This document shows, piece after piece, positions 1-39,386 of a DNA stretch of 39,386 nucleotides. The stretch comes from a virus. Taxonomy: Duplodnaviria > Heunggongvirae > Uroviricota > Caudoviricetes. The translations under genes and the position numbers were made by a program. The stretch is from the IMG/VR virus record IMGVR_UViG_642979322_000008, one strand, 5' to 3'. The notes beneath the pieces are model-generated. The model searched no databases, was not told the origin of the DNA, and worked only from the letters and a program-made list of their open reading frames with translations. How positions within the stretch are numbered: the stretch's first letter is position 1; each line of letters opens with the position of its first letter.

Positions 1-531
1 CTAACCCGCTTTAGATTCTACCGGATTTGATTGCCTACTTGTCTCGGTTTTTTCCAAAATCTCTCTGACGCAATCGTCTGGCATATCTACAATCATCAAC
101 GCAGCCAGGCGCTTCCTGCCTTCTAGTTGTAATAAATCCTGGTTTTCTTTATCCAGCAGTGTCAGAACCGTCTCTACACCTTTGCGAGCAAGGAGATTGG
201 TTAACTGTTCTCGTTCGTCTTTCGTAAGGAATGAAAGCATCTGTGTAAGTTGATCTCCCTTATCACCAGAACAACCAAAATTACCACAAATACCAACATC
301 GTTTGGTGATTCACCCTTGCCCTCTTTAAGCCACTCAAGACTAACTCCTTCACTTTCAGAAATTCGTATAAGGATACTTTCTCTGGGGGCTGGTTGTGTT
401 TGTCCTCCCTTGAAATAGCTGTTTAATGTGTTGATATTGATTCCCCACGCTCTGGCAGCTGCACTTCTTGAAGGGTAGCGCTTTGTAAGCATTCCAATAC
501 GTTCAATAACAGGTTCTTTTCCCTGCGACAT
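1..531 (-). CDS. c: Mu-type repressor (c-like); C-terminus runs off the window start
   Basis: Leftward ORF divergent from ner, no stop within window; start chosen at ATG 531-529 preceded by GAGGTA (alternative in-frame ATG at 606); position and composition match Mu repressor layout. Confidence 0.65.
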   Translation of the reverse strand: MSQGKEPVIERIGMLTKRYPSRSAAARAWGININTLNSYFKGGQTQPAPRESILIRISESEGVSLEWLKEGKGESPNDVGICGNFGCSGDKGDQLTQMLSFLTKDEREQLTNLLARKGVETVLTLLDKENQDLLQLEGRKRLAALMIVDMPDDCVREILEKTETSRQSNPVESKAG

Positions 532-721
532 AAAGATACCTCTTGGTGCTTTTCTAAGGAAAGGTTTCTTTCTATTTATCCAATTGAAAAATAAGGATAA
601 AAGCAAAAATTAGCCAAAATACCAAAAATACCTTGATTTGGTATTTTTGGTGATGCATTATTTACCCGTGCAGATATCCGCACGAATATCCGCGCGGGTA
701 ACTTTTTAGAATAGAGGAAGT
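532..721. promoter_or_regulatory. Early operator/promoter region between repressor and ner
   Basis: Perfect 12-bp inverted repeat ACCAAAAATACC (621-632) / GGTATTTTTGGT (640-651); direct repeat ATATCCGC at 674-681 and 686-693 inside inverted flank TACCCG...CGGGTA (663-700). Confidence 0.6.
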
Positions 722-970
722 ATGAGTAGAAGAGAAGTTTCAGATCACGATTGGCCGCCTGAAATCATCAAGGCGCGCTTACACATGGCTGGCTTATCAC
801 TGCGCTCTTTATCTTTAAAGGCTGGTTACAGCAGGGATTCGCTGAAAAGCGTATTACGTACTCCTTGCCGACCGTATCAGCAAATAATTGCTGATGCTCT
901 TGGGGTATCGCCTGAAGAAATCTGGCCCAGTAGATACCAGGTTAAGAGCTATATGAGAAAGGCGTCATGA
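722..970 (+). CDS. ner: Ner-like DNA-binding protein (negative regulator of early transcription)
   Basis: 82-aa ORF with RBS GAGGAAG; motif ...LSLSALS-like and C-terminal IWPSRYQ typical of Mu Ner/Nlp family; sits immediately upstream of transposase. Confidence 0.85.
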   Translation: MSRREVSDHDWPPEIIKARLHMAGLSLRSLSLKAGYSRDSLKSVLRTPCRPYQQIIADALGVSPEEIWPSRYQVKSYMRKAS

Positions 971-971
971 T

Positions 972-3062
972 ATGTATGTCATTGCAAAAGAACTGATTGG
1001 CGCGCCCGGAATGCCTGCTACAACAAAAGGTATTCGCCAGGCATTACAACGTTACGTACAAGGGAAAAGCTGTTGTTCCCGTCGTCGCTCAGGCTCTAAA
1101 GCAACTGAATACAGCATCGACTGTTTACCTGAAGTGACGCAGCAGGCATTACGTGAACGTTATGCCCTGCAACTGATGACGCAAAAAGCCGATGAATCAC
1201 CGGCTCCGGTGGTGACAAAGGCCAGACGCTCATCTGACGTGGTTGATGCGGTGGAGGCATATCGCGGATCACCACAACTGATGGTCGAACGCCTCAATGC
1301 CCTGACTGAAAACCAGCGCCAGGTGGCTGATGCACGAATCGCGATCGTCAGCGAAGTGATGAAAGTCGCGCAACAACCCGGTTTCAGCTGCGCGAAGGCT
1401 ATCCGGTTTATCGTTGACAACCTGGCACGTTCACAGCTGGACGAGCGCATTGTGGCAATGGTTGAGACGGCGAACGCCAAAAAGGGAAACAGCCGTGCGT
1501 TGAGTGAAATCACGCTGAAGCGATGGATTGCGGCCTTTAACAAGGCACAGAACGCCGCTGAACGCCTGCTTTTACTGGCACCGGGTAAACGCCAGGAAAT
1601 AAAAGCCGAAGATATTAACTGGCTGCCCGAATTTCTGGCGCAGTATCGCCAGTCAAACGGCCGACCAATGACCGAGGCTTACGAGGATTTTGTCGCTGAA
1701 TGGCAGCACCGGCACGCTGATGAGCCTTATATGCTCGATATCATGCCGTCTTATGACACCATTCGCCGCGCAATGAAGAAACTGCCGGAAGTGGTGAAAC
1801 AAAAAGGCCGGGTGACCGGCAGTGAATACCGCCAGCTTGAGGGATTCACGCGCCGCGACTGGTCCAGAATGCCGGTGAATTATGTCTGGATTGGTGACGG
1901 TCACGGCATGAAGCTGAAATGCGCACACCCGGTTCACGGTCGGCCATTTGCACCGGAAGTGACCTTTGTTATCGACGGTGGCACGCGCTTTGTGGTGGGC
2001 TGGAGCCTTGACCTGGCTGAAAATGTTTTCGCCGTAGCCGGTGCCATACAGCACGGCATTCGCCATCACGGCAAACCGTTTCTGTATTACTCGGATAACG
2101 GCTCCGGGGAAACCGCCGACATCCTGGATAAGGAGGTTGTGGGGATACTGCCGCGACTGGGGATTAATCACCCGACCGGGATTGCCGGTAATCCGCAGGG
2201 ACGAGGCATTATCGAACGGCTTAACCGCACATTACCGATGCGCATAGCCCGTAAATACCGCACCTATTTCGGGAAAGGTGCAGATCGCGAGACGTTACGC
2301 AAAACCAACCGCGATTTACGCTCGGCATTTACTGCCCTGCAACAGGGCAAACGGCTGAACGCCCGGCAGCAGTCAGCGATGCGTGATTTACCGTCCTGGT
2401 CTGAACTGATTGATGCCATTCGTGATGGTGTTGAGTGGTACAACAACCGGCCGCACGATGAATTACCGGTGAAGCCGAACGGCAAGCATTACAGCCCGGC
2501 GGAGTTCAGAAAAAAACGCCTGGCGGAAGAGGACACGGAAATTGAATGGCTGTCCGATGTGGAATTGCGGGACATGTTCCGGCCGATGGTGGAACGCCCT
2601 GTAAGACGCTGTGAAATACGCTGGCTGAATAATATTTACTACGCGCCCGAGCTGCGTGATGAGCATGGCCGCAAGGTGCTTATCAGCTATGACATTCATG
2701 ATGCCGAACGAATTACCGTACGTCGCCTGGATGGCAGCGTGATTTGCGAGGCGGTATGGGACGGTAATAAACGCGAAGCCTTCCCGGTTAGCGCGGAATA
2801 CTACAAACAGCAGCAACGCCTTAAAGGCATGCGTAAACGCGCAGAGGAAAAAATCCGTGATGCCGAGGATGAGGTTGTCAACGTGCTGGAGCACAAGCCG
2901 CAGGAGCCCTGGCTGGAAAACATCTATCGCCCGGTAGGTAATACGGTGGCCGTTCAGCAACCTGCCATTGATGATGAGCCTGATGAAGAATACGAGCGCA
3001 ATTTCCAGCGGGGATTGCAGTTGCTCGAAGCGAAATTAAAAGAAAATGACCCGCTGGCCTGA
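972..3062 (+). CDS. A: Mu-type DDE transposase A
   Basis: 696-aa ORF immediately after ner; size and position match MuA (663 aa); family assignment by recalled similarity. Confidence 0.88.
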   Translation: MYVIAKELIGAPGMPATTKGIRQALQRYVQGKSCCSRRRSGSKATEYSIDCLPEVTQQALRERYALQLMTQKADESPAPVVTKARRSSDVVDAVEAYRGSPQLMVERLNALTENQRQVADARIAIVSEVMKVAQQPGFSCAKAIRFIVDNLARSQLDERIVAMVETANAKKGNSRALSEITLKRWIAAFNKAQNAAERLLLLAPGKRQEIKAEDINWLPEFLAQYRQSNGRPMTEAYEDFVAEWQHRHADEPYMLDIMPSYDTIRRAMKKLPEVVKQKGRVTGSEYRQLEGFTRRDWSRMPVNYVWIGDGHGMKLKCAHPVHGRPFAPEVTFVIDGGTRFVVGWSLDLAENVFAVAGAIQHGIRHHGKPFLYYSDNGSGETADILDKEVVGILPRLGINHPTGIAGNPQGRGIIERLNRTLPMRIARKYRTYFGKGADRETLRKTNRDLRSAFTALQQGKRLNARQQSAMRDLPSWSELIDAIRDGVEWYNNRPHDELPVKPNGKHYSPAEFRKKRLAEEDTEIEWLSDVELRDMFRPMVERPVRRCEIRWLNNIYYAPELRDEHGRKVLISYDIHDAERITVRRLDGSVICEAVWDGNKREAFPVSAEYYKQQQRLKGMRKRAEEKIRDAEDEVVNVLEHKPQEPWLENIYRPVGNTVAVQQPAIDDEPDEEYERNFQRGLQLLEAKLKENDPLA

Positions 3063-3132
3063 AATAAAAAATAACCCGAGCGGCGACTCAGGTTATTTGA
3101 TTAAACAAGGTATCAAATGAGAGGTTAATAAT

Positions 3133-4065
3133 ATGACTGATATTAACGATGTAATCAAGACCATTGATGAACTTATTGATGGCGGCGTACTGACGCAGTA
3201 TGCCATCGCCAGAGAGGCGGGAATTTCCGACGGCACATTATCGGCTTTCCGCAAGGGGAAATATAAAGGCGATAACGCCGCTGTGGCTGCTTCCCTGCGT
3301 TCCTGGTATGAGAACTGGAATAAACAAAGCGCACTGCCGGAACCGCCGCAGTTTGTGGAAACGCAGACAGTTCAGGAGCTGCGCGCACTGTTTCAGGCGG
3401 TTCGCCTGATGGGCTGTATTAACGTCATTGTGGGCGTGCCGGGGGTAGGTAAAACGGCCACCGCCCGTAATTACTGCCAGGAGCAACCAAACACCTGGAT
3501 GATCACCCTGTCACCCGCGCACTCCAGCGTCACGGAGTGTCTGCTGGAGCTGGCCGATGCGCTGGGGATTGATTACACCCGCGCGAACAAAGGGGCATTA
3601 TCCCGCGCCATCCGCCGTCGCCTGATGGGAACGCGTGGACTGGTGATTGTGGATGAGGCGGATCATCTTGGTATTGACGGTCTGGAGCAACTCCGGGCAA
3701 TTCAGGACGCCACGGGGATCGGGATGGTGCTTATTGGTAACCCGCGCGGATTGTTTAAAGGTGGACGCCGCGCCTTTGATGATTTATCGCGCCTGTTCAG
3801 CCGTCTTGCCCGTACAAAACAACTTCGCAAGGCCAAAAAGGCGGATGTGCTGGCCATTGCCAGGGCATGGGGTATCAGTGGTGAGGCCGAGCTGGCCGTC
3901 ATGCAGGCTATCGCTGAAAAGCCGGGAGCGTTACGCGTTCTGACACATACGCTTAACCAGGCGTGGCTCACCGCCAGCGGTGAAGGTGCGGCGCTGACAG
4001 AAAAACATATTAATGCGGCCTTTAAAGAGGTTTATACCAACCCTGAATTACTCTCACAGGTGTGA
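3133..4065 (+). CDS. B: Mu B-like AAA+ ATPase, transposition target-DNA activator
   Basis: 310-aa ORF after A; Walker A GVPGVGKT and Walker B VIVDEAD; N-terminal HTH-like region. Confidence 0.88.
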   Translation: MTDINDVIKTIDELIDGGVLTQYAIAREAGISDGTLSAFRKGKYKGDNAAVAASLRSWYENWNKQSALPEPPQFVETQTVQELRALFQAVRLMGCINVIVGVPGVGKTATARNYCQEQPNTWMITLSPAHSSVTECLLELADALGIDYTRANKGALSRAIRRRLMGTRGLVIVDEADHLGIDGLEQLRAIQDATGIGMVLIGNPRGLFKGGRRAFDDLSRLFSRLARTKQLRKAKKADVLAIARAWGISGEAELAVMQAIAEKPGALRVLTHTLNQAWLTASGEGAALTEKHINAAFKEVYTNPELLSQV

Positions 4066-4067
4066 TT

Positions 4068-4289
4068 ATGGCGGTATTTTATATTCCTGATATTTACGGA
4101 CGCTTTTACCTGGTTAATTTCGATAACGTGAAGGTGATTTCACTGGCCGAAAATAAAGAATGTGGCGATTTACTTTTTGAATTTAATGACCGCACACGAA
4201 TGGTGATATCTGCCGGACTTGATCGCGAAGGTGCGACAGACGTTTACAGCGGAATATGCCGTTCTGTTGGTGCGAAACAAGTCAGCTAA
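4068..4289 (+). CDS. hypothetical early protein
   Basis: ORF directly after B stop; ATG at 4068 chosen over GTG at 4062. Confidence 0.45.
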   Translation: MAVFYIPDIYGRFYLVNFDNVKVISLAENKECGDLLFEFNDRTRMVISAGLDREGATDVYSGICRSVGAKQVS

Positions 4290-4301
4290 ATGAGGTGTTA
4301 T

Positions 4302-4556
4302 ATGAATATGCAATCCTGCGGTAACAAAATGAATTTATTCGACTCCCTGAACAGCGCGCGCCGTCTGACCGAACTTGCCGGTGCGGTACTGGAACGCAGT
4401 AAGCGCTACCCACAACGTTTTGCACTGAAAACCACGCCGCCGGTAGGCAACGTGCAGGGAACCGGTGAAATTGAAATCACCATACAGACCAACGGCCTGC
4501 GCCGCCGTGTGAAGGCCACCCGCATCAGCGGCTGCACGGTTTACTGGGAGGTGTGA
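4302..4556 (+). CDS. hypothetical early protein
   Basis: ORF with GAGGTG before ATG at 4302 (track start 4290). Confidence 0.45.
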   Translation: MNMQSCGNKMNLFDSLNSARRLTELAGAVLERSKRYPQRFALKTTPPVGNVQGTGEIEITIQTNGLRRRVKATRISGCTVYWEV

Positions 4557-4557
4557 G

Positions 4558-4839
4558 GTGAAAAAAAATCTCATTGCATGGGCGTGGTCGAGTGGTCTTA
4601 TTGAGTTTGGTTACGTCCTGCCGGAAGGTGCATTGCCGATAGTTGCCGGAAAGCCTGCCACGGTACGGCATGTGATTGAGGTTATGGCGCGTCATGGACG
4701 TGATGAACAGGAGCAGTTACTGGTTCCGGGGATACCGGAAGCGGTGACGGAGGAAGAAGCCTTTAATGCCATGATTCGGTTCTGCCGTGAGGTCAGACGC
4801 CGGGTCAGTTATCCAAACAGAACGAGGACCAGAGGGTGA
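4558..4839 (+). CDS. hypothetical early protein
   Basis: GTG start preceded by GGAGG; tightly packed in early operon. Confidence 0.45.
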   Translation: MKKNLIAWAWSSGLIEFGYVLPEGALPIVAGKPATVRHVIEVMARHGRDEQEQLLVPGIPEAVTEEEAFNAMIRFCREVRRRVSYPNRTRTRG

Positions 4840-5108
4840 GTAAAGTCGTACGCATTATTTTCGAATACAAGGAGCACGTTATCCATAAAAACGCTGATGG
4901 AACAGTGCGCATGGGGGTAAGTCTGGACATACGTTCAACCGGGATAAAGCAGAAAGGTGATGGACCCGCCATGATTTTTGGGGTGGTTATGCTCGCGGAA
5001 AGCAGAGACTTTGCTGAACTTGTGGCAATGAAAGCCAGTGCGCTCATGAAAGATATGAGCATGCGTTCCGGGGTTATTAAAGGTAATGAATTTAATCAGC
5101 AGGGGTAA
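4836..5108 (+). CDS. hypothetical early protein, paralog 1 (MSKVVRIIFEYK...)
   Basis: Start overlaps upstream stop; N-terminus near-identical to the next gene. Confidence 0.5.
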   Translation: MSKVVRIIFEYKEHVIHKNADGTVRMGVSLDIRSTGIKQKGDGPAMIFGVVMLAESRDFAELVAMKASALMKDMSMRSGVIKGNEFNQQG

Positions 5109-5112
5109 TTCC

Positions 5113-5406
5113 ATGAGCAAAGTACGCGTTATTTTTGAATTTAAGCATGTTTCGCATGACGAAAAACCGGCAGGCAATGACTGTGTTGAAGTGCATGAAA
5201 AGATTGGTGTGGATGTAAAAACAGAACGTGATACGAATAACAGGCCGACGTCACTCTGTGACGTTTATGCAAGTATTCTCCAGTATCACAGCCCTGAAAT
5301 TATTCAGTTTCTCTCAGCGGAATTTCAGGCATCTGTACAGGCTTTTGGGGCGGATGCCATCATTAAACGCCACCGCGTGCATAAAGCATCAGGCACACTG
5401 CAATAA
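5113..5406 (+). CDS. hypothetical early protein, paralog 2 (MSKVRVIFEFK...)
   Basis: ATG at 5113 preceded by AGGGG; N-terminal similarity to 4836-5108. Confidence 0.5.
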   Translation: MSKVRVIFEFKHVSHDEKPAGNDCVEVHEKIGVDVKTERDTNNRPTSLCDVYASILQYHSPEIIQFLSAEFQASVQAFGADAIIKRHRVHKASGTLQ

Positions 5407-5417
5407 GGAAAAACAAA

Positions 5418-5948
5418 ATGGCAAAACGCGTTACAAAATTAAAGGCCGCAGCAGAGGCGGCACCGCAGACCCGTGAAGAGGTCAGCCGCGATATCCGCAC
5501 CCTGGGCGATATTCAGCGAGAGGCGCTGCGCCTGGAAACAGCGATGAATGATGAAGTGGCAGAAATCACCGCCCGTTATACGCCGCAGATTGAAAACCTT
5601 AAAAAAGAAATCAAAGTGCTTTTTAAGGGGATTCAGGACTGGTGCAAAACCAACCGTGATGAGCTGACGAACGGCGGCAAAACCAAAACTGCCAATCTGA
5701 CCACCGGAACGGTGTCATGGCGACTGGGGAATCCATCATGCAGCGTCAGTCGTGATGTGGAAGGTGTGATTGAAATGCTGCGCCGTATGGGCCTTGAGCG
5801 TTTTATCCGCACGAAAGAGGAAGTGAACAAGGAAGCGGTCCTGGCGGAGCCGGATGCGGTGAAAGGGATTGCCGGTATTAAGGTGAATAAAGGCGCTGAA
5901 AGTTTTTATGTCGAGCCTTTTGAACAGGACGCCGGACTGAATAAATAA
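5418..5948 (+). CDS. gam: Gam-like host-nuclease inhibitor (Ku-like DNA-end binding protein)
   Basis: 176-aa ORF; motifs RLETxMND, ANRDELTNGGKxKTANL, SWR, FIRTKxEINKEA and PFEQ match Mu Gam as recalled. Confidence 0.88.
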   Translation: MAKRVTKLKAAAEAAPQTREEVSRDIRTLGDIQREALRLETAMNDEVAEITARYTPQIENLKKEIKVLFKGIQDWCKTNRDELTNGGKTKTANLTTGTVSWRLGNPSCSVSRDVEGVIEMLRRMGLERFIRTKEEVNKEAVLAEPDAVKGIAGIKVNKGAESFYVEPFEQDAGLNK

Positions 5949-6045
5949 CACCGCATTAATCAATTAAATATCACTTCGTTTTAATTATGGCGCTCGCGTC
6001 AGGGGACTGCCTGCGCCTGTAAACTGAAAATAAGGAACAGGATAT

Positions 6046-6588
6046 ATGGCATATTTTTATTTCAAATTAGACCGTGTGCAGACAAATAAATATTTCACCA
6101 AATATCAACAGACTGTTTTACCGCTACGCAACAGTATTCTTCGGGCATTACTGAAAAATACAGGCGCTGCCGGATTGCGCTTAAAGCCGTTTGCCATGGA
6201 CGTAATCAGTGAGTTTTATTTTTCTGGTGCTCTGCCTGCGGGCTGGCGTAAGCGCGATGATGTGGCTTTTATCGGGGACGGACCGTGCTTTATTGCCAGA
6301 CCTGATGAGTCATGCCCTGAAGGTCCGGCGATTGCCGCAATGATTGAAACCGCTGAACGTGAGTTAAGAAAGCGTCCTGATTTCCTTGTCTGGCTCTGTG
6401 AAAAGCTGGGGGTAATGAGAATCCCCTCCATGTTTAACACGGACTCCTGGTGGACCCCGTCGCTCTCCCGTGATGCCCTGTGCGTGGTGTTTAAAGTAGG
6501 CGCTTATGGCAGGGAAATAAAAGGGTGTATTCCTGAAGAATGCCAGGAAATTAAACATTCTGAATATGTGGCGCTGACGGAGGAATAA
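6046..6588 (+). CDS. hypothetical early protein
   Basis: 180-aa ORF after a 97-bp AT-rich spacer; no recognised motif. Confidence 0.5.
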   Translation: MAYFYFKLDRVQTNKYFTKYQQTVLPLRNSILRALLKNTGAAGLRLKPFAMDVISEFYFSGALPAGWRKRDDVAFIGDGPCFIARPDESCPEGPAIAAMIETAERELRKRPDFLVWLCEKLGVMRIPSMFNTDSWWTPSLSRDALCVVFKVGAYGREIKGCIPEECQEIKHSEYVALTEE

Positions 6589-6591
6589 TTC

Positions 6592-7125
6592 ATGATTGAT
6601 GCAAAAGTGCTTGAAGGGGTTAAAAACTGGCTGAGTATTTACGGGCGTCTGACCTGCGGCATTCTGGCTGAAAAAATGAATATGCCGCCATCCTCGATGG
6701 TTTATTTTTTGCGTGATGCGGTCGATGCCGGGGTGCTGACGGAATGTAACGGTTTTTATGATATTCCGCGTCCCCGCCCGGTGCAGCCGGTTCGTCGCAA
6801 ATGCAGCCAGGAAGGTGCGGCTGATGATGTTCAGTGGTGCAGCTTCAGAAAATCCCTGCCGTGGATTGAGGGGCATGATATTCCGTCGATGGCGTGGGAA
6901 TTTGCTCAGGGCGTACTGACCTGCGAAACCGTTTATGTGGTGGTTGAAGTTGATGAGCAGGCCATGAAAGAAGGCGTGCCCCAGTTTGTGATGGCGTATA
7001 TCGACATTCGCCTGGGTGTCATTATCTGCGGTTTAAGCGGCTGGAATATCACCGAACATGTTCTGCGTTACCTGATTGTTGACCGGACGGCTGCACCTGC
7101 CGGGATATCTGCGGAGGTGGCGTAA
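6592..7125 (+). CDS. hypothetical protein with N-terminal winged-helix-like segment
   Basis: 177-aa ORF; LTCGILAEKMNMPPSSMVYFLRDAVDAGVL resembles an HTH. Confidence 0.5.
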   Translation: MIDAKVLEGVKNWLSIYGRLTCGILAEKMNMPPSSMVYFLRDAVDAGVLTECNGFYDIPRPRPVQPVRRKCSQEGAADDVQWCSFRKSLPWIEGHDIPSMAWEFAQGVLTCETVYVVVEVDEQAMKEGVPQFVMAYIDIRLGVIICGLSGWNITEHVLRYLIVDRTAAPAGISAEVA

Positions 7126-7640
7126 TGTTCTTTAAAACATCAAACCCTTCCGCGCTGGCCGCGTGGCAAAAATATCAGCAGGACTGCCAGAAAGTTAAGG
7201 ATGAGGCAAAACGCCTTGAGGCCGTGCTGAATGTTGCGTGCCGGTCGGTATTTGTATCCGGTATCAGTGGCTTTTGTTTTAAAGGGCTGCGCTTTATGGA
7301 TGACAAATATCCTTTTCATCGCGACTTATGGCGAAAACCGACTGCGTCGAATGGCTGGAGCTGCACACCGCGCACATCACGTATTCCCAAAGCCCTGCGC
7401 GTTGCCTCTGACGAACTTAACAGTCTGTGGCGTGAATATTCGCCCGTCACGTATGCCAGAACCGATGCACTGTTGTTCTGGCTGGGTATTGACTTCTCAG
7501 CAATATTGCATGGTCCCGTGAAGTGGTTCTGCGTTGACGATGTTATTTACCTTCAGTGCGAAGATGATTCCGCAAAACGGAAAATGACCGAAATTCTGTC
7601 TGATGAGTTTTATGCTGCCGAAAAGCGAGTCGGGGGGTGA
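7125..7640 (+). CDS. hypothetical early protein
   Basis: 171-aa ORF, start overlaps upstream stop. Confidence 0.45.
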   Translation: MFFKTSNPSALAAWQKYQQDCQKVKDEAKRLEAVLNVACRSVFVSGISGFCFKGLRFMDDKYPFHRDLWRKPTASNGWSCTPRTSRIPKALRVASDELNSLWREYSPVTYARTDALLFWLGIDFSAILHGPVKWFCVDDVIYLQCEDDSAKRKMTEILSDEFYAAEKRVGG

Positions 7641-7643
7641 TGC

Positions 7644-8195
7644 ATGATGAAATTACAACCCATGGGGAGAAAAGGCCGTGCACCCGCTCATGTTCGCGCA
7701 TGGACACCTGAAGAAGATGCGCTGCTGATTGCGCTTTATCCATCCACCCCGGTTAAGGATATTGCTGTCAGGATAAAAAGAAGTTTCTGGGGTGTACATA
7801 ACCGGATTGTTTTATTACGCGGTACTTACCCGGAGTTGCTCAAATGCAAACGCCTCAGATTTAAACCTGATGAAGATAAATTTATCCGAAAAAATGCCAG
7901 GACGATGACCGGTAAGCAAATAGGAGAATATCTGGGGCGAGACCGGGATTCTGTCCACAATCGGGCGCGATATATTGGCGTAAGCATGAAAAAATACGGA
8001 GAATTACTGCCTTTTACCCGCATACCTGACGATGATGTTCATCTTATTCGTGAATTACGGGATGCTGAATCACCACGGCGTCTTACCTTTAGGGAAATCG
8101 GCGAGAAATTTGAATTATCCGAGGGCACGGTGAGTTTTATTTATCACCGTCGTCGGACTGCCGAAGATGTTGTATTACGGGAGTTAACGACATGA
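7644..8195 (+). CDS. hypothetical protein with three tandem Myb/SANT-like HTH repeats
   Basis: Three internal repeats: WTPEEDALLIALY...VHNRI, FKPDEDKFIRKNA...VHNRARYIG, IPDDDVHLIRELR...TVSFIYHRRR. Confidence 0.55.
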   Translation: MMKLQPMGRKGRAPAHVRAWTPEEDALLIALYPSTPVKDIAVRIKRSFWGVHNRIVLLRGTYPELLKCKRLRFKPDEDKFIRKNARTMTGKQIGEYLGRDRDSVHNRARYIGVSMKKYGELLPFTRIPDDDVHLIRELRDAESPRRLTFREIGEKFELSEGTVSFIYHRRRTAEDVVLRELTT

Positions 8196-8377
8196 TAAGG
8201 AGACTTGTTTTTTTCGCAATTATCGTTCCTGTGTGGGGGGTTGGTTTTATATTTGCGGTTACAGGAAATCTGTCCATGATGCCGGATATATGGTTCTTTA
8301 TCAGGATGTCGCTCTTCCTGTTTATTATGAATCTTCTTATCGACATATATATCCGTATTACTGGAAAACATAAATGA
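8192..8377 (+). CDS. small hydrophobic membrane protein (two predicted TM helices)
   Basis: 61-aa ORF, highly hydrophobic; first gene of an AT-rich block. Confidence 0.45.
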   Translation: MIRRLVFFAIIVPVWGVGFIFAVTGNLSMMPDIWFFIRMSLFLFIMNLLIDIYIRITGKHK

Positions 8378-8415
8378 GAAAAATCACGACCTTGTCAGAG
8401 TTACAGGAGATGAAT

Positions 8416-8748
8416 ATGAGTATTGAATTAAGATCGTCTTATGAATATCGTAAAATTCTCATCGCCGGAGGCATGAAACCGGAAGATGCAGAAAAAATCG
8501 TTTCTTTTATGGATAAAGAATGTGACAAACGGGATATGCCAGAAATTATTATGGATGACATGATTCTGGATTCAGCCGTGGCGTTAAGTCCGTTATGGAT
8601 TGTGCATTCTCTTGCTGAAATTGCCAAAGGCACCGATAAACAGGCAGCTGTTGCTGCCCTTCAGACGCTTAATGAAATGCGTATATCTCCACGCCCGACA
8701 TTAATACATATGATTCTGTCCAGCATGGAGGATAAAGCAAATGAATAG
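8416..8748 (+). CDS. hypothetical protein (AT-rich island)
   Basis: ATG at 8416 preceded by AGGAG (track start 8374); acidic 110-aa product. Confidence 0.45.
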   Translation: MSIELRSSYEYRKILIAGGMKPEDAEKIVSFMDKECDKRDMPEIIMDDMILDSAVALSPLWIVHSLAEIAKGTDKQAAVAALQTLNEMRISPRPTLIHMILSSMEDKANE

Positions 8749-8938
8749 TCTACCCGCTGGATGGGCGCGGCCACTAATGGCCAGGAAGCATCATTTTTTT
8801 AAAACAGGCGAAAATATCAGTATATGTGGACGGTGGTTATATCTGGCTCATAATCGCGAGCCGGATACATTTGAAAGCCCTGATGACTGTGCCGAATGCC
8901 GCAGAAGAGTGAATAAGGAGAAAGATAATGGACAATAG
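8741..8938 (+). CDS. hypothetical small protein with possible Cys zinc-ribbon (C..C / CAEC)
   Basis: 65-aa ORF, overlapping starts/stops with neighbours. Confidence 0.4.
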   Translation: MNSLPAGWARPLMARKHHFFKTGENISICGRWLYLAHNREPDTFESPDDCAECRRRVNKEKDNGQ

Positions 8939-9224
8939 TTCTCTGTTGTTCTGGTGCTTATATATCACATCCTTTTTCGGCGCATTTGTTATTACCCGGT
9001 GGTTATGTCGAAAAATCATCTGCTTTTTTGATAAAAGACATCCGGTTGAACGGGCGGCTGATGCGCTCATTCAGCAGGCCATTGTGTTATATAGCGGTGA
9101 GTTTTTCTGCCGGATAACAACCAGAGATGGCTGGCACATAATGATTATTCCACCAACACACCATGCCCGGTGGGATGAGGCAGAAAAGGCTTTCCATGTC
9201 CGTAAAAAGGTAAATACGGTATGA
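8928..9224 (+). CDS. hypothetical protein with N-terminal TM helix
   Basis: 98-aa ORF, hydrophobic N-terminus LLFWCLYITSFFGAFVI. Confidence 0.4.
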   Translation: MDNSSLLFWCLYITSFFGAFVITRWLCRKIICFFDKRHPVERAADALIQQAIVLYSGEFFCRITTRDGWHIMIIPPTHHARWDEAEKAFHVRKKVNTV

Positions 9225-9730
9225 GAGGAAAACTGATATCCGCCATTCATGTGGCAAAGCGCGAGCTTGCCCTGGATGATGAGACTTATACATCCGCGCT
9301 GCTGGCAGCCACCGGCAAAACCAGCTGCCGGGATATGTCACCGGATGAGTTATCCCGCGTGCTGGATGTTTTCAAAAAACGCGGTTTTAAAGTGCGTCAG
9401 AACCCGGTTAACCGGGCCTTAAAACCGGGTACGGTGACCGCCAAAATTCGCGCCATCTGGAAGGTGATGCACCGGCAGGGCTTTATCACCGATGGTGCGG
9501 AAACCGCCCTTAACCGCTGGGTGAAATCGCAGACGGCCGCGCAGAACGGCGGCGAAGGTGTGGCAAACTGGCAGTGGCTGGAGCAACACCCCGCCCTGGC
9601 CTCAGATGTGCTGGAGCGTCTCAAGCGATGGCACCGCCGCAAAATGCTGGCCGCGATGGGAATGCCCGAACGCACGCTGATGGGGTATGACGCCGTTTGC
9701 AGGCAGTATGAAAAATCACTTCCCCGTTAA
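9221..9730 (+). CDS. gemA: GemA-like protein (Mu gp16 family)
   Basis: 169-aa ORF; N-terminal LISAIHVAKRELALDDETY...TGKTS matches recalled Mu GemA; position before Mor/C gene. Confidence 0.75.
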   Translation: MRGKLISAIHVAKRELALDDETYTSALLAATGKTSCRDMSPDELSRVLDVFKKRGFKVRQNPVNRALKPGTVTAKIRAIWKVMHRQGFITDGAETALNRWVKSQTAAQNGGEGVANWQWLEQHPALASDVLERLKRWHRRKMLAAMGMPERTLMGYDAVCRQYEKSLPR

Positions 9731-9734
9731 CCCC

Positions 9735-9765
9735 AAATCCCGCCACAACGCGGGATTTTTATTTT
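9735..9765 (+). terminator. rho-independent terminator after gemA
   Basis: Stem AAATCCCGC / GCGGGATTT with 6-nt loop followed by TTATTTT. Confidence 0.65.
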
Positions 9766-9799
9766 AAACTTACCGGGAACGCGAGAACCGGAGGCTGAT

Positions 9800-10225
9800 A
9801 TGGCAGAAACTCAGATGAGCATGTTTGGTGGTGACAGTGAGCAACTGCACGCCCTTATCGACCGCCTTGATGACATCCCTGATGATGTTCTCAAAAAGAA
9901 CTGGCCGCGGACCCTGTCAGAACTGGTTGAAGTCACCGGCGCAGAACTTCAGCGTCAGGGGATTGAGCCGGTACTGGCCGGTAAACTGGCACGCAAGGTG
10001 GCTGCGGCTCAGGCAGCCTATATGGGCGGACGGGGTTATTACCTGCCGGTCGGGGAATCTCTCTTTGCCGAGCTGCGAAACAATGAGATATTTTCGCGCT
10101 GGGACCGGGGCGAGAAAATTGAATCCCTTCGCCGCCATTACCGGATGTCAGAAACCCAGATTTATACCGTCATACGCGAACAGCGCCGTCTGCATCTGGC
10201 AAGAACGCAACCGCCACTTTTCTGA
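9800..10225 (+). CDS. Mor/C-family transcription activator (middle/late gene activator)
   Basis: 141-aa ORF with C-terminal HTH (ETQIYTVIREQRRL); architecture like Mu Mor and C; only one such gene found. Confidence 0.75.
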   Translation: MAETQMSMFGGDSEQLHALIDRLDDIPDDVLKKNWPRTLSELVEVTGAELQRQGIEPVLAGKLARKVAAAQAAYMGGRGYYLPVGESLFAELRNNEIFSRWDRGEKIESLRRHYRMSETQIYTVIREQRRLHLARTQPPLF

Positions 10226-10296
10226 TATTCCGCAAAGCCTGCCGCCTCTCCTTCACCGTTACGCTGACTCAGAGAACATCATGAGACAGCGTAACA

Positions 10297-10797
10297 ATGC
10301 CAAAACTCCCCGCACCACTGCGTAAAAAGCTGATTGCCCTTGTTCTGGCCGGTGCCGGGACGTTCACGATTGCCACGCATTACACCGGTTACTGGGAAGG
10401 GAAAGAAAACTCCACGTATATCGATCCCACCGGTACACCCACCATCTGTTACGGCCATACCGGCCCGGATGTGAAACCGGGTATGACCCTGACAGATGAA
10501 GAATGCCTGGAACTACTGGAAAAGGACATGAAATGGGCCTTTGCGGCCATTGATCGGCGTGTTCAGGTGCCGCTTACCCGTGGTCAGACGGTGGCGCTGG
10601 CTTCGTGGATCTTCTGGGCCGGTGAAACGAACTTTCGCAACTCCACGCTTCTGCGCCTGATCAATGCCGGGCAGATGCCCGCGTCCTGTAAGCAGTATAT
10701 CCGCTGGATTTATTCAAAGGGGGTGAAACTCCCCGGCCTTGAGGCCCGCCGTTCGGCGGATGAATGGTTATGTCGCTACGACTTGCCGAAAGTCTGA
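10297..10797 (+). CDS. lys: SAR endolysin (lysozyme, T4-like glycoside hydrolase fold)
   Basis: N-terminal signal-anchor LIALVLAGAGTFTIATHY followed by E...D...T catalytic spacing (YWEGKENSTYIDPTGTPT). Confidence 0.8.
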   Translation: MPKLPAPLRKKLIALVLAGAGTFTIATHYTGYWEGKENSTYIDPTGTPTICYGHTGPDVKPGMTLTDEECLELLEKDMKWAFAAIDRRVQVPLTRGQTVALASWIFWAGETNFRNSTLLRLINAGQMPASCKQYIRWIYSKGVKLPGLEARRSADEWLCRYDLPKV

Positions 10798-10870
10798 ACC
10801 GCTTCTGGCGACCGCTCATGATAGCGCTGCTGTGTGCGGTACTGCTGTTACGGGGTGTCCTGTGGCTGCG

Positions 10871-11260
10871 GTGAATAATGCCTTACCGGCCCTGATTGCC
10901 GGGGCGTGCATGGCGGCGCTGGGGATTATCGCTGTACTGGTTGCCGCTATATGGGGAATGCACCAGAAGACGCAGCGCCTTGAAGACAATAATCAGGTGC
11001 TTGTGCGTGAGCGGGATGAGGCGCGTCAGGTGCTGGCAAATCAGCAGCACACCCTGCAACTCATTTCACAAATCAGTGAGGCGGCCACGAATGAAAAACA
11101 ACAGAACATTCAGCACAGCGAGGGGCAGCAGAGCGTTGTCCGCCGGTCGCTGGCAGCAGTGCCTGCGGCCTCTGCCCCTGTTCCTGATGATGTGGCTGAT
11201 CGGGTGCGCCGGGCCGTCTGTGAAATACGTGCCTGTGAAGCCGGTGCCGATCCCCGCTGA
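10871..11260 (+). CDS. i-spanin (Rz-like); start uncertain
   Basis: N-terminal TM segment ALIAGACMAALGIIAVLVAAIWG then charged/coiled region; GTG 10871 chosen, other in-frame starts possible. Confidence 0.45.
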   Translation: MNNALPALIAGACMAALGIIAVLVAAIWGMHQKTQRLEDNNQVLVRERDEARQVLANQQHTLQLISQISEAATNEKQQNIQHSEGQQSVVRRSLAAVPAASAPVPDDVADRVRRAVCEIRACEAGADPR

Positions 11261-11462
11261 ATGGCTGGCTGACTGCCTGGTCCCTCCTGCGCCGGAGCCG
11301 TTCACGTTTGGGGCATCGGTCACTTACAACCTGCAACTGCTGGCGGTGATCAAGAACTGCAACGTGGACAAGGCCAGTATTCGTCGTCTGGAGACGCGGC
11401 GACAACATGAATTTACTGATATGGCCGGAACGCCTGCTGTTCCGGCAGGAAAAACGAAGTAA
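11091..11462 (+). CDS. o-spanin (Rz1-like lipoprotein), overlapping i-spanin in another frame
   Basis: Lipobox-like LIGC followed by Pro-rich sequence; start uncertain. Confidence 0.45.
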   Translation: MKNNRTFSTARGSRALSAGRWQQCLRPLPLFLMMWLIGCAGPSVKYVPVKPVPIPAEWLADCLVPPAPEPFTFGASVTYNLQLLAVIKNCNVDKASIRRLETRRQHEFTDMAGTPAVPAGKTK

Positions 11463-11471
11463 GGAAAAGGT

Positions 11472-11699
11472 ATGGATGATTCAGATCGTGCTCAGGCTGT
11501 GATGGAGCGGGGATCAGAACGCGCCCTTTGTAACCGGCTGACACGTAAGCGCCAGGCAGTGGATACGCCGGGCAGACGTGTCTGCGCGGACTGTGGCGGA
11601 GAGATCCCCGCCGCACGTCTTGTTGCTGTGCCGGATGCCATCCGTTGTGTGAACTGCCAGAACATCATGGAGGCCCGTCATGTGGGTCAGCATCGTTAA
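11472..11699 (+). CDS. TraR/DksA-family C4 zinc-finger protein
   Basis: CxxC...CxxC (CADCGG...CVNCQ) in a 75-aa ORF. Confidence 0.6.
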   Translation: MDDSDRAQAVMERGSERALCNRLTRKRQAVDTPGRRVCADCGGEIPAARLVAVPDAIRCVNCQNIMEARHVGQHR

Positions 11700-11988
11700 A
11701 GATTATGTTGTGCCGATCCTTTCGGCGACGGCAACCGCTGGCGGGATATTCATGGCGCTGATGCGCAAAACGTTTGTCCCCCGCGAGGCCTTTGAAAAAC
11801 TCTCCGACCGCGTTGAGAAGGTGGAAACCCGCCTGTCGTCACTGCCGACAGAAGCCGAGGTCAACCGTCTGAATGTGGAAATCGTGACCCTGCGGGGTGA
11901 ACTGAAAACCACGAACGCCACGCTCCGCTCTGTCTCCTATCAGAACGAACTGCTGCTGGAGCAGGCTGTAAGGAAAAAAACGCAATGA
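11680..11988 (+). CDS. hypothetical membrane-anchored protein (Mu gp25-like position)
   Basis: N-terminal hydrophobic segment then coiled-coil-like region. Confidence 0.5.
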   Translation: MWVSIVKDYVVPILSATATAGGIFMALMRKTFVPREAFEKLSDRVEKVETRLSSLPTEAEVNRLNVEIVTLRGELKTTNATLRSVSYQNELLLEQAVRKKTQ

Positions 11989-12275
11989 GTGATTTCATTA
12001 CTGAAGATCAGCGTCTGGTCATTCTGCGGTCGCTGGCAGATTACAACGGTGAACTGGGTGAATCCGTGCTCCAGGACTGTCTGGATGATTACGGCCACCG
12101 CGTGTCCCGCGACACCGTTCACACCCACATTGCCTGGCTTGCCGAGCAGGGACTGGTGCGCAAACGCGTTCTGATTAACGGTTATTTCATCGCGGAACTG
12201 ACCGGTCGTGGGCAGGATGTGGCGGAAGGCCGGGTCTGCGTTCCGGGTGTGAAGAAACCACGCGCAAGGGGGTAA
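11985..12275 (+). CDS. hypothetical protein (Mu gp26-like position)
   Basis: 96-aa ORF overlapping neighbours by 4 nt. Confidence 0.5.
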   Translation: MSDFITEDQRLVILRSLADYNGELGESVLQDCLDDYGHRVSRDTVHTHIAWLAEQGLVRKRVLINGYFIAELTGRGQDVAEGRVCVPGVKKPRARG

Positions 12276-12277
12276 CG

Positions 12278-12859
12278 ATGGACAAGCCGACGCGTGGTCG
12301 TGTACGCAAGGTGGATTTGCTCCCCGACAGCATCCGTAAGCCGCTGCTGGAAATGCTGCGTGAAAAACGTCTGACGCAGGTCCAGATCCGTGAGGAAATC
12401 AACCGTCTGATCCGTGAGGCGGGCCTGCCGGAAGAGCAGCAGCTTTCACCGGCGGCCATCAGCCGGGAAGCCTCCCGTAATGAGCTGATTGCCCGTAACC
12501 TGCGTGATTTACGCGAGCAGACAAAAGCCATGATGGCCGAACTGGGGGACAAGCCGACCGGTGAAACCACAGCGCTGATTCTGGAAATGTCCCGCGCCCT
12601 GATGTACCGCCGCCTGCGTGCCGCGACCGAATCTCTGAACAGCGACAGCGACGTGGATATGCGCCTCATCAAAGACATCCTCCTGTCAGCACAGCGTGCG
12701 GAAAGTGCCGCCGAGCGCAGCATTAAGCGTGAAAAAGAAATCCGGGCCGCATTTGCTGAAGAGATGGCAAACGCGGTCACCGACGAGCTGCGCGGCGTGG
12801 ACGGGATGAGTGAACAGCTTGAGTCCCGTATTAAGGGGATTCTGTTGGGTAAAGCCTGA
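12278..12859 (+). CDS. putative terminase small subunit (Mu gp27-like)
   Basis: 193-aa ORF immediately upstream of, and overlapping, the large terminase gene. Confidence 0.55.
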   Translation: MDKPTRGRVRKVDLLPDSIRKPLLEMLREKRLTQVQIREEINRLIREAGLPEEQQLSPAAISREASRNELIARNLRDLREQTKAMMAELGDKPTGETTALILEMSRALMYRRLRAATESLNSDSDVDMRLIKDILLSAQRAESAAERSIKREKEIRAAFAEEMANAVTDELRGVDGMSEQLESRIKGILLGKA

Positions 12860-14523
12860 TGAATAACGCCGAAGAACTCTCACCCTTACTGACGAATACC
12901 GTCTCCACCCGCAAAATTGATCTGGCCGGTGAAAAAGCCCTGCTGGGCGTGGATGTGCCGGACAGCCTTGATTTGCCCGGTGATATGCCGGTGTTTCTGG
13001 ATTATCAGGCCCGCTGGTTTGAGGATGAAAGCGAGGTCTGCATCGCGGAAAAATCCCGCCGCACCGGGCTTACCTGGGCGGAAGCCGGGCGTAACGTCAT
13101 TACCGCTGCAAAACCGAAGCGGCGTGGTGGCCGCAATGTGTTTTATGTGGGGTCAAAGCAGGAGATGGCGCTGGAATATATTTCTGCCTGTGCACTGTTC
13201 TCCCGTGCCTTTAACCAGCTGGCAGATGCTGATGTGTATGAGCAGACCTTCTGGGATCGGGATAAAAAAGAAGAAATTCTGACCTACATGATCCGCTTTC
13301 CGAACAGTGGATTCAAAATTCAGGCACTGTCTTCCCGTCCGTCAAACCTGCGCGGCCTTCAGGGGGATGTGGTGATTGATGAAGCCGCGTTCCACGAGTC
13401 ACTGGATGAGCTTCTCAAGGCGGCAATGGCGCTTACCATGTGGGGCGCGCGCGTGCGTATTATCTCCACGCATAACGGCGTCGATAATCTGTTTAATCAG
13501 TACATTCAGGAAGCCCGCGAAGGGCGCAAGGATTACAGCGTCCACCGCATTACCCTGGATGATGCCATTGCGGACGGGCTGTACCGTCGTATCTGTTATG
13601 TCACCGGCCGCGAATGGTCACCGGAAAGCGAGCAGAAGTGGCGTGATGATCTCTACAAAAACGCCCCGACCCGTGAGGATGCCGACGAGGAATACGGCTG
13701 TATCCCGAAAAAATCCGGCGGTGCCTATATTCCTCACGCGCTTATTGAAATGGCGATGCTCCGCGACATCCCGATTCTGACGTTTGAAGCCCCGGACGAC
13801 TTCATCAGCCGTGCCGCATGGCTGCGTGAATCGGAAGTTTTAACCTGGTGTGAAGAACATTTAAAACCGCTTTTAGAGGCGTTAAATCCCCGTTCCCGCT
13901 TCAGCTTCGGGGAAGACTTTGCCCGCACCGGTGACCTGTCCTGCTTTGTGCTGCTGGAAATCACTGAATCCCTGGCAAAACGCGAGGTGTTTCGCGTGGA
14001 GCTGCGCAACCTGCCGTATGCCCAGCAGGAGCAGGTGATGATGTACATCCTGACCCGCGTTCCGGCGCTGGTCGGTGCGGCGTTCGACGCCACCGGTAAC
14101 GGCGGCTATCTGGCCGAAGCCGCGCTGCTGGCCTTTGGCCCGGACATCATCGACTGCGTGATGTTATCGCCGAAGTGGTACGGTGAGTGGATGCCAAAAC
14201 TGAAGGCCGAGTTTGAGGATCAGAATATCCTCGTCGCCCGCCATCAGACCACGCTTGATGATTTGCGCCATGTGAAGGTGGTGAACGGTATCCCGCAAAT
14301 CGACAAGGGGCGTACGAAGGACCAGAACGCAACGGCTGTGAACGCCCGCCGCCATGGTGATTTTGCCGTGGCGCTCTGTATGGCAAACCGGGCGTCATAC
14401 ATGGAGGGCTTCATCCTGGATGAATCAGCCTGTCAGGCGCTGCCGGAGCGGTCGCGGGCAATGGAGGGCGGTTATCGTGATGACGATGAGGCATATCATG
14501 AATTTGATCGGGGGTGCTGGTAG
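12859..14523 (+). CDS. terminase large subunit (Mu gp28-like)
   Basis: 554-aa ORF; size and position upstream of portal. Confidence 0.8.
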   Translation: MNNAEELSPLLTNTVSTRKIDLAGEKALLGVDVPDSLDLPGDMPVFLDYQARWFEDESEVCIAEKSRRTGLTWAEAGRNVITAAKPKRRGGRNVFYVGSKQEMALEYISACALFSRAFNQLADADVYEQTFWDRDKKEEILTYMIRFPNSGFKIQALSSRPSNLRGLQGDVVIDEAAFHESLDELLKAAMALTMWGARVRIISTHNGVDNLFNQYIQEAREGRKDYSVHRITLDDAIADGLYRRICYVTGREWSPESEQKWRDDLYKNAPTREDADEEYGCIPKKSGGAYIPHALIEMAMLRDIPILTFEAPDDFISRAAWLRESEVLTWCEEHLKPLLEALNPRSRFSFGEDFARTGDLSCFVLLEITESLAKREVFRVELRNLPYAQQEQVMMYILTRVPALVGAAFDATGNGGYLAEAALLAFGPDIIDCVMLSPKWYGEWMPKLKAEFEDQNILVARHQTTLDDLRHVKVVNGIPQIDKGRTKDQNATAVNARRHGDFAVALCMANRASYMEGFILDESACQALPERSRAMEGGYRDDDEAYHEFDRGCW

Positions 14524-16112
14524 TGGGACGCATAATTGATCTTGACGGAAAACCTTTCTCCTTTGACCCGGAGATGCAGAGTGCCGTGCTGGATATTCCG
14601 CAGATTGCCAGCCGTTATATTGAACATCCGGCCTCGGGTATCACCCCGAACCGGGCGGCGCAGTGCCTTCGCGGGGCTGAACGTGGCGATCTGATTGCCC
14701 AGTCCGATCTGGCGGCTGACATTGAAGAAAAGGATACCCACCTTTTTGCAGAGCTGGGCAAGCGACGTCTTGCCATTCAGAGCGTGCCCTGGAGTATTGA
14801 GCCGCCACCGAACGCCAGCGCGAATGAGAAAAAGGACGCGGAAATGCTCGACGAATATCTGCATTCCGCCGACTGGTTTGATGCCATGCTGTTTGACGCC
14901 ACGGATGCCATCCTGAAGGGCTATTCCTGCATGGAGATTGAGCACGGGATGCTCGGTAAAATGCACATCATCCGCGCCATCCGCTGGCGTGACAGCGGGC
15001 ATTTCTGCCTTAACCCGGATGATTTGAGCGAACTGCGGCTGCGTGACGGCAGCCATGCCGGGGTGGCGTTTCAGCCCTTTGGCTGGGTAGTGCATCAGTC
15101 ACGTTCACGCACCGGTTACGGTGGTGCGACGGGGCTTGTCAGAACGCTTATCTGGCCGTTCATTTTCAAAAACTATTCCGTGCGCGATCTGGCTGAATTT
15201 CTGGAGGTGTACGGCCTGCCGATGAAGGTCGGTAAATACCCGTCCGGGGCAACATCGGAGCAGAAAAGCGCCCTGATGCGGGCGGTGATGGATATCGGGC
15301 GACGTACAGGCGGGATCATCCCGGCCGGGATGTCGCTGGAGTTTCAGGTAGCCGCGAACGGTCAGGCCGATCCGTTTGAAACCATGATTTCGTGGGGGGA
15401 GCGTTCCATCTCCAAAGCTATCCTCGGCGGCACGCTGACCACGGAAGCCGGAGACAAAGGCGCGCGCTCACTGGGTGAGGTGCATAACGAGGTGCGCCGG
15501 GAAATCAGGGATTCTGATTTACGTCAGCTGGCCGCCACGCTGAACCGCGATCTGGTGTATCCGCTGTATGCCCTGAACACCGCCCACGCCATAGATATCC
15601 GTCGCCTGCCGCGTATCTGTTTCCAGACAAAAGAGCCGGGGGATATCACCAAAATCACCAGTGCGGTGATGCAGCTCAGTACGGGGATGGATATTCCTGA
15701 TCCCTGGGTACGGGACCAGACCGGTATTCCACAGCCTGCCCCCGGTGAAGCCATCTTCCGTGTCCGTCAGAGTGGCAATGAACCTGCTCAGACAGACAAA
15801 GAGATGCCACCGGAAAAACAGGAGAAGACAGAGCAGACGGCGCTGTCAGCCCGACTGCCGGAAGCGAAAAGCAGCCCCCGTGATGAACTGGACGATATGG
15901 GGGATGCGGTGCCTGCCCGCCGGTTACAGGACGCTATCGACCCGCTGCTGGAGCCGGTCATTGATGCCATCAGAACGCGGGGGCTGGCGGATGCGCTGGC
16001 AGACCTGCCTGCCCTTTACCGTGAAATGGATGATTCCCGCCTGATGACGCTGCTCAGTGATGCCATGTTTGCTGCGGAAATGAAGGGGATGCTGGATGGC
16101 ACAGGGGATTGA
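14514..16112 (+). CDS. portal protein (Mu gp29-like)
   Basis: 532-aa ORF, GTG start overlapping terminase stop. Confidence 0.8.
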   Translation: MLVVGRIIDLDGKPFSFDPEMQSAVLDIPQIASRYIEHPASGITPNRAAQCLRGAERGDLIAQSDLAADIEEKDTHLFAELGKRRLAIQSVPWSIEPPPNASANEKKDAEMLDEYLHSADWFDAMLFDATDAILKGYSCMEIEHGMLGKMHIIRAIRWRDSGHFCLNPDDLSELRLRDGSHAGVAFQPFGWVVHQSRSRTGYGGATGLVRTLIWPFIFKNYSVRDLAEFLEVYGLPMKVGKYPSGATSEQKSALMRAVMDIGRRTGGIIPAGMSLEFQVAANGQADPFETMISWGERSISKAILGGTLTTEAGDKGARSLGEVHNEVRREIRDSDLRQLAATLNRDLVYPLYALNTAHAIDIRRLPRICFQTKEPGDITKITSAVMQLSTGMDIPDPWVRDQTGIPQPAPGEAIFRVRQSGNEPAQTDKEMPPEKQEKTEQTALSARLPEAKSSPRDELDDMGDAVPARRLQDAIDPLLEPVIDAIRTRGLADALADLPALYREMDDSRLMTLLSDAMFAAEMKGMLDGTGD

Positions 16113-17421
16113 TTTAGGTTATGCCGCCACCCTTCCCTCAAAAGAGGCGGTGGCATACTTCCGCGCCAAAGGGGCGCATATCAGCTGGAACTGGTTCGAA
16201 ACAGACGCAGATGTTCATGCCCGATCGTTCACGGCGGCAAAAGCGGCACGCCTGGACGTACTGACCACACTACAGGCGGAAGTGCAACGGGCCATTGATG
16301 AGGGGATTTCACAGAAAGCATTTATCCGCACACTGACACCCCGCCTGCAAAAGCTGGGATGGTGGGGGAAGCAGATTGTGGTGGACAGCGCCGGTAACGC
16401 AGAAGAAGTACAGCTGGGCAGTCCCCGCCGTCTGGCGCTGATTTACAACGTGAACACCCGCGTGGCTTACAATGCCGGGCGTTACACGCAGATGATGAAC
16501 AACACGGACACGCATCCGTTCTGGCAGTATGTGGCGGTCATGGACAGCCGTACCCGCCCGTCGCATTCCACCCTTAACGGTCTGGTATTCCGCTATGATG
16601 ATCCGTTCTGGAAAACACACTACCCACCCAATGGCTGGAACTGCCGCTGCCGTGTGCGGCCATTGTCTCAGGCCCGTCTGGATGCAATGGGGTTATCCGT
16701 TTCATCCGGTGAGGATCATCTCTCCACCCGCAATGTTGAGGCTGGCGTGGATAAACAGACCGGAGAAGTCAGAGAAATGCCGGTGACCACATATTCAGAT
16801 GGCACCAGAACCATGACACCGGATGTGGGCTGGTCATATAACCCCGGTTCGGCGGCGTTCGGCACAGACCAGGCGCTGATCCGTAAACTGATCGAGGTGA
16901 AAAGCCCGGCGTTACGGGAAATGGTGGTTCAGGAGATGAACAACAGCCCGGAGCGGCAGCTGGCGTTCCGCATCTGGGCAAAAAATATCATGAAAACCCG
17001 GCGCGGTGGTCACGATATCCGCACGCTGGGCTTTATGACCGAAAGTATTGCGCAGGCAGTGGAAAGCCGGACAGGAACGCCACCGGCCCGCCTGCTGGCG
17101 ATGAGCGGTAAAAATGTGCTCCATGCGGACAGTGTGAAACATCAGAATGACGGTATCGCCCTGACGCCGGAGGATTTCGCGCAGCTTCCCGCCATGCTGG
17201 CTGCCCCCGATGCCGTGCTGTGGGATCATGTCCATCAGAACCTGCTTTACATCACTGAAACCCGTGACGGAACGGCAAAGATTGCCGTCAATGCGCCTTA
17301 TGGTGTGAAGCGCCAGCCGGATAAGCTGGATGTGGTAATTAATGCTTACCGGGTAAATAAATTTGATATTGAAAAAGCAATAGAGGGCGGAAAGCTGGAA
17401 CTACTGGAAGGTAAATTGTAA
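16096..17421 (+). CDS. head morphogenesis protein, Mu F (gp30)-like
   Basis: 441-aa ORF following portal, overlapping start. Confidence 0.75.
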   Translation: MAQGIDLGYAATLPSKEAVAYFRAKGAHISWNWFETDADVHARSFTAAKAARLDVLTTLQAEVQRAIDEGISQKAFIRTLTPRLQKLGWWGKQIVVDSAGNAEEVQLGSPRRLALIYNVNTRVAYNAGRYTQMMNNTDTHPFWQYVAVMDSRTRPSHSTLNGLVFRYDDPFWKTHYPPNGWNCRCRVRPLSQARLDAMGLSVSSGEDHLSTRNVEAGVDKQTGEVREMPVTTYSDGTRTMTPDVGWSYNPGSAAFGTDQALIRKLIEVKSPALREMVVQEMNNSPERQLAFRIWAKNIMKTRRGGHDIRTLGFMTESIAQAVESRTGTPPARLLAMSGKNVLHADSVKHQNDGIALTPEDFAQLPAMLAAPDAVLWDHVHQNLLYITETRDGTAKIAVNAPYGVKRQPDKLDVVINAYRVNKFDIEKAIEGGKLELLEGKL

Positions 17422-17539
17422 GCCGGTGACGGGGGTCGAACCCGCATAAACATATGACCCCTGAGGGTTTATGCCGCTTTACCAGTTAAGAGTACACCGG
17501 CCTGTATTTATTTTAATCAGATAGTTTTAAGGAGGCAAC

Positions 17540-18013
17540 ATGTCATCCATCGATGCAGCCGTGGTGGTGGACGTTGCGCGTCTCCAGCGGGTCTTTGCCC
17601 GGCTTCAGTTTGTGGGTGGTGGAAAAGACCTGGCCCGCAGTGTGGCGTCCAGCCTTCTGTCATCGTCAGAAATGGCGTTTGAACAGGAAAAAGAGCCGGA
17701 CGGCGAACGCTGGCATGACTGGTCAGATCCTTACCGCAAGTGGCGTACCCGTAAGGGAAACATGCCCGGCAAAATCCTGACGCTGAACGGCGATCTGGCC
17801 CGACGCCTGACCACGGATTATGGCGATACCTGGGCGCTGATTGGATCAAATGAGCCTTATGCGGCCATTCATCAGTGGGGTGGCCTGCCAGGTATGCCGC
17901 CTGGACCGGCGGCCATTGGTGCACGTCCGTATATGGGTTTTGATCAGGTGGCAGAGCAGGAGATCATGGACGAAATCAGAAAACGCTTTAAAAAGGCCAC
18001 AGAAACGCCTTAA
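17540..18013 (+). CDS. virion morphogenesis protein, Mu G-like
   Basis: 157-aa ORF with RBS AAGGAGG; position between F and I. Confidence 0.7.
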   Translation: MSSIDAAVVVDVARLQRVFARLQFVGGGKDLARSVASSLLSSSEMAFEQEKEPDGERWHDWSDPYRKWRTRKGNMPGKILTLNGDLARRLTTDYGDTWALIGSNEPYAAIHQWGGLPGMPPGPAAIGARPYMGFDQVAEQEIMDEIRKRFKKATETP

Positions 18014-18189
18014 TTGTTTAAGGTATGCAAATGCATTACCTTACCCCCTTCAGGCGCGTGTCGTGATTTTCTAACCTGTATTTAACGGGCTTTAAAATCT
18101 GCGTGAAGCGCCTTTGTATTTTTCCCCTGGAAGCACTTCCTGAAATCCCGCAAAACCCGCCCTGAAAATTCCCGGCCTATGCTGCCGGA

Positions 18190-19314
18190 ATGAAGACGAA
18201 AAACACGCCCAAACTTGCTTATGCCATTCTGAATGCCATCAGCCTGTCCGCAGACGGGGACGGTGACTGGTGTCAGATCATGCCAGCCGGTCGGGTAAAG
18301 GCCCGTGACGGTCGCCCGGAAAAACCGGCGGAAGGCTGGCTGATCAACCATGCAGCCGTTGAGCGCATGGTCTCCCGTGTTGTGGCGCTCAATCAGCCGG
18401 TGAAAATTGACTACAACCACCAGACCCTGATTGAGGGACATCCGGCACCGGCTGCCGGTTTTGTGATGGCCTCACCGGAGAATTTTCGCTTCAGTGAAGA
18501 GCGAGGTTTCGAGGTGCGCCCGAAGTGGAACCCTCCGGCCCTTGAACATCTGCGTAATAACGAATTCCCCTGGTTTTCACCGGTGATTGGCTATGACGAG
18601 AGCACCGGCGAACCTGTCGAACTTCGGATGCTGGCTATTACCGGTGACCCCGGTCTGACCGGCATGAATCCTGTCGCCGCACTGTCGGCGGATGACCTTT
18701 ATAACGCCTTAAACCCTCCTTTAAAGGATACCTCCATGAATGAGCAATTACGCCAGTTGCTGACGGCGCTCGGTCTGACCGTGGCTGACGGTGACGAATT
18801 TACGCCGGAGCTGGGCACGGCGGCGCTGTCTGCCCTCACCGGGATCAAAACCCGTGCGGATGCACACGACAACCTGAAAACACAGGTCGCCAGTCTGTCG
18901 GCAGAGCTGGAAACCGCAAAAGGCACACCGGCTGGCGGCATTATTGATCTGACGAAATACGTGCCCGTTGAAACGTATAACGCCCTGCGTACCGAATACG
19001 TTGCGCTGTCGGCGCAGCACGGCAGCACCACGCTGGAGCAGGTGCTGGACAAGGCTGAATCCGAAGGGCGCATCTTCAAAAGCGAACGCGGCTATCTGGA
19101 ACAACTGGGCGGGCAGATTGGCGTTGCGGCACTTTCTGCACAGCTTGACGCCCGCCAGCCGGTTGCGGCCCTGACCTCTCTTCAGACCGACACCGTGACC
19201 GTGCCGGATAAAAAGACTGCCACCGCTGCGCTGTCGGCTGAAGATATCGCGGCCGCCAAACTGCTGGGTAAAACCGAAGCCGAGTTCCTGAAAATGAAAG
19301 AGGAAATGCAATAA
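18190..19314 (+). CDS. prohead protease/scaffold, Mu I-like
   Basis: 374-aa ORF upstream of major head gene; Ala/Leu-rich C-terminal scaffold-like half. Confidence 0.75.
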   Translation: MKTKNTPKLAYAILNAISLSADGDGDWCQIMPAGRVKARDGRPEKPAEGWLINHAAVERMVSRVVALNQPVKIDYNHQTLIEGHPAPAAGFVMASPENFRFSEERGFEVRPKWNPPALEHLRNNEFPWFSPVIGYDESTGEPVELRMLAITGDPGLTGMNPVAALSADDLYNALNPPLKDTSMNEQLRQLLTALGLTVADGDEFTPELGTAALSALTGIKTRADAHDNLKTQVASLSAELETAKGTPAGGIIDLTKYVPVETYNALRTEYVALSAQHGSTTLEQVLDKAESEGRIFKSERGYLEQLGGQIGVAALSAQLDARQPVAALTSLQTDTVTVPDKKTATAALSAEDIAAAKLLGKTEAEFLKMKEEMQ

Positions 19315-20261
19315 TGCCTACCCCGATTACACCGGCGATGATCACAGCCCTGATGACGGGCTACCGTTCTGATTTTCAGGCCGGGATGTCCATGGCCCCG
19401 TCGCAGTATAAAAAAATTGCGATGACCGTGCCCTCCACATCGAAATCCAACACCTACGGCTGGCTGGGGCAGTTCCCGCAGTTCCGTGAGTGGATCGGCT
19501 CCCGCGTCATCGAGAAGATGAAAGCCTATGGCTATGCCATCGTGAACAAAACTTTTGAAGGCACTGTCGCCATTAGCCGCGATGACTTCGAAGACGACAA
19601 CCTCGGTATTTATTCCCCGTTGTTCCAGGAGATGGGGCGCGCTGCGGCGGTACAACCGGATGAGCTGGTCTTTGCTGCCCTGCGTGACGGGATCAGTGCG
19701 GCCTGCTATGACGGTCAGAACTTCTTTGATACCGAACATCCGGTTTACCCCAAAGTGGATGGCTCCGGGGATGCGCAGATGGTCAGCAATATGTTTGTGG
19801 CAAAAACCGGCTCTGTCGGCGCACAGGCTGATTACAGCGGTCCGGCCTGGTATCTGCTTGACTGCTCCCGCGCGGTAAAACCGCTGATTTATCAGGATCG
19901 CCGTAAGGCTGAACTGGTTGCCCAGACCAAAGTCGATGAAGGTCGCGCATTCACCGATAACGAATTTGTGTTTGGTGCATCCGCCCGTCGCAATGTGGGC
20001 TACGGCTTCTGGCAGATGGCCTACATGATGCAGTCACCGCTGACGCTGGATGCACTGTGGCACGGCTGGTCAGCCATGCGCGAATTTACCGCTGACGGTG
20101 GCCGCAAACTCGGCATTAAACCCACCCATATTGTTGTCCCCACCTCGCTGGAAAAACAGGCGGTGCAGCTGCTGGAGCGTGAACTGTTCGCAGACGGAAA
20201 CGCAACCGTCTCTAACGAGATGAAGGGTAAGCTGGAGCTGGTTGTCGCGGATTATCTGTAA
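19314..20261 (+). CDS. major head subunit, Mu T-like
   Basis: 315-aa ORF, start overlapping protease stop. Confidence 0.8.
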   Translation: MPTPITPAMITALMTGYRSDFQAGMSMAPSQYKKIAMTVPSTSKSNTYGWLGQFPQFREWIGSRVIEKMKAYGYAIVNKTFEGTVAISRDDFEDDNLGIYSPLFQEMGRAAAVQPDELVFAALRDGISAACYDGQNFFDTEHPVYPKVDGSGDAQMVSNMFVAKTGSVGAQADYSGPAWYLLDCSRAVKPLIYQDRRKAELVAQTKVDEGRAFTDNEFVFGASARRNVGYGFWQMAYMMQSPLTLDALWHGWSAMREFTADGGRKLGIKPTHIVVPTSLEKQAVQLLERELFADGNATVSNEMKGKLELVVADYL

Positions 20262-20304
20262 ACGGTGAGCCGGGCTTACGGCCCGGCCCCTGCGGAGGGC
20301 AAAT

Positions 20305-20733
20305 ATGAATGAACATCACACTGTGGCAGCAACAGATGATTCAGGTCTTCAGGTCAGTGGTGACAATTCTGTCACGGTGCTGGCAGAAGTGCGTTGCAGT
20401 CGTTCGGCGTTTCGTCGTGCGGGGTTCCTGTTCACGCGTGGACGTCAGCAGGTTGAGGTCACCCCGGAGCAGCTTGCCCGACTGGAGGAGGAGCCATGCC
20501 TCACTGTGCGAATACTACAGACGTCTGCTGATGATGCGGGGAGCGTGGCGGGTGTGGTTCATGCAGTGGCCGGTACAGATTTAGCCGAAGCCGAAGCCGA
20601 AGCCGAAGCCGAAGCCGAAGCCGAAGCCGAAGCCGAAGCCGAAGCCGAAGCCGAAGCCGAAGCCGAAGCCGAAGCCGGACAGGATGCTCCCCGGAAAAAG
20701 ACCGGTAACAAAGCGGAACAGGCCCGTGCATGA
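20305..20733 (+). CDS. small head-region protein with (Ala-Glu)15 tract
   Basis: 142-aa ORF with GGAGG RBS; contains in-frame (GCCGAA)15. Confidence 0.55.
   Translation: MNEHHTVAATDDSGLQVSGDNSVTVLAEVRCSRSAFRRAGFLFTRGRQQVEVTPEQLARLEEEPCLTVRILQTSADDAGSVAGVVHAVAGTDLAEAEAEAEAEAEAEAEAEAEAEAEAEAEAEAGQDAPRKKTGNKAEQARA
20584..20673 (+). repeat. perfect hexanucleotide tandem repeat (GCCGAA)x15
   Basis: Seen directly: 15 uninterrupted GCCGAA units followed by GCCGGA. Confidence 0.95.
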
Positions 20734-21149
20734 ATTACGCCACTGAAACCGATATGCGGGCGCGTTACCGCGAGGATTTGCTCAGGCCGTTACTGGCTGT
20801 GCCCCGTTCGGATGAGCCGGACACGCGCAAGCTGAACCGGGCGCTGACAGATGCGTCAGCCCTTATCGACAGCTATCTGTCCGCCCGTTACACGTTGCCG
20901 CTGGAGGTTATTCCGGCCGTTCTTGTTCAGCACTGTTGCGCGATTGCCTTTTATTACCTGTGCGATCAGCGAGCCTCCGATCAGGCGCGTGACCGTTACC
21001 GTGAAGCGCTGGCCTGGCTGAAAGATGTCATGAACGGCAATGTGCCGGTCGGTGTGGATACGAACGGTGCGGCCCCTGAATCCGGGGATTTACCACAGGT
21101 TCAGTCTGATGCAGCGGTATTCGGGCGCAACCAGAAGGGCTTCATATGA
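20730..21149 (+). CDS. head-tail connector/neck protein, Mu gp36-like
   Basis: 139-aa ORF downstream of major head gene. Confidence 0.6.
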   Translation: MNYATETDMRARYREDLLRPLLAVPRSDEPDTRKLNRALTDASALIDSYLSARYTLPLEVIPAVLVQHCCAIAFYYLCDQRASDQARDRYREALAWLKDVMNGNVPVGVDTNGAAPESGDLPQVQSDAAVFGRNQKGFI

Positions 21150-21706
21150 TTACGGAAACCGAACAGGCATACATCGCCCGTATCCGTGAGTATTTCGGGA
21201 ATGAACTGGTGTCTGTTGACACGCATCCCGGCGACTGGAGCGACAGCGTACTGCGCACCATGCTGATTAACGCCCCGGCGATCTACGTTGCCTGGCTGGG
21301 TGCCGGTGAAGGCCGTACCCGTGGTCGCCTGGTCAGTCACTGGGTGTTCTACGTCATCGGCGACATGCTCAACGGGCGTGAGGCCAGCCGTCCCGGACTG
21401 TATCAGATTGTGGCCCGGCTGATTGCCGTGCTTAACGGCTTCAGAACAGAAAAAACCTCACCGCTTTACTTTGAAAAGGCGGTCAACGGTTACACCGAAA
21501 CCCAGGCGGACAGTGGTGCGGTGATGTATGCGCTTTATTTCTCCTGCGAGGAAATGATCGCACCGCTGACCGATACCAGCTCGCTGGACGACTTCCTGCG
21601 TCATTACGAAACCTTTGTGGAGCCGCCCGGTACGCCGCCGTTTGAGGCACATATTGATTTGCCGGGGAACACGACAACGGCGGTCGAACCGCCGGAGGAA
21701 CTGTAA
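21146..21706 (+). CDS. neck/tail completion protein, Mu gp37-like
   Basis: 186-aa ORF overlapping neighbours. Confidence 0.6.
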   Translation: MITETEQAYIARIREYFGNELVSVDTHPGDWSDSVLRTMLINAPAIYVAWLGAGEGRTRGRLVSHWVFYVIGDMLNGREASRPGLYQIVARLIAVLNGFRTEKTSPLYFEKAVNGYTETQADSGAVMYALYFSCEEMIAPLTDTSSLDDFLRHYETFVEPPGTPPFEAHIDLPGNTTTAVEPPEEL

Positions 21707-21952
21707 ATGAAAACCATCTTTATCAAACCCGCGCCGGGACGCCTGATTCGTGATCCCGACACAATGCGCCCGCTGGCACAGGAGGGGGAGGAAAAGCCCT
21801 TTACGCCGTTCTGGTGTCGGCGTCTTGATGACGGCGATGTCATTCAGGCTGAAAAAGCCGCTGAAGAGGCTCCGGCTGTATCTGCGGATGCAACGACTGC
21901 GACAGAAAAACCGGTCGCCCAACCGGCATCCGATAAGGAGAAACCGCAATGA
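21707..21952 (+). CDS. small protein upstream of sheath (Mu gp38-like position)
   Basis: 81-aa ORF, acidic Ala-rich C-terminus. Confidence 0.5.
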   Translation: MKTIFIKPAPGRLIRDPDTMRPLAQEGEEKPFTPFWCRRLDDGDVIQAEKAAEEAPAVSADATTATEKPVAQPASDKEKPQ

Positions 21953-23451
21953 TTAATTTTGACGGGATCGGTAATGACCGCCGTATACCGCTGATTGAGG
22001 TTGAGTTTAATAACTCCATGGCTGTCACCGGCACTCCGGCACAGCGTCAGTGTGTGCTGCTGTTTGGTCAGGCGAGAATGAAAGAGAATGCCGTGGACGG
22101 TGCCGGTGTTCTGGATGTTCCGGTCAGGATCACCCGTGCGTCTCAGGCAACAGAACTCTGGGGGCGCGGCTCCATGATTGCCCTGATGGTGGCGGAATTT
22201 ATCGCCATCAATCCTGATGCTGAACTGTATGCCATTGCTCAGGGGAACGGCACCGGACAGGCAACGGCTGCGGCCATGAATCTGACCGGAACGGTCACCC
22301 GTGACGGGATTGTTTATGCCTGCGTGGGGGGGCGGCGTTATACACTCCCGGCACCAAAAGGTAAGAAAGGCAAAGAACTGACCGACGAGCTGGCCGCGCT
22401 GATCAATGCCGATCCTGACGCGCCCTTCACGGCCTCCTCTGGTGCAGGAAGTGGTGATAATGGCGCAGGTCTGAAAGGGTCTCTGGGGATCACCGCCCGC
22501 TTTACCGGTGAATGCTCCGTTCATGATGTGCGCCTGAACTATCACGACGGGGAAGCAACCCCGGAAGGAATACAGGTCGCTATAGCCTATCCGAAACAAA
22601 AAGCGGCTAACCCGGATATCACCCGAAGCGTGGCGGGTATGGGCGATCGCCAGTACAACTATGTCGTCATGCCCTATAAGGATGATGCAAACCTGAAAAT
22701 CATCAGTGATGAGCTTCTGAAACGCTGGGGACCGGCCAAAATGTCTGACGGCGTGCTGTGGCTGGCACATACCGGCACGTTTGGTGAGGTGCAGGCATTC
22801 GGGGCAAAACGCAATGATTTTCTGGCGACCTGCACATCCATTCCCAAAGCCCCTGAACCGGATTACCTCTGGGCAGCGGCGGTCTGTGCCACCTGTGCAC
22901 CCTCTCTGGGAGCAGATCCTGCGCGTCCGCTTCAGACGCTGGCGCTTCCGTCACGCATGGCCCCGGCTCCGGCCGATCGTCTGACGCGTGAAGAGCGTAA
23001 CAGTCTGCTGTGGGGAGGGATTGCCACGGTCAGTGTGGCTGCCGGTGATGTGGTTCAGATCGAACGTCAGGTGACCATGTATCGCCAGAACGTGTACGGC
23101 GAAAGTGATCCCAGCTATCTGGATGTGGAAACCATCTACACCCTCTCCTGGCTGCGTTATTCCCTGCGTACTTTTATCACACAACGTTTTCCGCGCCATA
23201 AACTGGCTGATGACGGGACGCCCGTTCGTGCCGGTCAGAATATCGTGACGCCGGAGATCATGAAGCTTCAGTTAATTTCGCTGGGTGAAGAGTGGGTGGA
23301 ACTCGGGCTGGTCGAAAATCTGGACACCTTTAAAAAGAATCTGCTTGTGGAGCGTAATGCGTCAGATCGAAACCGTCTTGACGTGTTATGCACGCCGGAT
23401 CTGGTTAACCAGTTCCGCTTCCTGGCAGCACAGATCCGTTTCATTTTGTGA
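21949..23451 (+). CDS. contractile tail sheath protein (Mu L-like)
   Basis: 500-aa ORF directly upstream of tail tube gene. Confidence 0.8.
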   Translation: MINFDGIGNDRRIPLIEVEFNNSMAVTGTPAQRQCVLLFGQARMKENAVDGAGVLDVPVRITRASQATELWGRGSMIALMVAEFIAINPDAELYAIAQGNGTGQATAAAMNLTGTVTRDGIVYACVGGRRYTLPAPKGKKGKELTDELAALINADPDAPFTASSGAGSGDNGAGLKGSLGITARFTGECSVHDVRLNYHDGEATPEGIQVAIAYPKQKAANPDITRSVAGMGDRQYNYVVMPYKDDANLKIISDELLKRWGPAKMSDGVLWLAHTGTFGEVQAFGAKRNDFLATCTSIPKAPEPDYLWAAAVCATCAPSLGADPARPLQTLALPSRMAPAPADRLTREERNSLLWGGIATVSVAAGDVVQIERQVTMYRQNVYGESDPSYLDVETIYTLSWLRYSLRTFITQRFPRHKLADDGTPVRAGQNIVTPEIMKLQLISLGEEWVELGLVENLDTFKKNLLVERNASDRNRLDVLCTPDLVNQFRFLAAQIRFIL

Positions 23452-23459
23452 GGTAAGGC

Positions 23460-23825
23460 ATGAGCGGAAAACAGTATCAGGGTACGGCCACTATCCGTGT
23501 GAACGGTCAGGAATACGAGACGCTTGAGGGGGCTACATTTTCTCCGTCTGGTTTTGAACGTGAAGTGGTGAAAGGCGCGAAAGTCTATGGTTACCGCCAG
23601 AAACCACGTGAAGCGACGCTGGACTGCAAATTTCCGGCAGGCGGAGAAGGTTCACCAGCCGCCGATGAAATCAACAACTGGACTGCGGTCACTATCGAGT
23701 TTGTGGCGGATACCGGCGAAGTCCACATGATGACGAAGGCCTGGAGCAGTGAACCGGCCTCGCTTGACGGTGGCGGGGAGATCTCCGTGAAGTTCGCCAG
23801 CGCCTCCAGTACCCGTGTTCAGTGA
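23460..23825 (+). CDS. tail tube protein (Mu M-like)
   Basis: 121-aa ORF after sheath. Confidence 0.75.
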   Translation: MSGKQYQGTATIRVNGQEYETLEGATFSPSGFEREVVKGAKVYGYRQKPREATLDCKFPAGGEGSPAADEINNWTAVTIEFVADTGEVHMMTKAWSSEPASLDGGGEISVKFASASSTRVQ

Positions 23826-24316
23826 TCAGGAAAAATAAAATGACCACACGTAAGAAAAAAACGGCAGTTTCCGAGGCAGCCGTGATGGAGGCAATCCGGG
23901 AAGCACTTGAGGGGGCTGATCCACGCACTGCCGGGCTGACAGAGCAACTGGCAAAGGGATATGTGGATCTGCTTGATGGTCTGCCGTTTGGTGAGACCCG
24001 TGAATATCGTGTCACGTTCCGGGAACTGACAGCGAAAGACAGTATTGACGCAGAAGCAGAAGCCGAGCGCGTGGTGGAGACAAACAATGGCCCGATGCTG
24101 ATAGCGTCTCCGTCGTTACGCGGTGTTGCACTGCTGCGCCGTCAGATTGCCGCAGTGGGAGACATTGAAGGTCCGTTGTCACCCCGTCAGATTGGACAGT
24201 TAAGCGAGCGCGATCTCTCCCGCCTGATGGCAGCGGTCAGCCTGCTGGATACCGCGCTTGCCGGAAAGCTGGCAGCTGACCGGGGGCGATCAGGCGCAGT
24301 GTCGGGATCAGATTGA
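23822..24316 (+). CDS. tail assembly chaperone; possible frameshift extension to 24440
   Basis: 164-aa ORF between tube and tape measure; overlapping out-of-frame ORF 24258-24440 fills the gap to the tape measure start. Confidence 0.55.
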   Translation: MIRKNKMTTRKKKTAVSEAAVMEAIREALEGADPRTAGLTEQLAKGYVDLLDGLPFGETREYRVTFRELTAKDSIDAEAEAERVVETNNGPMLIASPSLRGVALLRRQIAAVGDIEGPLSPRQIGQLSERDLSRLMAAVSLLDTALAGKLAADRGRSGAVSGSD

Positions 24317-24442
24317 AGAAGCGGCAATTATCCTGGGGATGGTGACAAAAAGCGGTCCGGAATGGGCGCTTAACCTCCCCCTGTCGCAACTTTACCGGCA
24401 CTGCCGACAGACAGAAAAAATCATCAGAACGAAGCAGTAAGT

Positions 24443-26518
24443 ATGGCCCGAAATCTCAGAGCATCTCTGATAGTTGATTTGCTCGGCAATATCTCAGCCA
24501 AATCCCGCCAGTGGTCACAGGAGCTGGGGGCATTCTCACGCTCCGGCCAGGCGGGGCTGGGTGGCCTGGGAAATGCTGCCCGCCGTGCCGGGCAGGAAAC
24601 AGATGTACTCGGAAGCAGGATGCAGCGCACGCTGGCCGGGGTGCGGGGCAGTATCCGCCATGTCACTTCTGATTTTGACCGTCTTCAGGGCAGTATTACC
24701 GGCACCATCGGGCGGATCAGCAATCTTTACGGAATGCTGGCCGGTGGTGCTGCTGTATATGGCTTTAACCGGGGATTTATTCGCCCGGCAGCGGAGATGG
24801 AAACCTATATGATTCGCCTGAACTCCCTTTACAAAGGGGATCGGGCGAAAACTGATGATGTCCGCAGGTGGGCAATACAGAATGCGAAGGAAACCACCTG
24901 GGGGCTGGCTGGCGTCATGCAGGAATATACGTCCAGTCTGGGCTTTGGTATGAGTGACAGGGAGGCCCGAAATTTTGTCACCATGCTTCAGGATCAGGGT
25001 GCCGTGGGCGGCTGGTCACTGTCCGATGCACAGGGGGCATCCCTGCAACTGAAACAGATGTATGCAAGAGGCAGTATTCAGGCGGCGGATGCAAATATTC
25101 TTGCCACCTACGGCATTAATGCCTACCGCGTGCTGGCTGATCGTCTGGGTGTGGACCAGAAAGTGGTCAGAAAACTTGGTGAAAAAGGGCTGCTTGGGCC
25201 GGACAGTATTCGCCTGTTATTTCAGACGCTGGCGGAACAGGCCAGGGGAGCACAAAAGGACGCAATGAATTCCTGGAGTGGCCTGACGGCCATGATGGGT
25301 GACGTCTGGGACCAGTTTGCCCGGGATGTGATGGACAGTGGGCCATTTGAAAAACTGAAGGGTAATCTCAGGGGATTTCTTTCATGGGTTGACAGTGCCA
25401 AATCTGATGGCAGTTACCATTCCCTGGCGGAAAGCACGGCATCAGCCATGAACCAGGGCTTTGAGTATGCCCGTGATGCAGTGACTGGGTTTTATCAGGC
25501 GATCAGAAAGGTACGCGACACGCTTCAGGCTCTGCGGGATGCGGGCTATGGTGATGCGCTGGATCGCATTGGTCAGGGGGCACAGACCGCCGCGAAATAC
25601 CTGCTGTACATGTATCTCGCCACCCGTGCCCTGAAAATGGCGCGGGCTGTCGGAACGGGGATTATACGTCCGGGTGCTGCATTGCTGGGATACGGATTAT
25701 CAGCGGCGGCCTTCCTGACCTCACCTTTCCGGCGCTCTCCTCCGGCCGGAACACCACCAGGCACATATCAGGGACGAGGGCAACGTTTTATAAACTTTCT
25801 TACCGGGGTAAATCCGGCAGCCGTTCAGCCAGTACTTGTAACAAACTGGCCCACAGGAGGACTGTCCGGCACCGGCGCGACCGATACATCCTCAGGCGGA
25901 CGTCAGGGGCGGGGCCGCAGGAAACGCGGACCGGGGCGCGGAAGACCGGTCACGCCTCCCCTGCCACCGTCCCCAGTGCCACCGTCTCCCTCTTCTGGTG
26001 GGGCAGGGTTCTGGGGGCGCATGATGGGGCGCGCCGGTGGGTTACTTTCGTCTGTCGGTAGCCGCATGGGGCTGGGGCGTTTCTCCGGCTTTTTCCGCAG
26101 TGCCGGTGGACTGGCCGGCCGGCTGGGTGGAGGTGCCCTGTGGGCTGGCGCGATGGCAGCCCCGGTTCTGCTGGATGGCAGCGCCAGTGCCACAGACAAG
26201 GGAGAAGCGGTCGGCTCTCTTGCAGGCAGTATTGCCGGTGGTGCGCTGGGGGCGGCAGCCGGACCTGTGGGGATTGCCATTGGTTCTACGGTGGGCAGCT
26301 ATCTCGGTAACTATCTGGGGGGATGGCTGACTGAAGCCTGGCAGAAATTACGGGGCAGTGATGATGAAAGCAGTGGACAGGCGGTACAAAAAGCCTCTGC
26401 CCGTGTGGAGCTGGTTGCCCCGGAAGGGTGGCAGGCTCGCAGTATTGATATTGATGACACGTCCGGTCACGGACTGGATGTGAATGTCTGGAACGGAGGG
26501 AATTATGGCCTCTGGTGA
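24443..26518 (+). CDS. tail tape measure protein
   Basis: 691-aa ORF, Ala/Gly-rich with a Pro/Arg-rich low-complexity segment and a Gly-rich C-terminal part. Confidence 0.75.
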   Translation: MARNLRASLIVDLLGNISAKSRQWSQELGAFSRSGQAGLGGLGNAARRAGQETDVLGSRMQRTLAGVRGSIRHVTSDFDRLQGSITGTIGRISNLYGMLAGGAAVYGFNRGFIRPAAEMETYMIRLNSLYKGDRAKTDDVRRWAIQNAKETTWGLAGVMQEYTSSLGFGMSDREARNFVTMLQDQGAVGGWSLSDAQGASLQLKQMYARGSIQAADANILATYGINAYRVLADRLGVDQKVVRKLGEKGLLGPDSIRLLFQTLAEQARGAQKDAMNSWSGLTAMMGDVWDQFARDVMDSGPFEKLKGNLRGFLSWVDSAKSDGSYHSLAESTASAMNQGFEYARDAVTGFYQAIRKVRDTLQALRDAGYGDALDRIGQGAQTAAKYLLYMYLATRALKMARAVGTGIIRPGAALLGYGLSAAAFLTSPFRRSPPAGTPPGTYQGRGQRFINFLTGVNPAAVQPVLVTNWPTGGLSGTGATDTSSGGRQGRGRRKRGPGRGRPVTPPLPPSPVPPSPSSGGAGFWGRMMGRAGGLLSSVGSRMGLGRFSGFFRSAGGLAGRLGGGALWAGAMAAPVLLDGSASATDKGEAVGSLAGSIAGGALGAAAGPVGIAIGSTVGSYLGNYLGGWLTEAWQKLRGSDDESSGQAVQKASARVELVAPEGWQARSIDIDDTSGHGLDVNVWNGGNYGLW

Positions 26519-27854
26519 CGGTCGTGGTGCGTTCCGTGGTGTGCCGTTCCTCGTCTGGCGTGAGCAGCGCGAACGTGGCGGGCGAAACATTGTCCGTCGG
26601 GAATATCCGTTACGGGAAACCGGTGGTGCAGACGATCTGGGACCTAAACTGGCTGAATTTACGTTCAGTGTACTTGTGATGGGGGATGATGTTCAGACAC
26701 AGCGAAATCGTCTGCGTGATGCCCTTCGTGCTCCCGGTGCCGGGGAGCTGCTTCACCCGGATTACGGCACGTTAAATGTGCTGATAAACAGCTTTGAAAG
26801 TCGTTATAACGCTGCTGAACAGGGCGTGGTTGAGTTCACCATTAATGTCACGCCGGTAAGTGATGATACCGCACCTGCTGTCACACAGGACACGGCCGCC
26901 ATTCTGGAGCAGAAGAGTACCACCGCGCTCGGGAAGGTTTTTGAAACCCTGGAAGCGGGCTGGACGGTGATTTCTGACGGAATGCACGATGTCCAGGCAA
27001 TGACCGAAACCATCAGCGATAAGGTGTCCGCCCTGGAAAATGCCGTTTCCGGCATGGGGATTGTACAGGATATCAGTGCCTTTACTGCCACGTTCACGGC
27101 GCTGAAAGGGAATGCCACGGCATTACTGACAGCACCTTCCCGCATGGCCTCATCTTTTGCGGGGCTTTTCAGTGCCCTGATCACCCTGCCATCGCTGCCG
27201 TCACTGTCTTCAGGAGGCCTGAATACCCGGCCCGGTGGCAGTATCGGCCGGACGACATCCGCCTTCTCTCAGGGAATGCCGCAACTGTACAGGACATTAT
27301 CTTCCCTGCGTTACGTGCTGGATGAGCAGGATAATCCGCAGACTCTCATCGGTCTGACACCGGCAGCACAAAAGAATATTCGTCTGATACGGGCGGTAAT
27401 GCAGAGTGCTGCCGTGGTGGCCCAGGCACAGACCGTGGGAAAACTGCTGGATCAGGTTCTCAGTCAGGAAACCCTGCCGGACAGTGACGCAGCCCACCGT
27501 ACCTGGCCTGTCTGGCTGGAAAGTTCAGTTGATCTTCAGCGCATTAACCGTGACTTAAGCGAAGCGCTCGAACGGCAGGTGATGACACTGTCCGGGCAGG
27601 GGTATACCGCCACGGCGCTGACGCTTCGTGATGCCAGACTGGCACTGACAGAGGATCTGAATACACGGGGAGTTCAGCTACCCGGTGCAACAGTAGTGAC
27701 TGTACGTACCACCGAGCCTGCACTGGTGACCCTGTACCGTGCCACCGGGAACAGTACCGGCTGGCAACGTTTTGTGCGCCGTAACGGTATTGTTGATCCG
27801 CTGTTCATTCCCGGAGGCCATTCAGTGGAGGTGATTAGTGAGCAGCAGGGTTGA
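26505..27854 (+). CDS. DNA circulation protein (Mu N-like)
   Basis: ATG at 26505 after GGAGGG; 450-aa product; position after tape measure. Confidence 0.7.
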   Translation: MASGDGRGAFRGVPFLVWREQRERGGRNIVRREYPLRETGGADDLGPKLAEFTFSVLVMGDDVQTQRNRLRDALRAPGAGELLHPDYGTLNVLINSFESRYNAAEQGVVEFTINVTPVSDDTAPAVTQDTAAILEQKSTTALGKVFETLEAGWTVISDGMHDVQAMTETISDKVSALENAVSGMGIVQDISAFTATFTALKGNATALLTAPSRMASSFAGLFSALITLPSLPSLSSGGLNTRPGGSIGRTTSAFSQGMPQLYRTLSSLRYVLDEQDNPQTLIGLTPAAQKNIRLIRAVMQSAAVVAQAQTVGKLLDQVLSQETLPDSDAAHRTWPVWLESSVDLQRINRDLSEALERQVMTLSGQGYTATALTLRDARLALTEDLNTRGVQLPGATVVTVRTTEPALVTLYRATGNSTGWQRFVRRNGIVDPLFIPGGHSVEVISEQQG

Positions 27855-28962
27855 ACTGTATCTGGGCGGTGAGATTTTTTCCGGCTGGCTGACGGTGAGT
27901 GTTCGTCGCTCTCTTGAACATCTGGCGGGCTCCTTTGAACTGGGGGTAATGATGCCCGGTGTACGCCTTCCGTCATCCGTCCGTGCCGGTCAGTCTCTGG
28001 AATTGCGCATTGACGGTCAGCCTGTGATCACTGGCTGGCTGGATCAGGTCCGGCAGCGCATCAGCGCCACGCGTTTTCAGATCACGCTCAGCGGACGGGA
28101 TAAAACCGGTGACCTGGTGGACTGTTCAGCCATTCATCCGGGCAGCCAGTGGAGGAACCGCACGCTGGAGCACATTGCTTCAGATTTGTGTGCTCCGTTC
28201 GGGGTCACGGTGCGCTGGCAGGTAAATGATGCAACGGCAGCCCGGCCCTTTTCCACCTTCACACTGGAAAACTCAGAAACCGTGGCAGATGCGCTGACAC
28301 GGGCCGCGAGACACAGAGGCGTCCTGGTAACCAGTAATGCCGCCGGTGAACTGGTTTTCACTCAGGCCGGCAGTCAGCGTGGCGACACGCTGACGCTGGG
28401 CGAAAATCTGCTGGATTTGGATCACAACGTGGATCACCGTCTGCGCCACAGTGAATACCGTGTACGGGGGCACGGGCGTGGTGGTGGTCATGCCGGGGAT
28501 GCACTGACAGCCGGAACGCTGGCCGCACCCGTTGGTACGGTGACAGACAGTGCCATCCACCGTTACAGACCGAAAATTGTGCTGGCGGATCATGCTGTTG
28601 ATGCAGACGGTGCACGCCAGAGGGCTGTCCGGGAAATGCGCCGGGCGGTTGCCCGCTCTGTGCGCCTGACAGCCACCGTGCGGCACTGGTTTCGGGAGAA
28701 CGGCCAGTTGTGGGATATCAACCTGCTGACGGCTGTCACGGCTCCCCGCACCGGAGTGGAAGAGCGTGATCTTCTTGTCTGTCAGGTGGAGTTTTCGCTG
28801 GATGCAAATCACGGCGAAACCACCCGTCTGATTCTGGCACCCCGTGACGGCTTTATTGTTCCGGCAGAGCCGGGAAACAGCGGAAGCGGAAATGCGGGTG
28901 ACGTGGACGCCTTCGTGCGGGCACAGATGAAAAAACAGGGGATTAAATTCAATGATGAATGA
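27838..28962 (+). CDS. baseplate hub protein (Mu P-like)
   Basis: GTG start after GGAGGTGA; 374 aa. Confidence 0.75.
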   Translation: MSSRVELYLGGEIFSGWLTVSVRRSLEHLAGSFELGVMMPGVRLPSSVRAGQSLELRIDGQPVITGWLDQVRQRISATRFQITLSGRDKTGDLVDCSAIHPGSQWRNRTLEHIASDLCAPFGVTVRWQVNDATAARPFSTFTLENSETVADALTRAARHRGVLVTSNAAGELVFTQAGSQRGDTLTLGENLLDLDHNVDHRLRHSEYRVRGHGRGGGHAGDALTAGTLAAPVGTVTDSAIHRYRPKIVLADHAVDADGARQRAVREMRRAVARSVRLTATVRHWFRENGQLWDINLLTAVTAPRTGVEERDLLVCQVEFSLDANHGETTRLILAPRDGFIVPAEPGNSGSGNAGDVDAFVRAQMKKQGIKFNDE

Positions 28963-29566
28963 CGAAGTCATCAGCCGCCTTCTGGCCCCCGTGATGCGGG
29001 GTGTTCGTCTGCTGTTCGGGCGTGGTGTACTGACCGGCACAACGGACACGCTGAAAATCCAGAATGTGCAAATCACCGGTATGGATGGTGAAACCTTTGA
29101 TGACGTTGAACGCCCCCAGCAGTACGGGCAAATCAGCGTCCCCCTGCCTGGTGCGGAAGTTTTTCTGGCCTGTGCTGGCGGACAACGGGATCAGGCCGTG
29201 GTGCTTGTGGTGGAAGACCGCCGCAGTCGCCCGACCGGACTTACCGCCGGAGATACCGGCGTGTATCACCATGAGGGGCACCGTATACGTCTGACAAAGA
29301 ACGGCCGGATCATTGTGACCTGTAAGACGCTGGAGATTTACGCCGATGAAGGTGTTCAGGTGGATACACCGGAGGCTCACTTTACCGGTAATGTCACAGT
29401 GGATAAGAACCTGCATGTCAAAGGCAATGTGTCCATTGACGGCACCGGAAGATCACAGGGGACGTTCACGATGTCCGAAGCGGTTATTGCCGGGATCACC
29501 TATTCAGGTCATGTGCATCACGATAACGGTGAAGGCAGCAAAACGGGAGGACCAGAGAATGGCTGA
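28952..29566 (+). CDS. baseplate assembly/spike protein (Mu gp45-like)
   Basis: 204-aa ORF. Confidence 0.7.
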   Translation: MMNDEVISRLLAPVMRGVRLLFGRGVLTGTTDTLKIQNVQITGMDGETFDDVERPQQYGQISVPLPGAEVFLACAGGQRDQAVVLVVEDRRSRPTGLTAGDTGVYHHEGHRIRLTKNGRIIVTCKTLEIYADEGVQVDTPEAHFTGNVTVDKNLHVKGNVSIDGTGRSQGTFTMSEAVIAGITYSGHVHHDNGEGSKTGGPENG

Positions 29567-29996
29567 TATTGCTGTCGTCTGGGATCAGGGTTGCGGTTCC
29601 CTGCAACTGAACGGCGCAGATCTTCTGACGGATAACAGCCTGCTGACTGCGGTCATTATTTCACTGTTTACGGACAGGCGGGCGCTGGATTCCGATGAAA
29701 TCCCTGACGGCACCCGTGACCGTCGGGGATGGTGGGGAGACAGTTTCCGGGAGCGCCCCGTTGGCTCCCGTCTCTGGCTGTTAAGCCGTGAAAAGACGCT
29801 GTCCTCCGTGGTCAGCCGTGCACAGGCCTATGCTGATGAAGCGCTGGCGTGGCTGCATAAAAGCGGTGCTGCCACATCCGTGGTATGTCATGCCATGCGT
29901 GTGGGGCATGCTCGCCTTTCGCTTTCCGTGAAAATCACCCTGCCGGACGGAAGCAGACATCCGATGATTTTTTATGCTGATATGAAGGGGGAATGA
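29559..29996 (+). CDS. baseplate protein, GP46-like
   Basis: Internal ATG at 29559 (MADIAVVWDQ...) chosen; upstream part of the track ORF overlaps the preceding gene. Confidence 0.65.
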   Translation: MADIAVVWDQGCGSLQLNGADLLTDNSLLTAVIISLFTDRRALDSDEIPDGTRDRRGWWGDSFRERPVGSRLWLLSREKTLSSVVSRAQAYADEALAWLHKSGAATSVVCHAMRVGHARLSLSVKITLPDGSRHPMIFYADMKGE

Positions 29997-31078
29997 TGCC
30001 TTATCAGCCCTTACCACTGGCGCAACTGATCACACAGACACAACAGGATATCAGCCAGCGCCTGCCCGGTTCGCAGCCGGGCGTGAATGAAACCACCCTG
30101 AATGCCATTGCGTATGCACTGGCGGGTCTGTCAGCACAGGAGCATGAACATCTGGCCTGGATCTCCCGGCAGATAATTCCGACAGAAGCTGATGAAGCCG
30201 AACTCCTGAAACACTGCGCATTCTGGGGTGTCATCCGTAAACCGGCTTCCCGCGCTGACGGACCGGTACAACTGATGCTGACCACGGATGCAGGGATCAC
30301 GGAAGGCGTACTCCTTCAGCGAAGCGATGGGGTTGTGTACCGCATCACCGGCTCTGCGACCGGAAAAGCCGGAACACTGAATGTTAATGTGGAGGCGGAA
30401 AGTGCGGGGCGCGCTGGAAATACCCCGACCGGAACCCGCCTGTCCTTTATCACGCCACAGGCGGGCATCAACCAGACAGCCACGGTCACCGGCACGGGAC
30501 TCACCGGTGGTGCGGATGTGGAAACGGTGCCGGAGTTGCTGTCCAGGCTGGTATTCCGGGTACAGAACCCGCCATCAGGGGGAACACAGTATGATTTTGA
30601 ACGCTGGGCACGGGAAGTACCGGGCGTGACGCGGGCATGGTGTAAGCCTGAATGGCCTGAGGCGGGTAGTGTTGGTGTGACTTTTGTTCAGGATAATAAC
30701 CCTGACATTTTCCCCGGAGAAGGTGATGTGAAGCGGGTGGCGGATTATATCCGCAGTCATGATGATCCGGCGACGGGCCAGCCCGTTGGTCAGCCACTTG
30801 GGCCGACAATCAGCGTGTTTAAGCTGACCAATAAGCCGGTGGCGTTTGAGATCAGGATTGTACCCAAAACGCCGGAAAATCAGGCTGCCGTAAAACAGGC
30901 ATTAACAGACCTGCTTTATAACGAATCGCGGCCGGGTGGACTTGTATTGCCTTCATCATTCTGGCGGGCTGTTGCAGGGGTGAAAGGACTGGAGGATTTT
31001 GAAGTTCGCAGCCCGCTGAAGTCCGTGATGGCCGGAGATACAGAGTTGCTGACCGTGGGGGAAATCACATGGCTGTAA
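29993..31078 (+). CDS. baseplate J-like protein (Mu gp47-like)
   Basis: 361-aa ORF, start overlapping upstream stop. Confidence 0.75.
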   Translation: MMPYQPLPLAQLITQTQQDISQRLPGSQPGVNETTLNAIAYALAGLSAQEHEHLAWISRQIIPTEADEAELLKHCAFWGVIRKPASRADGPVQLMLTTDAGITEGVLLQRSDGVVYRITGSATGKAGTLNVNVEAESAGRAGNTPTGTRLSFITPQAGINQTATVTGTGLTGGADVETVPELLSRLVFRVQNPPSGGTQYDFERWAREVPGVTRAWCKPEWPEAGSVGVTFVQDNNPDIFPGEGDVKRVADYIRSHDDPATGQPVGQPLGPTISVFKLTNKPVAFEIRIVPKTPENQAAVKQALTDLLYNESRPGGLVLPSSFWRAVAGVKGLEDFEVRSPLKSVMAGDTELLTVGEITWL

Positions 31079-31629
31079 CCCTGACCCCGCATCAGCGTGC
31101 CCTGTTGCAGTTGCTGCCTGACGGGCTGGCATGGGATAAGCGGCCGTCATCCGTTCTTGCGGCTTTGTGCCTGGGCCTCAGTCATTCCACGGAGCGTGTT
31201 TCCTGGACCGGTAACCAGATGCTGGCAGAACGTTTTCCTGATTCATCCCGTCTGCTGCTGGAAGACTGGGAGCGTTATCTGGGGTTACCGGAATGTGATA
31301 TGACCGGCGCAACCATTCAGGAGCGTCAGCGTTATGCCGGGAATAAATACCGGATGAAACCCTCTCTTAACCGTGAATTTTATATCCGGTTTGCGGCAGA
31401 GTTTGGTTATGAAATAGATATTCAGCCATCACCGGATTCACAGTGGGTCAGTATTGTCACGATTAACAGTGAAACCGGCTACCGGAATATGAATGTGCTG
31501 GATGATATTCTCACGCCGCTGCGTATTTATGAAGGCGGTGCGCTGGAATGTATTCTGAACCGTTATAAGCCTGCATGGCAGACGTTTATTTACGTATATG
31601 CAAACAGTCACGAAGAGGAGAATATTTAA
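31069..31629 (+). CDS. tail protein (Mu gp48-like)
   Basis: 186-aa ORF. Confidence 0.65.
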   Translation: MAVTLTPHQRALLQLLPDGLAWDKRPSSVLAALCLGLSHSTERVSWTGNQMLAERFPDSSRLLLEDWERYLGLPECDMTGATIQERQRYAGNKYRMKPSLNREFYIRFAAEFGYEIDIQPSPDSQWVSIVTINSETGYRNMNVLDDILTPLRIYEGGALECILNRYKPAWQTFIYVYANSHEEENI

Positions 31630-32540
31630 TGTTCCATGTTGATAATAATTCCGGCGTGGCGAATATGCCTGCGCTGGCACCGGCGCAGAGTAATACCACC
31701 ACCTGGTTTACCGAAGGTGACGGACAAAAAGGTATCAGCTGGATTGGTCAGGACTGGCTGAATATTCTCCAGGCCGAACTGCTGAATATTCTGGCTGAAG
31801 CCAGTATTCAGCCGGATAAGGCGCAGTTAAACCAGCTTACGCTGTCCATTAAAGCCATTATCGCTGCGAATGCCTTTTCCCGGAAAAACAACCTGAAAGA
31901 AATTGCTGATGCCGGTGCGGAAGCCCAGCGTCTTGCCCGTGGTTATCTTGGTCTTGGGGCGCTTGCCACAAAAAACAGTCTTGGTCCCGGTGACGTTAAT
32001 GCTCTGGCGAAGGATCAGAACCTTGCCGACCTGGAGAATGCGGGAACCGCCCGTAATAATCTGGATGTTTACAGCAAAAGCGAAGGTGATAACCGTTACC
32101 TGCGCAGGGAGCAGAACGGCGCAGACATTCCGGATAAAGGCGCTTTTATCGATAACGTTGGTTTACGGGAAACGGTAAATAAGGCTGCTGATGCCCTGCC
32201 ATCGGGTGGAACCGCCGTGGCAGCAAACAGACTCGCCACCCCAAGAAATATTAATGGTGTTCCTTTTGACGGAACGCTGGATATCAACATCACGTCAGGA
32301 ATGACGCAGTCAACCGCAGATGGCCGGTATGTACAGAATGTTCAGCTTGGAGCACAGAGCTATCATTCACCCGGAGGCAATGAAATGTCATGGAATTACA
32401 GCGCACCTTCCGGTTGTATGCTTTCCGGAATTAACGTGCAGGAAACCGGCTCCCGGTCTGCGGACAATATCGGTGGGGTCTATTATCGCCCGGTTCAGAT
32501 TTATATTAATAATGCCTGGAGAACGGTAAGTTCAGTGTAA
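31629..32540 (+). CDS. tail fibre protein; constant N-terminal part plus variable C-terminal part inside the invertible segment
   Basis: ATG 31629 (MFHVDNNSG...); the C-terminal ~125 aa lie downstream of the left crossover site and have a diverged inverted copy on the minus strand. Confidence 0.8.
   Translation: MFHVDNNSGVANMPALAPAQSNTTTWFTEGDGQKGISWIGQDWLNILQAELLNILAEASIQPDKAQLNQLTLSIKAIIAANAFSRKNNLKEIADAGAEAQRLARGYLGLGALATKNSLGPGDVNALAKDQNLADLENAGTARNNLDVYSKSEGDNRYLRREQNGADIPDKGAFIDNVGLRETVNKAADALPSGGTAVAANRLATPRNINGVPFDGTLDINITSGMTQSTADGRYVQNVQLGAQSYHSPGGNEMSWNYSAPSGCMLSGINVQETGSRSADNIGGVYYRPVQIYINNAWRTVSSV
32146..32171. repeat. left invertase crossover site (gix-like)
   Basis: TTATCGATAACGTTGGTTTACGGGAA; inverted partner at 33521-33546; shares GGTTTAC(A/G)GGAA core with Mu gix as recalled. 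Confidence 0.55.
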
Positions 32541-32574
32541 ACCACAGAAAAGGGTGCTGAATGCACCCTCTGAA

Positions 32575-33096
32575 TTATTCCGGTTTTTCCGGCCAGGGAA
32601 TCGCCTGGTAATGCCCCTCACTGGCAATATCATTAAAGTGCATTTCTTTAAGCTGTCGGATATACGCCATCCAGCGCGTCAGCTGTAATTTATTTTCATC
32701 GCTAATCATGTCCAGTTTTAATTCCGTTTTCCAGTCATCCACAGTTTCGTTGGCTTCCTGGAGCAGCGATGAGCGGCGCTTTTCAGCAACCGTCTTCCAG
32801 TTTACCGGCACCTTTGATATCAGGCCATCAGAAAACTGCCAGTTACCGTCAATATTCACACCTTCCGGCAGTTCGTCCACTTCAACAACAGTAAAACCTG
32901 CCGGATATAAAGCAGAGACATCTTCAGCAACAGAGCAGATAATACCCGTTACAGGCGAAATACAGAGTTTGTATTTCTTTGTGAAAAGCGGGATAGATTC
33001 ATAAAAATCCCTTCCGTCCTCACTCTGGAAATACTGAACATCCTCACCATAGGGTTTGTGTTCCGGGTAATATCGTTTTACGTTAATAAGCTCCAT
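32575..33096 (-). CDS. tail fibre assembly protein (Mu U/U'-like)
   Basis: ATG at 33096 preceded by AAGGTGA; 173 aa; inside the invertible segment. Confidence 0.7.
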   Translation of the reverse strand: MELINVKRYYPEHKPYGEDVQYFQSEDGRDFYESIPLFTKKYKLCISPVTGIICSVAEDVSALYPAGFTVVEVDELPEGVNIDGNWQFSDGLISKVPVNWKTVAEKRRSSLLQEANETVDDWKTELKLDMISDENKLQLTRWMAYIRQLKEMHFNDIASEGHYQAIPWPEKPE

Positions 33097-33175
33097 TATT
33101 TCACCTTGTTTTTGTTGAAAAGACAAAATCATCATATATTTATTCAGATAATCTGTTTTTTGAACTACTGCACTT

Positions 33176-33520
33176 TTATGCGCTGGAAGCTGTTTTCCAC
33201 GAACCATCTATCAGAAACTGAACAGGTCGATAATATGCGGTTACCGTTGCATTACCATCACCAGCGACATCAAGCCCTGTAAGTACGCATCCGTCAGGAA
33301 CCTCAAAAATATTATATTGCATTCCAATCGTTGACCTTGAACCTCTTCGAATGCTTTGAACATAACGTGAGTCAGCCACAGACTGCGTCATCCCCGATGT
33401 AATATTTATATCCTGCGTTCCGTCAAATGGGACACCATTAATATTTCTTGGAGTGGCGAGTTTATTCGCTGCAACAGCCGCTCCGTTCGATGGCAGGGCA
33501 TTCGCGGCCCTGTTTACAGT
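33176..33520 (-). CDS. alternative tail-fibre C-terminal cassette (Sv'-like), start-less
   Basis: Minus-strand frame reads GLRDTVNRAANALPSNGAAVAANKLATPRNINGVPFDGTQDINITSGMTQSVADSRYVQ..., a diverged copy of the forward tail-fibre C-terminal region; open up to the right crossover site. Confidence 0.6.
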   Translation of the reverse strand, partial: TVNRAANALPSNGAAVAANKLATPRNINGVPFDGTQDINITSGMTQSVADSRYVQSIRRGSRSTIGMQYNIFEVPDGCVLTGLDVAGDGNATVTAYYRPVQFLIDGSWKTASSA

Positions 33521-33546
33521 ATCCCGTAAACCGAAGGTTTCAGGGA
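33521..33546. repeat. right invertase crossover site (gix-like), inverted relative to 32146-32171
   Basis: ATCCCGTAAACCGAAGGTTTCAGGGA; reverse complement carries CGGTTTACGGGA as at the left site. Confidence 0.55.
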
Positions 33547-33601
33547 TGCCGTATATCTGCTTTAAAAGGCCTTTCCACCTCTTTTTAAGGAAGGTAAATA
33601 C

Positions 33602-34162
33602 ATGCTGATTGGCTATATACGCGTATCAACAAATGACCAGAACACAGGTTTACAAAGAAATGCGCTGGAATGTGCAGGATGTGAGCAGATTTTTGAAGAT
33701 AAAATGAGTGGTAAAACGACACAGCGGCCGGGACTGAAGCGGGCACTGAAGAAACTAAAACCCGGTGACACACTGATGGTCTGGAAACTGGACAGGCTGG
33801 GGCGCAGTATGCGCCACCTTGTTGCGCTGACAGATGAATTACAGCAACAGGGGATAAATTTTCGTAGTCTTACTGACAACATTGATACGTCAACCCCCAT
33901 GGGGCGCTTCTTTTTTCACATAATGGGTGCGCTGGCAGAAATGGAGCGTGAATTAATTGTCGAACGGACACGGGCTGGTCTTGCAGCTGCCCGTGAAAGG
34001 GGACGAACCGGCGGCAGACCCCGTCGTCTCACGCAGGAACAATACGAGCAGGTCGGGCGTTTACTGGCCGGGGGTGTCAGTCGAAGACAGGTGGCACTTA
34101 TTTTTGATATCGGCCTTTCAACCCTTTATCGTTATTATCCTGCGAGCGTTTCGGAAAAATAA
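33602..34162 (+). CDS. gin: serine-recombinase DNA invertase (Gin/Pin/Cin/Hin family)
   Basis: 186 aa; MLIGYIRVSTNDQ with catalytic Ser, RSLTDxIDTSxPMGRFFFHxMGALAEMERELIxERT and C-terminal HTH match Mu Gin almost throughout, as recalled. Confidence 0.93.
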   Translation: MLIGYIRVSTNDQNTGLQRNALECAGCEQIFEDKMSGKTTQRPGLKRALKKLKPGDTLMVWKLDRLGRSMRHLVALTDELQQQGINFRSLTDNIDTSTPMGRFFFHIMGALAEMERELIVERTRAGLAAARERGRTGGRPRRLTQEQYEQVGRLLAGGVSRRQVALIFDIGLSTLYRYYPASVSEK

Positions 34163-34261
34163 GACGCTCTCTTTGTTGGGCCTTTACTGAATTAACGCAA
34201 AATGGCGTTTATCGGTCTGTGGATATGATAATTCAGTTTATTCAGGAACAGGCTGATTATT

Positions 34262-36301
34262 ATGACGTCCAAATGGGTTCAACTATCATCAATGCCCGGA
34301 AACTTTACTGTTAAAGTTTCCGGTGGTACAGCGGCATTTCTTGAGGCTCCCTTTCCTCCGGCCGAAACAAAAGGAGGAATGACATTTGCTGACTGTCTCA
34401 TCAGTTTTAATACACGGGATTGCCTGTGGGTAAGGCCAGTATCCGGTGATCCGAGTGTGGAAATTACCGGAGCGGGTATTGGTGCGGTCATTCCGTTAAG
34501 TGCTGATGTTGCCGGTACTGCTGAACCGTCAGACTGGGATAATGCTGAAACACATACCCGTCCGTCAGGAAATGAAACTGCTTCCAGCTCCCCTTCCTGG
34601 TATTACGTGGTGGTTCTTGCTGGTCAGTCAAACGGTATGGCTTACGGTGAAGGTCTGCCACTGCCGGAGACATATGACCGCCCCGAACCGCGTATTATGC
34701 AGTTAGCCCGTCGCAGTACAGTCACGCCGGGAGGTAAAGCCTGTCAGTATAACGACATCATTCTGGCCGACCACTGTCTGCATGATGTGCAGGATATGAG
34801 TGGAAAAAATCACCCGAAAGCGGATGTGGCTAAAGGGCAATATGGCACCGTGGGTCAGGGGCTTCACATTGCCAAAAAACTGCTGCCGTTTATTCCGGCA
34901 GATGCGGGGATTCTGCTGGTTCCCTGCTGCCGTGGTGGTTCTGCATTCACGGCGGGTGCTGACGGCACGTACAGTGACAGCACGGGTGCTTCAGAGGACT
35001 CAGCCCGCTGGGGTGTGGATAAGCCGCTGTATAAGGACTTAATCAGCCGGACAAAAGCGGCACTGGCGAAGAACCCGAAAAACCGCCTGCTTGCTGTGGT
35101 GTGGATGCAGGGCGAGTTTGATATTGATGCGAAGCCGACGGAGCATTCCGCGCTGTTTCTGGCGATGGTGGAAAAATTCCGCGCAGACCTGGCTGAACAG
35201 GCGGAACAGTGTACCGGTGGCAGTGCTGCTGGCGTTCCGTGGATTTGTGGCGATACCACGTATTTCTGGAAACAGAAAAATGAACCGGCATACCAGGCAA
35301 TCTATGGCGGCTACAAAAACAAAACAGATAAAAACATTCATTTCGTTCCATTAATGACAGATGAAAATGACGCGAATGTACCCACCAACAATCCGGCAGA
35401 AGACCCGGATATTGAATCCATTGGTTATTACGGCTCAACGTGGCGTAACAGTGCCGCCACCTGGACATCTGCGGACCGGGCCAGCCATTTCAGTTCATGG
35501 GCACGTCGTGGGATTATTTCCGACCGTCTGGCCACGGCAGTTCTGACTCATGCGGGGCGAACCACAGTAAAAGCCGATGTTCCATCTTCTGAAACTGAAG
35601 CACCAGTGCCGTCACCTTCAGAAACTGAAGCAGTAACCACAACACTGCTGTCTTATCGTGTCAGTGAGTCAGAAGGAAATCTGAAAGCCCAGGGCTGGGA
35701 GCCGGCTGGCGGTAAAGCTGAAATTATCAGTGATGCAGGAGGCACAGGTGGTAAGGCAATGAAACTGACCAAGGAAACAGGTAAATCATCCTGGTATCTG
35801 GATCATGATGCCGGTACTGGTGCTGAACTGCTGAAAAATGGTGGTTTAATCAGTTGTCGTTTTAAAGTACCTGGCGACCTGGTGGCAAACCAGTATGTCA
35901 TGGGGCTTTACTGGCCGGTTTCCTCTCTGCCGCAGGGTGTCACCCTGACAGGGGATGCAGGGAATAATCTGCTGGCATCGTTCTACATCCAGACAGACGC
36001 AAAAGACCTGAATGTGATGTACCACAATGCAAAAGTGGCAACAAATAACCAGAAACTGGGAACCTTTGGTGCATTTGATAATGAATGGCATACGCTGGCC
36101 TTCCGTTTTGCAGGAAATAACAGCCTTCAGGTTATTCCGGTTATTGATGGTCAGGATGGTGCCGCGTTTACCCTGACGCAGTCACCAGTAGGAACTTTCC
36201 CGGTGGACAAACTCCGCGTAACGGATATCACAAAAAATGCAACTTACCCGGTGCTGATTGACAGCATTGTGGTGGAAGTGAAAAAAGCGGTAACAGAATA
36301 A
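34262..36301 (+). CDS. SGNH/SASA-family carbohydrate O-acetylesterase-like protein (prophage NanS-p-like) with additional N- and C-terminal domains
   Basis: 679 aa; GQSN motif (VVVLAGQSNGMAYGEG) typical of sialate O-acetylesterase-type SGNH hydrolases; Ser/Thr/Pro/Glu linker (SETEAPVPSPSETEA) before a C-terminal beta-rich domain. Confidence 0.55.
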   Translation: MTSKWVQLSSMPGNFTVKVSGGTAAFLEAPFPPAETKGGMTFADCLISFNTRDCLWVRPVSGDPSVEITGAGIGAVIPLSADVAGTAEPSDWDNAETHTRPSGNETASSSPSWYYVVVLAGQSNGMAYGEGLPLPETYDRPEPRIMQLARRSTVTPGGKACQYNDIILADHCLHDVQDMSGKNHPKADVAKGQYGTVGQGLHIAKKLLPFIPADAGILLVPCCRGGSAFTAGADGTYSDSTGASEDSARWGVDKPLYKDLISRTKAALAKNPKNRLLAVVWMQGEFDIDAKPTEHSALFLAMVEKFRADLAEQAEQCTGGSAAGVPWICGDTTYFWKQKNEPAYQAIYGGYKNKTDKNIHFVPLMTDENDANVPTNNPAEDPDIESIGYYGSTWRNSAATWTSADRASHFSSWARRGIISDRLATAVLTHAGRTTVKADVPSSETEAPVPSPSETEAVTTTLLSYRVSESEGNLKAQGWEPAGGKAEIISDAGGTGGKAMKLTKETGKSSWYLDHDAGTGAELLKNGGLISCRFKVPGDLVANQYVMGLYWPVSSLPQGVTLTGDAGNNLLASFYIQTDAKDLNVMYHNAKVATNNQKLGTFGAFDNEWHTLAFRFAGNNSLQVIPVIDGQDGAAFTLTQSPVGTFPVDKLRVTDITKNATYPVLIDSIVVEVKKAVTE

Positions 36302-36307
36302 AAAAAT

Positions 36308-36334
36308 CCCGCCGGTCATGATATGGCTGGCGGG
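36308..36334 (-). terminator. GC-rich hairpin after the esterase gene with U-tract on the minus-strand side
   Basis: Stem CCCGCCGG / CTGGCGGG; A7 precedes it on the plus strand, which gives T7 after it on the minus strand. Confidence 0.35.
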
Positions 36335-36447
36335 AGCTACCTAACCCATAAAGGAAAATAAAAATACTCCCGAAGGAGTGGTTATCAGTCGCTTCGATGT
36401 TTTTACCCGATAACGAATTATGTAGTCAATATCAAAGGTAAGGTTAT

Positions 36448-36630
36448 ATGACATTCGTTCATACAATGCTGCTTTATTTCTGCGCTGTGGTCAGTGCGTT
36501 ATATCTGGTGAGCGGTGGTTATAAGGTCATCAGAAATTATATTCGCCGTAAAATTGATGATGCGGCAGCTGAAAAACTCAGTAAAACAGCACAGGCACCG
36601 TCATCCCCAAACGACCCGACCCCGCTCTGA
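36448..36630 (+). CDS. small membrane protein (one TM helix)
   Basis: 60-aa ORF, RBS AAGGTAAGG; hydrophobic N-terminus MLLYFCAVVSALYLVSGG. Confidence 0.4.
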   Translation: MTFVHTMLLYFCAVVSALYLVSGGYKVIRNYIRRKIDDAAAEKLSKTAQAPSSPNDPTPL

Positions 36631-36665
36631 TAACGGGGCAATATACCTGCAAAAGGAGAATATTC

Positions 36666-36911
36666 ATGCCAGAGATTAAAGGCACGGTTACTGAAGAGCT
36701 TGTCAAACAGGCACTTTATTCTGAAGAAGTGAACCGCGTGCTGAAGGCGCAGGTTCGCAAGGATTTTGAGGCACAAATCGACGCATATGTTGATGAAGTG
36801 CTGGCCCGAATGGTTGGCCGTTCTCCGGCTGAAAACAGCACGGAAAATGATCCTCAACCCGTAGAGCAACCAGAGCCGGTTCAGCCCGGAACTGACGGTA
36901 CTATGATGTAA
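36666..36911 (+). CDS. hypothetical acidic small protein
   Basis: 81-aa ORF, RBS AAAGGAG 7 nt upstream of ATG. Confidence 0.45.
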   Translation: MPEIKGTVTEELVKQALYSEEVNRVLKAQVRKDFEAQIDAYVDEVLARMVGRSPAENSTENDPQPVEQPEPVQPGTDGTMM

Positions 36912-36920
36912 CAATACCGA

Positions 36921-36940
36921 CCGGCAGGTTTCCCTGCCGG
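36921..36940 (+). terminator. hairpin terminator candidate after small gene
   Basis: Stem CCGGCAGG / CCTGCCGG, loop TTTC, followed by GTGAGTTTGTT. Confidence 0.45.
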
Positions 36941-37229
36941 GTGAGTTTGTTAATGCACGTTTTGTGTATTTTCCCTCCTGGGAGAACAGGCAGGACATAT
37001 CAGCATCCTGAAACAGGAAGCATTTTTGGGTTTGTATGTCTTGCCATTTTGAGATCGAGAACGGCGATAGATGAGCTGTAAGGGAGTCTTACAGGCAGGG
37101 CAAACAGGCTCTTTCATCCATGATAAAGATCTCCTTTTTATGCATCTCTGCTTTACAGGAGACCGGGGAATATCATAGGATACGCCACGAGCTCGAAGTA
37201 AAGCATTGATGCAAGTTTTTACAGATTGA

Positions 37230-37262
37230 CCCAGCATAGTTCCAGCTATGCTGGGTTTCACT
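37230..37262 (+). terminator. rho-independent terminator
   Basis: Perfect 10-bp stem CCCAGCATAG / CTATGCTGGG with loop TTCCAG followed by TTTCACTTTT. Confidence 0.6.
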
Positions 37263-37299
37263 TTTATGTAGTATCCTGTTGATTTGAAACATACTACAT

Positions 37300-37528
37300 A
37301 TACGCGTGATCCTACCTTCACTGTATAAAAAGTCAATAAAATGATCATTTTATGATCGTTTTCACCACCTAACTCTTCGTTTTCTTTAAGTAAATAATCA
37401 CCTCCCTGAATCATTGTTGATGACTTTTCAATCTATTTGTTGTATCAATTAAACAAATCGAATCGATCGTTTTTGTCGATCGATTGCATGAGAAAGGCAT
37501 CAACAACAAAGCAGGAGGTTATGCGGTC
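37300..37528. promoter_or_regulatory. com-mom upstream control region with GATC cluster
   Basis: GATC at about 37309, 37343, 37354, 37459 and 37473; palindrome CGATCG-N-CGATCG; RBS AGGAGG before com ATG. Confidence 0.5.
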
Positions 37529-37729
37529 ATGTATCGAAACATACGGTGCCGACACTGCAATAAGCTACTGGCACGGGCCAGTTTCAGTTATCTGGAAGTA
37601 AAATGTCCGCGCTGTAAAACCCTCAATCAAATCACATCTCCGAGCGCCACAGAGCACCCCACATACACAAGGAAATCCTGTCGTGGGGAACAGAAAGCAA
37701 GTCACATCCCGAATCATCAGCACGCCTGA
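37529..37729 (+). CDS. com: Com zinc-finger translational activator of mom
   Basis: [17 protein letters not shown]...EVKCPRCK matches Mu Com Cys4 pattern (IRCKNCNKLL...EIRCPRCK) as recalled; overlaps the mom start. Confidence 0.8.
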
Positions 37730-38420
37730 ACTTATTCGCTATAACGACAATATCGTTGGTTATGGCTCCCGTGAGTTGCGGGTTGAGACAATAAGTTGCT
37801 GGCTGGCCAGACTGGTCATCGTCAATAAACATTACAGCCACCGTTTCGTAAATAACTCCTACCTTCATCTGGGCATATTTTCAGAACGGGAACTTGTTGG
37901 CGTAATGCAATGGGGTTACGCCCTTAACCCAAACAGTGGTGCACGCGTCGTAACGGGTACGCAGAACCGAGAATATATGGAGCTTAACCGGCTATGGCTG
38001 CATGACTGTATGCCGAGAAACTCCGAATCAAGGGCAATCAGTTACGCGCTCAAGCTAATCAGGCAGCTTTATCCGCAGGTACAGTGGGTTCAGTCGTTTG
38101 CAGATGAGCGTTGTGGCTGTCTTGGTGTCGTGTATCAGGCAAGCAATTTTGATTATGTAGGCAGCCATGAATCAATATTCTATGAACTTGATGGCGAGTG
38201 GTATCACGAGATTTGCAGGAATGCCATTAAACGAGGCGGACAACGAGGTGAACATCTGAGGGCTAATATTGACAGAGCCAGTGTTCATAAGTTCCGACAG
38301 TTTCGTTACATCCGGTTTCTGAACAAGAGGGCCAGAAAACGCCTCAACACAAAGCTATTCAAAGTCCAGCCTTACCCAAAACCACAAACAGTTAAAACTG
38401 GTTTGAAAGAGAGTGAATGA
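37683..38420 (+). CDS. mom: Mom DNA-modification enzyme (adenine N6-carbamoylmethylation)
   Basis: 245-aa ORF directly after and overlapping com, last gene before the prophage right end; start codon uncertain. Confidence 0.8.
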
Positions 38421-38439
38421 GCGCTTAAAAACTCATTCT

Positions 38440-38550
38440 AAAACTCAAAAGAAAAGCGCCGATTTAGTATCAAATAAGTTGCGTATCGGCGTTTTTCAGC
38501 GGTATCAAATGAAATGCAAATCGGTATCAAAAAAATCGCCGCGCTATACA
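38440..38550. repeat. prophage right end (attR) with candidate transposase-binding repeats
   Basis: Three GTATCAAA-type repeats (about 38467, 38502, 38524); element ends ...CTATACA, whose complement reads 5'-TGTAT like the Mu left-end start. Confidence 0.55.
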
Positions 38551-39386
38551 CGCATCGTTCCATTCAGCAGCGCGATATCTGCATGGTGTTTCAGTCATAC
38601 GCTCTGTTCCCGCATATGTCGCTGGGCGAAAACGTCGGCTACGGGTTAAAGATGCTCGGCGTGTCGCGTAGCGAAGTAAAGCAGCGGGTGAAAGAGGCGC
38701 TGGCAATGGTGGATCTGGAAGGGTTCGAGGACCGCTATGTCGACCAGATTTCCGGTGGTCAGCAACAGCGCGTGGCGCTGGCCCGCGCGTTGATCCTCAA
38801 ACCAAAGGTGCTGCTGTTTGATGAGCCGTTAAGTAACCTCGATGCCAACCTGCGCCGCAGCATGCGCGATAAGATCCGCGAGCTGCAAAAGCAGTTTAAT
38901 ATCACGTCGCTCTACGTGACTCACGATCAAAGTGAGGCCTTCGCGGTTTCCGACACTGTGCTGGTGATGAATAAAGGTCACATCATGCAGATTGGCTCAC
39001 CGCAGGATCTCTATCGTCAGCCAGCCTCCCGCTTTATGGCAAGTTTTATGGGCGACGCCAACCTGTTCCCGGCGAACTTTAGCGAAGAGTATGTCGATAT
39101 CTACGGTTATCGCCTGCCGCGCGCGGCGCATTTCCCGGTGCAAGGTAGCGGCACCGTCGGCATTCGCCCGGAAGCCATCACCTTAAGCAATCACGGCGAA
39201 GAGAGTCAGCGTTGTGTTATTCGCCATGTCGCCTACATGGGGCCGCAGTACGAAGTGACCGTAGAGTGGCATGGACAGGAGATTTTATTACAAGTAAACG
39301 CCACCCGTTTACAGCCCGATATTGGTGAGCACTATTACCTCGAAATCCATCCTTACGGGATGTTTGTTTTAGCGGATGCGGCATAA
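38551..39386 (+). pseudogene. fbpC: host ABC-transporter ATP-binding protein gene (ferric-uptake FbpC/AfuC-like), 5' part missing due to prophage insertion
   Basis: Frame reads ...[23 protein letters not shown] (Q-loop), LSGGQQQRV signature, Walker B LLFDEP, H-loop VTHDQ and C-terminal regulatory domain; Walker A absent, so the N-terminal ~60 codons lie elsewhere. Gene name from recalled similarity only. Confidence 0.6.

What the first reader, a model, noticed from the sequence alone, without database searches (positions are those of the whole stretch)
4836..5406. Tandem paralogous small genes upstream of gam
Two adjacent ~90-aa genes begin with near-identical N-termini (MSKVVRIIFEYKEH / MSKVRVIFEFKHV) then diverge, indicating local duplication and diversification next to the host-nuclease inhibitor Gam. 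Duplicated, diverging small genes in phage early regions often counter host factors.
Basis: seen in the sequence. Interest (0 to 1): 0.45.

Follow-up and report, generated by a model that had tools for sequence, protein, structure and literature searches.

The report
Two Mu gp7-like early genes
Two neighbouring small genes just before the gam gene of an E. coli Mu-like prophage are very old, highly diverged copies of the same uncharacterised phage Mu "gp7/E6" early protein; their shared beginning is the family's conserved first beta-strand, and their function is still unknown.

Summary
ORF A (4836-5108, GTG start, 90 aa) and ORF B (5113-5406, 97 aa) are real, translationally linked genes directly upstream of gam in the early operon of an E. 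coli Mu-like prophage. Their N-termini match 12/17.

The similarity is not chance, but it is not a fresh duplication either. Both belong to one small, unnamed family: 36 clusters among 1.84 billion proteins, 81-100 aa, with no Pfam, NCBIfam or PDB relative. The family includes phage Mu gp7 (E6).

The shared N-terminus is the family-wide signature strand (MAKVIFEF). Past that strand, A and B show no direct similarity. A still matches the family profile with the strand removed (14.5 bits, 0/5000 shuffles). AlphaFold gives both a long beta-hairpin plus a long helix, with no significant structural neighbours.

Every other lineage sampled has one copy. The pair is confined to the E. coli Sp18-like lineage, so A is a lineage-specific gain. 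It arose by old tandem duplication or by recombinational capture; this is unresolved.

Both genes are under purifying selection (dN/dS 0.30 and 0.36), relaxed 2-4 fold compared with their neighbours. Alleles reassort freely. The function is inferred only: dispensable early accessory proteins, probably host-factor binders. The finding is ordinary to mildly interesting.

The parts
4558..4839 (+). Upstream early gene o4558 (93 aa). It matches phrog_1518, which carries a 'host nuclease inhibitor' label. Its TGA stop overlaps the GTG start of ORF A.
   Evidence: No Pfam or NCBIfam hit. About a third of related E. coli-type loci give no match covering at least 85% of it; in one relative the gene is directly seen to be deleted except for its 3' end (L166).
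4824..4828 (+). Shine-Dalgarno-like GAGGA, 7 nt before the GTG start of ORF A.
   Evidence: Read from the sequence. The L166 relative has ATG at the same start position.
4836..5108 (+). ORF A, 90 aa: a divergent gp7-like family member (phrog_4107). Predicted beta-hairpin (residues 6-18 and 24-35) plus a long helix (44-73), with a disordered tail.
   Evidence: phrog_4107, 1.1e-61; hhalign to the single-copy relatives, E 4.8e-5 over 72 columns; AF2 pLDDT 79; shuffle tests; dN/dS 0.30.
4848..4871 (+). 24-nt copy 1 of the direct repeat, encoding the first-strand motif VRIIFEYK.
   Evidence: 83% identical to 5122-5145.
5101..5105 (+). Shine-Dalgarno-like AGGGG, 7 nt before the ATG of ORF B. It lies inside the last codons of ORF A.
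   Evidence: Read from the sequence.
5113..5406 (+). ORF B, 97 aa: a typical gp7-like family member (phrog_2230). Predicted beta-hairpin (residues 4-17 and 26-39) plus helices (48-58 and 60-77), with a disordered tail.
   Evidence: phrog_2230, 1.3e-40; hhalign to the single-copy relatives, 97.9%, E 4e-13, 75 columns; AF2 pLDDT 76; 40 bits without the first strand; dN/dS 0.36.
5122..5145 (+). 24-nt copy 2 of the direct repeat, encoding VRVIFEFK.
5418..5948 (+). gam (Mu Gam family, a Ku-like DNA-end binder). It is the downstream neighbour, not a homologue of A or B.
   Evidence: PF07352, 1.5e-41.

Best explanation
ORF A and ORF B are two anciently diverged members of one small, uncharacterised protein family of Mu-like phages of Enterobacterales. 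The family's prototype is phage Mu gp7 (formerly E6). In PHROGs it is split into phrog_2230 (B), phrog_4107 (A) and phrog_10252 (Mu gp7).

Shown:
- Both are real genes. They sit in the early polycistronic operon between kil/o4558 and gam, chained by an overlapping or closely spaced stop and start.
- The predicted fold is a long beta-hairpin followed by a long helix and a disordered tail.
- The near-identical N-termini are the family's most conserved element, the first beta-strand, kept by selection on the protein.
- Every other lineage sampled carries one copy. The extra copy A occurs only in the E. coli Sp18-like lineage and always beside B.

Inferred:
- A arose either by an old in-situ duplication of the gene in the slot before gam, followed by strong divergence, or by recombinational capture of an already diverged relative.
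- The proteins are dispensable early accessory factors. They probably work as small oligomers (dimers through the exposed hairpin edge) that bind a host protein or nucleoprotein target.
- The conserved strand and helix would form the scaffold. The faster-evolving second strand, loop and C-terminal tail would set specificity.
- Two copies would then give two specificities, not one obligate heterodimer, because A and B alleles reassort independently.
For: Real genes:
- PGAP calls exactly these two CDSs.
- Both have SD-like sequences and linked starts.
- dN/dS is 0.30 for A and 0.36 for B over 143 and 220 allele pairs.
- The region is present in 232 of 5426 complete E. coli genomes.

One family:
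- hhalign, B versus the single-copy relatives: 97.9%, E 4e-13, 75 columns.
- hhalign, A versus the same relatives: E 4.8e-5 over 72 columns.
- hhalign, Mu gp7 versus the same relatives: 91%, E 1e-6, 69 columns.
- Mu gp7 hits phrog_2230 at E 0.009.
- An HMM iterated from B alone reaches A at E about 1e-4, aligned over A residues 1-78.
- A scores 23.0 bits against a profile without any A-type sequence, and 14.5 bits with the first strand also removed. In both tests 0 of 5000 shuffles reach the score.

Fold: the AF2 models have the same strand-strand-helix order, pLDDT 79 and 76.

N-terminus as family signature: I8 and E10 are the only nearly invariant columns (alignment).

Family size: 36 clusters at E <= 1e-3 among 1.84 billion representatives.

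Copy number and context:
- Two copies in 40 of the 46 loci that carry any member.
- Single copy in Mu, L083, L084 and L098, L163 to L165, L167 and L169.
- L022 has kil, then B, then gam, without A.

Accessory character: core neighbours are 91-100% identical while A is 80-100% and B 59-100%. All allele combinations occur. dN/dS is 2-4 fold above gam, kil, o4558 and gp11, and is highest in the second strand, the loop and the tail.

Single transcript: no + strand promoter or terminator pattern between 4000 and 6200.
Against: - The two AF2 models used the same mixed alignment, so their common topology is not independent evidence.
- Direct A-to-B similarity beyond the first strand is nil (-1.1 bits; 2077 of 5000 shuffles reach it). 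Homology of the bodies therefore rests on transitive, modest scores (A to the single-copy relatives: 68% hhalign probability).
- The origin of A is unresolved.
- Oligomerisation, target binding and specificity regions are inferences with no direct test.
- No region has dN/dS above 1.
Confidence: 0.6

Rival explanations
1. One reading: a recent local tandem duplication followed by rapid, positively selected diversification, an arms race with a host factor. The shared N-terminus would be what is left of the duplication.
For: - The genes are adjacent, and a 24-nt repeat is 83% identical.
- A occurs only next to B and only in one lineage.
- A and B share MSKV-R-IFE-K, whereas most other subfamilies start MAKVI.
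- A's best outside HMM scores are to B's nearest relatives: 17.8 and 16.9 bits.
- dN/dS is raised relative to the neighbours.
Against: - Past the first strand the two are about 9% identical and show no direct signal.
- Of 11 codons for identical residues in the N-termini, 4 differ synonymously, and there are two one-codon indels, so the DNA is not recently shared.
- The motif is conserved family-wide, so it needs no duplication to explain it.
- Within each gene selection is purifying overall, and no region exceeds dN/dS 1.
- The NJ tree does not join A with B.
Confidence: 0.2
2. There was no in-situ duplication. A is an already diverged family member from another Mu-like phage, captured by recombination into the slot before B. 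The similarity of its N-terminus to B reflects shared family constraint or an old 5'-end gene conversion.
For: - Mosaicism is rampant here. A and B alleles reassort, and neighbouring cassettes differ by up to 75% between otherwise near-identical phages.
- In L166 the A allele is 55% identical overall, yet its first 13 codons and its flanks are nearly identical in DNA to the window. That indicates a recombination joint inside the conserved 5' end.
- In NJ bootstraps the gp7/P0110 group is most often the closest to A (45 of 100).
Against: - No A-type gene was found alone or in another phage lineage.
- P0110-type and Salmonella-type genes lie upstream of the o4558 homologue (L167, L084), whereas A lies downstream of it, beside B.
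- HMM scores favour B's relatives.
- Bootstrap support is weak.
Confidence: 0.2
3. A functional rival: the proteins are co-factors or regulators of the adjacent DNA-end-binding protein Gam, or of DNA-end protection in general, and are not independent host-factor binders.
For: In the window's lineage and in several relatives the family member lies immediately upstream of gam, with 9-46 nt between the genes.
Against: - In Mu, gp7 is separated from gam by two unrelated genes.
- In L164, L165, L167 and L169 the downstream slot holds DUF3164 instead of gam.
- Most of the roughly 160 Gam-encoding Mu-like loci collected here carry no family member.
- A and B are near neutral in charge, counted from the sequence, so they are not DNA mimics.
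Confidence: 0.1
4. The N-terminal resemblance is chance, or an mRNA-level feature (an AT-rich translation-initiation region), and the two ORFs are unrelated.
For: Direct BLASTP similarity is confined to 17 residues. The motif's codons are AT-rich.
Against: - Profile and shuffle statistics.
- Similarity to the family persists with the first strand removed.
- Synonymous positions vary while the residues are kept.
- Both have the same predicted secondary-structure order.
Confidence: 0.04

Closest known systems
Phage Mu gp7 (formerly E6; AAF01086.1, AF083977 4784-5047), an uncharacterised early protein
   Same: - Similar size: 87 aa against 90 and 97 aa.
- Lies in the early operon downstream of kil and upstream of gam.
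- Has the N-terminal strand MAKVIIEIK, then a second strand, a loop and a hydrophobic helix start in the same order.
- Profile links: E 1e-6 to the single-copy relatives, E 0.009 to phrog_2230, E 1.5e-18 to the full family HMM (that HMM includes three gp7-type sequences, so this score is partly by construction).
   Different: - Only 15-19% identical, with no significant BLASTP or tblastn hit to A or B.
- One copy per genome.
- Separated from gam by gp8 and gp9.
- Ends in a C-terminal His, which A and B lack.
- No function is known, so it gives no mechanism.
PHROG families phrog_2230, phrog_4107 and phrog_10252 (all 'unknown function')
   Same: B is a full-length member of phrog_2230 (1.3e-40), A of phrog_4107 (1.1e-61) and Mu gp7 of phrog_10252 (8.2e-57).
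   Different: PHROGs keeps them as three separate families. The results here join them into one superfamily of 36 clusters at 50% identity.
Single-copy gp7-like genes of Kluyvera, Salmonella, Citrobacter, Edwardsiella and other E. coli Mu-like prophages (P0063, P0064, P0094, P0095, P0119-P0125, L083)
   Same: Same family, size and slot between kil/o4558 and gam or DUF3164. B's nearest relatives are the 'MSNK' group, which shares its hairpin-turn insertion (60 bits).
   Different: They occur singly. Only the E. coli Sp18-like lineage has the A+B pair.
Mu Gam (PF07352), the host-nuclease inhibitor named in the finding
   Same: Neighbour in the same early operon.
   Different: No sequence relationship. 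A and B give no Pfam hit at E <= 1. The family also occurs next to DUF3164 instead of gam.

Membership tests
Mu gp7/E6-like small early protein family (phrog_2230, phrog_4107, phrog_10252; no Pfam entry) | Significant profile similarity over most of the length to family members from other lineages | tested here: met
   B: hhalign 97.9%, E 4e-13, 75 columns; 40 bits without the first strand. A: E 4.8e-5 over 72 columns but only 68% probability; 23.0 bits in full and 14.5 bits without the first strand, with 0 of 5000 shuffles reaching either. B is met firmly; A is met more weakly.
Mu gp7/E6-like small early protein family | N-terminal signature strand M-[AS]-K-V-[IV]-[IF]-E-[FIL], starting at residue 1 | tested here: met
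   A is MSKVVRIIFEY and B is MSKVRVIFEF. I8 and E10 are the only nearly invariant family columns.
Mu gp7/E6-like small early protein family | Size of 81-100 aa, with a strand-strand-helix order and a disordered tail | tested here: met
   A is 90 aa and B is 97 aa. AF2 elements: A E6-18, E24-35, H44-73; B E4-17, E26-39, H48-77. The two models share one alignment and are not independent.
Mu gp7/E6-like small early protein family | Location in the early operon of a Mu-type transposable phage, downstream of kil and upstream of gam or DUF3164 | tested here: met
   The window order is A transposase, B ATPase, o4062, kil-like, o4558, A, B, gam. The same slot is used in L163 to L167.
Mu gp7/E6-like small early protein family | C-terminal His, present in most members | tested here: not met
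   A ends ...NQQG and B ends ...GTLQ. The feature is frequent but not universal (P0064, P0071 and P0122 also lack it), so it is not taken as defining.
Recent tandem duplicates | Pairwise similarity detectable along the whole length, and low synonymous divergence | tested here: not met
   BLASTP aligns only 17 residues. A residues 18-90 against the B family score -1.1 bits. Of 11 identical-residue codons in the shared motif, 4 differ synonymously.
Gam / Ku-like host-nuclease inhibitors (PF07352) | Match to the Phage_Mu_Gam profile | tested here: not met
   No Pfam hit at E <= 1 for A or B.
Known anti-defence proteins (anti-CRISPR, anti-RM, anti-Gabija and others) | Sequence or fold match to a characterised inhibitor | tested here: not met
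   No PDB sequence hit. The fold searches of PDB and BFVD gave nothing significant. No dedicated anti-defence HMM library was available, so this test is partial.

The most novel reading that the evidence does not exclude
The A/B pair is a lineage-specific split of a normally homo-oligomeric gp7-like protein into two specificities, or into a heterodimer. In this reading it neutralises a host defence that is triggered by, or acts alongside, the DNA-end binder encoded immediately downstream. Mu Gam has been reported to license Gabija targeting (PMC12407980). The gp7 family would then be a new class of anti-defence proteins of transposable phages.
Probability: 0.07. Interest if true: 0.6.

Novelty: new member of a known kind. 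Interest (0 to 1): 0.25.

Why it matters
The practical gain is modest. Three PHROG families of unknown function, and the orphan Mu gene gp7 (E6), are joined into one small family with a predicted beta-hairpin-plus-helix fold and a fixed slot in the Mu early 'semi-essential' region. One E. coli lineage, present in about 4% of complete genomes and including O157:H7 strains, carries two diverged copies.

That gives a defined and cheap experimental handle on a Mu early gene that has had no phenotype for decades: delete A, B or both, and pull down their partners. If the proteins proved to be host-defence antagonists, it would add a family to the anti-defence catalogue. Nothing here shows that yet.

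Tried and rejected
- **Direct searches.** tblastn of A and B against 50,697 phage records found only two Stx-phage records carrying the same Mu-like insert, and not Mu itself. BLASTP of Mu gp7 against A and B gave nothing significant.
- **Iteration from A.** Iterative HMM search from A alone did not spread beyond A-type sequences.
- **Domain and defence libraries.** Pfam, NCBIfam and PADLOC gave no hits for A, B or seven other family members. A PDB sequence search with the family profile gave a best E of 0.27.
- **RNA and transcription signals.** Rfam found nothing in the whole window. The promoter and terminator scan found no + strand signals inside 4000-6200.
- **Literature.** Four look-ups (three searches, one paper read) found no study of Mu gp7/E6 or of this family.
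- **More loci.** The search for related loci with the MSNK-group alignment failed because it has no conserved stretch to search with.
- **Second tandem pair.** A pair of small ORFs upstream of gam in a distant Mu-like contig (L047), and a single one in L082, looked similar by eye but were not significant by hhalign.
- **Tree.** The NJ bootstrap tree could not resolve the origin of A.
- **DNA mimicry.** Rejected, because both proteins are near neutral in charge (counted from the sequence).
- **Obligate co-evolving heterodimer.** Disfavoured, because A and B alleles occur in all combinations.

Full report
**What the window is.** The region lies in the early operon of a Mu-type transposable prophage of E. 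coli. The gene order is:
- transposase A (972-3062) and the MuB-like ATPase (3133-4065);
- two small ORFs (4062-4289, phrog_3375; 4302-4556, Kil-like phrog_2679);
- o4558 (4558-4839, phrog_1518);
- the two ORFs of the finding;
- gam (5418-5948, PF07352, E 1.5e-41);
- homologues of Mu gp11 and gp12.

The same 863-bp stretch occurs in 232 of 5426 complete E. coli genomes, mostly at 99% identity or more and often in O157:H7. It also occurs in two Stx-phage records, where it is annotated as an inserted Mu-like phage.

**The observation.** ORF A is 4836-5108, 90 aa. Its GTG start overlaps the TGA stop of o4558 as GTGA, and a GAGGA lies 7 nt upstream. ORF B is 5113-5406, 97 aa, with AGGGG 7 nt upstream, and its stop is 11 nt before the gam ATG. 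PGAP annotates exactly these CDSs as hypothetical proteins.

The N-termini MSKVVRIIFEYKEHVIH and MSKVRVIFEFKHVSH are 12/17 identical (BLASTP E 9e-4 for the pair). Nothing else aligns by BLASTP. At DNA level the motif is a 24-nt direct repeat that is 83% identical.

**Both are real genes.** Across 19 and 23 distinct nucleotide alleles from related loci, the median dN/dS is 0.30 for A and 0.36 for B. This shows purifying selection in the + frame. No + strand promoter or terminator pattern interrupts 4000-6200, and Rfam finds nothing. This is consistent with one polycistronic early transcript and translational linkage.

**The two proteins are related, but only through a wider family.**
- Direct profile-profile comparison of the A and B families gives E 3e-6 to 9e-6, covering only 33-46 columns.
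- I collected 160 Gam-encoding loci from IMG/VR and from one genome per GTDB species. I then ran an HMM iteration from B alone over their 3605 + strand ORFs.
- B first picked up a single-copy gene upstream of gam in Edwardsiella (E 4e-5). It then picked up the A family at E about 1e-4, aligned over A residues 1-78, and then Kluyvera and Enterobacteriaceae genes. Mu gp7 was just below threshold, at E 0.02 over its full length.
- A mixed-profile search of the 5.8-billion-protein collection added Kluyvera-, Salmonella-, Citrobacter- and Mu gp7-type proteins and a 55%-identical A variant.
- Sub-family profiles then gave: B against the single-copy group 97.9%, E 4e-13, 75 columns; Mu gp7 against that group 91%, E 1e-6, 69 columns; A against that group 68%, E 4.8e-5, 72 columns.

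- Against a family profile containing no A-type sequence, A scores 23.0 bits. The best of 5000 shuffles reaches 14.3.
- With the first 17 residues and the matching profile columns removed, A still scores 14.5 bits. The best shuffle reaches 10.1, and 0 of 5000 reach A's score.
- Against the B family alone, A residues 18-90 score -1.1 bits, which is no signal.

So the similarity is not limited to the first residues. Beyond them, however, it is visible only against the family, not between A and B themselves.

**The family.** An exhaustive HMMER scan of 1.84 billion representatives found only 36 clusters at E <= 1e-3. Almost all are 81-100 aa; the exceptions are a few shorter fragments and one repetitive 710-aa match that is probably spurious. 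Members start M-[AS]-K-V-I-F-E-F, often have G-P-[HQ]-D before the helix, and usually end in His.

The only nearly invariant columns are I8 and E10 of the first strand. The 'near-identical N-termini' are therefore the family signature. Of the 11 codons for identical residues in the A and B motifs, 4 differ at synonymous sites. The motif is kept by selection on the peptide, not by recent DNA exchange.

The family has no Pfam, NCBIfam, PADLOC or PDB relative. PHROGs splits it into phrog_2230 (B), phrog_4107 (A) and phrog_10252 (Mu gp7), all of unknown function.

**Structure.** AlphaFold2 with the mixed family alignment gives:
- A: pLDDT 79, strands 6-18 and 24-35, helix 44-73, disordered tail.
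- B: pLDDT 76, strands 4-17 and 26-39, helices 48-58 and 60-77, disordered tail.

**Copy number and origin.** Of 46 loci with any family member, 40 have two copies, all of the E. coli Sp18-like type. One copy is found in:
- Mu, where the order is gp7, gp8, gp9, gam;
- Edwardsiella, Kluyvera and an Enterobacteriaceae genome;
- L163 (kil, P0119, gam), and L164/L165 (kil, o4558-like, P0120, DUF3164);
- L167 (kil, P0110, o4558-like, DUF3164) and L169 (P0131, DUF3164).

L022 has kil, B, gam without A. L166 has kil, a 55%-identical A, B, gam. A was never found without B. A is thus a lineage-specific addition in the slot just before B.

How it arose is not resolved. Outside its own family, A's best sub-family HMM scores are to B's nearest relatives (17.8 and 16.9 bits). 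It also shares the MS- start and the slot downstream of o4558, which favours an old in-situ duplication. Against that, an NJ tree puts A nearest the gp7/P0110 group (45 of 100 bootstraps). Recombination is clearly frequent here, which keeps capture of a diverged relative open.

**Variation.** Among the E. coli-type loci, MuB, kil, o4558, gam and gp11 are 91-100% identical to the window. A ranges from 80 to 100%. B ranges from 59 to 100%, in two allele classes. All A/B allele combinations occur: L007 has A 99 and B 59; L011 has A 81 and B 60; L013 has A 81 and B 94.

dN/dS of A and B is 2-4 times that of the neighbours (gam 0.09, kil 0.09, o4558 0.12, gp11 0.16, o4062 0.19). It is highest in the second strand, the loop and the C-terminal tail (0.6-0.95) and lowest in the helix (0.13-0.32). 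It never exceeds 1. This fits accessory genes under relaxed or partly diversifying selection. It does not demonstrate an arms race.

**Function.** No member has a known function, and the literature look-ups found nothing on Mu gp7/E6. Established Mu biology, stated from my own knowledge, is that the region between B and the end of the early transcript is dispensable in the laboratory and encodes host-directed functions (kil, gam, gemA).

From that, and from the small size, the early expression, the patchy distribution, the allele shuffling and the predicted oligomer-prone fold, the most likely role is a dispensable early accessory protein that binds a host target. The two copies would provide two specificities. 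I put this at roughly 35-40%.

A dedicated partnership with Gam is less likely. Mu separates gp7 from gam by two genes, four loci have DUF3164 in gam's place, and most of the Gam-encoding loci collected here lack the family.

**Verdict.** The pair is an old, lineage-specific doubling of an uncharacterised Mu gp7-like gene, and the shared N-terminus is simply the conserved family motif. The finding is a new member or arrangement of a known but unstudied kind, of low to moderate interest.

Noticed in passing
window 4558-4839 (+); L164 2732-3004; L167 452-706; L084 just after 3232: o4558 (93 aa; conserved AYAWASGLIEFG...LPEGALPI...LLVPGIPEA) carries a 'host nuclease inhibitor' label in phrog_1518 and in one RefSeq record, but it has no Pfam or NCBIfam match. 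The label looks like annotation transfer from the nearby gam. About 13 E. coli-type loci give no match covering at least 85% of it. It can lie on either side of the gp7-like gene.
   Followed up: partly
L164 3303-3941; L165 3303-3941; L167 719-1336; L169 484-1110: In several Mu-like contigs a DUF3164 (PF11363) protein of 205-212 aa occupies exactly the slot that gam holds in the window, directly downstream of the gp7-like gene or the o4558-like gene. It may be a functional alternative to Gam.
   Followed up: no
window 6046-6588 (+): The gene after gam (phrog_2260, 180 aa) is replaced by alleles only about 25% identical in loci whose gam and gp11 are at least 92% identical to the window. The related locus L163 has a DUF5420 protein in this slot. 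This is a sharply bounded variable cassette.
   Followed up: no
family alignment; e.g. L098 3452-3454, L163 3289-3294, L002 5042-5047: Most gp7-like proteins end in a C-terminal His after a variable, predicted-disordered tail. The codon is CAT or CAC and the stop is TAA or TGA, so it is conserved at protein level. Window A (...NQQG) and B (...GTLQ) lack it.
   Followed up: partly
L047 3515-3730 and 3730-3960; L082 3709-3960: A distant Mu-like contig (Gam 59% identical) has its own tandem pair of small ORFs (MSKIVIELKD... and MAKQVITITLDD...) directly upstream of gam, and L082 has one such ORF. They resemble the family by eye, but hhalign to the family profile is not significant (E 9e-4 over 16 columns; 0.034; 0.18).
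   Followed up: partly
L166 2960-3060 versus window 4795-4880: A 55%-identical A allele (P0079) has its first 13 codons and its upstream flank nearly identical in DNA to the window, then diverges. This suggests a recombination joint inside the conserved 5' end of the gene. In that locus o4558 is deleted except for its 3' end.
   Followed up: partly
window 4062-4289 (+): The small ORF after the MuB-like gene (phrog_3375) is also variable among otherwise near-identical prophages (73-100% identity; dN/dS 0.19).
   Followed up: no

Follow-up and report, generated by a model that had tools for sequence, protein, structure and literature searches.

The window analyzed here, the whole stretch of 39,386 nucleotides, is a Mu-like transposable prophage of E. 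coli that encodes Ner, MuA, MuB, Gam, GemA, and Mor. Pfam domains were detected in Ner (HTH_35), MuA (Mu-transpos_C and HTH_Tnp_Mu_1), and MuB (Phage-MuB_C), as well as in Gam. Downstream of gam and an intergenic spacer, three genes, referred to here as ORF1, ORF2, and ORF3, follow one another on the plus strand (Table 1). The original prediction had placed three genes of 180, 177, and 171 aa at this point, with gam preceding them, and both the genes and the gam neighbor are found as it described. An antisense ORF of 170 aa at 6364–6876 has no support. A fourth co-directional gene of like size, ORF4, belongs to the same gene string and was overlooked in that prediction. ORF4 has relatives among "D5-like" transcriptional regulators and is akin to Mu gp9 as well. 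In Pfam it gives subthreshold matches to Sigma70_r4 and further HTH models, and in Mu-type loci its homolog is located upstream of gam.

Table 1 Genes and sequence features of the early-region block and its immediate neighbors in the window
Feature	Position	Strand	Description
gam	5418–5948	+	Mu Gam/Ku-like DNA-end binding protein; Pfam Phage_Mu_Gam E 1.5e-41; phrog_491; upstream neighbor
Intergenic spacer, 97 bp	5949–6045	+	5' half AT-rich; 3' end carries the Shine-Dalgarno AAGGA of ORF1
Stem-loop	5989–6017	+	GGCGC-TC-GCGTC-AGGG-GAC-T-GC-CT-GCGCC; ~30 nt, preceded by an AT-rich tract
ORF1, 180 aa	6046–6588	+	Divergent DUF5420-type protein and distant gp12 paralog; accessory; absent from Mu
ORF2, 177 aa, pI 4.9	6592–7125	+	Mu gp11 ortholog; phrog_1949 E 9e-106; constant gene of the module
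ORF2 N-terminal domain, aa 1–57	6592–6762	+	Nearly invariant; winged-helix-like topology in a low-confidence model
ORF2 linker, aa 58–89	6763–6858	+	Variable in the alignment, Pro/Arg-rich, predicted disordered; pLDDT <50 over residues 50–89
ORF2 Gp11_C domain, aa 90–167	6859–7092	+	β-rich; pLDDT 66–84 over residues 111–160
ORF3, 171 aa	7125–7640	+	Ortholog of Mu gp12 (formerly E13; NP_050616); phrog_2314 E 9e-83
ORF4, 183 aa, basic, pI 10.1	7644–8195	+	phrog_323 E 1e-58; same gene string, downstream neighbor

Full-length homologs with 24 to 99% identity were found for each of ORF1, ORF2, and ORF3, and all three also have matches in PHROG. Comparison with related prophages gave dN/dS values of 0.30 for ORF1, 0.17 for ORF2, and 0.19 for ORF3, while the corresponding values were 0.10 for MuB and 0.07 for gam. 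By this measure, all three genes are under purifying selection and are less constrained than gam or MuB. A Shine-Dalgarno sequence precedes each of them. The ORF1 stop codon and the ATG of ORF2 are separated by a gap of only 3 nt, and the stop of ORF2 overlaps the start of ORF3 in the sequence TAATG. In addition, the conserved C termini "TEE*" of ORF1 and "AEVA*" of ORF2 each double as the GGAGG ribosome-binding site for the gene that follows. Judging from this arrangement, the three cistrons are translationally coupled.

Among 5426 complete E. coli genomes, 233 carry the three-gene stretch, and several of these are cattle or O157:H7 isolates. Most of these occurrences (214 of the 233) are near full length, mostly at 95 to 100% identity. 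The RefSeq label for all three genes is usually "hypothetical protein," and the third is called a "Mu-Gp12 family protein" in one record. Among deposited phage records, the nearest are Mu-like inserts carried by Stx-converting phages.

Over its full length, ORF2 shares 67% identity with Mu gp11 (NP_050615). Its C-terminal domain matches the whole Gp11_C profile of Pfam (PF25754, positions 1–78) with an E value of 3.5e-40 and 136.6 bits, the gathering cut-off of this family being 27 bits. Mu gp11 has the same three-part architecture as ORF2, and the N- and C-domains of the two proteins are nearly invariant. A winged-helix-like N terminus had been suggested for this protein. The topology of our model fits that suggestion and makes a winged helix in the N-domain plausible rather than established, as the model, calculated from a shallow 15-row alignment of cluster members, reached an overall pLDDT of 55.7. 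Among the matches, gp11 occurs only in Muvirus-type (pro)phages, in Escherichia, Shigella, Yersinia, Salmonella, and Citrobacter, and a scan of the genome_contigs collection with gp11 returned a single locus.

Likewise, ORF3 shares 53% identity with gp12 of Mu and of D108 over 98% of its length, and tblastn with ORF3 against the Mu genome (NC_000929) identified positions 6954–7457 with an E value of 7e-52. ORF3 was assigned to the family Phage_Mu_Gp12 (PF26885) through the precomputed matches of its homologs, present in 46 of 46, and not through direct scoring with the model. The synteny in Mu resembles that of ORF2 and ORF3, with gp11 at 6424–6954 and gp12 at 6954–7484, so that the gp12 start overlaps the gp11 stop. 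While Mu gp12 and ORF3 have the same length and occupy the same slot after gp11, their sequences are ~47% diverged. The two phages also differ in what precedes gp11, which in Mu directly follows the gam spacer, whereas in this prophage ORF1 lies in between.

On these sequence matches, the block very probably corresponds to the gp11–gp12 segment of a Mu-like semi-essential early operon plus one extra gene. The original prediction had equated it with gp12–gp15 of Mu. This correspondence has to be replaced by a match to gp11 and gp12, with the first gene having no Mu counterpart. Its description of uncharacterized early genes of the Mu semi-essential region is borne out by the literature, in which the functions of this region are called largely unknown (PMC3820752, PMC4553209), and our full-text search returned no paper on what Mu gp11, Mu gp12, or DUF5420 does. 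The same prediction was to fall if the genes proved orthologous to characterized Mu proteins with housekeeping roles. Orthology to Mu proteins is indeed clear, but the Mu proteins are themselves uncharacterized, and the idea is not refuted.

The nearest named relatives of ORF1, at 38 to 40% identity, are ORF11 of phage SfMu (YP_009152197; 40%), which is a DUF5420 family protein, and Salmonella proteins annotated as DUF5420. ORF1 itself matched no Pfam family at E ≤ 1, DUF5420 (PF17457) included, and the representative of its 99%-identical cluster carries no precomputed Pfam domain. In the alignment of the ORF1 family, 18 of the 25 proteins match DUF5420, with a best E value of 9e-28. A profile built from ORF1 relatives retrieved full-length proteins, 27 representatives of which reached E ≤ 1e-3 among 1.84 billion proteins. 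Transitive homology of this kind places ORF1 in DUF5420, as a divergent E. coli branch. SfMu ORF11, like ORF1, occupies the slot between the gam spacer and gp11. In SfMu, only a gp12 remnant is left, which is unannotated and truncated at its N terminus, whereas in the window both ORF1 and gp12 are intact.

ORF1 and ORF3 were not significantly similar in a BLASTP comparison (E 0.49), and alignment of a shallower gp12 profile with the ORF1-type profile in hhalign gave a probability of only 13%. When a gp12 profile of 48 sequences was compared with the ORF1/DUF5420 profile of 25 sequences, hhalign returned a probability of 95.5% and an E value of 1.6e-8 over 161 collinear columns, versus 0.08% in the negative controls, in which both profiles were aligned with gp11. 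The alignment matches an N-terminal [YF]FK strand, a central P-x motif, and a C-terminal EI[KL]xSE[FY] helix. This result supports a distant homology between DUF5420 and Phage_Mu_Gp12, which we propose to be one superfamily. It also backs a conjecture of the SfMu authors, who wrote that ORF11 of their phage and orf12 of Mu "may be divergent homologues" (PMC4406740). Homology would also account for the similar sizes of ORF1 and ORF3. Given this kinship, one structure or one functional assay would be informative for a large number of temperate phages in Enterobacteria, Vibrio, and Aeromonas.

The structure of ORF1 was predicted with high confidence (pLDDT 94.3, pTM 0.85) as an α/β fold of ~175 aa with the element order β-α-α-β4-α-α-β3-α. 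A Foldseek search of BFVD with this model returned uncharacterized phage proteins only, with TM scores of 0.68 to 0.73 for the top three. Taken together, the fold searches with ORF1 yielded generic α/β matches and uncharacterized phage proteins, and no solved relative. The full-length match between the ORF1-type and gp12 profiles implies that gp12 shares the ORF1 fold. Sequence and profile searches of the PDB with all three families gave nothing below an E value of 0.18, while none of ORF1 to ORF3 matched NCBIfam, or the defense-protein models of PADLOC at E ≤ 1. No residue pattern of a catalytic type is conserved across both the ORF1-type and gp12 families. The three proteins thus fit their earlier description as lacking a recognizable catalytic motif. 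A PD-(D/E)xK nuclease, considered for ORF1-type proteins and gp12 on account of a "PDxxxxEGK" motif in DUF5420, was dropped because the motif is not conserved. The same idea for the acidic residues of Gp11_C is unsupported.

We then compared gene content across 75 distinct gp11-anchored loci of Mu-like (pro)phages. An ORF1-type gene, gp11, and gp12 occur together, as here, in 33 of the 75, and gp11 with gp12, as in Mu, in 22. An ORF1-type gene with gp11 was found in seven loci, and in one more, that of SfMu, the truncated gp12 remnant is added. The other 12 have gp11 with neither an ORF1-type gene nor gp12. Close E. coli relatives without ORF1 retain a 14-codon remnant, which includes the ORF1 start and its 3' ribosome-binding site and looks like the scar of an ORF1 deletion. 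This pattern of gene content indicates that ORF1-type genes and gp12 can each be dispensed with separately, gp11 being the constant gene. The module of Mu-like prophages comes after either Gam or DUF3164.

Relatives of gp12 without a gp11 match are present in Klebsiella Lastavirus phages and Vibrio siphophages, and further relatives occur in lambdoid prophages, both of Erwinia, Aeromonas, and Pseudescherichia and from metagenomes. In five of five lambdoid prophages, the gp12 relative is located in an early operon with exonuclease and single-strand-annealing genes, the partners being RNase_T/ExoX in one, DUF3799, RecT, and RdgC in another, and YqaJ, YqaJ with RecT, and ERF with YqaJ in the others. 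DNA methyltransferases are present in four of these five operons. Members of DUF5420 are found in N15-like (TelK) prophages, two genes downstream of a divergently transcribed repressor. Overall, intact full-length homologs extend over Escherichia, Salmonella, Citrobacter, Yersinia, Klebsiella, Vibrio, Erwinia, and Aeromonas.

The spacer upstream of ORF1 is 80% identical to the spacers of Mu and SfMu. The original prediction had described it as a 97-bp AT-rich spacer that could hold an internal promoter. The spacer exists, with an AT-rich 5' half, and the promoter did not find support. A σ70 consensus scan for −35 and −10 hexamers spaced by 16 to 18 nt, which does not reach nonconsensus or activator-dependent promoters, found no site with at least 9 of 12 matches in 5949–6045. 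Over 5300–8500, two σ70-like sites were observed, versus 5.4 expected. What the spacer contains instead is a strongly conserved stem-loop. No Rfam family matches the spacer, and the folding energy of the whole spacer RNA is unremarkable (z 0.16).

The stem-loop is located upstream of the first gene of the module in 48 of 50 distinct upstream sequences; L046 carries a single-base variant, and L113 is without it. It is kept whichever gene comes first, be it an ORF1-type gene, gp11, or the deletion scar, and it is kept whether the module comes after Gam or, in the Salmonella/Citrobacter lineage, after DUF3164. Of the cells making up the stem-loop in these sequences, 90% are paired, versus 29 to 58% in slid controls. 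Two stem pairs show compensatory changes, with few independent events behind them. The stem is followed by TGTAAACTGAAAA, and the hairpin is not an intrinsic terminator because it lacks a U-tract; a terminator scan likewise reported none in the spacer. In the loop, CAGGGGAC, the sequence itself is conserved, suggesting that a protein recognizes it. The element, of which the window has a single occurrence, may take part in mRNA processing or stability, or may be bound by a protein, with gp11 as one candidate. Part of the loop sequence recurs within mor, at 9952–9966, which does not exceed chance expectation.

How the three proteins might act can be proposed from the position and neighborhood of their genes. 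By analogy with Mu, they would be read from a long early transcript begun at Pe. ORF1 and gp12 would be produced early in lytic growth and would bind their targets without being enzymes. They may act on DNA-metabolism functions of the host or the phage, such as recombination, repair, or nuclease-type activities, and would serve as dispensable accessories of host takeover. gp11, made together with them, may be a DNA-binding or adaptor partner. We hold this mechanism tentatively and consider it rather doubtful. Association by neighborhood is weak evidence since, in temperate phages, many accessory genes that have nothing to do with one another share an early operon, and neither the databases nor the papers searched contain an experiment or annotation linking the three families to a target. 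The explanation as a whole, including the identity of the genes, is the best available to us, with the case for and against it evenly balanced.

The gene-content polymorphism and the stem-loop also invite a different reading, in which the block is an autoregulated anti-defense cassette of the acr-aca kind, with ORF1 and gp12 as diversifying immune inhibitors and gp11 as a winged-helix regulator binding the upstream repeat or stem-loop. The presence or absence of ORF1-type genes and gp12 among close relatives would agree with such a cassette, as would the location of these diverged paralogs around a constant HTH-type gene. Across lineages, there is hardly any variation in the N-domain of gp11 or in the upstream element, the latter accompanies the module regardless of whether Gam or DUF3164 precedes it, and the early-region module adjoins an anti-RecBCD gene. 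Nevertheless, the spacer has no σ70 promoter consensus, PADLOC gave no matches, and dN/dS values of 0.17 to 0.30 give no whole-gene sign of positive selection. Moreover, the gp12 relatives of lambdoid, Lastavirus, and Vibrio phages have no adjacent gp11, and the winged-helix assignment is of low confidence. We therefore regard an anti-defense cassette as unlikely. The restriction of gp11 to Muvirus-type transposable phages might instead point to enhancers of Mu replicative transposition, with the transpososome, the transition to replication, or target DNA as the point of action. The unmapped function "arm" of the semi-essential region, which stands for amplified replication of Mu, or a related function would be a candidate identity of these ORFs. 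This is less probable still. Many lambdoid, N15-like, and virulent phages that do not transpose have relatives of gp12 and DUF5420, so the function of the family cannot be specific to transposition, and 12 of the 75 gp11-anchored Mu-like loci do without both an ORF1-type gene and gp12.

It might also be argued that the genes are decaying or nonfunctional filler ORFs whose like sizes are coincidental, given that they are dispensable in many relatives and that ORF1 is the least constrained among them. Such a view is very hard to reconcile with purifying selection on all three genes, intact full-length homologs across many genera, a confidently predicted ORF1 fold (pLDDT 94), and the preservation of ribosome-binding sites and coupling, while homology accounts for the like sizes of ORF1 and ORF3. 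We consider it highly improbable.

Returning to the preferred reading, the proteins of the block are new members of known families, and what was described gains modestly from the paralogy and the conserved stem-loop. The layout is modular, with gp11 as a constant core, two separately dispensable paralogs, and a conserved noncoding stem-loop that marks the start of the module. Current understanding is unchanged by these results, and the choice of worthwhile experiments is narrowed. A bolder version, which we think improbable, would combine gp11, the two gp12-type paralogs, and the stem-loop into a self-contained mobile early cassette. Here, the gp11 winged helix would recognize the stem-loop or inverted repeat, and ORF1 and gp12 would serve as alternative inhibitors, directed against host DNA-end-processing or nuclease-based immunity. 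If true, DUF5420 and Phage_Mu_Gp12 would make up a new phage superfamily of host-nuclease or defense antagonists, common to Mu-like, lambdoid, N15-like, and some virulent phages.

The closest point of comparison outside Mu and its relatives is provided by anti-CRISPR/Aca operons. We know of no sequence or fold kinship between the module proteins and known Acr or Aca proteins, and unlike those operons, the module has neither a promoter consensus nor a demonstrated inhibitory activity. By analogy of organization, the two would be alike in that both combine small, patchily distributed accessory genes with a putative HTH-type neighbor and a conserved inverted repeat in the early region.

The spacer at 5949-6045 contains a conserved stem-loop whose loop, CAGGGGAC, is invariant and which shows compensatory changes at two pairs. 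It is present regardless of which gene follows, and with either Gam or DUF3164 as the preceding gene. The stem-loop lacks a U-tract and any promoter consensus, and no Rfam match was found for it. A second, partial copy of its core, GCGTCAGGGGATTGA, with 2 mismatches, is located within mor; at the 3-mismatch level, this copy is no more than expected by chance.

Location of features in the window and in compared loci
Feature	Coordinates	Strand	Description
Stem-loop	5989-6017		~30 nt; inside the spacer, upstream of the ORF1/gp11/gp12 module
Stem-loop core, partial copy	9952-9966	+	within mor
ORF1 C-terminus	6577-6594		...TEE*; codons form GGAGG ribosome-binding site of the next cistron
ORF2 C-terminus	7112-7127		...AEVA*; codons form GGAGG ribosome-binding site of the next cistron
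Mini-ORF	L009:1020-1135		IMGVR_UViG_2617270962_000001; compared with window 5990-6600
Antisense ORF	6364-6876	-	170 aa; overlaps ORF1 and ORF2
gp12 remnant	L002:7500-7943		SfMu (NC_027382)
Kiwa pair	L124:9851-11435		Erwinia sp. E602 prophage
ORF4	7644-8195	+	183 aa; basic, pI 10.1
Low-GC block	8001-9224		contains small ORFs
61-aa ORF	8192-8377		very hydrophobic; in low-GC block
124-aa acidic protein			phrog_1988; in low-GC block
65-aa ORF			contains Cys; in low-GC block
98-aa ORF			in low-GC block

The C-termini of ORF1 and ORF2 are both conserved, and as they overlap the GGAGG sites, part of this conservation may reflect a dual constraint of coding and translation initiation. Where ORF1 is missing in close E. 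coli relatives, a 14-codon mini-ORF, MKYVYIVINNVVGK, is retained, which has an ORF1-like start and ends at the same gp11 ribosome-binding site as ORF1; this fits a deletion internal to ORF1. The antisense ORF is probably spurious, without support because the conservation and selection signal sits on the plus-strand genes.

In the protein cluster look-up, gp11 orthologs share nominal 90%-identity clusters with ORF1-type and DUF5420 proteins, and the representative of cluster 1 among these is itself an ORF1-type/DUF5420 protein. Since the two groups are unrelated in sequence, the mixing is probably an artefact of the clustering, for which fused gene calls may be responsible.

The published description of SfMu reports no homolog of Mu orf12 (PMC4406740). 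An unannotated, N-terminally truncated gp12 remnant is present in SfMu, 52% identical to ORF3 residues 21-168. In the Erwinia prophage, the gp12 homolog is followed ~2.3 kb downstream by the defence genes KwaA and KwaB, which are on the opposite strand to it and seem to belong to the same early-left region of the prophage.

Downstream of the module, GC content falls to 41.8% over 8001-9000, compared with 49-56% in the flanks. The small ORFs of the low-GC block have no Pfam matches, and the block may be a recently gained accessory segment ahead of gemA. ORF4 matches phrog_323 ("D5-like" transcriptional regulator); in Pfam, Sigma70_r4 and further HTH models match it below threshold. The Mu relative of ORF4, gp9, is encoded upstream of gam, whereas ORF4 follows the module; the ORF4 gene has therefore been relocated or expanded in the window's lineage.

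Follow-up and report, generated by a model that had tools for sequence, protein, structure and literature searches.

A probable accessory-gene slot of independently assorting cassettes upstream of gemA in an Sp18-type Mu-like prophage

We read the AT-rich block at positions 8192-9224 of a Mu-like prophage of Escherichia coli O157:H7 as an accessory-gene slot whose variable content, single-gene cassettes with early lytic roles, occupies the 3′ end of the early (Pe) operon, and put the probability of this reading as a whole at about 70%. At least six gene combinations occur in the slot, with the breakpoints between them exactly at gene boundaries, which makes its content a mosaic of single-gene cassettes that assort independently of one another rather than a single acquired island. 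The window, that is, the whole stretch of 39,386 nucleotides that was analyzed, is an Sp18-type prophage with 99.99% identity to Sakai Sp18 (100% across 7600-9800) and is inserted in fbpC, unlike Sakai Sp18; beyond 20.6 kb, Sakai coordinates are offset by 42-43 bp in the window. Slots of this type, known as regions of genomic plasticity, are commonplace in phages; literature searches by locus tags and protein accessions returned no paper on the four genes of this one, here called T, B, C, and D.

Position and composition of the slot

Homologs of Mu gp11 (67% identity), gp12 (53%), GemA, and Mor flank the slot, whose position is fixed in Sp18-like prophages, Mu, and SfMu, with a gp9-like helix-turn-helix (HTH) gene (or gp12) on one side and gemA on the other (Table 1). 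A first-pass annotation of this DNA had assigned the block to a Mu-type early semi-essential region, and the assignment holds: the block lies between the gp11/gp12 homologs plus the HTH gene and gemA, the position occupied by gp13-gp15 in Mu. The HTH protein matches PHROG 323 ("transcriptional regulator, D5-like") at 1e-58 and is 32% identical to Mu gp9, with HTH/Sigma70_r4 matches in Pfam below threshold. Its gene is present in every Sp18-like prophage examined, at 72-99% identity in seven related loci, and is outside the variable content despite its low GC. On the other side the slot is anchored by the conserved gemA, with an ATGA overlap between the stop codon of D and the gemA start. The four small open reading frames between them are as first described: a 61-residue protein with two transmembrane (TM) segments, an acidic protein of about 110 residues, a 65-residue Cys-containing protein, and a 98-residue TM-anchored protein.

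Table 1. Features of the slot and its flanks, with coordinates in the window
Feature	Coordinates	Strand	Basis or remarks
HTH gene (left flank): 183-aa basic protein (pI 10.1), duplicated gp9/D5-like HTH	7644..8195	+	ECs_4956 homolog
Gene T: 61 aa, pI 10.9, predicted two-TM hairpin	8192..8377	+	ECs_5772 homolog; hydropathy segments 1-28 and 32-58
T/B spacer, 38 nt	8378..8415	+	relatives hold 2-3 extra genes at this junction (75, 103, 116/130 aa)
Gene B: 110 aa, acidic, pI 4.9	8416..8748	+	ECs_4957 homolog; AGGAG ribosome-binding site
Gene C: 65 aa, 3 Cys	8741..8938	+	ECs_4958 homolog; PHROG 2358, unknown function
Gene D: 98 aa, predicted N-terminal TM anchor (~4-24)	8928..9224	+	ECs_4959 homolog; hydropathy; ribosome-binding site
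gemA (gp16 family), right flank	9221..9730	+	Pfam GemA 3e-30; 44% identity to Mu GemA; GC 0.575
Intrinsic-terminator-like hairpin, 9 pairs + T-run	9735..9758	+	five bases past gemA stop

The drop in GC that first drew attention to the block is borne out, at 0.419 for 8192-9224 against 0.535 for the window, 0.492 for the left flank (5418-8191), and 0.568 for the right flank (9225-12000). Segments of 1033 bp with GC as low make up only 0.53% of the total; every one of them overlaps the block, and the minimum (0.413) starts at 8002. Synonymous sites display the drop too, with a GC3 of 0.408 for the concatenated coding sequences of the block vs 0.529 for the other early-operon genes and 0.561 for all other coding sequences. 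All four genes rank within the 10 lowest-GC of 56 genes, and in codon usage the block is the second most deviant among 54 one-kb gene blocks, so that base composition and codon usage, the two checks proposed at the outset, both set it apart from its flanks. At a threshold of 0.45 the low-GC stretch runs from about 7382 to 9424 and takes in the upstream HTH gene (GC 0.458). Three more low-GC patches lie elsewhere in the window (1-1300, 32144-34011, and 36315-38339).

A mosaic of cassettes

Among related E. coli prophages with flanks 90-99% identical, the slot holds at least six gene combinations. The E. coli architectures include T-B-C-D, T-X-Y-Z-B-C-D, Y-Z-B-C-D, Y-D, and Y-E-F, and the corresponding slots carry gp13-gp14-gp15 in Mu and gp13-B-gp14-gp15 in SfMu. 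Breakpoints at 8201, 8384/8403, 8925, and 9245 are within a few codons of start codons. At the T/B junction, homology to related prophages ends at 8384 and returns at 8403; the start (ATGAGAAAAAT) of the 75-residue gene that a relative has there recurs at the 8374 ATG, which suggests that the junction is a deletion scar. At least three pieces assort independently, namely, T, B plus C, and D, and the 3′ part of D is swapped separately. B and C occur together in all four E. coli architectures having either and may form a functional pair within this E. coli lineage; they are apart in SfMu (B without C) and in Salmonella (C without B). Intact B-C-D is retained in 157 and T in 109 of the 233 backbone-carrying E. 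coli genomes. Two Sp18-like prophages (L007 and L010) lack all four genes and have a Mu gp14-like gene and a reverse-strand gene instead, two others (L009 and L012) keep only D of the four, and the gene order of all these prophages is otherwise intact. The earlier proposal of separate acquisition is borne out insofar as the genes are accessory and vary between relatives with 90-99% identical flanks, but not in its implication that they arrived as one unit, since at least three pieces are involved.

Variability at this position extends well beyond the Sp18 lineage. A survey of the 1.5-kb stretch preceding gemA, in 79 species-representative GemA loci, counted 270 open reading frames in 126 families, of which 92 are singletons; 46 different families are represented among the frames adjoining gemA. 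About 79-80 other GemA loci were searched for T, B, C, and D, and none of the four was found there. Searches for flanking direct or inverted repeats and other marks of a mobile element found none, and an Rfam scan of 7500-10300 returned no RNA family. We posit that the cassettes would be exchanged by recombination exactly at gene boundaries.

Similar regions have been described in other phages. Mu-like phages of Pseudomonas aeruginosa contain regions of genomic plasticity (RGPs), among which the low-GC RGP G carries anti-CRISPR genes (Cazares et al. 2014, PMC4378225). These RGPs and the Sp18 slot alike hold short (34-100 codon), packed, phage-specific open reading frames at fixed positions between core genes, differ in content between close relatives, coincide with GC valleys, and have no recombinase target or repeats at their borders (PMC4378225). 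The Sp18 slot differs from RGP G in that it belongs to Myoviridae-type Mu relatives of E. coli and occupies the last position in the early operon ahead of gemA, as opposed to the late head region for RGP G (PMC4378225); its genes also differ in having no homology to a known anti-CRISPR or anti-defense protein as far as tested. The lambdoid nin region and "moron" genes, insofar as the account of Juhala et al. (2000) is relayed in PMC4378225, share with the slot clusters of small mosaic genes, dispensable in the lambdoid phages and putatively so here, gene-boundary junctions, and atypical composition. Classical morons bring along a promoter and a terminator, and the prophage expresses them; in the Sp18 slot nothing of that sort is conspicuous.

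The four proteins

T and D are predicted to be small inner-membrane proteins, of the size and location expected of superinfection exclusion factors, on the basis of hydropathy; neither has a Pfam, PADLOC, or annotated PHROG match to known exclusion proteins, such as those of the T4 Imm, HK97 gp15, and P22 SieA type, nor does D have a PDB sequence match. T, whose ATGA start overlaps the stop of the upstream HTH gene, is predicted from the basic residues at both ends to adopt an N-in/C-in topology. It has a single weak PHROG match (19804), and a tblastn search of 50,697 phage records identified one, a Mu-like insert; T is an orphan confined to Sp18-like prophages. Its dN/dS relative to an 84%-identical allele is 0.13. 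D homologs form only seven clusters, with identities of 99, 56, 51, and 48%. The N-terminal region of D is conserved, with 14 invariant columns within residues 2-24 plus K36, and the C-terminal part is about 35% identical. Because a basic stretch follows the TM segment, the remaining ~70 residues are probably cytoplasmic. Nucleotide identity to one relative drops from ~100% to 45-48% across 9003-9242 in otherwise 97-100% identical DNA, and the replaced 3′ part is found in about 55 genomes. D (dN/dS, 0.18) is likewise an orphan of this prophage type, and deeply diverged alleles of its 3′ part exist. An AF2 model of D built on a seven-sequence alignment (pLDDT 51) was unusable.

B (19 D+E vs 13 K+R; net charge, about -6) could in principle be extended to 124 residues from the in-frame ATG at 8374; the 8416 start has the ribosome-binding site and fits the N termini of the homologs. 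B belongs to a rare family: a search of 1.84 billion representatives at E≤1e-3 yielded only 10 clusters, and the PHROG match is to 1988 ("unknown function"). Its members, SfMu gp14 (YP_009152200), proteins of the Yersinia Mu-like phages vB_YpM_3/5/6/23, and those of two metagenomic or draft prophages (L099 and L100), have so far been seen in Mu-like phages alone, immediately ahead of gemA, in four readable contexts. The SfMu and Yersinia proteins, themselves uncharacterized, are true homologs in the same slot, with 34-36% identity, 34% in the case of SfMu gp14, over 82-85% of the length and the shared motifs LIAGG and LSPxWI...IAxGxDKQAAVAAL; in SfMu the gene lies between gp13 and the Mu gp14 homolog, with no T, C, or D. 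B is predicted to be an all-helical cytoplasmic protein from a low-confidence AF2 model (12-sequence alignment; six helices; pLDDT 67), for which Foldseek found no PDB or BFVD match below an E value of 0.4. B has the lowest dN/dS of the four (0.09). Two assignments were considered and rejected: a diverged paralog of the Mu gp14 family (hhalign probability, 0.2%) and a DNA-mimic anti-restriction protein of the Ocr/ArdA type, which would have very high negative charge, B being only mildly acidic.

C (dN/dS, 0.25) has four invariant residues in its family alignment, H18, C29, C50, and C53, which may constitute an HCCC zinc-ribbon-like site. Homologs were found by tblastn in 197 phage records, 167 of them from Pseudomonas phages and the others from Klebsiella, Pantoea, Escherichia, and Shigella phages; they include ORF85 of the Pbunavirus 14-1, and one is the immediate upstream neighbor of GemA in a Mu-like prophage of Salmonella. 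Members of the family occur here and there among the early clusters of small genes in unrelated phages, including the strictly virulent pbunaviruses. When 17 family members were scanned individually against Pfam, none matched, and a suspected likeness to DUF3039 was dropped since no Pfam match supported it.

None of the four proteins has a meaningful match in Pfam, NCBIfam, or PADLOC, and in PHROGs they fall only into families of "unknown function"; querying the PDB with the B, C, and D sequences returned nothing below an E value of 0.8. The comparison with defense catalogs that had been suggested matched no known defense system, with no hit at E≤1 to the systems cataloged in PADLOC-DB v2.

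Expression, possible roles, and alternative readings

All four genes have ribosome-binding sites and are encoded on the same strand, with overlaps of 4-11 nt. No other + strand terminator-like site in 1-11000 is as strong as the hairpin past gemA, which is likely the end of the early transcript, and a consensus scan found no + strand terminator inside 8192-9224. A consensus scan for promoter-like sites found six, compared with 4.8 ± 2.2 in shuffled sequences, all of them weak (9/12 matches). Four of the six such sites on the + strand of 1-11000 lie inside the block, where weak sigma-70-like sites cluster at 8428, 8522, 8827, and 9114; this is expected for AT-rich DNA, yet the lysogen may express the genes. 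Sp18 is reported not to be inducible by mitomycin (PMC2669165). As no terminator was found within the block, promoter-like sites are no more numerous than expected, and neighboring genes overlap, we infer co-transcription with the early operon, which favors early lytic roles such as host takeover, counter-defense, or exclusion of competitors and argues against toxin-antitoxin (TA) or lysogen-protective systems. The four genes would be transcribed together with ner-A-B-kil-gam...gemA from the early promoter as far as the hairpin, and each would be translated from a ribosome-binding site of its own, the overlaps providing coupling. The proteins would then appear in the first minutes of lytic growth and not in the repressed lysogen, and each could act alone on a host, defense, or competitor target, T and D at the inner membrane and B and C in the cytoplasm, as dispensable factors for host takeover, counter-defense, or exclusion that adjust fitness to particular hosts.

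An anti-defense or host-takeover function is plausible. Accessory slots of temperate phages are where anti-CRISPR and other anti-defense genes were first found, and the four genes have traits of this type: they are small, reside in a variable slot, are low in GC, and, judging from the operon context, would be expressed early. We tentatively suggest, with much less confidence than we have in the slot itself, that at least one of the four is a new counter-defense or host-takeover effector, with B, C, and D as candidates, or that T and D are early exclusion factors in lytic growth. D is a candidate partner in an arms race because its soluble domain represents anciently diverged, recombinationally swapped alleles; B and C are candidates as, respectively, a rare helical family beside gemA and an HCCC protein common to temperate Mu-like and Pbunavirus phages.

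The same genes could instead protect the lysogen. T and/or D, possibly with B or C, would then be cargo expressed from their own prophage promoters and would mediate superinfection exclusion or abortive infection or act in a TA-like manner, functions for which the first-pass annotation had named small membrane proteins as candidates. The predicted inner-membrane location of T and D, like that of the known exclusion proteins T4 Imm and HK97 gp15, the clustering of the weak promoter-like sites in the block, and the deep allelic replacement in the soluble part of D, as expected in an arms race, are all compatible with this role. We nevertheless consider it unlikely: the promoter-like sites do not exceed those in shuffled sequences, neither a terminator nor any other mark of a self-contained transcription unit was found, and the genes overlap their neighbors in a repressed early operon. 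By the consensus scan, the block does not have the promoter and terminator of its own that a strict moron, a self-contained prophage-expressed unit, would carry. The C family, moreover, is common in the early gene clusters of virulent Pbunavirus phages. A TA system is disfavored further by the absence of a known TA domain (Pfam, NCBIfam, and PADLOC) and by the independent assortment of the genes, which argues against an obligate toxin-antidote pair: T is found both with B and in its absence, D where B and C are missing, C where B is missing (Salmonella, Klebsiella, and Pbunavirus), and B where C is missing (SfMu). Superinfection exclusion or abortive infection on behalf of the lysogen is disfavored by the operon context, albeit less strongly.

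A different reading starts from the Mu slot. Mu gp13 (E14), gp14 (E15), and gp15 occupy the same syntenic position, are of similar size (60-100 residues), and are encoded in DNA of lower GC than its flanks (0.465 vs 0.53-0.55), so that the four Sp18 genes could be lineage-specific analogs with core functions in transposition, replication, or GemA modulation, their AT-richness reflecting fast evolution. The restriction of the B family to sites just upstream of gemA fits this idea, as do the ~60-residue, Cys-containing Mu gp13 and Sp18 C. Several observations make it improbable. A check for homology to Mu core early genes detected none with gp13, gp14, or gp15, either by BLASTP (E>1) or, for the B family against the gp14 family, by hhalign. 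Mu has a reverse-strand gene, gp15, in a slot whose Sp18 counterpart is entirely forward, and no long hydrophobic stretch is seen by eye in gp13-gp15, in contrast to the two predicted membrane proteins of the Sp18 set. SfMu holds B beside a gp14 homolog, so the two are not alternatives; natural Sp18-like prophages exist that have none of the four genes or D alone; and the other GemA loci searched lack all four. Finally, the region upstream of gemA dips more than 0.05 below gemA in GC in only 5% of 78 Mu-like loci (mean difference, +0.004), and we rejected a dip as a general property of the slot.

That the four are chance reading frames in AT-rich DNA or functionless remnants is scarcely credible: T and D are orphans with no homologs beyond this prophage lineage, some genomes have frameshifted copies of C (P0028-P0030), and the structure models are of low confidence, but all four genes are tightly coupled and have ribosome-binding sites, their dN/dS values (0.09-0.25) show purifying selection on real genes, B, C, and D are kept in most backbone-carrying genomes, and the B and C families are conserved across genera with invariant residues.

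Taken alone, the reading of 8192-9224 as a cassette slot, rather than as a single acquired element, refines the annotation of the known prophage Sp18 and narrows the plausible roles of its genes to early lytic functions. Some 4% of the complete genomes of E. coli contain a transposable prophage with this slot, and many of these genomes come from Shiga-toxin-producing strains; the slot offers a compact set of four small proteins, or about 10 with those of relatives, for which natural presence/absence variants are usable as controls.

Position and composition of the pre-gemA block

The AT-rich block at 8192-9224 carries the four open reading frames claimed for it in the first-pass annotation, at the predicted lengths, each with a ribosome-binding site and all under purifying selection (dN/dS 0.09-0.25). 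An AGGAG motif and the N-termini of homologous proteins back the start of B; an alternative in-frame ATG lies upstream, at 8374, where it overlaps the T stop codon. Judged from the flanking genes, which are homologous to Mu Gam (57% identity), gp11 (67%), gp12 (53%), GemA (44%) and Mor, the block forms the end of the Mu-type semi-essential early region, the setting originally proposed, at the exact position held by gp13, gp14 and the reverse-strand gp15 in Mu and by gp13, gp14, gp15 and gp16 in SfMu. T, B, C and D bear no resemblance to Mu gp13-gp15, and nothing in Pfam, NCBIfam, PADLOC or (for B, C and D) the PDB sequences matched them.

Coordinates and properties of the features discussed
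Feature	Coordinates	Product	Annotated as	Properties
Two-repeat HTH gene	7644-8195	183 aa, basic		two gp9/D5-like HTH repeats; GC 0.458, GC3 0.40
T	8192-8377	61 aa	ECs_5772, hypothetical	two hydrophobic segments, basic ends
T-B spacer	8378-8415			38 nt
B	8416-8748	110 aa	ECs_4957, hypothetical	pI 4.9
C	8741-8938	65 aa	ECs_4958, hypothetical	three Cys
D	8928-9224	98 aa	ECs_4959, hypothetical	single N-terminal hydrophobic segment, then basic stretch
Terminator-like hairpin	9735-9758			five bases past gemA
Hexanucleotide array	20583-20677		within ECs_4975 homologue	perfect (AGCCGA) x 15.8
Second low-GC cargo block	34262-37414			between gin invertase and com/mom
Right flank	38549-39386		fbpC	ferric ABC transporter ATPase, cut by insertion

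The reported fall in GC is borne out: the block stands at 0.419 against 0.492 and 0.568 in its left and right flanks and 0.535 over the window, and the 0.53% of 1033-bp windows that are equally low all overlap it. GC3 is also low (0.408 for the four genes concatenated, 0.561 for all other genes, 0.529 for other early-operon genes), so the shift is not merely one of amino-acid composition. Each of the four ranks among the ten genes of lowest GC (n=56), and the codon-usage check suggested earlier ranks the block second in deviance among 54 one-kb gene blocks. The low-GC stretch begins upstream of the block, at about 7382, and takes in the two-repeat HTH gene; three more low-GC patches lie in the repressor/ner, invertible tail-fibre and gin-mom cargo regions. 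The HTH gene, as AT-rich at third codon positions as the variable genes, is kept in all Sp18-like prophages examined; its Mu homologue, gp9, is single-repeat and placed upstream of gam, whereas that of Sp18 lies just left of the block.

The gin-com/mom cargo block encodes a 679-aa NanS-p-like protein, in which a SASA sialate O-acetylesterase domain is combined with DUF6645, as well as DUF1378 and DUF826 proteins of the kind usual in lambdoid Stx phages. A 154-aa orphan (GC 0.40) is read from the reverse strand; none of these gene products has a match in PADLOC.

Cassette variation upstream of gemA

The backbone at 6592-10225 was present in 233 of 5,426 complete E. coli genomes, from which representative slot variants were fetched and their proteins clustered. 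Beside the T-B-C-D of the window, related prophages hold T-X-Y-Z-B-C-D, Y-Z-B-C-D (also in a version with a 50%-identical D), Y-D, or Y-E-F, with a homologue of Mu gp14 as E and a reverse-strand gene as F. Homology of the window to their DNA is lost or regained at 8201, 8384/8403, 8925 and 9245, no more than a few codons from start codons. T was found in 109 genomes of the E. coli set and intact B-C-D in 157; in about 55 further genomes the 3' part of D is replaced. Over 9003-9242 one such relative shares 45-48% nucleotide identity with the window, with synonymous sites saturated, and on either side 97-100%; the divergent part of D is an old allele imported by recombination rather than a product of recent point-mutation divergence. 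The T-B spacer still contains the opening 11 nt of gene X, at the place occupied by X-Y-Z in a relative, suggesting that a deletion once occurred here. We found no repeats flanking the block and no Rfam family matching it.

The first-pass annotation had taken the compositional discontinuity as a sign of one separately acquired island. The differing gene combinations of relatives and the breakpoints near start codons argue against this reading, and we interpret the block as a cassette slot, a structure that the comparison of sequences supports well.

Among 79 species-representative GemA loci from diverse Proteobacteria, rough calls in the 1.5 kb upstream of gemA gave 270 ORFs in 126 families, with 92 singletons. 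The ORF adjoining gemA belongs to 46 different families, and T, B, C and D are absent from all 79 loci; across Mu-like phages, then, the position before gemA is hypervariable. A strong dip in GC is not a general property of it: relative to gemA the difference averages +0.004, and a dip of >0.05 occurs in 5% of loci, against 0.14 in Sp18. Mu's own slot is somewhat GC-poor too (0.465 versus 0.53-0.55), and the alternative E. coli cassettes are mostly AT-rich (0.40-0.43), Y (0.50) excepted. Some Sp18-like prophages have a second variable position, empty in the window, between gemA and mor, where extra genes of GC 0.35-0.42 (locus L009, 3477-3818; L012, 2970-3627) comprise a 113-aa or 140-aa reverse-strand ORF and a 78-aa ORF.

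Block proteins and their probable mode of action

The B family is rare (10 clusters at E<=1e-3 among 1.84 billion representatives), and every readable context places it in the pre-gemA slot of a Mu-like phage (Sp18, SfMu and loci L099 and L100); in L099 it is fused to an N-terminal extension of 140 aa. With SfMu gp14, whose gene is absent from Mu itself, B shares 34% identity; membership in the Mu gp14 family was rejected, the two being unrelated in profile comparison. Its AF2 model (six helices, pLDDT 67) has no fold match. The N-terminal motif YRKxLIxxGxxPxDxxxI recurs in three tandem copies in P0043, an unrelated 211-aa secreted protein matched by the B query whose N-terminus is signal-peptide-like; the motif may represent a small reusable helical hairpin module.

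The C family is wider and extends to early small-gene clusters of unrelated phages. Homologues lie just before GemA in a Mu-like prophage of Salmonella, with Cro/Q and HicAB genes in a Citrobacter element, on a Buttiauxella contig, beside DNA methyltransferases in a Klebsiella phage and in 167 Pseudomonas phage records among the matches (ORF85 in Pbunavirus 14-1). H18, C29, C50 and C53 are invariant in the alignment from E. coli to Pbunavirus, from which we infer an HCCC metal site. Both B and C would be cytoplasmic. T and D are orphans, each found by tblastn in a single Mu-like insert only (50,697 phage records), with 7 homologue clusters for D among 5.8 billion proteins searched. By the positive-inside rule, T would form an N-in/C-in hairpin and D an N-terminal anchor with about 70 cytoplasmic residues; the AF2 model of D (pLDDT 51) is unusable.

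T, B, C and D share the strand of the early operon and their junctions, bar the spacer, overlap by 4 to 11 nt. Promoter-like sites are weak and not in excess, no + strand terminator was found inside the block, and, of the terminator-like hairpins in the first 11 kb, the best one follows gemA, all of which points to transcription from the early promoter Pe. The repressed lysogen would then not express these genes; their products would appear within minutes of infection or induction, together with host-modifying functions of the Kil, Gam and GemA type. Because they assort independently, each protein probably acts alone.

We favor dispensable early lytic roles, such as host takeover, counter-defence or competitor exclusion during lytic growth, as the likely functional class, since C is present in the strictly virulent Pbunavirus phages and the soluble part of D is exchanged among alleles. 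In Pseudomonas Mu-like phages, in addition, low-GC plasticity regions carry anti-CRISPRs (PMC4378225). Taken as a whole, this evidence speaks against cargo that protects the lysogen and against the toxin-antitoxin modules suggested earlier.

Prophage identity and class of the region

The window is the same transposable phage as Sp18 of E. coli O157:H7 Sakai at another insertion site: 1-38548 is 99.99% identical to Sp18, and 7600-9800 is 100% identical to it and to many other O157, O26, O103 and O145 genomes. The prophage ends near 38548, and the fbpC-side flank, which matches strains M1300706002 and 6535 at 100%, replaces the sorM of Sakai, so the window comes from a different O157:H7 strain. 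The different site is consistent with active Mu-type transposition; Sp18 has been described as apparently intact, not mitomycin-inducible and, like Mu, not circularised (PMC2669165). Compared with Sakai Sp18, the AGCCGA array has 7 more units (42 bp, in frame), which makes it a variable-number repeat in a head-region gene.

The block is not a moron in the strict sense, which requires its own promoter and terminator, and it matches no toxin-antitoxin module, PADLOC defence system or Mu gp13-gp15. As expected of a phage region of genomic plasticity, its position is fixed, its content varies and its composition is odd; the natural variants suggest that its genes may be dispensable. The prophage and this kind of feature have been described before, and the block is a further example; its worth lies in four compact, probably early proteins, about ten with relatives, for which natural presence/absence variants provide controls.

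Follow-up and report, generated by a model that had tools for sequence, protein, structure and literature searches.

The stretch of viral DNA that we analysed (the window: 39,386 nucleotides, IMG/VR record IMGVR_UViG_642979322_000008) carries, at 7644-8195 on the + strand, the coding sequence ECs_4956, which specifies 183 amino acids plus a stop codon in the list of open reading frames and has exactly the extent that a first-pass annotation, made from the sequence alone, had given it. The window is the Mu-like prophage Sp18, which in E. coli O157:H7 Sakai sits within sorM; the product is 100% identical to ECs_4956 of that prophage and bears the labels "hypothetical" or "AsnC family" in databases. 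The 5' gene order in Sp18 runs repressor, ner-like gene, MuA, MuB, small ORFs and Gam, and the features from Gam onwards are the following:

5418-5948: Gam, Sp18 early region
6046-6588: gene without assignment, between Gam and the Mu gp11 homologue
6592-7125: Mu gp11 homologue (67% identity; Pfam Gp11_C)
7125-7640: Mu gp12 homologue (53% identity), directly 5' of ECs_4956
7632-7637, + strand: G-run GGGGGG at 6-11 nt 5' of the ATG, candidate ribosome-binding site, from sequence
7644-8195, + strand: CDS ECs_4956, a triple-helix-turn-helix (HTH) protein of the D5/gp9 family (PHROG 323), pI 10.1
9221-9730: GemA, Sp18 early region
9735-9758: terminator-like hairpin, the only one, placed after gemA
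9800-10225: Mor/C-type activator, with the lysozyme gene next

ECs_4956 is on the same strand as the gp12 homologue and tightly packed against it: the TGA stop of the upstream gene occupies 7638-7640 and ECs_4956 begins 4 nt beyond, so that translational coupling of the two genes is likely, with the G-run as the presumptive ribosome-binding site. On the 3' side, four small ORFs separate ECs_4956 from GemA. No promoter-like site or terminator flanking the gene rose above shuffle expectation, and from this, the 4-nt gap and the Mu paradigm we infer that ECs_4956 is transcribed as part of a Mu-type early operon, without a promoter of its own. Neither a second copy of the gene nor a gp9 paralogue was found within the window, and our literature searches returned no mention of ECs4956 and nothing relevant on Mu gp9 and the semi-essential region or on Myb/SANT proteins in prophages.

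The first-pass annotation had described the product as three tandem Myb/SANT-like repeats of ~45 aa, each starting with an aromatic or Ile residue followed by (T/K)P(E/D)(E/D)D and closing with a basic helix. All of these motifs are present in the protein, the starts at W20-TPEED, F73-KPDED and I127-PDDD and the helix ends as GVHNRIVLLR, SVHNRARYIG and FIYHRRR, and they recur with a period of 53 and 54 aa instead of ~45, made up of a folded unit of ~40-45 aa and linkers of ~10-15 aa. The repeats themselves are uneven in strength. Within the single sequence, Smith-Waterman comparison of the first and second repeats (R1 and R2) gave z = 4.0, a score reached by 9 of 2000 shuffles, and the second and third (R2 and R3) gave z = 2.5; the similarity of R1 to R3 was not significant against shuffles. 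Comparing module pairs by hhalign, with family profiles built from 26 members (alignment A1), yielded a probability of 98% for R1 and R2 (P 1e-13, 39 columns), 54% for R3 and R2 (P 1.3e-4, with the match confined to the HTH core of helix 2, turn and helix 3) and a marginal 6% for R3 and R1 (P 6e-3). ECs_4956 is thus two clear tandem repeats followed by a divergent third HTH module, and the proposed threefold repetition stands for R1 and R2 and falls short for R3.

Structure prediction agreed with a modular protein. AlphaFold2 run on alignment A1 returned three 3-helix units and a C-terminal helix behind a disordered N-terminus (pLDDT 82.3), in a model whose inter-domain geometry is unreliable (pTM 0.53). 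On this basis we divide the protein as follows:

7644-7694, + strand: N-terminal arm, aa 1-17 (MMKLQPMGRKGRAPAHV), Pro/Gly-rich, conserved, predicted disordered
7695-7823, + strand: module R1, aa 18-60, Myb/SANT/GcrA-like HTH, helices 22-31, 37-43 and 48-59, pI 10.2
7824-7859, + strand: linker 1, aa 61-72, basic and variable, coil in the AlphaFold2 model, entropy 1.71
7860-7976, + strand: module R2, aa 73-111, Myb/SANT-like HTH, helices 75-84, 90-97 and 101-110, pI 10.0
7977-8021, + strand: linker 2, aa 112-126, with a K117-x-G119 and T125 motif (KYGELLPFTR) in invariant or near-invariant columns
8022-8153, + strand: module R3, aa 127-170, sigma-70-region-4/LuxR-like HTH, helices 129-140, 149-156 and 160-169, pI 5.6
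8154-8192, + strand: C-terminal helix, aa 171-183 (RTAEDVVLRELTT), conserved, helix 173-181 in the models

The two ends of the protein are conserved. In the N-terminal arm (mean entropy 0.89, pLDDT 41-63) G11 and H16 are invariant, conservation reaches 90% or more at M2, L4, P6 and P14, and the arm motif was found again in distant orthologues of ~180 aa. At the other end, R170 and T172 are invariant, A173 and E180 are at least 90% conserved, and the C-terminal helix, also with a mean entropy of 0.89, is predicted to be the last of four helices in the C-terminal module. The protein as a whole is basic (pI 10.1), as are R1, R2 and the linkers (~10), in contrast to R3 (5.6) and the C-terminus (4.7). 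A zinc site formed by C13, H16 and C118 was considered and ruled out, since ECs_4956 itself has A13 and Y118.

To which fold class the modules belong is answered differently for R1 and R2 than for R3. All Pfam matches of ECs_4956 fall below the gathering thresholds: Sigma70_r4 on residues 145-169 scored 23.5 bits against a cut-off of 24.1, an AsnC-type HTH on the C-terminal residues 131-163 scored 20.1 against 27, and Myb_DNA-binding, on residues 19-31 only, scored 16.6 against 24.4. Across the family, Myb_DNA-binding matched 19 of 26 members (E up to 0.01, best 6e-9) and Sigma70_r4 likewise 19 of 26; P0008, P0019 and others also carry a Myb domain in their precomputed Pfam annotation. Against the PDB, the family profile matched c-Myb R2R3 (1h88_C; E 4e-6) in one alignment that stays in register across R1 and R2, and the tandem-HTH protein Cbp1 (2lvs) with E 1.4e-4. 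ECs_4956 shares with Myb R2R3/SANT proteins (PF00249) a tandem three-helix HTH fold, the WT(P/K)EED start of helix 1 and a period of ~52-54 aa. It differs from them in its shorter loop between helices 1 and 2 and in lacking their triad of spaced tryptophans, of which only the first position is aromatic in its modules (W20, F73), the second and third being aliphatic, small residues or gaps in the alignment with c-Myb; W20 is the sole invariant tryptophan of the family alignment. The sequence scores below the Pfam threshold for Myb, and its third module is not Myb-like. For R3 taken alone, sigma region 4 and LuxR-type folds outranked Myb, and adding the C-terminal helix gives a unit of four helices that, as a fold, is best matched by region 4 of SigA, of ECF sigma factors and of sigma-28. 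R1 and R2 are accordingly Myb/SANT/GcrA-like and R3 is best described as sigma-region-4-like, so that the Myb/SANT label holds for the first two repeats, without the tryptophan triad, and not for the third.

These resemblances do not make the protein a member of any of the named families. Membership of the sigma-70 family was rejected: the region-4-like module stands alone, without region 2 or 3, it is acidic with a third helix that is not conserved, and TIGR02937, matching residues 146-169 only, scored 18.6 against a cut-off of 42.9. The fold of the modules resembles the DNA-binding domain of GcrA; however, the GcrA N-terminal domain (Caulobacter, PDB 5yiu) is one module where ECs_4956 has three, and ECs_4956 has neither a match to Pfam GcrA (PF07750) nor a GcrA-type C-terminal sigma-70-binding region. 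Sulfolobus Cbp1, which binds CRISPR repeats, is an archaeal chromosomal protein with other module sequences and without the sigma-region-4-like last module. In AsnC/Lrp proteins, an AsnC-type HTH at the N-terminus precedes an alpha/beta ligand-binding (RAM) domain at the C-terminus. ECs_4956 is not one of them, since AsnC_trans_reg was not matched, the model is all-helical and the HTH match is weak and C-terminal; the NCBI name "AsnC family protein" is wrong because it rests on that HTH match with no AsnC ligand-binding domain, and in place of this misleading label "D5/gp9-like multi-HTH DNA-binding protein" would be a fitting name.

Profile comparison instead places ECs_4956 in a catalogued phage family, which is the strongest of our individual results. 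The protein matched PHROG 323, "transcriptional regulator, D5-like", with E 1.1e-58 over residues 2-182 (profile positions 80-256 of 319), and the same profile recognised T5 D5 (1.2e-71), Mu gp9/E8 (5.2e-29) and a homologue in the P2-like Citrobacter phage Shae_phiSM (3e-33). By hhalign, our family profile aligned with T5 D5 over 144 collinear columns spanning R1-R3 (96.6% probability, E 5e-10), with residues 18-171 of ECs_4956 on residues 72-232 of D5, and with Mu gp9 over R2 and R3 (98% probability, E 3e-13), such that R2 corresponds to the first gp9 module. T5 D5 is reportedly the subject of a 1979 paper by McCorquodale et al. (J Virol 29:322, as cited in PMC12630848). In D5, Pfam shows the same pattern, with residues 71-100 matching Myb weakly and residues 204-230 matching Sigma70_r4_2 above its threshold. 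Existing labels point the same way: PHROG lists family 323 under transcription regulation, the Mu RefSeq record calls gp9 "transcriptional regulator, D5-like", NCBI calls some homologues "SANT/Myb domain-containing protein" and UniProt names D5 "Putative transcription factor D5". ECs_4956 is an ordinary member of this family, in a three-module prophage subfamily.

T5 D5 and Mu gp9 each share features with ECs_4956 and differ from it in others. T5 D5 (T5.118, UniProt D5_BPT5), also an early gene, has modules starting WTPE... and FTPDE... and a sigma-region-4-like last module, collinear with R1-R3, together with documented HTH-based DNA binding. At 255 aa it is longer, having ~70 additional residues at its N-terminus and a tail rich in Ala and Lys. 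Missing from it are the conserved N-terminal arm and the KxG...T linker motif that the enterobacterial prophage subfamily has; it is only ~27% identical in the profile alignment and lies among the replication genes of a virulent phage. Mu gp9 (E8, UniProt GP9_BPMU) likewise sits in the early operon of a transposable phage and is homologous to R2 and R3, but at 99 aa it has two modules and lacks R1, the N-terminal arm and the C-terminal helix, and it is located upstream of gam, unlike ECs_4956, which is downstream of the gp12 homologue. The first-pass annotation would have failed had the protein been part of the conserved Mu core with a function already known. Of all Mu early proteins, including those whose function is assigned (c, ner, A, B, kil, gam, gemA and mor), blastp matched only gp9 (32% identity, E 1e-8, covering aa 66-166), which has no assigned function and is uncharacterised in UniProt, so that this objection does not apply. 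Mu has gp9 only and Sp18-type prophages have the three-module protein only: neither the window nor any Sp18-like locus had a separate gp9 homologue, and Sp18 has none at the Mu position. The two genes thus appear mutually exclusive, and gp9 and ECs_4956 look like alternative occupants of one role.

The genomic distribution fits a family of early phage genes. A word-indexed search recovered full-length relatives only from E. coli, Salmonella and Citrobacter, and an exhaustive profile search added ~20 further clusters of ~180 aa, whose organism-named members come from Salmonella, Klebsiella/Raoultella and Hafniaceae, as well as thousands of long proteins with 3-10 tandem R1/R2-type units, one of which (P0035) is fused to an SF2 helicase. 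A scan of representative genomes gave one weak, unrelated locus, in a Verrucomicrobiae metagenome-assembled genome. Marker-gene mapping of 65 IMG/VR loci revealed two contexts, one Mu-like (MuA, MuB, ..., Gam, gp11 homologue, gp12 homologue, target, ..., GemA), which persists down to 37-54% target identity, and one P2-like (int, C, cox, ..., target, ..., gpA), with which Shae_phiSM agrees. In Enterobacterales, homologues therefore occupy early operons of P2-like as well as Mu-like prophages. Among complete E. coli genomes, 229 carried the target, at 270 places, against 274 for the gp12 homologue and 277 for the MuB gene, making it a nearly core gene of the Sp18-type lineage, present in ~97% of copies. 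Such a protein had been thought unusual for a Mu early region, a view that cannot be maintained given this retention, the two-module homologue in Mu itself and the catalogued status of PHROG 323.

The P2-like loci raise the question of a link to DNA methylation, in which the protein would read methylated DNA as GcrA does, or control or partner a phage DNA methyltransferase. A Dam-like D12 N6-adenine methyltransferase lies just upstream of the homologue in 17 of 18 such loci and a C5-cytosine methyltransferase just downstream in 7 of 18, the long multi-repeat relatives match Pfam GcrA above threshold, the module fold is GcrA-like as noted, and an R1-R2-like pair lies inside a mycobacteriophage C5-methyltransferase gene. 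Yet no methyltransferase adjoins the target in any Mu-like locus, the sole DNA-modification gene of Sp18, mom, is 30 kb distant, ECs_4956 itself is not matched by PF07750, and siblings of that mycobacteriophage annotate the stretch as an HNH endonuclease; moreover, the P2-like loci are interrelated, so that common descent, with synteny kept at a known hot spot of accessory genes, may account for the linkage. We consider a methylation-coupled function very unlikely.

Compared with 11 alleles (72-97% identity), ECs_4956 has a dN/dS of 0.13-0.26 and is a real coding gene under purifying selection. This bears on the idea that the protein is what is left of a homing endonuclease after loss of the nuclease domain, a DNA-binding piece that is domesticated or decaying, with little function of its own. 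The idea draws on weak PHROG matches to HNH endonucleases (phrog_1891 for target R1, phrog_8446 for gp9) and on tblastn matches that fall under HNH endonuclease genes of cluster-J mycobacteriophages, but purifying selection, full-length conservation including the N-terminal arm and R3 across Escherichia, Salmonella, Citrobacter, Klebsiella and Hafnia, and near-universal retention in the Sp18 lineage leave it hardly credible.

Within the protein, the constraint is distributed very unequally. The third ("recognition") helices show a dN/dS of 0.4-0.8 as compared with 0.05-0.13 for helices 1 and 2 (comparing non-synonymous with synonymous counts, Fisher's test gave p = 0.011 in one allele pair and p = 0.075 in another), and they change at 5-10 times the rate of the scaffold helices. 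In each module helices 1 and 2 are conserved and variability peaks in helix 3, with mean column entropies of 1.67, 1.84 and 2.03 in R1, R2 and R3, and in R3 it is the most variable segment of the whole protein, next to helices 1 and 2 that are nearly invariant (entropies 0.49 and 0.23; motifs DxDVxLIRxLRD and LTFREIGEKF). At the level of the prophage, 73%-identical alleles, with changes mostly in the recognition helices, are flanked by genes that are 94-100% identical, and in complete E. coli genomes 24 target records had 60-80% DNA identity, a range below 80% in which the MuB gene had none.

A classical sequence-specific transcription factor, in which the three HTH modules together recognise a single long composite operator and so repress or activate a particular phage or host promoter, on the model of Myb R2R3 proteins or the three-HTH Cbp1, could account for part of this pattern, since variable third helices could follow different operators. 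The tandem HTH architecture, the basic R1, R2 and linkers, the c-Myb R2R3 and Cbp1 hits as the best solved-structure sequence matches, and the PHROG placement under transcription regulation are all in line with such a role. A fixed phage operator, however, would need to co-vary with the divergent alleles just described, which sit beside nearly identical flanks; in addition, Mu-like, P2-like and T5 genomes have no regulatory DNA in common, and no intergenic partner site adjoins ECs_4956 in Sp18. We regard this as a real but minor possibility.

The same rapid change could instead reflect an arms race. The first-pass annotation had named an anti-defence factor among the possible roles, and the corresponding explanation is that ECs_4956 binds and thereby inhibits a nucleic-acid-based immune component of the host, or is mainly a protein that defences sense. 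A precedent exists within the family, as the HTH of T5 D5, a 26-kDa monomer that is toxic if expressed alone, binds the stem-loop of the msDNA of the type IX retron Kva2 and thereby triggers defence (bioRxiv 10.64898/2026.07.11.737809). The fast third helices, the excess of divergent alleles over the MuB gene and the accessory position in early operons of two phage lineages are compatible with this explanation. Against it, no PADLOC model matched the target or four neighbouring genes, so that the anti-defence proposal found no backing there, and no known anti-defence family was matched; the third helices keep a dN/dS under 1, which fits simple relaxation, to be sensed does not amount to a function, and retention in ~97% of Sp18-type copies suggests a housekeeping phage role. 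We judge a defence-interface function unlikely. A broader version, speculative and doubtful, would make D5/gp9-type proteins a mobile early-gene module of Mu-, P2- and T5-like phages at the phage-host conflict interface: their third helices would be contested, either sensed by retron-like or other nucleic-acid-based defences or neutralising such nucleic acids, the invariant face of R3 would engage a host target that stays constant, RNA polymerase for example, and in one variant the protein would be functionally linked with the Dam methyltransferase that precedes the homologue in P2-like prophages. None of the four alternatives weighed here (methylation, endonuclease remnant, classical transcription factor and defence interface) has direct support.

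The reading that we favour, with moderate confidence, is that ECs_4956, a member of the T5-D5/Mu-gp9 family, acts as an accessory protein that is made from the early operon and binds duplex DNA. Its place in PHROG 323 and its modular anatomy are shown by these comparisons, and a multi-HTH protein of this kind very probably binds nucleic acid, as had been proposed at the outset; the evidence argues strongly that it binds DNA. Within the family it is T5 D5 that is known to bind double-stranded DNA and to be needed for replication and late transcription (T5 RefSeq note and literature), and it is involved in shutting off earlier gene expression (T5 RefSeq note).

Under the favoured reading, the third helices of R1 and R2 would dock in successive major grooves in the manner of Myb R2R3, with their allele-specific residues setting the sequence preference. 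R3 may not bind DNA at all, since it is acidic and has the least-conserved recognition helix; its near-invariant helix-1/helix-2 face, together with the N-terminal arm, might contact a constant partner, for which our guess would be RNA polymerase, another copy of ECs_4956, or a replication or transposition protein. By analogy with T5 D5, ECs_4956 may modulate the timing of phage transcription and/or replication after induction, and would do so in place of gp9 in Sp18-type phages. The constant partner and the biological effect are put forward tentatively, and every functional claim is transferred from T5 D5, a protein with ~27% identity from a virulent phage with another life style. The presence of the same family in unrelated Mu-like, P2-like and T5 backbones argues against a phage-specific DNA site, and the target may be phage DNA, host DNA or another nucleic acid.

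These comparisons join Mu gp9/E8, the 183-aa protein of Sp18/SfMu-type phages and T5 D5 in one family with a defined modular architecture. Should the functional transfer from D5 be true, Mu-like and P2-like temperate phages would carry a D5-type early-to-late switch or replication factor, and its genetics could then be examined in phages much easier to work with than T5. The combination of fast recognition helices with an invariant sigma-region-4-like module offers a handle on specificity and, with the D5-retron precedent, is the most noteworthy feature of the protein. Further afield, an HTH pair of the R1-R2 type follows the N-terminal half of a C5-methyltransferase in Bombitas gp109, a stretch that sibling phages annotate as a separate HNH endonuclease.

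Homologues of Mu gp11 and gp12 (67% and 53% identical to their Mu counterparts, respectively; PHROGs 1949 and 2314, with Gp11_C as the sole Pfam match) were found upstream of the target (ECs_4956) in every Mu-like locus, even at 48-66% identity, and neither was found in the P2-like loci. The stretch immediately 3' of the target is mosaic, as ECs_5772, which likely encodes a small membrane protein, is carried by only some Sp18-like alleles.

Window 6592-7640: Mu gp11 and gp12 homologues (counterparts at 6424-7484 in the Mu locus, L068)
Window 8192-8377: ECs_5772, a 61-aa hydrophobic ORF overlapping the target stop codon
Window 9735-9758: strong terminator-like hairpin, upstream of the Mor/C-family activator

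The activator itself (9800-10225) is the single Mor/C-family copy across the whole window, is nearer to Mu C than to Mor (39% versus 27% identity), and is directly followed by a lysozyme gene. Sp18-type phages may differ from Mu in using a two-tier rather than a three-tier transcription cascade.

In P2-like prophages (loci L045-L065), methyltransferase genes flank the target homologue, within ~0.5-1.5 kb on its 5' side and immediately on its 3' side. The 5' neighbour in 17 of 18 loci is a Dam-like D12 N6-adenine methyltransferase (Pfam E 8e-56), and in 7/18 the 3' neighbour is a C5-cytosine methyltransferase; this adjacency may reflect either functional linkage or inherited synteny.

A double HTH resembling the first two target modules, R1 and R2, also occurs in cluster-J mycobacteriophages. 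In gp109 of Mycobacterium phage Bombitas (L071, 2001-2291) it is preceded by the catalytic, N-terminal half of a C5-cytosine methyltransferase. Annotations of sibling phages instead place an HNH endonuclease gene of its own at the matching stretch. The double HTH may represent either an inserted homing endonuclease or a domain for target recognition.

Exhaustive profile searching further detected the R1/R2-type unit, WT.EED...IA..LGRS..SV..RA..LGL, in 3-10 tandem copies, in thousands of metagenomic proteins (multi-repeat examples: P0033, P0035, P0038, P0043, P0079 and P0090), including one in which the repeats are fused to an SF2 helicase (P0035) and one with C-terminal Cys clusters (P0090). 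These multi-copy proteins constitute a large, essentially undescribed prokaryotic family of Myb/GcrA-like repeats.

Elsewhere in the window, ~3.3 kb of cargo (34262-37414) separates the Gin-like invertase from Mom. Since Mu is not known to hold any gene other than com in the corresponding interval, between gin and mom, this cargo looks like an accessory gene insertion (moron).

33602-34162: Gin-like invertase, flanking the cargo
34262-36301, plus strand: protein of 679 aa combining DUF6645 with a SASA (carbohydrate/sialate-esterase) domain
36537-37414, minus strand: two ORFs without assigned function
37683-38420: Mom, flanking the cargo

Follow-up and report, generated by a model that had tools for sequence, protein, structure and literature searches.

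The late lysis cassette of Sp18, the Mu-like prophage of E. coli O157:H7 Sakai, most likely works in the manner of phage Mu, without a holin, and a conserved 34-residue peptide encoded within it may be an accessory modulator rather than the trigger of lysis. The stretch of DNA that we analysed (the window: 39,386 nucleotides, IMG/VR record IMGVR_UViG_642979322_000008) is 100% identical to Sp18, a prophage predicted intact (PMC2669165), whose type is present in 231 of 5426 complete E. coli genomes. Domains of GemA, Mor/C, gp27, gp36, and Mom are found in the prophage; like Mu, it is a transposable phage that has GemA, gp27, and Mom and has no holin, and it differs from Mu in being without the middle operon (gp18, gp19, gp20, and a separate Mor). 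A Rho-independent terminator-like hairpin (9735..9758, + strand; a 9-bp stem and then a run of T) lies 3' of gemA (9221-9730; PF06252) and closes the early operon. Beyond it comes a late transcription activator of the Mor/C family (9800..10225, + strand; PF08765, E 3e-32), with 39% identity to Mu C versus 26% to Mu Mor; it is the sole member of its family in the prophage, and no second copy was found in the window. The gene order from this C-type activator onwards is that of Mu genes 21 to 28: Mor/C; endolysin (lys); i-spanin; o-spanin; zinc finger; DUF2730; winged helix; gp27; and TerL. Four of the products are homologous to Mu proteins by BLASTP, at 27-42% identity (lys 39%, i-spanin 27%, o-spanin 42%, DUF2730 34%), and the homology and synteny of the cassette components with Mu are plain. 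The TraR/DksA C4 zinc-finger protein (11472..11699, + strand; PF01258, E 3e-12; TIGR02419, E 4e-22) corresponds to Mu gp24 by position alone. A winged-helix protein in the position of Mu gp26 (11985..12275, + strand; NF050184, E 2e-32; phrog_436) ends the cassette, and the gp27 homologue (small terminase, PF11985) follows at 12278-12859.

The endolysin gene (10297..10797, + strand) encodes a T4/P21-R-like lysozyme of SAR type (PF00959, E 6e-37; phrog_7), the counterpart of Mu gp22 (E 9e-35). It belongs to a different PF00959 branch from gp22, and its nearest phage relatives are lysozymes of Halomonas, Stenotrophomonas, and Xanthomonas phages, two records with the same prophage being set aside. 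Its translation contains the catalytic triad of the muralytic domain (E34-X8-D43-X5-T49). The N-terminus, MPKLPAPLRKK, is followed by LIALVLAGAGTFTIATHY, a weakly hydrophobic stretch of 18 residues, nine of them Ala, Gly, or Thr; the 19-residue Kyte-Doolittle maximum of Lys is 1.39, less than that of a normal transmembrane domain (TMD). The basic residues K3, R9, K10, and K11 precede this stretch; they do not fall at the exact positions of K6/K7 in an alignment with gp22, and the general arrangement, basic residues before a helix rich in Gly, Ala, and Thr, is shared with Mu. The SAR-type signal-anchor that the sequence-only reading had assigned to the endolysin is thus matched by the N-terminus and triad read from its translation, and Lys would be expected to behave as a SAR endolysin in Sp18. 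The N-terminus could instead be a cleavable Sec signal, a site between the A and the last T of T-I-A-T being conceivable. The SAR-type N-terminal domain and the E-X8-D-X5-T triad also occur in the systems that pair a SAR endolysin with a pinholin (phage 21 S21-68/R21, phiKMV, P1 Lyz); Sp18 differs from these in having neither an adjacent two-TMD pinholin nor any match to a holin family, and carries a homologue of a releasin instead.

This homologue is the membrane-tethered DUF2730 protein (11680..11988, + strand), encoded by the fifth gene after lys if the micro-ORF described below is counted. It matches PF10805 over its full length (E 7e-20; 71.4 bits, the cutoff being 24.9; residues 6-97 aligned to positions 3-101 of the 102 in the profile), it is likewise similar from end to end to its Mu counterpart gp25, at 34% identity (type I of Chamblee et al.; E 5e-18), and its tblastn match in Mu is the CDS annotated 'releasin'. 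A single N-terminal TMD (residues 10-28, Kyte-Doolittle 1.8) runs into a junction motif with twin basic residues, M-R29-K30-T-F, which aligns with M-R-R-S-F of Mu; by the positive-inside rule the C-terminal domain would be cytoplasmic, and its net charge is +3 in Sp18 versus -1 in Mu. Mu has no holin, its gp22 is a SAR endolysin, and release of gp22 requires the releasin gp25, which acts by a route other than that of a holin (Chamblee et al. 2022, mBio, PMC9239132). The dependence of gp22 on gp25 is due to the basic pair adjoining the SAR helix; gp25 frees unrelated SAR endolysins too, and is itself not a holin, as it shows no lethality on DNP triggering and Mu lysis is delayed by DNP (PMC9239132). 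DUF2730 proteins co-occur with non-SAR endolysins as well (Chamblee et al., PMC9239132). By analogy, Lys of Sp18 would depend on its DUF2730 protein. The protein at 11680-11988 had earlier been proposed as a possible membrane-depolarising trigger: its coordinates had been given correctly and it is a membrane protein, but it is a releasin homologue (PF10805, gp25), and gp25 is not a holin in Mu. The premise that the SAR endolysin here needs a pinholin-like depolarising partner is likewise not supported; in Mu, gp25 frees gp22 without being a holin (PMC9239132).

Overlapping i-spanin and o-spanin frames had been read downstream of the endolysin, and they are real. The Rz-like i-spanin, the counterpart of Mu gp23 (10862..11260, + strand; phrog_214, E 8e-33), has a TMD with a Kyte-Doolittle value of 2.64, and its candidate starts are GTG 10862 (with GGGG 6 nt upstream), which is homologous to an ATG in related clades, and GTG 10871 (in a GTGA overlap). 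The LysC/Rz1-like o-spanin lipoprotein, the counterpart of Mu gp23.1 (11091..11462, + strand; PF23793 LysC, E 3e-16; phrog_3001, E 7e-42), starts at ATG 11091 with GAGG 9 nt before it, and has the lipobox LIGC with Cys39 and a Pro-rich mature part. The two form an overlapped two-component spanin of the P2 LysB/LysC type, with no notable difference from it: the o-spanin gene begins within that of the i-spanin, in the +1 frame, and extends beyond the i-spanin stop, and the lipobox Cys, the Pro-rich mature part, and the N-terminal TMD of the i-spanin are likewise shared. Two starts given by PGAP are to be set aside: GTG 11220 for LysC is probably wrong, as the lipobox would be lost, and GTG 10832 for the i-spanin is probably too far upstream, the extension having a pN/pS of 2.45.

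Between lys and the spanins the sequence-only reading had placed a tiny hydrophobic ORF at 10819-10875. Such an ORF exists, and it is conserved beyond chance; its coordinates and extent had been misjudged, as the peptide reported, MIALLCAVLLLRGVLWLR, is encoded by 10818-10874 and is a truncated form of an ORF that opens at ATG 10764 or ATG 10770. From the latter start it encodes the 34 residues MSLRLAESLNRFWRPLMIALLCAVLLLRGVLWLR (10770..10874, + strand, with a TGA stop at 10874), and from the former 36 residues; it is open in 27 distinct sequences from four lineages. The micro-ORF starts 28 nt inside the 3' end of lys, in a different frame, so that its codons 1-9 overlap lys, and its stop overlaps the i-spanin start; a weak Shine-Dalgarno sequence (GGCGGA) lies 10 nt upstream. 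Its product has the layout of an Arg-flanked hydrophobic helix, W-R-x13-R-G-hydrophobic tail, with 13 hydrophobic residues between two conserved Arg, and ends five residues past R-G in ...VLWLR or ...VLWLA. PGAP does not annotate it and includes the region in the 5' part of the i-spanin gene. It probably escaped notice, like Rz1, because annotated genes overlap it. We dropped the idea that it arose from a duplicated TMD segment of the i-spanin, the alignment being uninformative.

The pattern of substitutions argues that the micro-ORF is a real, conserved gene that is essentially unannotated. It is open in the four prophage lineages, whose endolysins are as little as 49% identical, and its substitutions favour the third codon position (14/6/23). 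Its pN/pS is 0.40, versus 0.92 and 2.45 for the two alternative frames, and permutation gives P 0.004-0.007; against Citrobacter the value is 0.34, neighbouring genes ranging from 0.13 to 0.61. The micro-ORF is under purifying selection. We regard it as rather unlikely that it is not a gene and that its conservation comes from overlapping signals, whether the lys 3' end, the ribosome-binding site of the i-spanin, an RNA structure, an i-spanin frame extended upstream, or an antisense ORF. Such signals do overlap it: besides the codons shared with lys, its R-G codons contain a CGGGG that is also the Shine-Dalgarno sequence of the i-spanin, a double use that accounts for part of the invariance of these codons; PGAP assigns the region to the i-spanin, and just one singleton call exists in 15 billion proteins. 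However, in the 72 nt outside lys synonymous change is similar to that in the neighbouring genes (pS 0.54) and replacements are suppressed, the PGAP frame across the region has the pN/pS of 2.45 already given, and the ORF has the same length, start, and stop even where endolysin identity is 49-55%. At the level of RNA the signal is weak (a consensus fold of -5.7 kcal/mol and a single-sequence z-score of -1.3), and no conserved fold was found at the micro-ORF; an antisense ORF was rejected as the cause, since that frame has no start codon and contains stops in the Citrobacter clade.

Among 15 billion predicted proteins the one match to the micro-ORF is the singleton, an unnamed call; a search of 5.8 billion clusters yields a frameshift chimera only, and one of 1.84 billion representatives yields this call, 34 aa long and from a Logan assembly, beside two artefacts of repeats. 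In tblastn against phages the only matches are two Stx-phage records bearing an inserted Sp18-like element. Pattern scans of IMG/VR return only contigs of the four lineages known from the endolysin and DUF2730 scans, and a scan of genome contigs returns Citrobacter braakii alone. The lists of small genes from Sakai RIBOseq, for which the prophage was uninduced, do not contain the micro-ORF. A Leu codon of lys supplies the A of its ATG: this codon is TTA or CTA in carriers of the ORF, except for TTG, and with it a GTG start, in L023, and is CTG or TTG in the relatives read without the micro-ORF (L085, L185, and L188). Sister prophages without it keep the endolysin type (LRKKL N-terminus) and DUF2730, and their i-spanin is coupled to lys by GTGA. 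Because these sister lineages have the same endolysin/DUF2730 pair, the micro-ORF is accessory, and it therefore cannot be an obligatory trigger of this type of cassette.

These observations weigh on the idea that the peptide is the missing trigger, a minimal single-helix holin, a pinholin-like peptide, or a type-I-toxin-like depolarising peptide that frees the SAR endolysin, an idea that we consider improbable. The peptide is hydrophobic, under purifying selection, and encoded directly after lys in the late lysis transcript. Peptides of such size, TisB and Ibs among them, are able to dissipate the proton-motive force. With these and other type I toxins (Hok) the micro-ORF shares its size (34 aa) and hydrophobicity; it differs from them in having no family similarity and no antisense RNA context, and in being a phage late gene interleaved translationally with lys and the i-spanin. 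Depolarisation is possible in principle, as a pinholin can also release Mu gp22 (PMC9239132). Nevertheless, besides its absence from the sister prophages, the micro-ORF is absent from Mu, where no ORF is found at the lys/23 junction and genes 22 and 23 themselves overlap, and from every locus of the Mu-gp22 type, and it gives no alignment with Mu gp20 (39 aa, one TMD). It matches no profile family of holins or toxins, its hydrophobic run between the two Arg is just 13 residues, it does not have the charged, hydrophilic C-terminal tail that follows a full TMD in holins, and its cassette also encodes a dedicated releasin homologue. No evidence here supports a depolarising trigger in the Sp18 cassette.

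The complete set of membrane ORFs in Sp18 consists of lys (SAR), the micro-ORF, the i-spanin, the o-spanin, DUF2730, and two ORFs of the early region. No multi-TMD ORF adjoins lys, and at E<=0.01 the holin families of Pfam, PHROGs, and NCBIfam give no match for 10764-10874, 11680-11988, 8192-8377, or 8928-9224. The earlier observation that no canonical holin lies near the endolysin accordingly stands, the profile search for a standard holin that had been set beforehand as its refutation having come out negative for all membrane ORFs. This absence of a holin is real, yet it is already explained, because Mu has been shown to be holin-less and its releasin gp25 frees the SAR endolysin. A conventional holin elsewhere, the 61-aa two-TMD ORF 8192-8377, perhaps with the one-TMD ORF 8928-9224 as antiholin, is very improbable: the former, a hypothetical protein in PGAP, does have two strong TMDs (Kyte-Doolittle 2.62 and 1.91), a class-II-like topology, and a charged C-terminus (RITGKHK), but it is part of the early operon, 2 kb upstream of lys and on the far side of gemA and the terminator, has a GC content of 36.6% versus 53.5% for the window, matches no holin family, and is restricted to the E. 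coli clade, being missing in Citrobacter-type relatives with the same cassette. Experimentally confirmed holins are late genes in every case, and the analogous gp19 and gp20 of Mu have been shown not to be holins (PMC9239132). We rejected the two early ORFs as a holin/antiholin pair by position, composition, distribution, and the precedent of gp19/gp20.

In the Mu-like, holin-less scheme that we favour, the single C-like activator would switch on the late transcript. Lys would be exported by Sec and would remain inactive while its N-terminal SAR helix, weakly hydrophobic, tethers it to the inner membrane; the basic cluster R9 K10 K11 on the cytoplasmic side may lock this helix in place. The DUF2730 protein, presumably tethered N-out/C-in with its bulk in the cytoplasm, would aid the exit of the SAR helix from the bilayer; Lys thus freed would refold and degrade the wall, and the overlapped i-/o-spanin pair would then break the outer membrane. 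The product of the micro-ORF may be a small inner-membrane modulator of this pathway, acting for instance on the timing of endolysin release; that it modulates lysis timing from the membrane is our best guess, and its translation, its insertion in the membrane, and its role are predictions from sequence. More ambitiously, and as a tentative suggestion that we think could well prove wrong, the 34-aa peptide might be a new lysis-control factor, either the smallest known trigger that depolarises in the manner of a holin or a brake or co-factor that acts in the membrane with the SAR helix and the releasin as a pair and sets the time of lysis.

The present annotation of this cassette is in error at three points: it misses the micro-ORF; PGAP probably begins the i-spanin too early; and the PGAP start of LysC lies past the lipobox. 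A SAR endolysin without a holin has already been explained by Chamblee et al. 2022, and on this point Sp18 only adds an EHEC prophage, one that is widespread, to those covered by the Mu paradigm. The new part is the hidden micro-ORF, a conserved, accessory candidate modulator between endolysin and spanins that is easily testable, and which, if it does encode a lysis-control factor, would give a handle on lysis timing in holin-less transposable phages.

The stretch from 8000 to 12400 is 100% identical to Sp18, the Mu-like prophage of E. coli O157:H7 Sakai that Asadulghani et al. predicted to be intact (PMC2669165), and among 5426 complete E. coli genomes 231 carry the same element. The Mu gene chain can be followed in the window from the transposase genes through to Gin and Mom. 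Toward the right prophage end a Gin-like invertase (33602-34162) and Mom (37683-38420) flank a cargo protein of 679 aa (34262-36301) with a SASA sialate-O-acetylesterase domain and DUF6645, which we presume to resemble the NanS-p esterases of EHEC prophages. Sp18 carries one activator of the Mor/C family (9800-10225), which is 39% identical to Mu C and 26% to Mu Mor and is placed directly after the terminator that itself follows gemA (region 9735-10296), and the Mu middle operon (gp18, gp19, gp20, then C) is absent. This arrangement suggests a transcription cascade of two rather than three steps, or an uncharacterised promoter for that gene.

The lysis cassette without a canonical holin that the sequence-only reading had placed at 10297-11462 does exist, in essence at the coordinates given. 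From the activator onwards the gene order is that of Mu genes 21 to 28: the endolysin gene lys (10297-10797; PF00959, E 6e-37), the i-spanin (frame ending at 11260; phrog_214, E 8e-33), the o-spanin (11091-11462; PF23793, phrog_3001), a TraR/DksA zinc finger (11472-11699), a DUF2730 protein (11680-11988; PF10805, scoring 71 bits where the cutoff is 24.9, the whole protein being covered), a winged helix (11985-12275), the gp27 small terminase, and the large terminase. By direct BLASTP, lys is 39% identical to Mu gp22, the i-spanin 27% to gp23, the o-spanin 42% to gp23.1, and the DUF2730 protein 34% to gp25 (E 5e-18); the last alignment is collinear from the TMD through a basic junction motif (M-R-K-T-F in Sp18, M-R-R-S-F in Mu gp25) to the C-terminus. 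The SAR-type appearance of the endolysin holds at the sequence level: the triad E34-X8-D43-X5-T49 is present, and the N-terminus reads MPKLPAPLRKK followed by LIALVLAGAGTFTIATHY, a weakly hydrophobic stretch (Ala, Gly or Thr at 9 of 18 residues; Kyte-Doolittle 1.39). One Citrobacter-type relative has an additional Ala/Thr-rich ORF of 121 aa between the o-spanin and zinc-finger genes (L032, 4093-4458), which suggests that junctions between genes of the cassette can take up insertions.

The overlap of the spanin frames, likewise noticed at the outset, was confirmed: the i-spanin stop at 11260 lies inside the o-spanin, which extends beyond it to 11462, and the pair is of the overlapped spanin architecture. 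The o-spanin, with lipobox LIGC, likely starts at ATG 11091, GAGG 9 nt before it serving as ribosome-binding site; the start chosen by PGAP for its "LysC" (GTG 11220; RefSeq CDS start 3721 in L002) is downstream of the lipobox Cys, would lose the lipoprotein signal, and is probably mis-called. For the i-spanin, GTG 10862 is most likely the start, being homologous to the ATG of the Citrobacter and L182 clades and having GGGG 6 nt upstream, with GTG 10871 as an alternative. The PGAP start of this "endopeptidase" (GTG 10832; L002 3333) adds 10-13 codons with pN/pS >2 and is probably wrong.

Small ORFs were checked for transmembrane segments, as the sequence-only reading had proposed, by hydropathy scans of all gene-chain ORFs of at least 40 aa, of ORFs of at least 25 aa mostly outside the gene chain, and of all plus-strand ORFs of at least 25 aa between 4000 and 12300. 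Among the scanned ORFs, membrane-like segments were confined to five in the lysis region (lys, with its SAR stretch; a micro-ORF behind it; the i-spanin; the o-spanin signal; and 11680-11988), two in the early region (8192-8377 and 8928-9224), two tiny ORFs at the ends of the prophage (28 and 41 aa), and two soluble Mu homologues (gp11-like and gp36-like), in which the stretches are internal and borderline. The AT-rich 8192-8377 ORF (36.6% GC; 61 aa, early operon) combines two strong TMDs with a basic C-terminus; among Sp18-like prophages it is confined to the E. coli clade. It gave no informative family match (weak phrog_19804) and looks like a moron. The 8928-9224 ORF (98 aa, phrog_17269) has one N-terminal TMD and only about 50% identity among otherwise close E. 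coli relatives. None of the main membrane candidates matched a holin family in Pfam, PHROGs or NCBIfam, in keeping with the original view that no standard holin stands beside the endolysin.

In Mu, gp22 is a SAR endolysin and gp23 and gp23.1 are the spanins; none of gp19, gp20 and gp25 behaves as a holin, and DNP does not trigger lysis but delays it (Chamblee et al. 2022, PMC9239132). Release of gp22 requires gp25, the "releasin", a dependence that stems from two adjacent basic residues beside the SAR helix; gp25 also speeds the release of unrelated SAR endolysins, and in transposable phages the DUF2730 gene always lies at most five genes downstream of the endolysin (PMC9239132). Sp18 carries all features of the Mu system that can be checked in sequence, which argues that its "missing holin" is the known Mu solution. 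Sp18 Lys would then be a SAR enzyme dependent on the DUF2730 protein. The proposal that 11680-11988 depolarises the membrane was not upheld, as its PF10805 match and identity to gp25 make it a releasin homologue.

The micro-ORF starts at ATG 10764 or 10770, 28-34 nt within the lys 3' end and in a different frame, and its stop (TGA 10872-10874) overlaps the i-spanin start. The sequence-only reading was right about its existence, had its coordinates off by one, and quoted only the C-terminal half of the peptide. Relatives of the cassette were collected via the endolysin and via DUF2730. In the E. coli and Citrobacter-type clades the micro-ORF is open with identical start and stop in 27/27 distinct sequences, a draft contig with a frame-shifting indel in this stretch (L029) being set aside, and it occurs at the same position in two far more distant Mu-like prophages (endolysin identity to Sp18 55% in L182 and 49% in L086/L220). 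Common to the peptides in the alignment are M-V-M, W-R, a hydrophobic run of 13 residues, L-R-G and a short tail, also hydrophobic. The ATG arises from a Leu codon of lys, which is TTA or CTA where the micro-ORF is present (TTG, giving GTG, in one sequence), and CTG or TTG in relatives read without it. It is absent from Mu, from every locus with a Mu-gp22-type endolysin, and from one lineage whose endolysin is of the Sp18 type (L085/L185/L186/L188; 48-53% identity) and has the same LRKKL N-terminus; there DUF2730 follows, and the i-spanin is joined directly to the lys stop by GTGA. PGAP does not annotate the micro-ORF and profile searches gave no family match; some 15 billion predicted proteins yielded one unnamed call of 34 aa, which is the Citrobacter-type variant and begins at the counterpart of ATG 10770, and a second match that is a frameshift chimera. 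Fusions of its frame to lys by an indel (L029/L052/L161; IMGVR_UViG_2526164665_000023) and to the i-spanin N-terminus (P0001, an ENA metagenome protein) most likely reflect faulty assembly rather than biology.

Coding tests used the 72 nt outside lys. Minimal changes by codon position in the micro-ORF frame were 14/6/23, and pooled pN/pS was 0.40 in this frame, 0.92 in the second and 2.45 in that of the PGAP i-spanin 5' end. When the observed differences were placed at random, equally few amino-acid changes without a stop arose in 0.4-0.7% of trials in each of four comparisons. Against Citrobacter braakii, pS is 0.54 (neighbouring genes 0.55-0.70) and pN/pS 0.34 (o-spanin 0.28, i-spanin N-terminal part 0.61); with pS like that of its neighbours and pN/pS low, constraint therefore acts on the peptide and not on the DNA. 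The antisense wobble-sharing frame has no start codon and contains stops in the Citrobacter clade, and no conserved RNA structure is predicted here. On all this evidence the micro-ORF is very probably a real gene.

As to its role, our best guess is that the micro-ORF, interleaved on the late transcript with lys and the i-spanin, encodes a small peptide of the inner membrane that adjusts the release step or its timing. That it is a mini-depolarising peptide is possible but unlikely. Only 13 hydrophobic residues lie between its two invariant arginines and a charged C-terminal tail is absent, so that it fails the usual holin hallmarks; nor is it similar to Mu gp20. As for the part of membrane-depolarising trigger first suggested for it, it cannot be the obligatory trigger in cassettes of this type, since a lineage with an Sp18-type endolysin and DUF2730 lacks it, and it is therefore accessory. 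A different 52-aa single-TMD ORF, starting in the endolysin 3' end and stopping before the i-spanin, is found in a phage contig (L138/L141, about 2945-3110) with a 41% identical lysozyme and no match to Mor, DUF2730, gp26 or gp27 as Mu-type neighbours; small membrane ORFs at the endolysin/i-spanin junction may be more general.

For Mu, published work has already answered the central puzzle, lysis without a holin, and Sp18 adds one more member of that kind. What is added here is the evidence for the micro-ORF as a conserved, overlooked gene, which makes the Sp18 cassette a variant of the Mu cassette.

Follow-up and report, generated by a model that had tools for sequence, protein, structure and literature searches.

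Bacteriophage Mu's strong gyrase-binding site (SGS) is the textbook case of gyrase recruitment by one DNA site, through which a 37-kb element is folded into a supercoiled domain of its own. It is a standard substrate for gyrase mechanics and cryo-EM, and near-central placement between the prophage ends is needed for its optimal function. Oram and Pato are said to have tested the SGS of the Mu-like prophage of Escherichia coli O157:H7 Sakai (Sp18) in Mu in 2004. The Mu SGS comprises a dispensable left arm (-65 to -26), a core (-25 to +25) and a right arm (+26 to +85), of which the first 40 nt are essential (PMC6463007). The right arm is essential for gyrase action (PMC13284261, PMC6463007). The site loses its special behaviour without it, and in the cryo-EM structure the right arm presents the T-segment (PMC13284261, PMC11626157). 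According to a 2023 review, only one heterologous site could stand in for the Mu SGS and support Mu replication, that of the Mu-like prophage of E. coli O157:H7 Sakai, and the SGS from plasmids pSC101 and pBR322 do not replace it (PMC10052514).

In the GenBank record of Mu, the gyrase cut site (17879/17880), a terminator predicted by TransTermHP (17908-17953) and the late promoter P_I (17977-18043) are annotated in the 196-bp gap between genes G and I. For the comparisons below, the cleavage centre of Mu was set between 17877 and 17878 (stagger AATC, 17876-17879). This setting was based on the GenBank cut site, the description '+3 A, +7G +8C' (PMC6463007) and the centred Topo-Seq 133-bp fragment.

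Prophage identity and the G-I gap

The window, which means the whole 39,386-nt stretch of DNA analysed, was identified as an Sp18-type Mu-like prophage of E. coli O157:H7. Over positions 17400-18800, the window and prophage Sp18 ('Mu-like phage') of E. coli O157:H7 Sakai were 100% identical, and of 5426 complete E. coli genomes, 228 (~4%) contained this region. The window copy was inserted in fbpC, as in strain M1300706002, and Sakai Sp18 in sorM. Homologues of MuA, MuB, a Mor/C-family activator, lysozyme, N, P and Mom were present, with MuA, MuB, C and Mom intact. The right end of the prophage was located at ~38548 and the left end (TGTAACC...) 250 bp left of window base 1, which gave a length of ~38.8 kb from the inferred ends. 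The target duplication flanking the prophage was imperfect, with TCACG on the left and ACACG on the right (window 38540-38555; L018 405-420). The right boundary of Sp18 in the Sakai record mapped ~38 bp inside the right end inferred for the window copy.

The gap between the G and I homologues comprised 176 non-coding bp, extending from the G stop codon, which ends at 18013, to the ATG of gene I. The first-pass annotation had described a 176-bp non-coding G-I spacer; its coordinates were exact, and the flanking genes matched as G and I in Pfam (Table 1). The G homologue shared 54% amino acid identity with Mu G and the I homologue 51% with Mu I, the N-termini of the I proteins being homologous. 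The annotation had also placed the spacer about 18 kb in from the left end, near the genome centre. The predicted gyrase centre (18031/18032) lay at 47.1% of the ~38.8 kb, with the Mu cut site at 48.7%, and the distance to the left end was right as well, although the window starts inside the prophage. With 47.7% G+C compared to 53.5% for the prophage, the gap was more AT-rich.

A small gene or a known RNA in the gap was considered and rejected. No credible ORF was present in the gap, which held just mechanical ORFs of 20-23 aa or ORFs entering from outside. The Rfam search of the gap found no family and ARAGORN found no tRNA in it. Taken as a whole, the gap is very likely a composite regulatory region homologous to the Mu G-I region.

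Two features were recorded in the neighbourhood of the gap. The F-G intergenic gap (17422-17539) contained a tRNA-like element on the minus strand (17421-17501), with an Rfam tRNA score of 31.4 bits (gathering score 29). Its acceptor, D and T arms were good and the anticodon region carried a 15-nt insert. In numerous E. coli genomes, the element is annotated by NCBI PGAP as 'tRNA-OTHER'; ARAGORN does not detect it. Since F and G overlap in Mu, the 118-bp F-G gap represents an insertion in the Sp18 lineage. Downstream of the major head gene, ORF 20305-20733 contained a perfect hexanucleotide tandem repeat (AGCCGA x 15.8, window 20583-20677), which encodes an (Ala-Glu)n run.

Table 1. Genes and predicted elements in and around the G-I gap and at the second late promoter; positions are those of the window.
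Feature	Position	Strand	Description
F homologue	16096-17421		Pfam Phage_Mu_F
Gene G homologue (virion morphogenesis protein)	17540-18013	+	Pfam PF05069 Phage_tail_S, 2.1e-33
Predicted SGS left arm (-65 to -26)	17966-18006		Within last ~48 bp of G; Mu limits (PMC6463007) transferred by alignment
Predicted SGS core (gyrase gate segment, -25 to +25)	18007-18056		Alignment to Mu
Imperfect palindrome, 10-bp arms	18019-18043		TAAGGTATGC-AAAT-GCA(T)TACCTTA; read from sequence, folded
Terminator-like RNA hairpin	18052-18124	+	Stem AGGCGC/GCGCCU around right-arm block, then UUUGUAUUUUU; fold
Predicted SGS right arm (+26 to +85)	18057-18116		Holds block 18062-18088 and three phased T/A tracts
Predicted late promoter P_I	18148-18183	+	C-box CCGCAAAACCCGCC 18148-18161; -10 TATGCT 18178-18183; no -35
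Gene I homologue (head protease/scaffold)	18190-19314	+	Pfam PF10123 Mu-like_Pro, 1e-76
T homologue	19314-20261		Pfam Mu-like_gpT
Predicted late promoter P_lys	10230-10266		CCGCAAAGCCTGCC-N16-TACGCTG; between Mor/C-family gene and lysozyme gene

Predicted strong gyrase site

With a probability that we put at roughly 0.85, the G-I gap holds the central SGS of the Sp18-type prophage, the counterpart of that of Mu. Homology, position, conservation and phasing were observed here, and the function of the Sakai site and the loop mechanism are taken from the literature. The strongest similarity was found in a block at 18062-18088 (CGTGATTTTCTAACCTGTATTTAACGG), which was identical to Mu 17908-17934 (CGGGATTTTTAAACCGGTATTTAACGG) at 23 of 27 positions and corresponds to +30 to +57. 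The Smith-Waterman score of 34 compared with 16.7 +/- 2.3 for dinucleotide shuffles (z 7.4), and 0 of 300 shuffles reached it (maximum 25). Alignment to the Mu SGS had been proposed in the first-pass annotation as a check, with a lack of similarity counting against the idea; similarity was present in the form of this block. In both Sp18 and Mu, the block begins 48 nt past the G stop codon and falls within that part of the right arm which is essential. When a profile from which Sp18 had been left out was applied with nhmmer to the whole 39-kb window, its top match was at 18055-18092 (E 3.8e-4; next best 0.067). A broader nhmmer profile, again without Sp18, had its top match in the window at 18055-18091 (E 0.039). 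In blastn searches of the 176 bp against the phage collection, just two Sp18-like elements inserted in Stx phages and chance matches were obtained. Mu was not matched by blastn because its similarity is too short for this method.

By register with Mu, the SGS would extend over ~17966-18116, starting ~48 bp inside G and taking up the left two-thirds of the gap. The predicted 4-bp cleavage stagger at ~18030-18033 (AATG) was aligned with AATC of Mu by MAFFT, with a single gap left of the centre, and the cleavage position in Sp18 is thus estimated to ~+/-5 bp. The dyad of the palindrome (18030/18031) was at most 1 bp away from the aligned cleavage centre. The palindrome was not strictly conserved, showing three changes in strain FORC_029.

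In the right arm, T|A junctions were located at ~18072/73, 18083/84 and 18093/94 (+41, +52 and +62), with spacings of 11 and 10 bp. The A/T periodicity at 10.75-11 bp in a 64-bp stretch of the right arm ranked in the 94th-97th percentile of the window, with the Mu control in the 99.5th. Gyrase preference was also approached through the number of matches to the published 133-bp Topo-Seq consensus, counted by base or by G+C/A+T class. In this count, the true Mu SGS was not among the top sites of Mu. The consensus-match proxy had failed its positive control and was discarded as invalid.

The first-pass annotation had taken the spacer itself as the candidate SGS. The reading as SGS was supported by the right-arm block that matches Mu, together with the function of the Sakai site as stated in the review (PMC10052514). 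The equation of the site with the whole spacer was not: the predicted SGS reaches into G, and the right-hand part of the spacer is the predicted C-dependent late promoter described below. The SGS of Sp18 was already known, having been identified and tested before. The predicted site is presumed to be the tested Sakai site on the basis of the review sentence (PMC10052514) and of the identity of the region to Sakai Sp18. From the alignments, folds and motif searches we infer the exact cleavage position, the terminator function and the start site of the promoter.

Conservation within E. coli and across Mu-like relatives

The conservation within E. coli was calculated from nine copies, whose G genes were 94.5-97.9% nucleotide-identical to that of the window copy. 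Variable columns made up 14.7% of the whole gap and 38.7% of 18117-18146, compared to 0 of 40 columns in 18057-18096 and 1 of 20 in +66 to +85. The hypergeometric probability of 0/40 was 7e-4, from a small sample of nine related and not independent copies. The lack of variation across the essential right arm was therefore used as supporting evidence only, and the conservation of the block could partly reflect a terminator function.

Comparison of window 18185-18800 with L002, L024 and L025 showed a mosaic junction where gene I starts, directly after the promoter. In some E. coli and Stx-phage-borne copies, G and the gap were 95-98% identical and I just ~61% (nucleotide level). An apparently better conservation of the gap than of its flanks in the Stx-phage copies was dropped as an argument, since the low identity of the flank results from the mosaic junction at gene I and not from selection.

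Searches of species genomes and viral contigs with G yielded 7 enterobacterial prophages and 79 viral loci. Their multiple alignment showed a conserved core GGYATRC..WTSA. The right-arm motif of the relatives consisted of three T3-5/A3-4 tracts, TTTTAAACGC-N8-GATTTTTAAAC-GGG-TTTTAAACGGGG, with T|A junctions 20-21 and 11-12 bp apart. With a profile built without Sp18, the block was found downstream of G in 57 of the 59 distinct sequences having the G stop and downstream sequence. It was present in every contig with a G identity of at least 41%, among them, with a weak match only (E ~0.1), L062 and L063. The two sequences without the block had G identities of 29-32%. Sp18 was the most divergent member of the block family, scoring 15 bits compared to 23-76 in the other groups, except for L062 and L063 with ~6 bits. 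It was without the first T/A tract of the motif and had an extra tract further out. Pairwise Smith-Waterman comparisons with the gaps of Citrobacter, Erwinia, Kluyvera and Edwardsiella were not significant alone (z 0-2.4), and the relation to distant gaps was visible only in the multiple alignment and the profiles.

The IMG/VR contigs L093-L102, with G 41-44% and I ~35% identical to Sp18, carried a near-perfect right-arm motif (GATTTTTAAACGGGTTTTAAACGGGG) ~25-70 nt past the G stop. The non-coding block is thus better conserved across the family than the flanking proteins.

Terminator-like hairpin, predicted late promoter and 5' end of gene I

The part of the hairpin at 18052-18113 folded with -23.7 kcal/mol (z -3.4) and a long loop, and 0 of 200 shuffles were as stable. 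Mu 17907-17947, in the region of the terminator annotated in the Mu record, folded likewise. In the Kluyvera relatives, the hairpin was not conserved, as the fold was no better than shuffles (z +0.5). The lys-to-G late transcript probably ends at the full element, 18052-18124.

A C-dependent late promoter of gene I is predicted in the right-hand 45 bp of the gap, with 30 nt from the start of the box to the -10 hexamer. A search with the box alone revealed a copy at ~10229-10243, with TACGCT at the same spacing. This twin was placed as P_lys is in Mu, between the Mor/C-family activator gene (ORF 9800-10225, Pfam Mor 2.8e-32) and the lysozyme gene (10297-10797). Both 18148-18184 and 10230-10266 carried CCGCAAARCCYGCC-N16-TAYGCTG. 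The Sp18 box pattern, searched with as many as three mismatches allowed, gave no counterparts of P_P or P_mom. A loose late-promoter candidate was noted near 27450. In consensus scans of the gap, no sigma-70 promoter was found and the hairpin 18052-18113 was not called by the simple terminator scan. Both results agree with a promoter that depends on an activator and with a long hairpin of atypical form.

The ATG of gene I was located 6 nt past the -10 hexamer (window 18178-18192), and no Shine-Dalgarno sequence fits in between. A leader of ~25 nt with a Shine-Dalgarno sequence was present in Mu, Kluyvera and Erwinia, whereas Sp18 and Citrobacter braakii (L006) lacked it. Hence the mRNA of I, the head protease/scaffold gene, may be leaderless. 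In a further reading that we regard as tentative and rather doubtful, the stretch would be triple-coded in the Sp18 lineage. The right arm would serve as SGS and as the lys-to-G terminator hairpin; in addition, the leader would have been lost in Sp18 and Citrobacter, with P_I starting transcription directly on the A of the ATG or beside it and a leaderless mRNA for the abundant I protein as the product. Neither the doubling of an SGS right arm as a terminator nor a leaderless I mRNA has been described, to our knowledge.

Alternative explanations and proposed mechanism

The gap could also be an operon boundary alone, made up of the lys-to-G terminator and P_I, with the block kept for its RNA hairpin and without special gyrase affinity. 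The promoter part of this explanation is well supported, and the block does lie inside a stable hairpin with a U-rich tail in Sp18 and in Mu, where a terminator is annotated. However, the conserved elements of distant relatives are direct, helically phased repeats (TTTTAAACGGG TTTTAAACGGGG) and not inverted ones, and the Kluyvera homologue keeps the block though it folds no better than shuffles. SGS function has been reported for the Sakai site (PMC10052514), and the right arm of Mu is essential (PMC13284261, PMC6463007). A boundary without a gyrase site is therefore considered improbable. Less probable still is the assignment of the palindrome with its flanks to another dimeric protein, such as a phage regulator or nucleoid protein, or to an mRNA-stabilising 3' hairpin of G, gyrase being incidental. 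The 10-bp-arm palindrome directly follows the G stop codon, and a 113-nt stretch containing it and the terminator-like hairpin folded at z -4.1. Its sequence and form were, however, not conserved in the Mu, Kluyvera, Erwinia and Citrobacter relatives, and it carried three substitutions in one E. coli relative. Moreover, its dyad falls at the aligned cleavage centre of Mu, which is equally compatible with a gyrase gate segment of two-fold symmetry.

Non-functional filler, left behind where mosaic modules of head genes recombined, would agree with the junction near the start of I and with the copies in which the identity drops from 95-98% in G and the gap to ~61% in I. It is contradicted by the conservation data, as part of the gap was conserved across phages with G proteins just 41-55% identical and part of it was invariant within E. 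coli. Filler would not stay conserved in this way, and we assign it a negligible probability.

For the reading as an SGS, the following mechanism is proposed from the literature on gyrase and loop formation (PMC3820752, PMC11626157, PMC13284261, PMC6463007). Host DNA gyrase would bind the core at ~18007-18056 as its gate segment and cleave near 18030-18033. In the right arm (18057-18116), the phased T/A tracts would wrap around a single C-terminal domain of GyrA and offer the transfer segment, and supercoiling at the SGS would thereby be unusually efficient and processive. After induction, supercoiling would turn the ~39-kb prophage into a single extruded plectonemic loop whose apex is the SGS. 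The prophage ends (attL and attR) would be brought together, allowing synapsis by the MuA-type transposase, transpososome assembly and replicative transposition. As RNA, the same stretch would form the hairpin ending the lys-to-G late transcript, and the right-hand 45 bp would act as the C-activated promoter of I.

Comparison with known systems

The current understanding of the SGS is unchanged by the analysis of the Sp18 gap. As the Sp18 site is the sole reported functional heterologous substitute, its comparison with Mu shows which features count. What Mu and Sp18 have kept in common is the right-arm block with its phased T/A tracts; the core sequence and the left arm were not retained. For annotation, the G-I gap of Mu-like prophages should be read as SGS, terminator and P_I.

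The site in the window is the same element as the SGS of Sakai Sp18 (100% identity); the two copies differ in their insertion site. The strong gyrase sites of pSC101 and pBR322 resemble the Sp18 SGS as preferred sites of gyrase binding and cleavage with phased flanks. However, their sequences showed no relation to the window, and they are not set in a phage.

The G-I gap of Mu is 196 bp long compared to 176 bp in the Sp18-type prophage and is flanked by the same genes. The right-arm block is homologous, and its offset both from the G stop and relative to the aligned cleavage centre is equal in the two phages. As in Sp18, the right arm of Mu overlaps a terminator-like hairpin that is followed by P_I. 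The T/A tracts at ~+41 and +52/53 are common to both phages, whereas the T6A4 tract of Mu at +20 is missing from Sp18, which has an extra tract at +62. The right-arm periodicity of Sp18 is weaker than that of Mu. The cores differ, with the palindrome GGTATGC-AAAT-GCATTACC in Sp18 and GGCATAAAATCAGCCGC in Mu.

The C-dependent late promoters of Mu (P_lys, P_I, P_P and P_mom) resemble the predicted Sp18 P_I in having a C-box-like element and a TAnnCT-type -10 hexamer and no -35 element. Counted on the sequences, P_lys, P_I and P_P of Mu have the same 30-nt geometry (CCATAA..-TAGACT). The C-box reads CCGCAAA(A/G)CC in Sp18 and CCATAACCCC in Mu, a difference that implies a changed specificity of the activator. 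In Mu, a leader of ~26 nt that includes a Shine-Dalgarno sequence precedes the start codon of gene I, whereas in Sp18 the -10 hexamer is separated from the ATG by just 6 nt.

Follow-up and report, generated by a model that had tools for sequence, protein, structure and literature searches.

Among the closest known systems to the locus described here are the proteins Mu gp35 (Mup35) and FluMu HI1506, which are built from an N-terminal alpha/beta domain, a flexible acidic region, and a C-terminal helical domain of ~45 residues, and which are encoded between the gpT and gp36 genes with a stop/start overlap with gp36. Mu gp35 is considered "probably structural" and perhaps connector-related, but was not resolved in the cryo-EM structure of Mu, a phage whose capsid is without cement proteins and in which gp36 serves as the adaptor (PMC11915804). 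The Bacillus subtilis skin-prophage protein YqbF (PDB 2HJQ) is likewise listed among the closest known systems. Comparable repeats are found in the 6-bp variable number tandem repeats (VNTRs) of the MLVA scheme for Escherichia coli O157:H7 (O157-10, TR3/4/7, Vhec4), hexanucleotide arrays that change by whole units and differ between near-clonal isolates. Mutation rates of 4e-5 to 2e-3 per generation have been reported for E. coli O157 6-bp VNTRs, with instability growing with allele length and alleles above ~13 units being the least stable (PMC3777172). In phase-variable contingency loci, slippage at a simple repeat also generates heritable diversity at a high rate, there by means of a frameshift on/off switch.

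The 142-aa open reading frame (ORF) studied here shares with Mu gp35 and HI1506 the homologous N-terminal domain, the acidic region that follows it, and the position between gpT and gp36 with the overlapping stop and start codons. Whereas the canonical proteins continue into the C-terminal helical domain and contain no tandem repeat, the Sp18-type protein ends in an (Ala-Glu)n tract, (AE)n, followed by a basic tail of 17-20 residues. The tract behaves like the well-known O157 hexanucleotide VNTRs and represents no new kind of mechanism; it differs from the MLVA loci in residing in a Mu-like prophage, and its gene was present in 228 of 5426 complete E. coli genomes. We did not class it as a phase-variable contingency locus: its unit, at 6 bp, is divisible by three and falls within the ORF, the observed alleles differ by multiples of 6, and only the length and charge of the protein change. 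Our literature search found no paper describing this locus; the main MLVA typing papers lay outside that search, and earlier use of the tract as a marker is possible.

The window, that is, the whole stretch of 39,386 nucleotides analyzed, shared 99.99% identity with the Sp18 prophage of E. coli O157:H7 Sakai, in which the ORF corresponds to ECs_4975, and on the strength of its sequence we assign it to a Mu-like prophage of the Sp18 type from E. coli O157:H7. The insertion site is fbpC here, versus sorM in Sakai, the right end of the prophage being at ~38548/38549 and the window continuing to 39386; the fbpC junction is common to only three complete genomes (6535WT, 6535NalR, and M1300706002). 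Pfam searches placed the ORF in a Mu-type head module (Table 1), directly flanked by the Mu-like_gpT and Phage_Mu_Gp36 genes, so that the location between the major head and neck genes given in an earlier, sequence-only reading of this DNA proved right. The ORF is preceded by a ribosome-binding site (GGAGGG, 20294-20299), its stop codon overlaps the gp36 start (ATGA), and gp36 is apparently translationally coupled to it. The GC-rich hairpin downstream of gpT lacks a T-run and was rejected as a canonical terminator. A terminator is predicted at the matching position in Mu, and a hairpin of different sequence occupies the gpT-gp35 gap of an Edwardsiella relative (L015, ~1855-1880); the hairpin in the window may act as a conserved attenuator or mRNA stabilizer 3' of the major capsid gene. 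Elsewhere in the prophage, the RefSeq (PGAP) annotation of matching genomes places a "tRNA-OTHER" between MuF and G, corresponding to ~17421-17501 on the minus strand of the window; ARAGORN and Rfam searches of the window, this interval included, detected no tRNA or known RNA. The 9-bp repeats ACCAAAAAT / CAAAAATAC, at 274-296 and 604-632 near the left end and the repressor region, may be Mu-type operator or transposase-binding sites.

Table 1. Features of the head module and of the repeat-bearing ORF, in window coordinates.
Feature	Coordinates	Strand	Evidence or remarks
MuF	16096-17421		Pfam
Virion morphogenesis G	17540-18013		Pfam
Protease/scaffold I	18190-19314		Pfam
Major head protein gpT, Mu-type	19314-20261	+	Pfam Mu-like_gpT, E 7e-119
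GC-rich hairpin, 8-bp stem	20269-20287	+	In the 43-nt gap from the gpT stop to the ribosome-binding site/start of the ORF
142-aa ORF, Sp18-type homologue of Mu gp35 / FluMu HI1506	20305-20733	+	Pfam, PDB 2OUT, tblastn, synteny
Predicted folded N-terminal domain, residues 23-78, beta-beta-alpha-beta (FluMu_N)	20371-20538	+	AlphaFold2
Linker, residues 79-93, GSVAGVVHAVAGTDL	20539-20583	+	Last part alignable to canonical members (Edwardsiella relative, Mu; DNA and protein); pLDDT <50
Perfect hexanucleotide VNTR (GCCGAA)15	20584-20673	+	In frame; (Ala-Glu)15, ORF residues 94-123
Imperfect end unit GCCGGA (Ala-Gly), the sixteenth	20674-20679	+	Directly 3' of (GCCGAA)15
Short basic C-terminal tail QDAPRKKTGNKAEQARA and stop codon	20680-20733	+	Stands in place of the lost C-terminal helical domain
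Mu gp36-type head-tail adaptor	20730-21149	+	Pfam Phage_Mu_Gp36, E 4e-35
gp37	21146-21706		Pfam
Tail sheath	21949-23451		Pfam

The ORF, which RefSeq names "HI1506-related protein", scored 34.9 bits with FluMu_N (Pfam PF17891; cut-off 25.8, E 1.2e-8) and also matched the HI1506 NMR structure (PDB 2OUT; E 2e-4) and Mu gene 35 (tblastn, E 2e-4). It fell in PHROG 3622, the PHROGs matches being to function-unknown families only, and a search of NCBIfam returned no match. AlphaFold2, run on a 20-sequence alignment from which the Mu sequence was left out, gave pLDDT values above 90 over residues ~23-75 and below 50 over residues 79-142, so that this whole stretch, the (AE)15 tract included, is predicted to be disordered. 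Across the family, the alignment columns C31, R33, R38, G46, L57, P64, and L66 do not vary. Downstream of the tract, the basic tail reads ...KAKQAKKARA in other alleles and is conserved across sublineages, in nearly all genomes. Some distant relatives (P0088, P0092, and P0090) carry two tandem FluMu_N domains, or one such domain fused to a coiled coil and a basic tail; since these architectures differ, the N-terminal domain would seem to be a mobile module joined to varied C-terminal parts.

Comparison across the family revealed where the Sp18-type protein departs from its relatives. Homologues from Mu, Salmonella, Erwinia, Mixta, Serratia, and Edwardsiella consist of the N-terminal domain, an acidic linker, and the C-terminal helical domain of ~45 residues, whose sequence follows the pattern ...RIRxAxAxLxxxNPxxFTxxGxPKVxAVSxxLG... 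The motif searched for in this domain, G-x-P-x-V...V...LG, was present in 82 of 84 other family members versus 0 of 82 Sp18-type proteins from E. coli and Shigella, and none of the 84 non-Sp18 members contained a dipeptide repeat of at least three copies. The breadth of the family rests mainly on a second search, as a first search of representatives gave only 14 matches; a scan of genome contigs yielded one relative only, from Edwardsiella. The closest canonical relative, a prophage of Edwardsiella anguillarum with like gpT and gp36 neighbors, showed DNA homology over the N-terminal domain and the linker that ended at the start of the tract and resumed at the start of gp36. These comparisons indicate that the Sp18 lineage lost the C-terminal domain and that the (AE)n tract lies at the resulting junction, exactly where the domain begins in other members. 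Because the motif is missing from all 82 proteins, the homology stops at the tract, and residues 79-142 are predicted to be disordered, we place the Sp18-type ORF in the gp35/HI1506 family as a truncated derivative, which retains the domain and the synteny but not the C-terminal part. Our results also revise the sequence-only description of the tract as an acidic linker, since the C-terminal domain is missing from this lineage and the repeat consequently does not lie between two folded parts; the tail that carries it is predicted to be disordered. The basic tail itself may be what is left of the first part of the lost domain, as a weak match to the pattern E-A-x-P-x3-T-G-x-K hints.

The array itself was exactly as first read, with a regular-expression search of the window returning 15 uninterrupted GCCGAA units, in frame and encoding (Ala-Glu)15 in the 142-aa ORF, all of them alike down to synonymous positions. 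Tandem Repeats Finder reported the interval 20583-20677 with a period of 6, 15.8 copies, 100% matches, no indels, and a score of 190. The array is not a chance product, since the expected number of such arrays in the window is about 2e-46 and no other repeat with a period of 3-12 and at least four perfect copies occurs in the whole 39 kb. The GCCGGA end unit was found in all alleles read except that of FORC_043 (L014), where the tract ends in ACCGTA instead, and the one-copy alleles (L010 and L013) read GCCGAAGCCGGA; this end unit is probably part of an ancestral seed, GCCGAA-GCCGGA. Two minus-strand ORFs across the repeat (20501-20731 and 20559-20711; 76 and 50 aa, with (Arg-Leu)n and (Ser-Ala)n) were rejected as genes, being mechanical by-products of the repeat. 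Each added unit contributes one Ala-Glu pair, that is, two residues and one more negative charge, and the values calculated over the observed alleles are about -3 to -22 for net charge and 5.6 to 4.3 for pI.

Among 98 sampled complete E. coli genomes, a nonrandom and phylogenetically clustered set, the tract comprised 1-20 units with modes at 8 and 10, which places the 15-unit allele in the upper tail. Extreme alleles were checked in sequence (20 perfect units in F1 E4, 17 in JNEC-KY176, 4 in 7_56_38A, and 1 in UTME-3), and no zero-copy allele was seen among the genomes examined. Draft assemblies often break at the VNTR, and short-read draft copy numbers are unreliable. The cattle strains 118, 119, and 121 carried 15, 14, and 13 units, respectively, with no mismatch in 20,279 + 20,060 flanking bases and with all other annotated proteins identical. 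Similarly, the window differed from 6535WT, 6535NalR, and M1300706002 by no mismatch in ~39.06 kb and by a single 6-nt gap, corresponding to 15 versus 14 units, while its comparison with Sakai Sp18 gave 3 mismatches in 38.2 kb and 15 versus 8 units. The sequence-only reading had expected a slippage-prone, in-frame repeat and had offered identical copy number in all related genomes as the outcome that would speak against it; the range of 1-20 units among related prophages, and differences of 1-2 units between genomes identical over ~40 kb, bear out the former and decisively exclude the latter. Its suggestion of a recent expansion is also consistent with the purity of the array, the 14 units of the nearest relatives, and the 8 units of the 99.99% identical Sakai prophage.

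An assembly or sequencing artifact, by which the count of 15 would be wrong and the polymorphism noise, could be imagined from five "partial" proteins of draft assemblies that end at or in the tract (P0054, P0061, P0062, P0064, and P0068). Against this, length differences were always exact multiples of 6 in about 100 complete genomes, typical reads are longer than the 90-bp array, and the copy-number differences are not noise because resequenced or sibling strains gave equal counts (96_1414B/P, 97-3250/97_3250, FRIK2455/2533/2069, 95NR1/95JB1, and 6535WT/NalR). We therefore consider an artifact scarcely credible. As far as comparisons between assemblies allow the rate to be judged, gains and losses of entire GCCGAA units far outpace the accrual of point mutations.

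Further alleles illustrate how the array diversifies. In a sublineage ~8% divergent, alleles of 1-2 units occurred together with one of 16 perfect units. The latter suggests another expansion, independent of the first; alternatively, the tract of the 16-unit allele may have been transferred by recombination. Variant units (AG, AK, SE, VE, and TE) were single-base derivatives of the GCCGAA unit, and in five database proteins (P0003, P0013, P0015, P0021, and P0066) the GCCGGA unit had expanded instead, giving (AG)n. The tract folded worse than 200 of 200 shuffles, so that its single strand is without hairpin potential or secondary structure; hairpin-driven instability was thus ruled out, and simple misalignment would suffice. 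The identity of the units at synonymous sites, the single-base origin of the variants, and the absence of structure together point to recent replication slippage rather than to selection for an Ala-Glu peptide. Accordingly, we propose that the locus is a hypermutable hexanucleotide VNTR that keeps the reading frame and lies in the C-terminal, intrinsically disordered tail of an Sp18-type gp35/HI1506 homologue. The array would have been seeded by the probable ancestral GCCGAA-GCCGGA after the C-terminal domain degenerated and would change through slipped-strand mispairing on an unstructured, perfectly pure repeat, the 15-unit allele presumably being a recent expansion. The resulting length variation would be tolerated, or nearly neutral, rather than selected as a tuning device.

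The strength of selection on the ORF bears on whether the variation is tuned or tolerated. Between two E. coli sublineages, dN/dS over codons 1-93 was 0.71-0.88, with ~0.56-0.59 in the folded core and at least 1.1 in the non-domain flanks, versus 0.04-0.06 for gpT and 0.04-0.10 for gp36; the contrast between the ORF and its neighbors was significant (Fisher p 1e-5 to 2e-3), albeit with few substitutions in the ORF (Sd 6-7.5, Nd 15). The dS of the ORF (0.09-0.11; 20305-20583 versus L012-L014) was ~three-fold below the 0.28-0.36 of its neighbors, and its dN 3-7-fold higher; the low dS could reflect small numbers or a mosaic history. Given dN/dS values of 0.7-0.9 against 0.04-0.10 in the neighboring genes, the length variation is most likely tolerated slippage, and tolerated drift is favored over the length tuning envisaged in the earlier reading. 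Moreover, Sakai Sp18, which is predicted to be intact and packages its own DNA efficiently (PMC2669165), does so with 8 units, so that very different tract lengths coexist with a working head module.

These observations can be set against an adaptive rheostat, in which slippage heritably varies the length and negative charge of the tail of a putative virion protein and selection tunes head-neck assembly, DNA retention or ejection, or particle stability. The ORF is kept open behind a strong ribosome-binding site and is apparently coupled to the adaptor gene gp36, the basic tail 3' of the tract persists across sublineages, the calculated shifts in charge and pI are physically large, and the suggested structural role of Mu gp35 would suit such a function. 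However, gains and losses of 6 bp always leave the frame intact, and for this reason neither the open ORF nor the retained tail is evidence of selection. The constraint on the ORF is relaxed relative to its neighbors, the tract belongs to a tail that is predicted to be disordered and has taken the place of a lost domain, and the canonical family members function with no repeat at all. Among near-clonal isolates the count shifts one unit at a time without an evident preferred length, and the presence of the protein in virions is unproven. We thus regard as unlikely selective tuning through such a rheostat, which would span -1 to -20 charges and a contour length of as much as ~14 nm. A stronger form, in which a selected, frame-preserving contingency locus arose in a putative virion morphogenesis gene to compensate for the loss of the C-terminal domain, strikes us as highly doubtful. 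In that form, phage subpopulations continually generated by slippage, with polyanionic tails of varied length beside a basic tip, would modulate a head-neck step such as DNA retention, ejection timing, or particle stability.

The relaxed constraint could also be read as gene decay, in which the gp35 homologue lost its function together with the C-terminal domain in the Sp18 lineage, leaving a remnant ORF and a repeat that is junk in dispensable sequence. Loss of the domain in 82 of 82 Sp18-type proteins, the dN/dS values of the whole ORF and above all of its flanks, and database alleles that are frameshifted, restarted, or truncated (P0073, P0074, P0080, P0081, and P0082) all lean in this direction, although the disrupted alleles may be sequencing errors. 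The lower dN/dS of the N-terminal core and the retention of its invariant residues argue against decay, and the ORF was intact in at least 209 of the 228 complete genomes with the gene, an open upstream frame being something that translational coupling to gp36 alone could select for. Decay of the gene thus appears distinctly improbable. With an open ORF, a conserved basic tail, and no zero-copy allele, some function, and hence some selection on the tail, may persist. The reading we favor, and consider probable, is that of a disordered tail under weak constraint, which tolerates slippage.

The tract thus constitutes a very fast molecular clock within a prophage of many EHEC strains (O157, O26, O103, and O111). 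Because isolates with identical sequence across 40 kb can be told apart by it, the tract could make outbreak typing sharper. A natural allelic series of 1 to 20 Ala-Glu units is moreover available in this truncated representative of the uncharacterized gp35/HI1506 family, and the series offers a handle on the role of a conserved head-module protein and on the weight of its C-terminal part.

Follow-up and report, generated by a model that had tools for sequence, protein, structure and literature searches.

A probable -2 frameshift in the tail assembly chaperone gene of an Escherichia coli Mu-like prophage, orthologous to that of the Mu gp41/FS-gp41 pair

The stretch of DNA considered here (hereafter the window; 39,386 nucleotides, 53% G+C) is a Mu-like prophage of Escherichia coli, and in its tail region Pfam and RefSeq together give the gene order sheath, tube, chaperone, tape measure and DNA-circulation protein (DNA_circ_N). 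The features assigned below all lie on the plus strand. The tail tube gene (23460..23825; Pfam Tail_tube PF10618, E 3.3e-31), which RefSeq names 'phage tail tube protein' in E. coli E2865, adjoins the chaperone gene on its upstream side, and the tape measure protein gene occupies 24443..26518 (Pfam TMP_3, E 1.9e-18; RefSeq 'tape measure protein').

The chaperone ORF had been placed at 23822..24316 in the original prediction, and an ORF with these ends is indeed found both in the ORF list and in the raw sequence (GTG start, 164 aa, TGA at 24314-24316). Its start, however, is more likely the ATG at 23840, giving 158 aa, because a Shine-Dalgarno-like AGGA (23828..23831, read from the sequence) lies 8 nt before this ATG and because RefSeq chooses the equivalent ATG in E. 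coli E2865. The gene at 23840..24316 is identified as that of the 0-frame tail assembly chaperone, a homologue of Mu gp41, by Pfam, PHROG, tblastn and a RefSeq CDS with the same coordinates: the Gp41_Mu profile (PF23746) is matched over its full length with an E value of 7.6e-32 (110 bits, cut-off 27) and phrog_508, 'tail assembly chaperone', with an E value of 1.6e-48, while a match to Phage_TAC_7, the chaperone family of P2 E and Mu 41, lies just above threshold (E 1.2e-5; 25.7 bits, the cut-off being 25). Near the 5′ end of the gene, seven consecutive A residues (23855-23861, in AAG AAA AAA ACG at 23852-23863) encode a KKK stretch that is absent from Mu gp41; A runs such as this can be slippery for ribosomes or for RNA polymerase.

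A second, out-of-frame ORF (24258..24440; TTG start, 60 aa, TAA at 24438-24440) overlaps the end of the chaperone gene, in a frame that is open from 24228. It fills the gap to the tape measure gene as the original prediction had it, its stop codon lying 2 nt upstream of the tape-measure ATG at 24443. Since 23822 mod 3 = 2 and 24258 mod 3 = 0, this frame is +1, or equivalently -2, with respect to the chaperone, and the earlier statement that the extension frame is not the -1 frame agrees with this arithmetic. There is no obvious Shine-Dalgarno sequence before the tape-measure ATG in the region 24425-24445 (the upstream sequence reads …GAACGAAGCAGTAAGT), and with a spacing of 2 nt there might be some translational coupling into the tape measure gene, though only the rare frameshifted ribosomes would terminate at that point. 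Promoter-like sites were not found in the region, and two terminator-like matches are at the level expected by chance. The ORFs of the minus strand and of the third frame that lie under the region, which give no noteworthy Pfam match (best E 0.042, below threshold), were dismissed as shadow ORFs without a significant Pfam match.

Taken from the sequence of the window alone, neither the overlapping ORF nor the motif goes beyond chance. Starting from random positions in the window, one meets no stop for at least 41 codons in about 36% of cases, the +1 frame stays open for at least 41 codons beyond the stop in 41 of the window's 117 long stop-to-stop ORFs, and the octamer GGGGGCGA occurs once where 2.3 occurrences are expected. 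Since neither the open frame nor the octamer is improbable by itself, the case for recoding must rest on homology and comparison.

The obvious comparison is with phage Mu, in which a programmed -2 ribosomal frameshift that links gp41 to FS-gp41 was reportedly described by Xu, Hendrix and Duda in 2004. The Mu reference used here is the updated record AF083977.1, in which Mu_41 is the chaperone CDS and Mu_56 is a two-piece joined CDS carrying the GenBank note 'verified -2 translational frameshift in PMID 15469818'. Reviews likewise describe -2 frameshifting in Mu decoding and give an efficiency of ~2.2%, an in vivo estimate; in a purified cell-free system, a 2025 preprint measured 14% with the bare Mu site, its reporters being unable to separate -2 from +1. 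An exact look-up identified the -2 product of Mu, with the junction ERGGEW, as UniProt P0DJY4 ('Probable tail assembly protein FS-gp41') and as GenBank UIW09302.1; the +1 version of the Mu product had no record in the same exact-sequence look-up over ~15 billion proteins.

It had been suggested at the outset that the overlap might hold a slippery sequence or a rare-codon pause, and that the Mu equivalent would be informative. The overlap does contain CGG_GGG_CGA (24281..24289), with its rare CGA codon, and the same nine bases stand in the same register in Mu (1858-1866 of the Mu locus), where the site is annotated as -2 (GAA CGG GGG CGA GUG in Mu, GAC CGG GGG CGA UCA in the window). Within the site of the window, a run of five Gs spans 24282-24286 and the core GGGGCGA, which proves invariant among relatives, spans 24283-24289. 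From the site to the 0-frame stop there are six codons in Mu and eight in the window, and the extension that follows a -2 shift is 51 codons long in both. The two extensions are 52% identical over 46 aa (BLASTP, E 9e-21), about as conserved as the chaperone bodies, which are 49% identical by tblastn, and both match phrog_12783 (E 1.6e-37 for the window, E 1.8e-29 for Mu). The position of the gene is also the same, between tail tube and tape measure, with an extension that ends just before the tape measure gene. The differences are that the chaperone of the window has 158 aa and a longer basic N-terminus where that of Mu has 144 aa, that the extension stop lies 2 nt from the tape-measure ATG in the window and 14 nt from it in Mu, and that Mu, unlike the window, has an AGGA before its tape-measure start. 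A further difference is one of status: the Mu site is annotated as verified, whereas the frameshift of the window is a predicted one and its long product appears in no annotation.

How far the site extends beyond these two phages was asked of nine phage records and of 34 bacterial loci that an alignment of chaperones had retrieved, the ends of the chaperone genes being checked in all frames. A search of genome contigs with a single chaperone protein had returned no locus; it was the alignment-based repeat that gave the 34. The conservation counts are based on 38 loci, which represent 36 distinct sequences. GGGGCGA is present in the same register in all 36 distinct relatives while its flanks vary, and the hosts or phages concerned, which belong to many genera of Gammaproteobacteria, include Escherichia, Klebsiella, Raoultella, Pluralibacter, Pasteurellaceae, Aeromonas, Plesiomonas, Vibrionaceae, Shewanella, Marinobacter, Marinomonas and an Alteromonadaceae phage. 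When 19 diverse sequences are aligned without gaps, the seven columns of GGGGCGA are the sole stretch of adjacent invariant columns among 101. For two of these positions, coding gives no explanation. The first G of the core is the third base of the preceding codon and is constant across CGG, AGG, GCG, TCG, GAG and GGG; the C of CGA is invariant even though replacing it by A would leave Arg unchanged in the 0 frame (CGA to AGA) and Gly unchanged in the extension frame (GGC to GGA). Selection here acts on the nucleotides themselves, as would be expected of a recoding signal, and the invariance of the heptamer across many genera shows that the unusual -2 site of Mu is not peculiar to Mu.

The relatives also narrow down where the shift can take place. 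In three of them (L007, L028 and L030), the +1/-2 frame opens just 6 nt before the G run, and in Xenorhabdus a 0-frame UAG stop stands directly after the CGA codon (GAG GGG CGA UAG); because of these late-opening frames and this early stop, the shift is confined to about 14 nt that include the motif.

The bases around the core are less uniform. The base that precedes it is a G in 32 of the 36 relatives, and five relatives have either four Gs in all (Sodalis, Pantoea persica and two Xenorhabdus) or an A or C before the core. The four-G copies read GCG, TCG or GAG followed by GGG_CGA (L011 2076, L013 2378, L022 2342 and L024 1169), and in these copies the homologous extension is still open. In addition, the length of the G run itself differs, with four Gs in an Erwinia tracheiphila locus (L012) and seven in another (L010). 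In the Erwinia tracheiphila copy (at about 2340-2500 of the locus) the G4 run fuses chaperone and extension in frame (…PERGEWLQCRNEIEQ…), and this copy can make the long form only, because the run places both parts in one frame. The same in-frame fusion is seen in two 187-aa Mu-like proteins from Logan assemblies (P0002 and P0008), which read ERGEW and ERGQW. Real mutation, the decay of a prophage or a sequencing error in the homopolymer could each account for such fusions.

The original prediction had named lack of conservation of the second frame in relatives as evidence against a frameshift; instead, the frame is conserved in every intact relative that was examined. In the +1/-2 frame, the extension has 46-52 codons in 37 of the 38 loci and 40 codons in one truncated copy, and in relatives it ends at or just past the start of the tape measure gene. 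Among intact relatives with an identifiable site, this frame is open for 37-47 codons past the 0-frame stop, as against anything from 1 to 48 codons for the -1 frame. Conservation of the extension starts exactly at the slip site, with G-D or G-E. Across nine independent pairs of relatives, substitutions fall at codon positions 1, 2 and 3 of the extension frame in the numbers 78, 37 and 127, and a comparison of the window with the 86%-identical Mu-like insert in Stx phages, made over the non-overlapping part, gives 3, 2 and 9; the latter comparison amounts to 4 amino-acid changes in the extension frame as against 10-11 in each of the other two frames. The bias of substitutions towards third positions therefore argues that the extension frame is translated and under purifying selection.

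Sequence comparison thus establishes that both parts of the chaperone locus are homologous to their Mu counterparts, that the site is identical in the two phages and conserved at the nucleotide level, and that the second frame is under purifying selection. The locus also has the properties of a G/GT-type pair, namely a position between tube and tape measure and a second frame that is open and under purifying selection while lacking a conserved start of its own. Overall, the Gp41_Mu and phrog_12783 matches, the identical Mu site and the relatives support the original prediction that this is a pair made up of a chaperone and a frameshift-extended chaperone, and they support the placement of the locus in a known frameshift type, verified experimentally in Mu, of which the copy in the window appears to be an unannotated orthologue. 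With considerable confidence, then, we regard the locus as the orthologue, in a Mu-like prophage of E. coli, of Mu genes 41 and FS-gp41, at which -2 slippage would make a 200-aa chaperone.

The course of events envisioned on this reading is as follows. Most ribosomes would translate from ATG 23840 to the TGA at 24314-24316 and release the 158-aa product, and a small fraction would slip back by two bases on CGG_GGG_CGA. The slip would take place with peptidyl-tRNA-Gly on GGG 24284-24286 and the slow CGA codon in, or awaiting entry to, the A site, and the run of five Gs would allow the tRNA-Gly to re-pair perfectly with GGG 24282-24284. Decoding would then resume at GGC (24285), proceed through the 51 codons of the extension (24285..24440; GDQAQCRDQIEEAAIILGMVTKSGPEWALNLPLSQLYRHCRQTEKIIRTKQ) and end at the TAA at 24438-24440; phrog_12783, identity to Mu, the pattern of substitution and the kept length all support the assignment of this segment. 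The predicted long product consists of the chaperone body, one extra Gly and the C-terminal extension, and is computed from join(23840..24286, 24285..24440) to have 200 aa and a mass of ~21.8 kDa. A pause at CGA in the A site is a plausible trigger for the slippage, because CGA is a rare codon (5.5% of the Arg codons in the genes of the window) and a slowly decoded one. Its slow decoding is due to inosine-adenosine wobble. For the prophage itself, the occurrence of slippage, its -2 direction and its efficiency are what we infer by homology to Mu.

A downstream RNA stimulator, be it a stem-loop or a pseudoknot, was not found at this locus. Single-sequence folds reveal no unusually stable structure downstream of the site (z = -0.78 for the window and -0.75 for Mu), RNAalifold detects 0 shared pairs downstream of the site among 19 relatives, and Rfam gives no match in the region. 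It is also important to stress that the motif by itself is not diagnostic. GGGGCGA stands in the same codon register inside two other genes of the window, at 7935 (CTG GGG CGA) and at 35555 (GCG GGG CGA), and because the +1/-2 frame closes there after 15 and 4 codons, respectively, no meaningful extension results; slippage at either place would yield merely truncated by-products. None of the other in-frame GGG_CGA sites in the window lies near the end of a gene or opens a long frame to the next gene.

Several alternatives to -2 ribosomal slippage can be envisioned, of which the most serious changes only the direction. The same site could give rise to the same two products by a +1 shift, in which the peptidyl-tRNA-Gly moves from GGG to GGC while CGA is awaited; the long form would then have 199 aa and no extra Gly (…ADRGDQAQ…), and its predicted junction would be …LAADRGDQAQCR (R-G-D) in place of the …LAADRGGDQAQCR / …AADRGGDQAQCR (R-G-G-D) of a -2 shift. 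Coordinates cannot tell the two directions apart, the reporters of the 2025 preprint do not separate them either, and an invariant GGG followed by a rare CGA resembles the 'hungry-codon' sites at which +1 shifts occur. The four-G variants, in addition, cannot re-pair perfectly after a shift of -2. However, Mu, which has the same nine bases, is on record as a verified -2 case and its database product carries the extra Gly; the G before the core, which is kept in 32 of 36 relatives, is needed by a -2 slip only; and the wobble position would presumably become a C:C mismatch after a +1 slip. A +1 shift in the prophage is accordingly improbable in our view, and where the original prediction had left the direction as +1 or -2, homology makes -2 the most likely one.

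The direction may nevertheless vary across the family, because re-pairing after a -2 slip is imperfect in the four-G variants, and the copies of Sodalis, Pantoea persica and Xenorhabdus may use a +1 shift or an imperfect -2 shift. This leads to a tentative and rather doubtful proposal, that GGGGCGA alone constitutes a minimal recoding element that is independent of structure, with a direction that differs among relatives: -2 with five Gs, and +1 or imperfect -2 with four. In such an element the G run could also pair with the anti-Shine-Dalgarno sequence, the slow CGA codon being the second part. Such an element would be conserved across very distant gammaproteobacterial hosts. If this were true, the loci of this family would offer a natural series from which to learn why slippage in bacteria is -2 in one case and +1 in another.

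A second alternative moves the slippage from the ribosome to RNA polymerase, which might add two Gs to the G5 run or remove one of them, so that the long product would be translated from an edited mRNA. The site contains a homopolymer, two inserted Gs would specify the same protein as a -2 ribosomal shift, and the G4 and G7 runs of the Erwinia tracheiphila locus and of L010 show that the length of the run evolves. Five Gs are nonetheless short for productive transcriptional slippage, for which typical runs are about 7-9 A or T. Moreover, the invariant CGA would have no role, and the literature describes the Mu case as ribosomal frameshifting; we consider editing of this kind very unlikely.

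Just as hard to sustain is the view that the second ORF, of 60 aa, is a small gene in its own right that starts at TTG 24258. This ORF is labelled 'hypothetical protein' in many E. coli records and found under that name on 360 contigs, and the record of phage D108 has a separate gene, 41.5, at the position of the extension. A start at TTG 24258 was rejected, since it lacks a Shine-Dalgarno sequence and is not conserved. In Mu, L007, L028 and L030, no more than 6-9 nt separate the opening of the frame from the G run, Mu has no listed ORF of at least 30 aa with an ATG, GTG or TTG start in that frame, and it is precisely from the slip site onwards that the extension is conserved. Finally, a chance open frame, with the 126-nt gap as a non-coding spacer, would fit the abundance of frames of this length in the window, an octamer that is not over-represented and a gap that RefSeq leaves unannotated, yet it is next to impossible to reconcile with an extension that is homologous to that of Mu, shows a third-position bias in its substitutions and keeps its frame and length in 37 of 38 relatives.

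Other tail assembly chaperones offer a model for what the two products might do. The G and GT proteins of phage lambda follow the same logic, with two products that have a common N-terminal part, are made at a fixed low ratio and come from the gene that directly precedes that of the tape measure protein. Both are absent from the virion, and in the functional model for lambda the chaperone acts on the tape measure protein and the extension on the tube protein. Lambda differs in being a siphovirus and in using a -1 shift on the classical heptamer G_GGA_AAG. Sequence similarity between the chaperone of the window and lambda G/GT was not detected, and the roles of binding given here to the short and long products are transferred by analogy only: the part shared by both would form a coat on the tape measure protein, the rare extension would bring in the tail tube subunit, and under a lambda-type model the two products would arise in a fixed ratio. 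Phage P2, with its E and E+E' proteins, is a contractile-tailed phage whose chaperone is encoded at the same position. It uses a -1 shift on a T-rich site. The match of the window's chaperone to Phage_TAC_7 is marginal, and the GenBank note in the Mu record draws the same parallel with E and E+E' of P2.

Over the segment 23460-24700, the window matches the chromosomes of numerous E. coli strains at 100% identity, among them E2865 and strains of O26 and O103. The chaperone region is carried by 228 of the 5,426 complete E. coli genomes searched, 184 of them at an identity of at least 99%; many of the listed carriers are Shiga-toxin-producing O26 and O103 strains. The exact 158-aa chaperone is found on at least 1000 contigs, and an exact look-up over about 15 billion proteins returned no record of the long product of the window in either its -2 or its +1 version. 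In the RefSeq annotation of E. coli E2865, the 126-nt stretch that corresponds to 24317-24442 of the window (L044 3858-3983) is unannotated, and the locus tags jump from RS12980 to RS12990.

The surrounding genes of E2865 form a Mu-type set, which comprises the Mu transposase, Gam, Mor, lysis genes, head genes, sheath, tube and a tail assembly protein, followed by the tape measure, a DNA circularization protein, baseplate genes, invertase and tail-fibre genes, Com and Mom. Three genes of this copy, a portal-like gene (DUF935), a minor head gene and the tail sheath gene (L045 14538-17434 and 21950-23451), are flagged 'frameshifted' by RefSeq, and the same three are intact ORFs of 524, 436 and 500 aa in the window; the window and the E2865 record differ by small indels. 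RefSeq also places a 'tRNA-OTHER' at L045 17434-17514, and in the window ARAGORN finds no tRNA.

Tools for the prediction of frameshifts mostly seek -1 heptamers, and for such tools an invariant GGGGCGA is a modest but useful point. The main value of the present analysis lies in annotation: at join(23840..24286, 24285..24440), this E. coli prophage would encode a second, 200-aa form of its chaperone, which is presumably needed for tail assembly.
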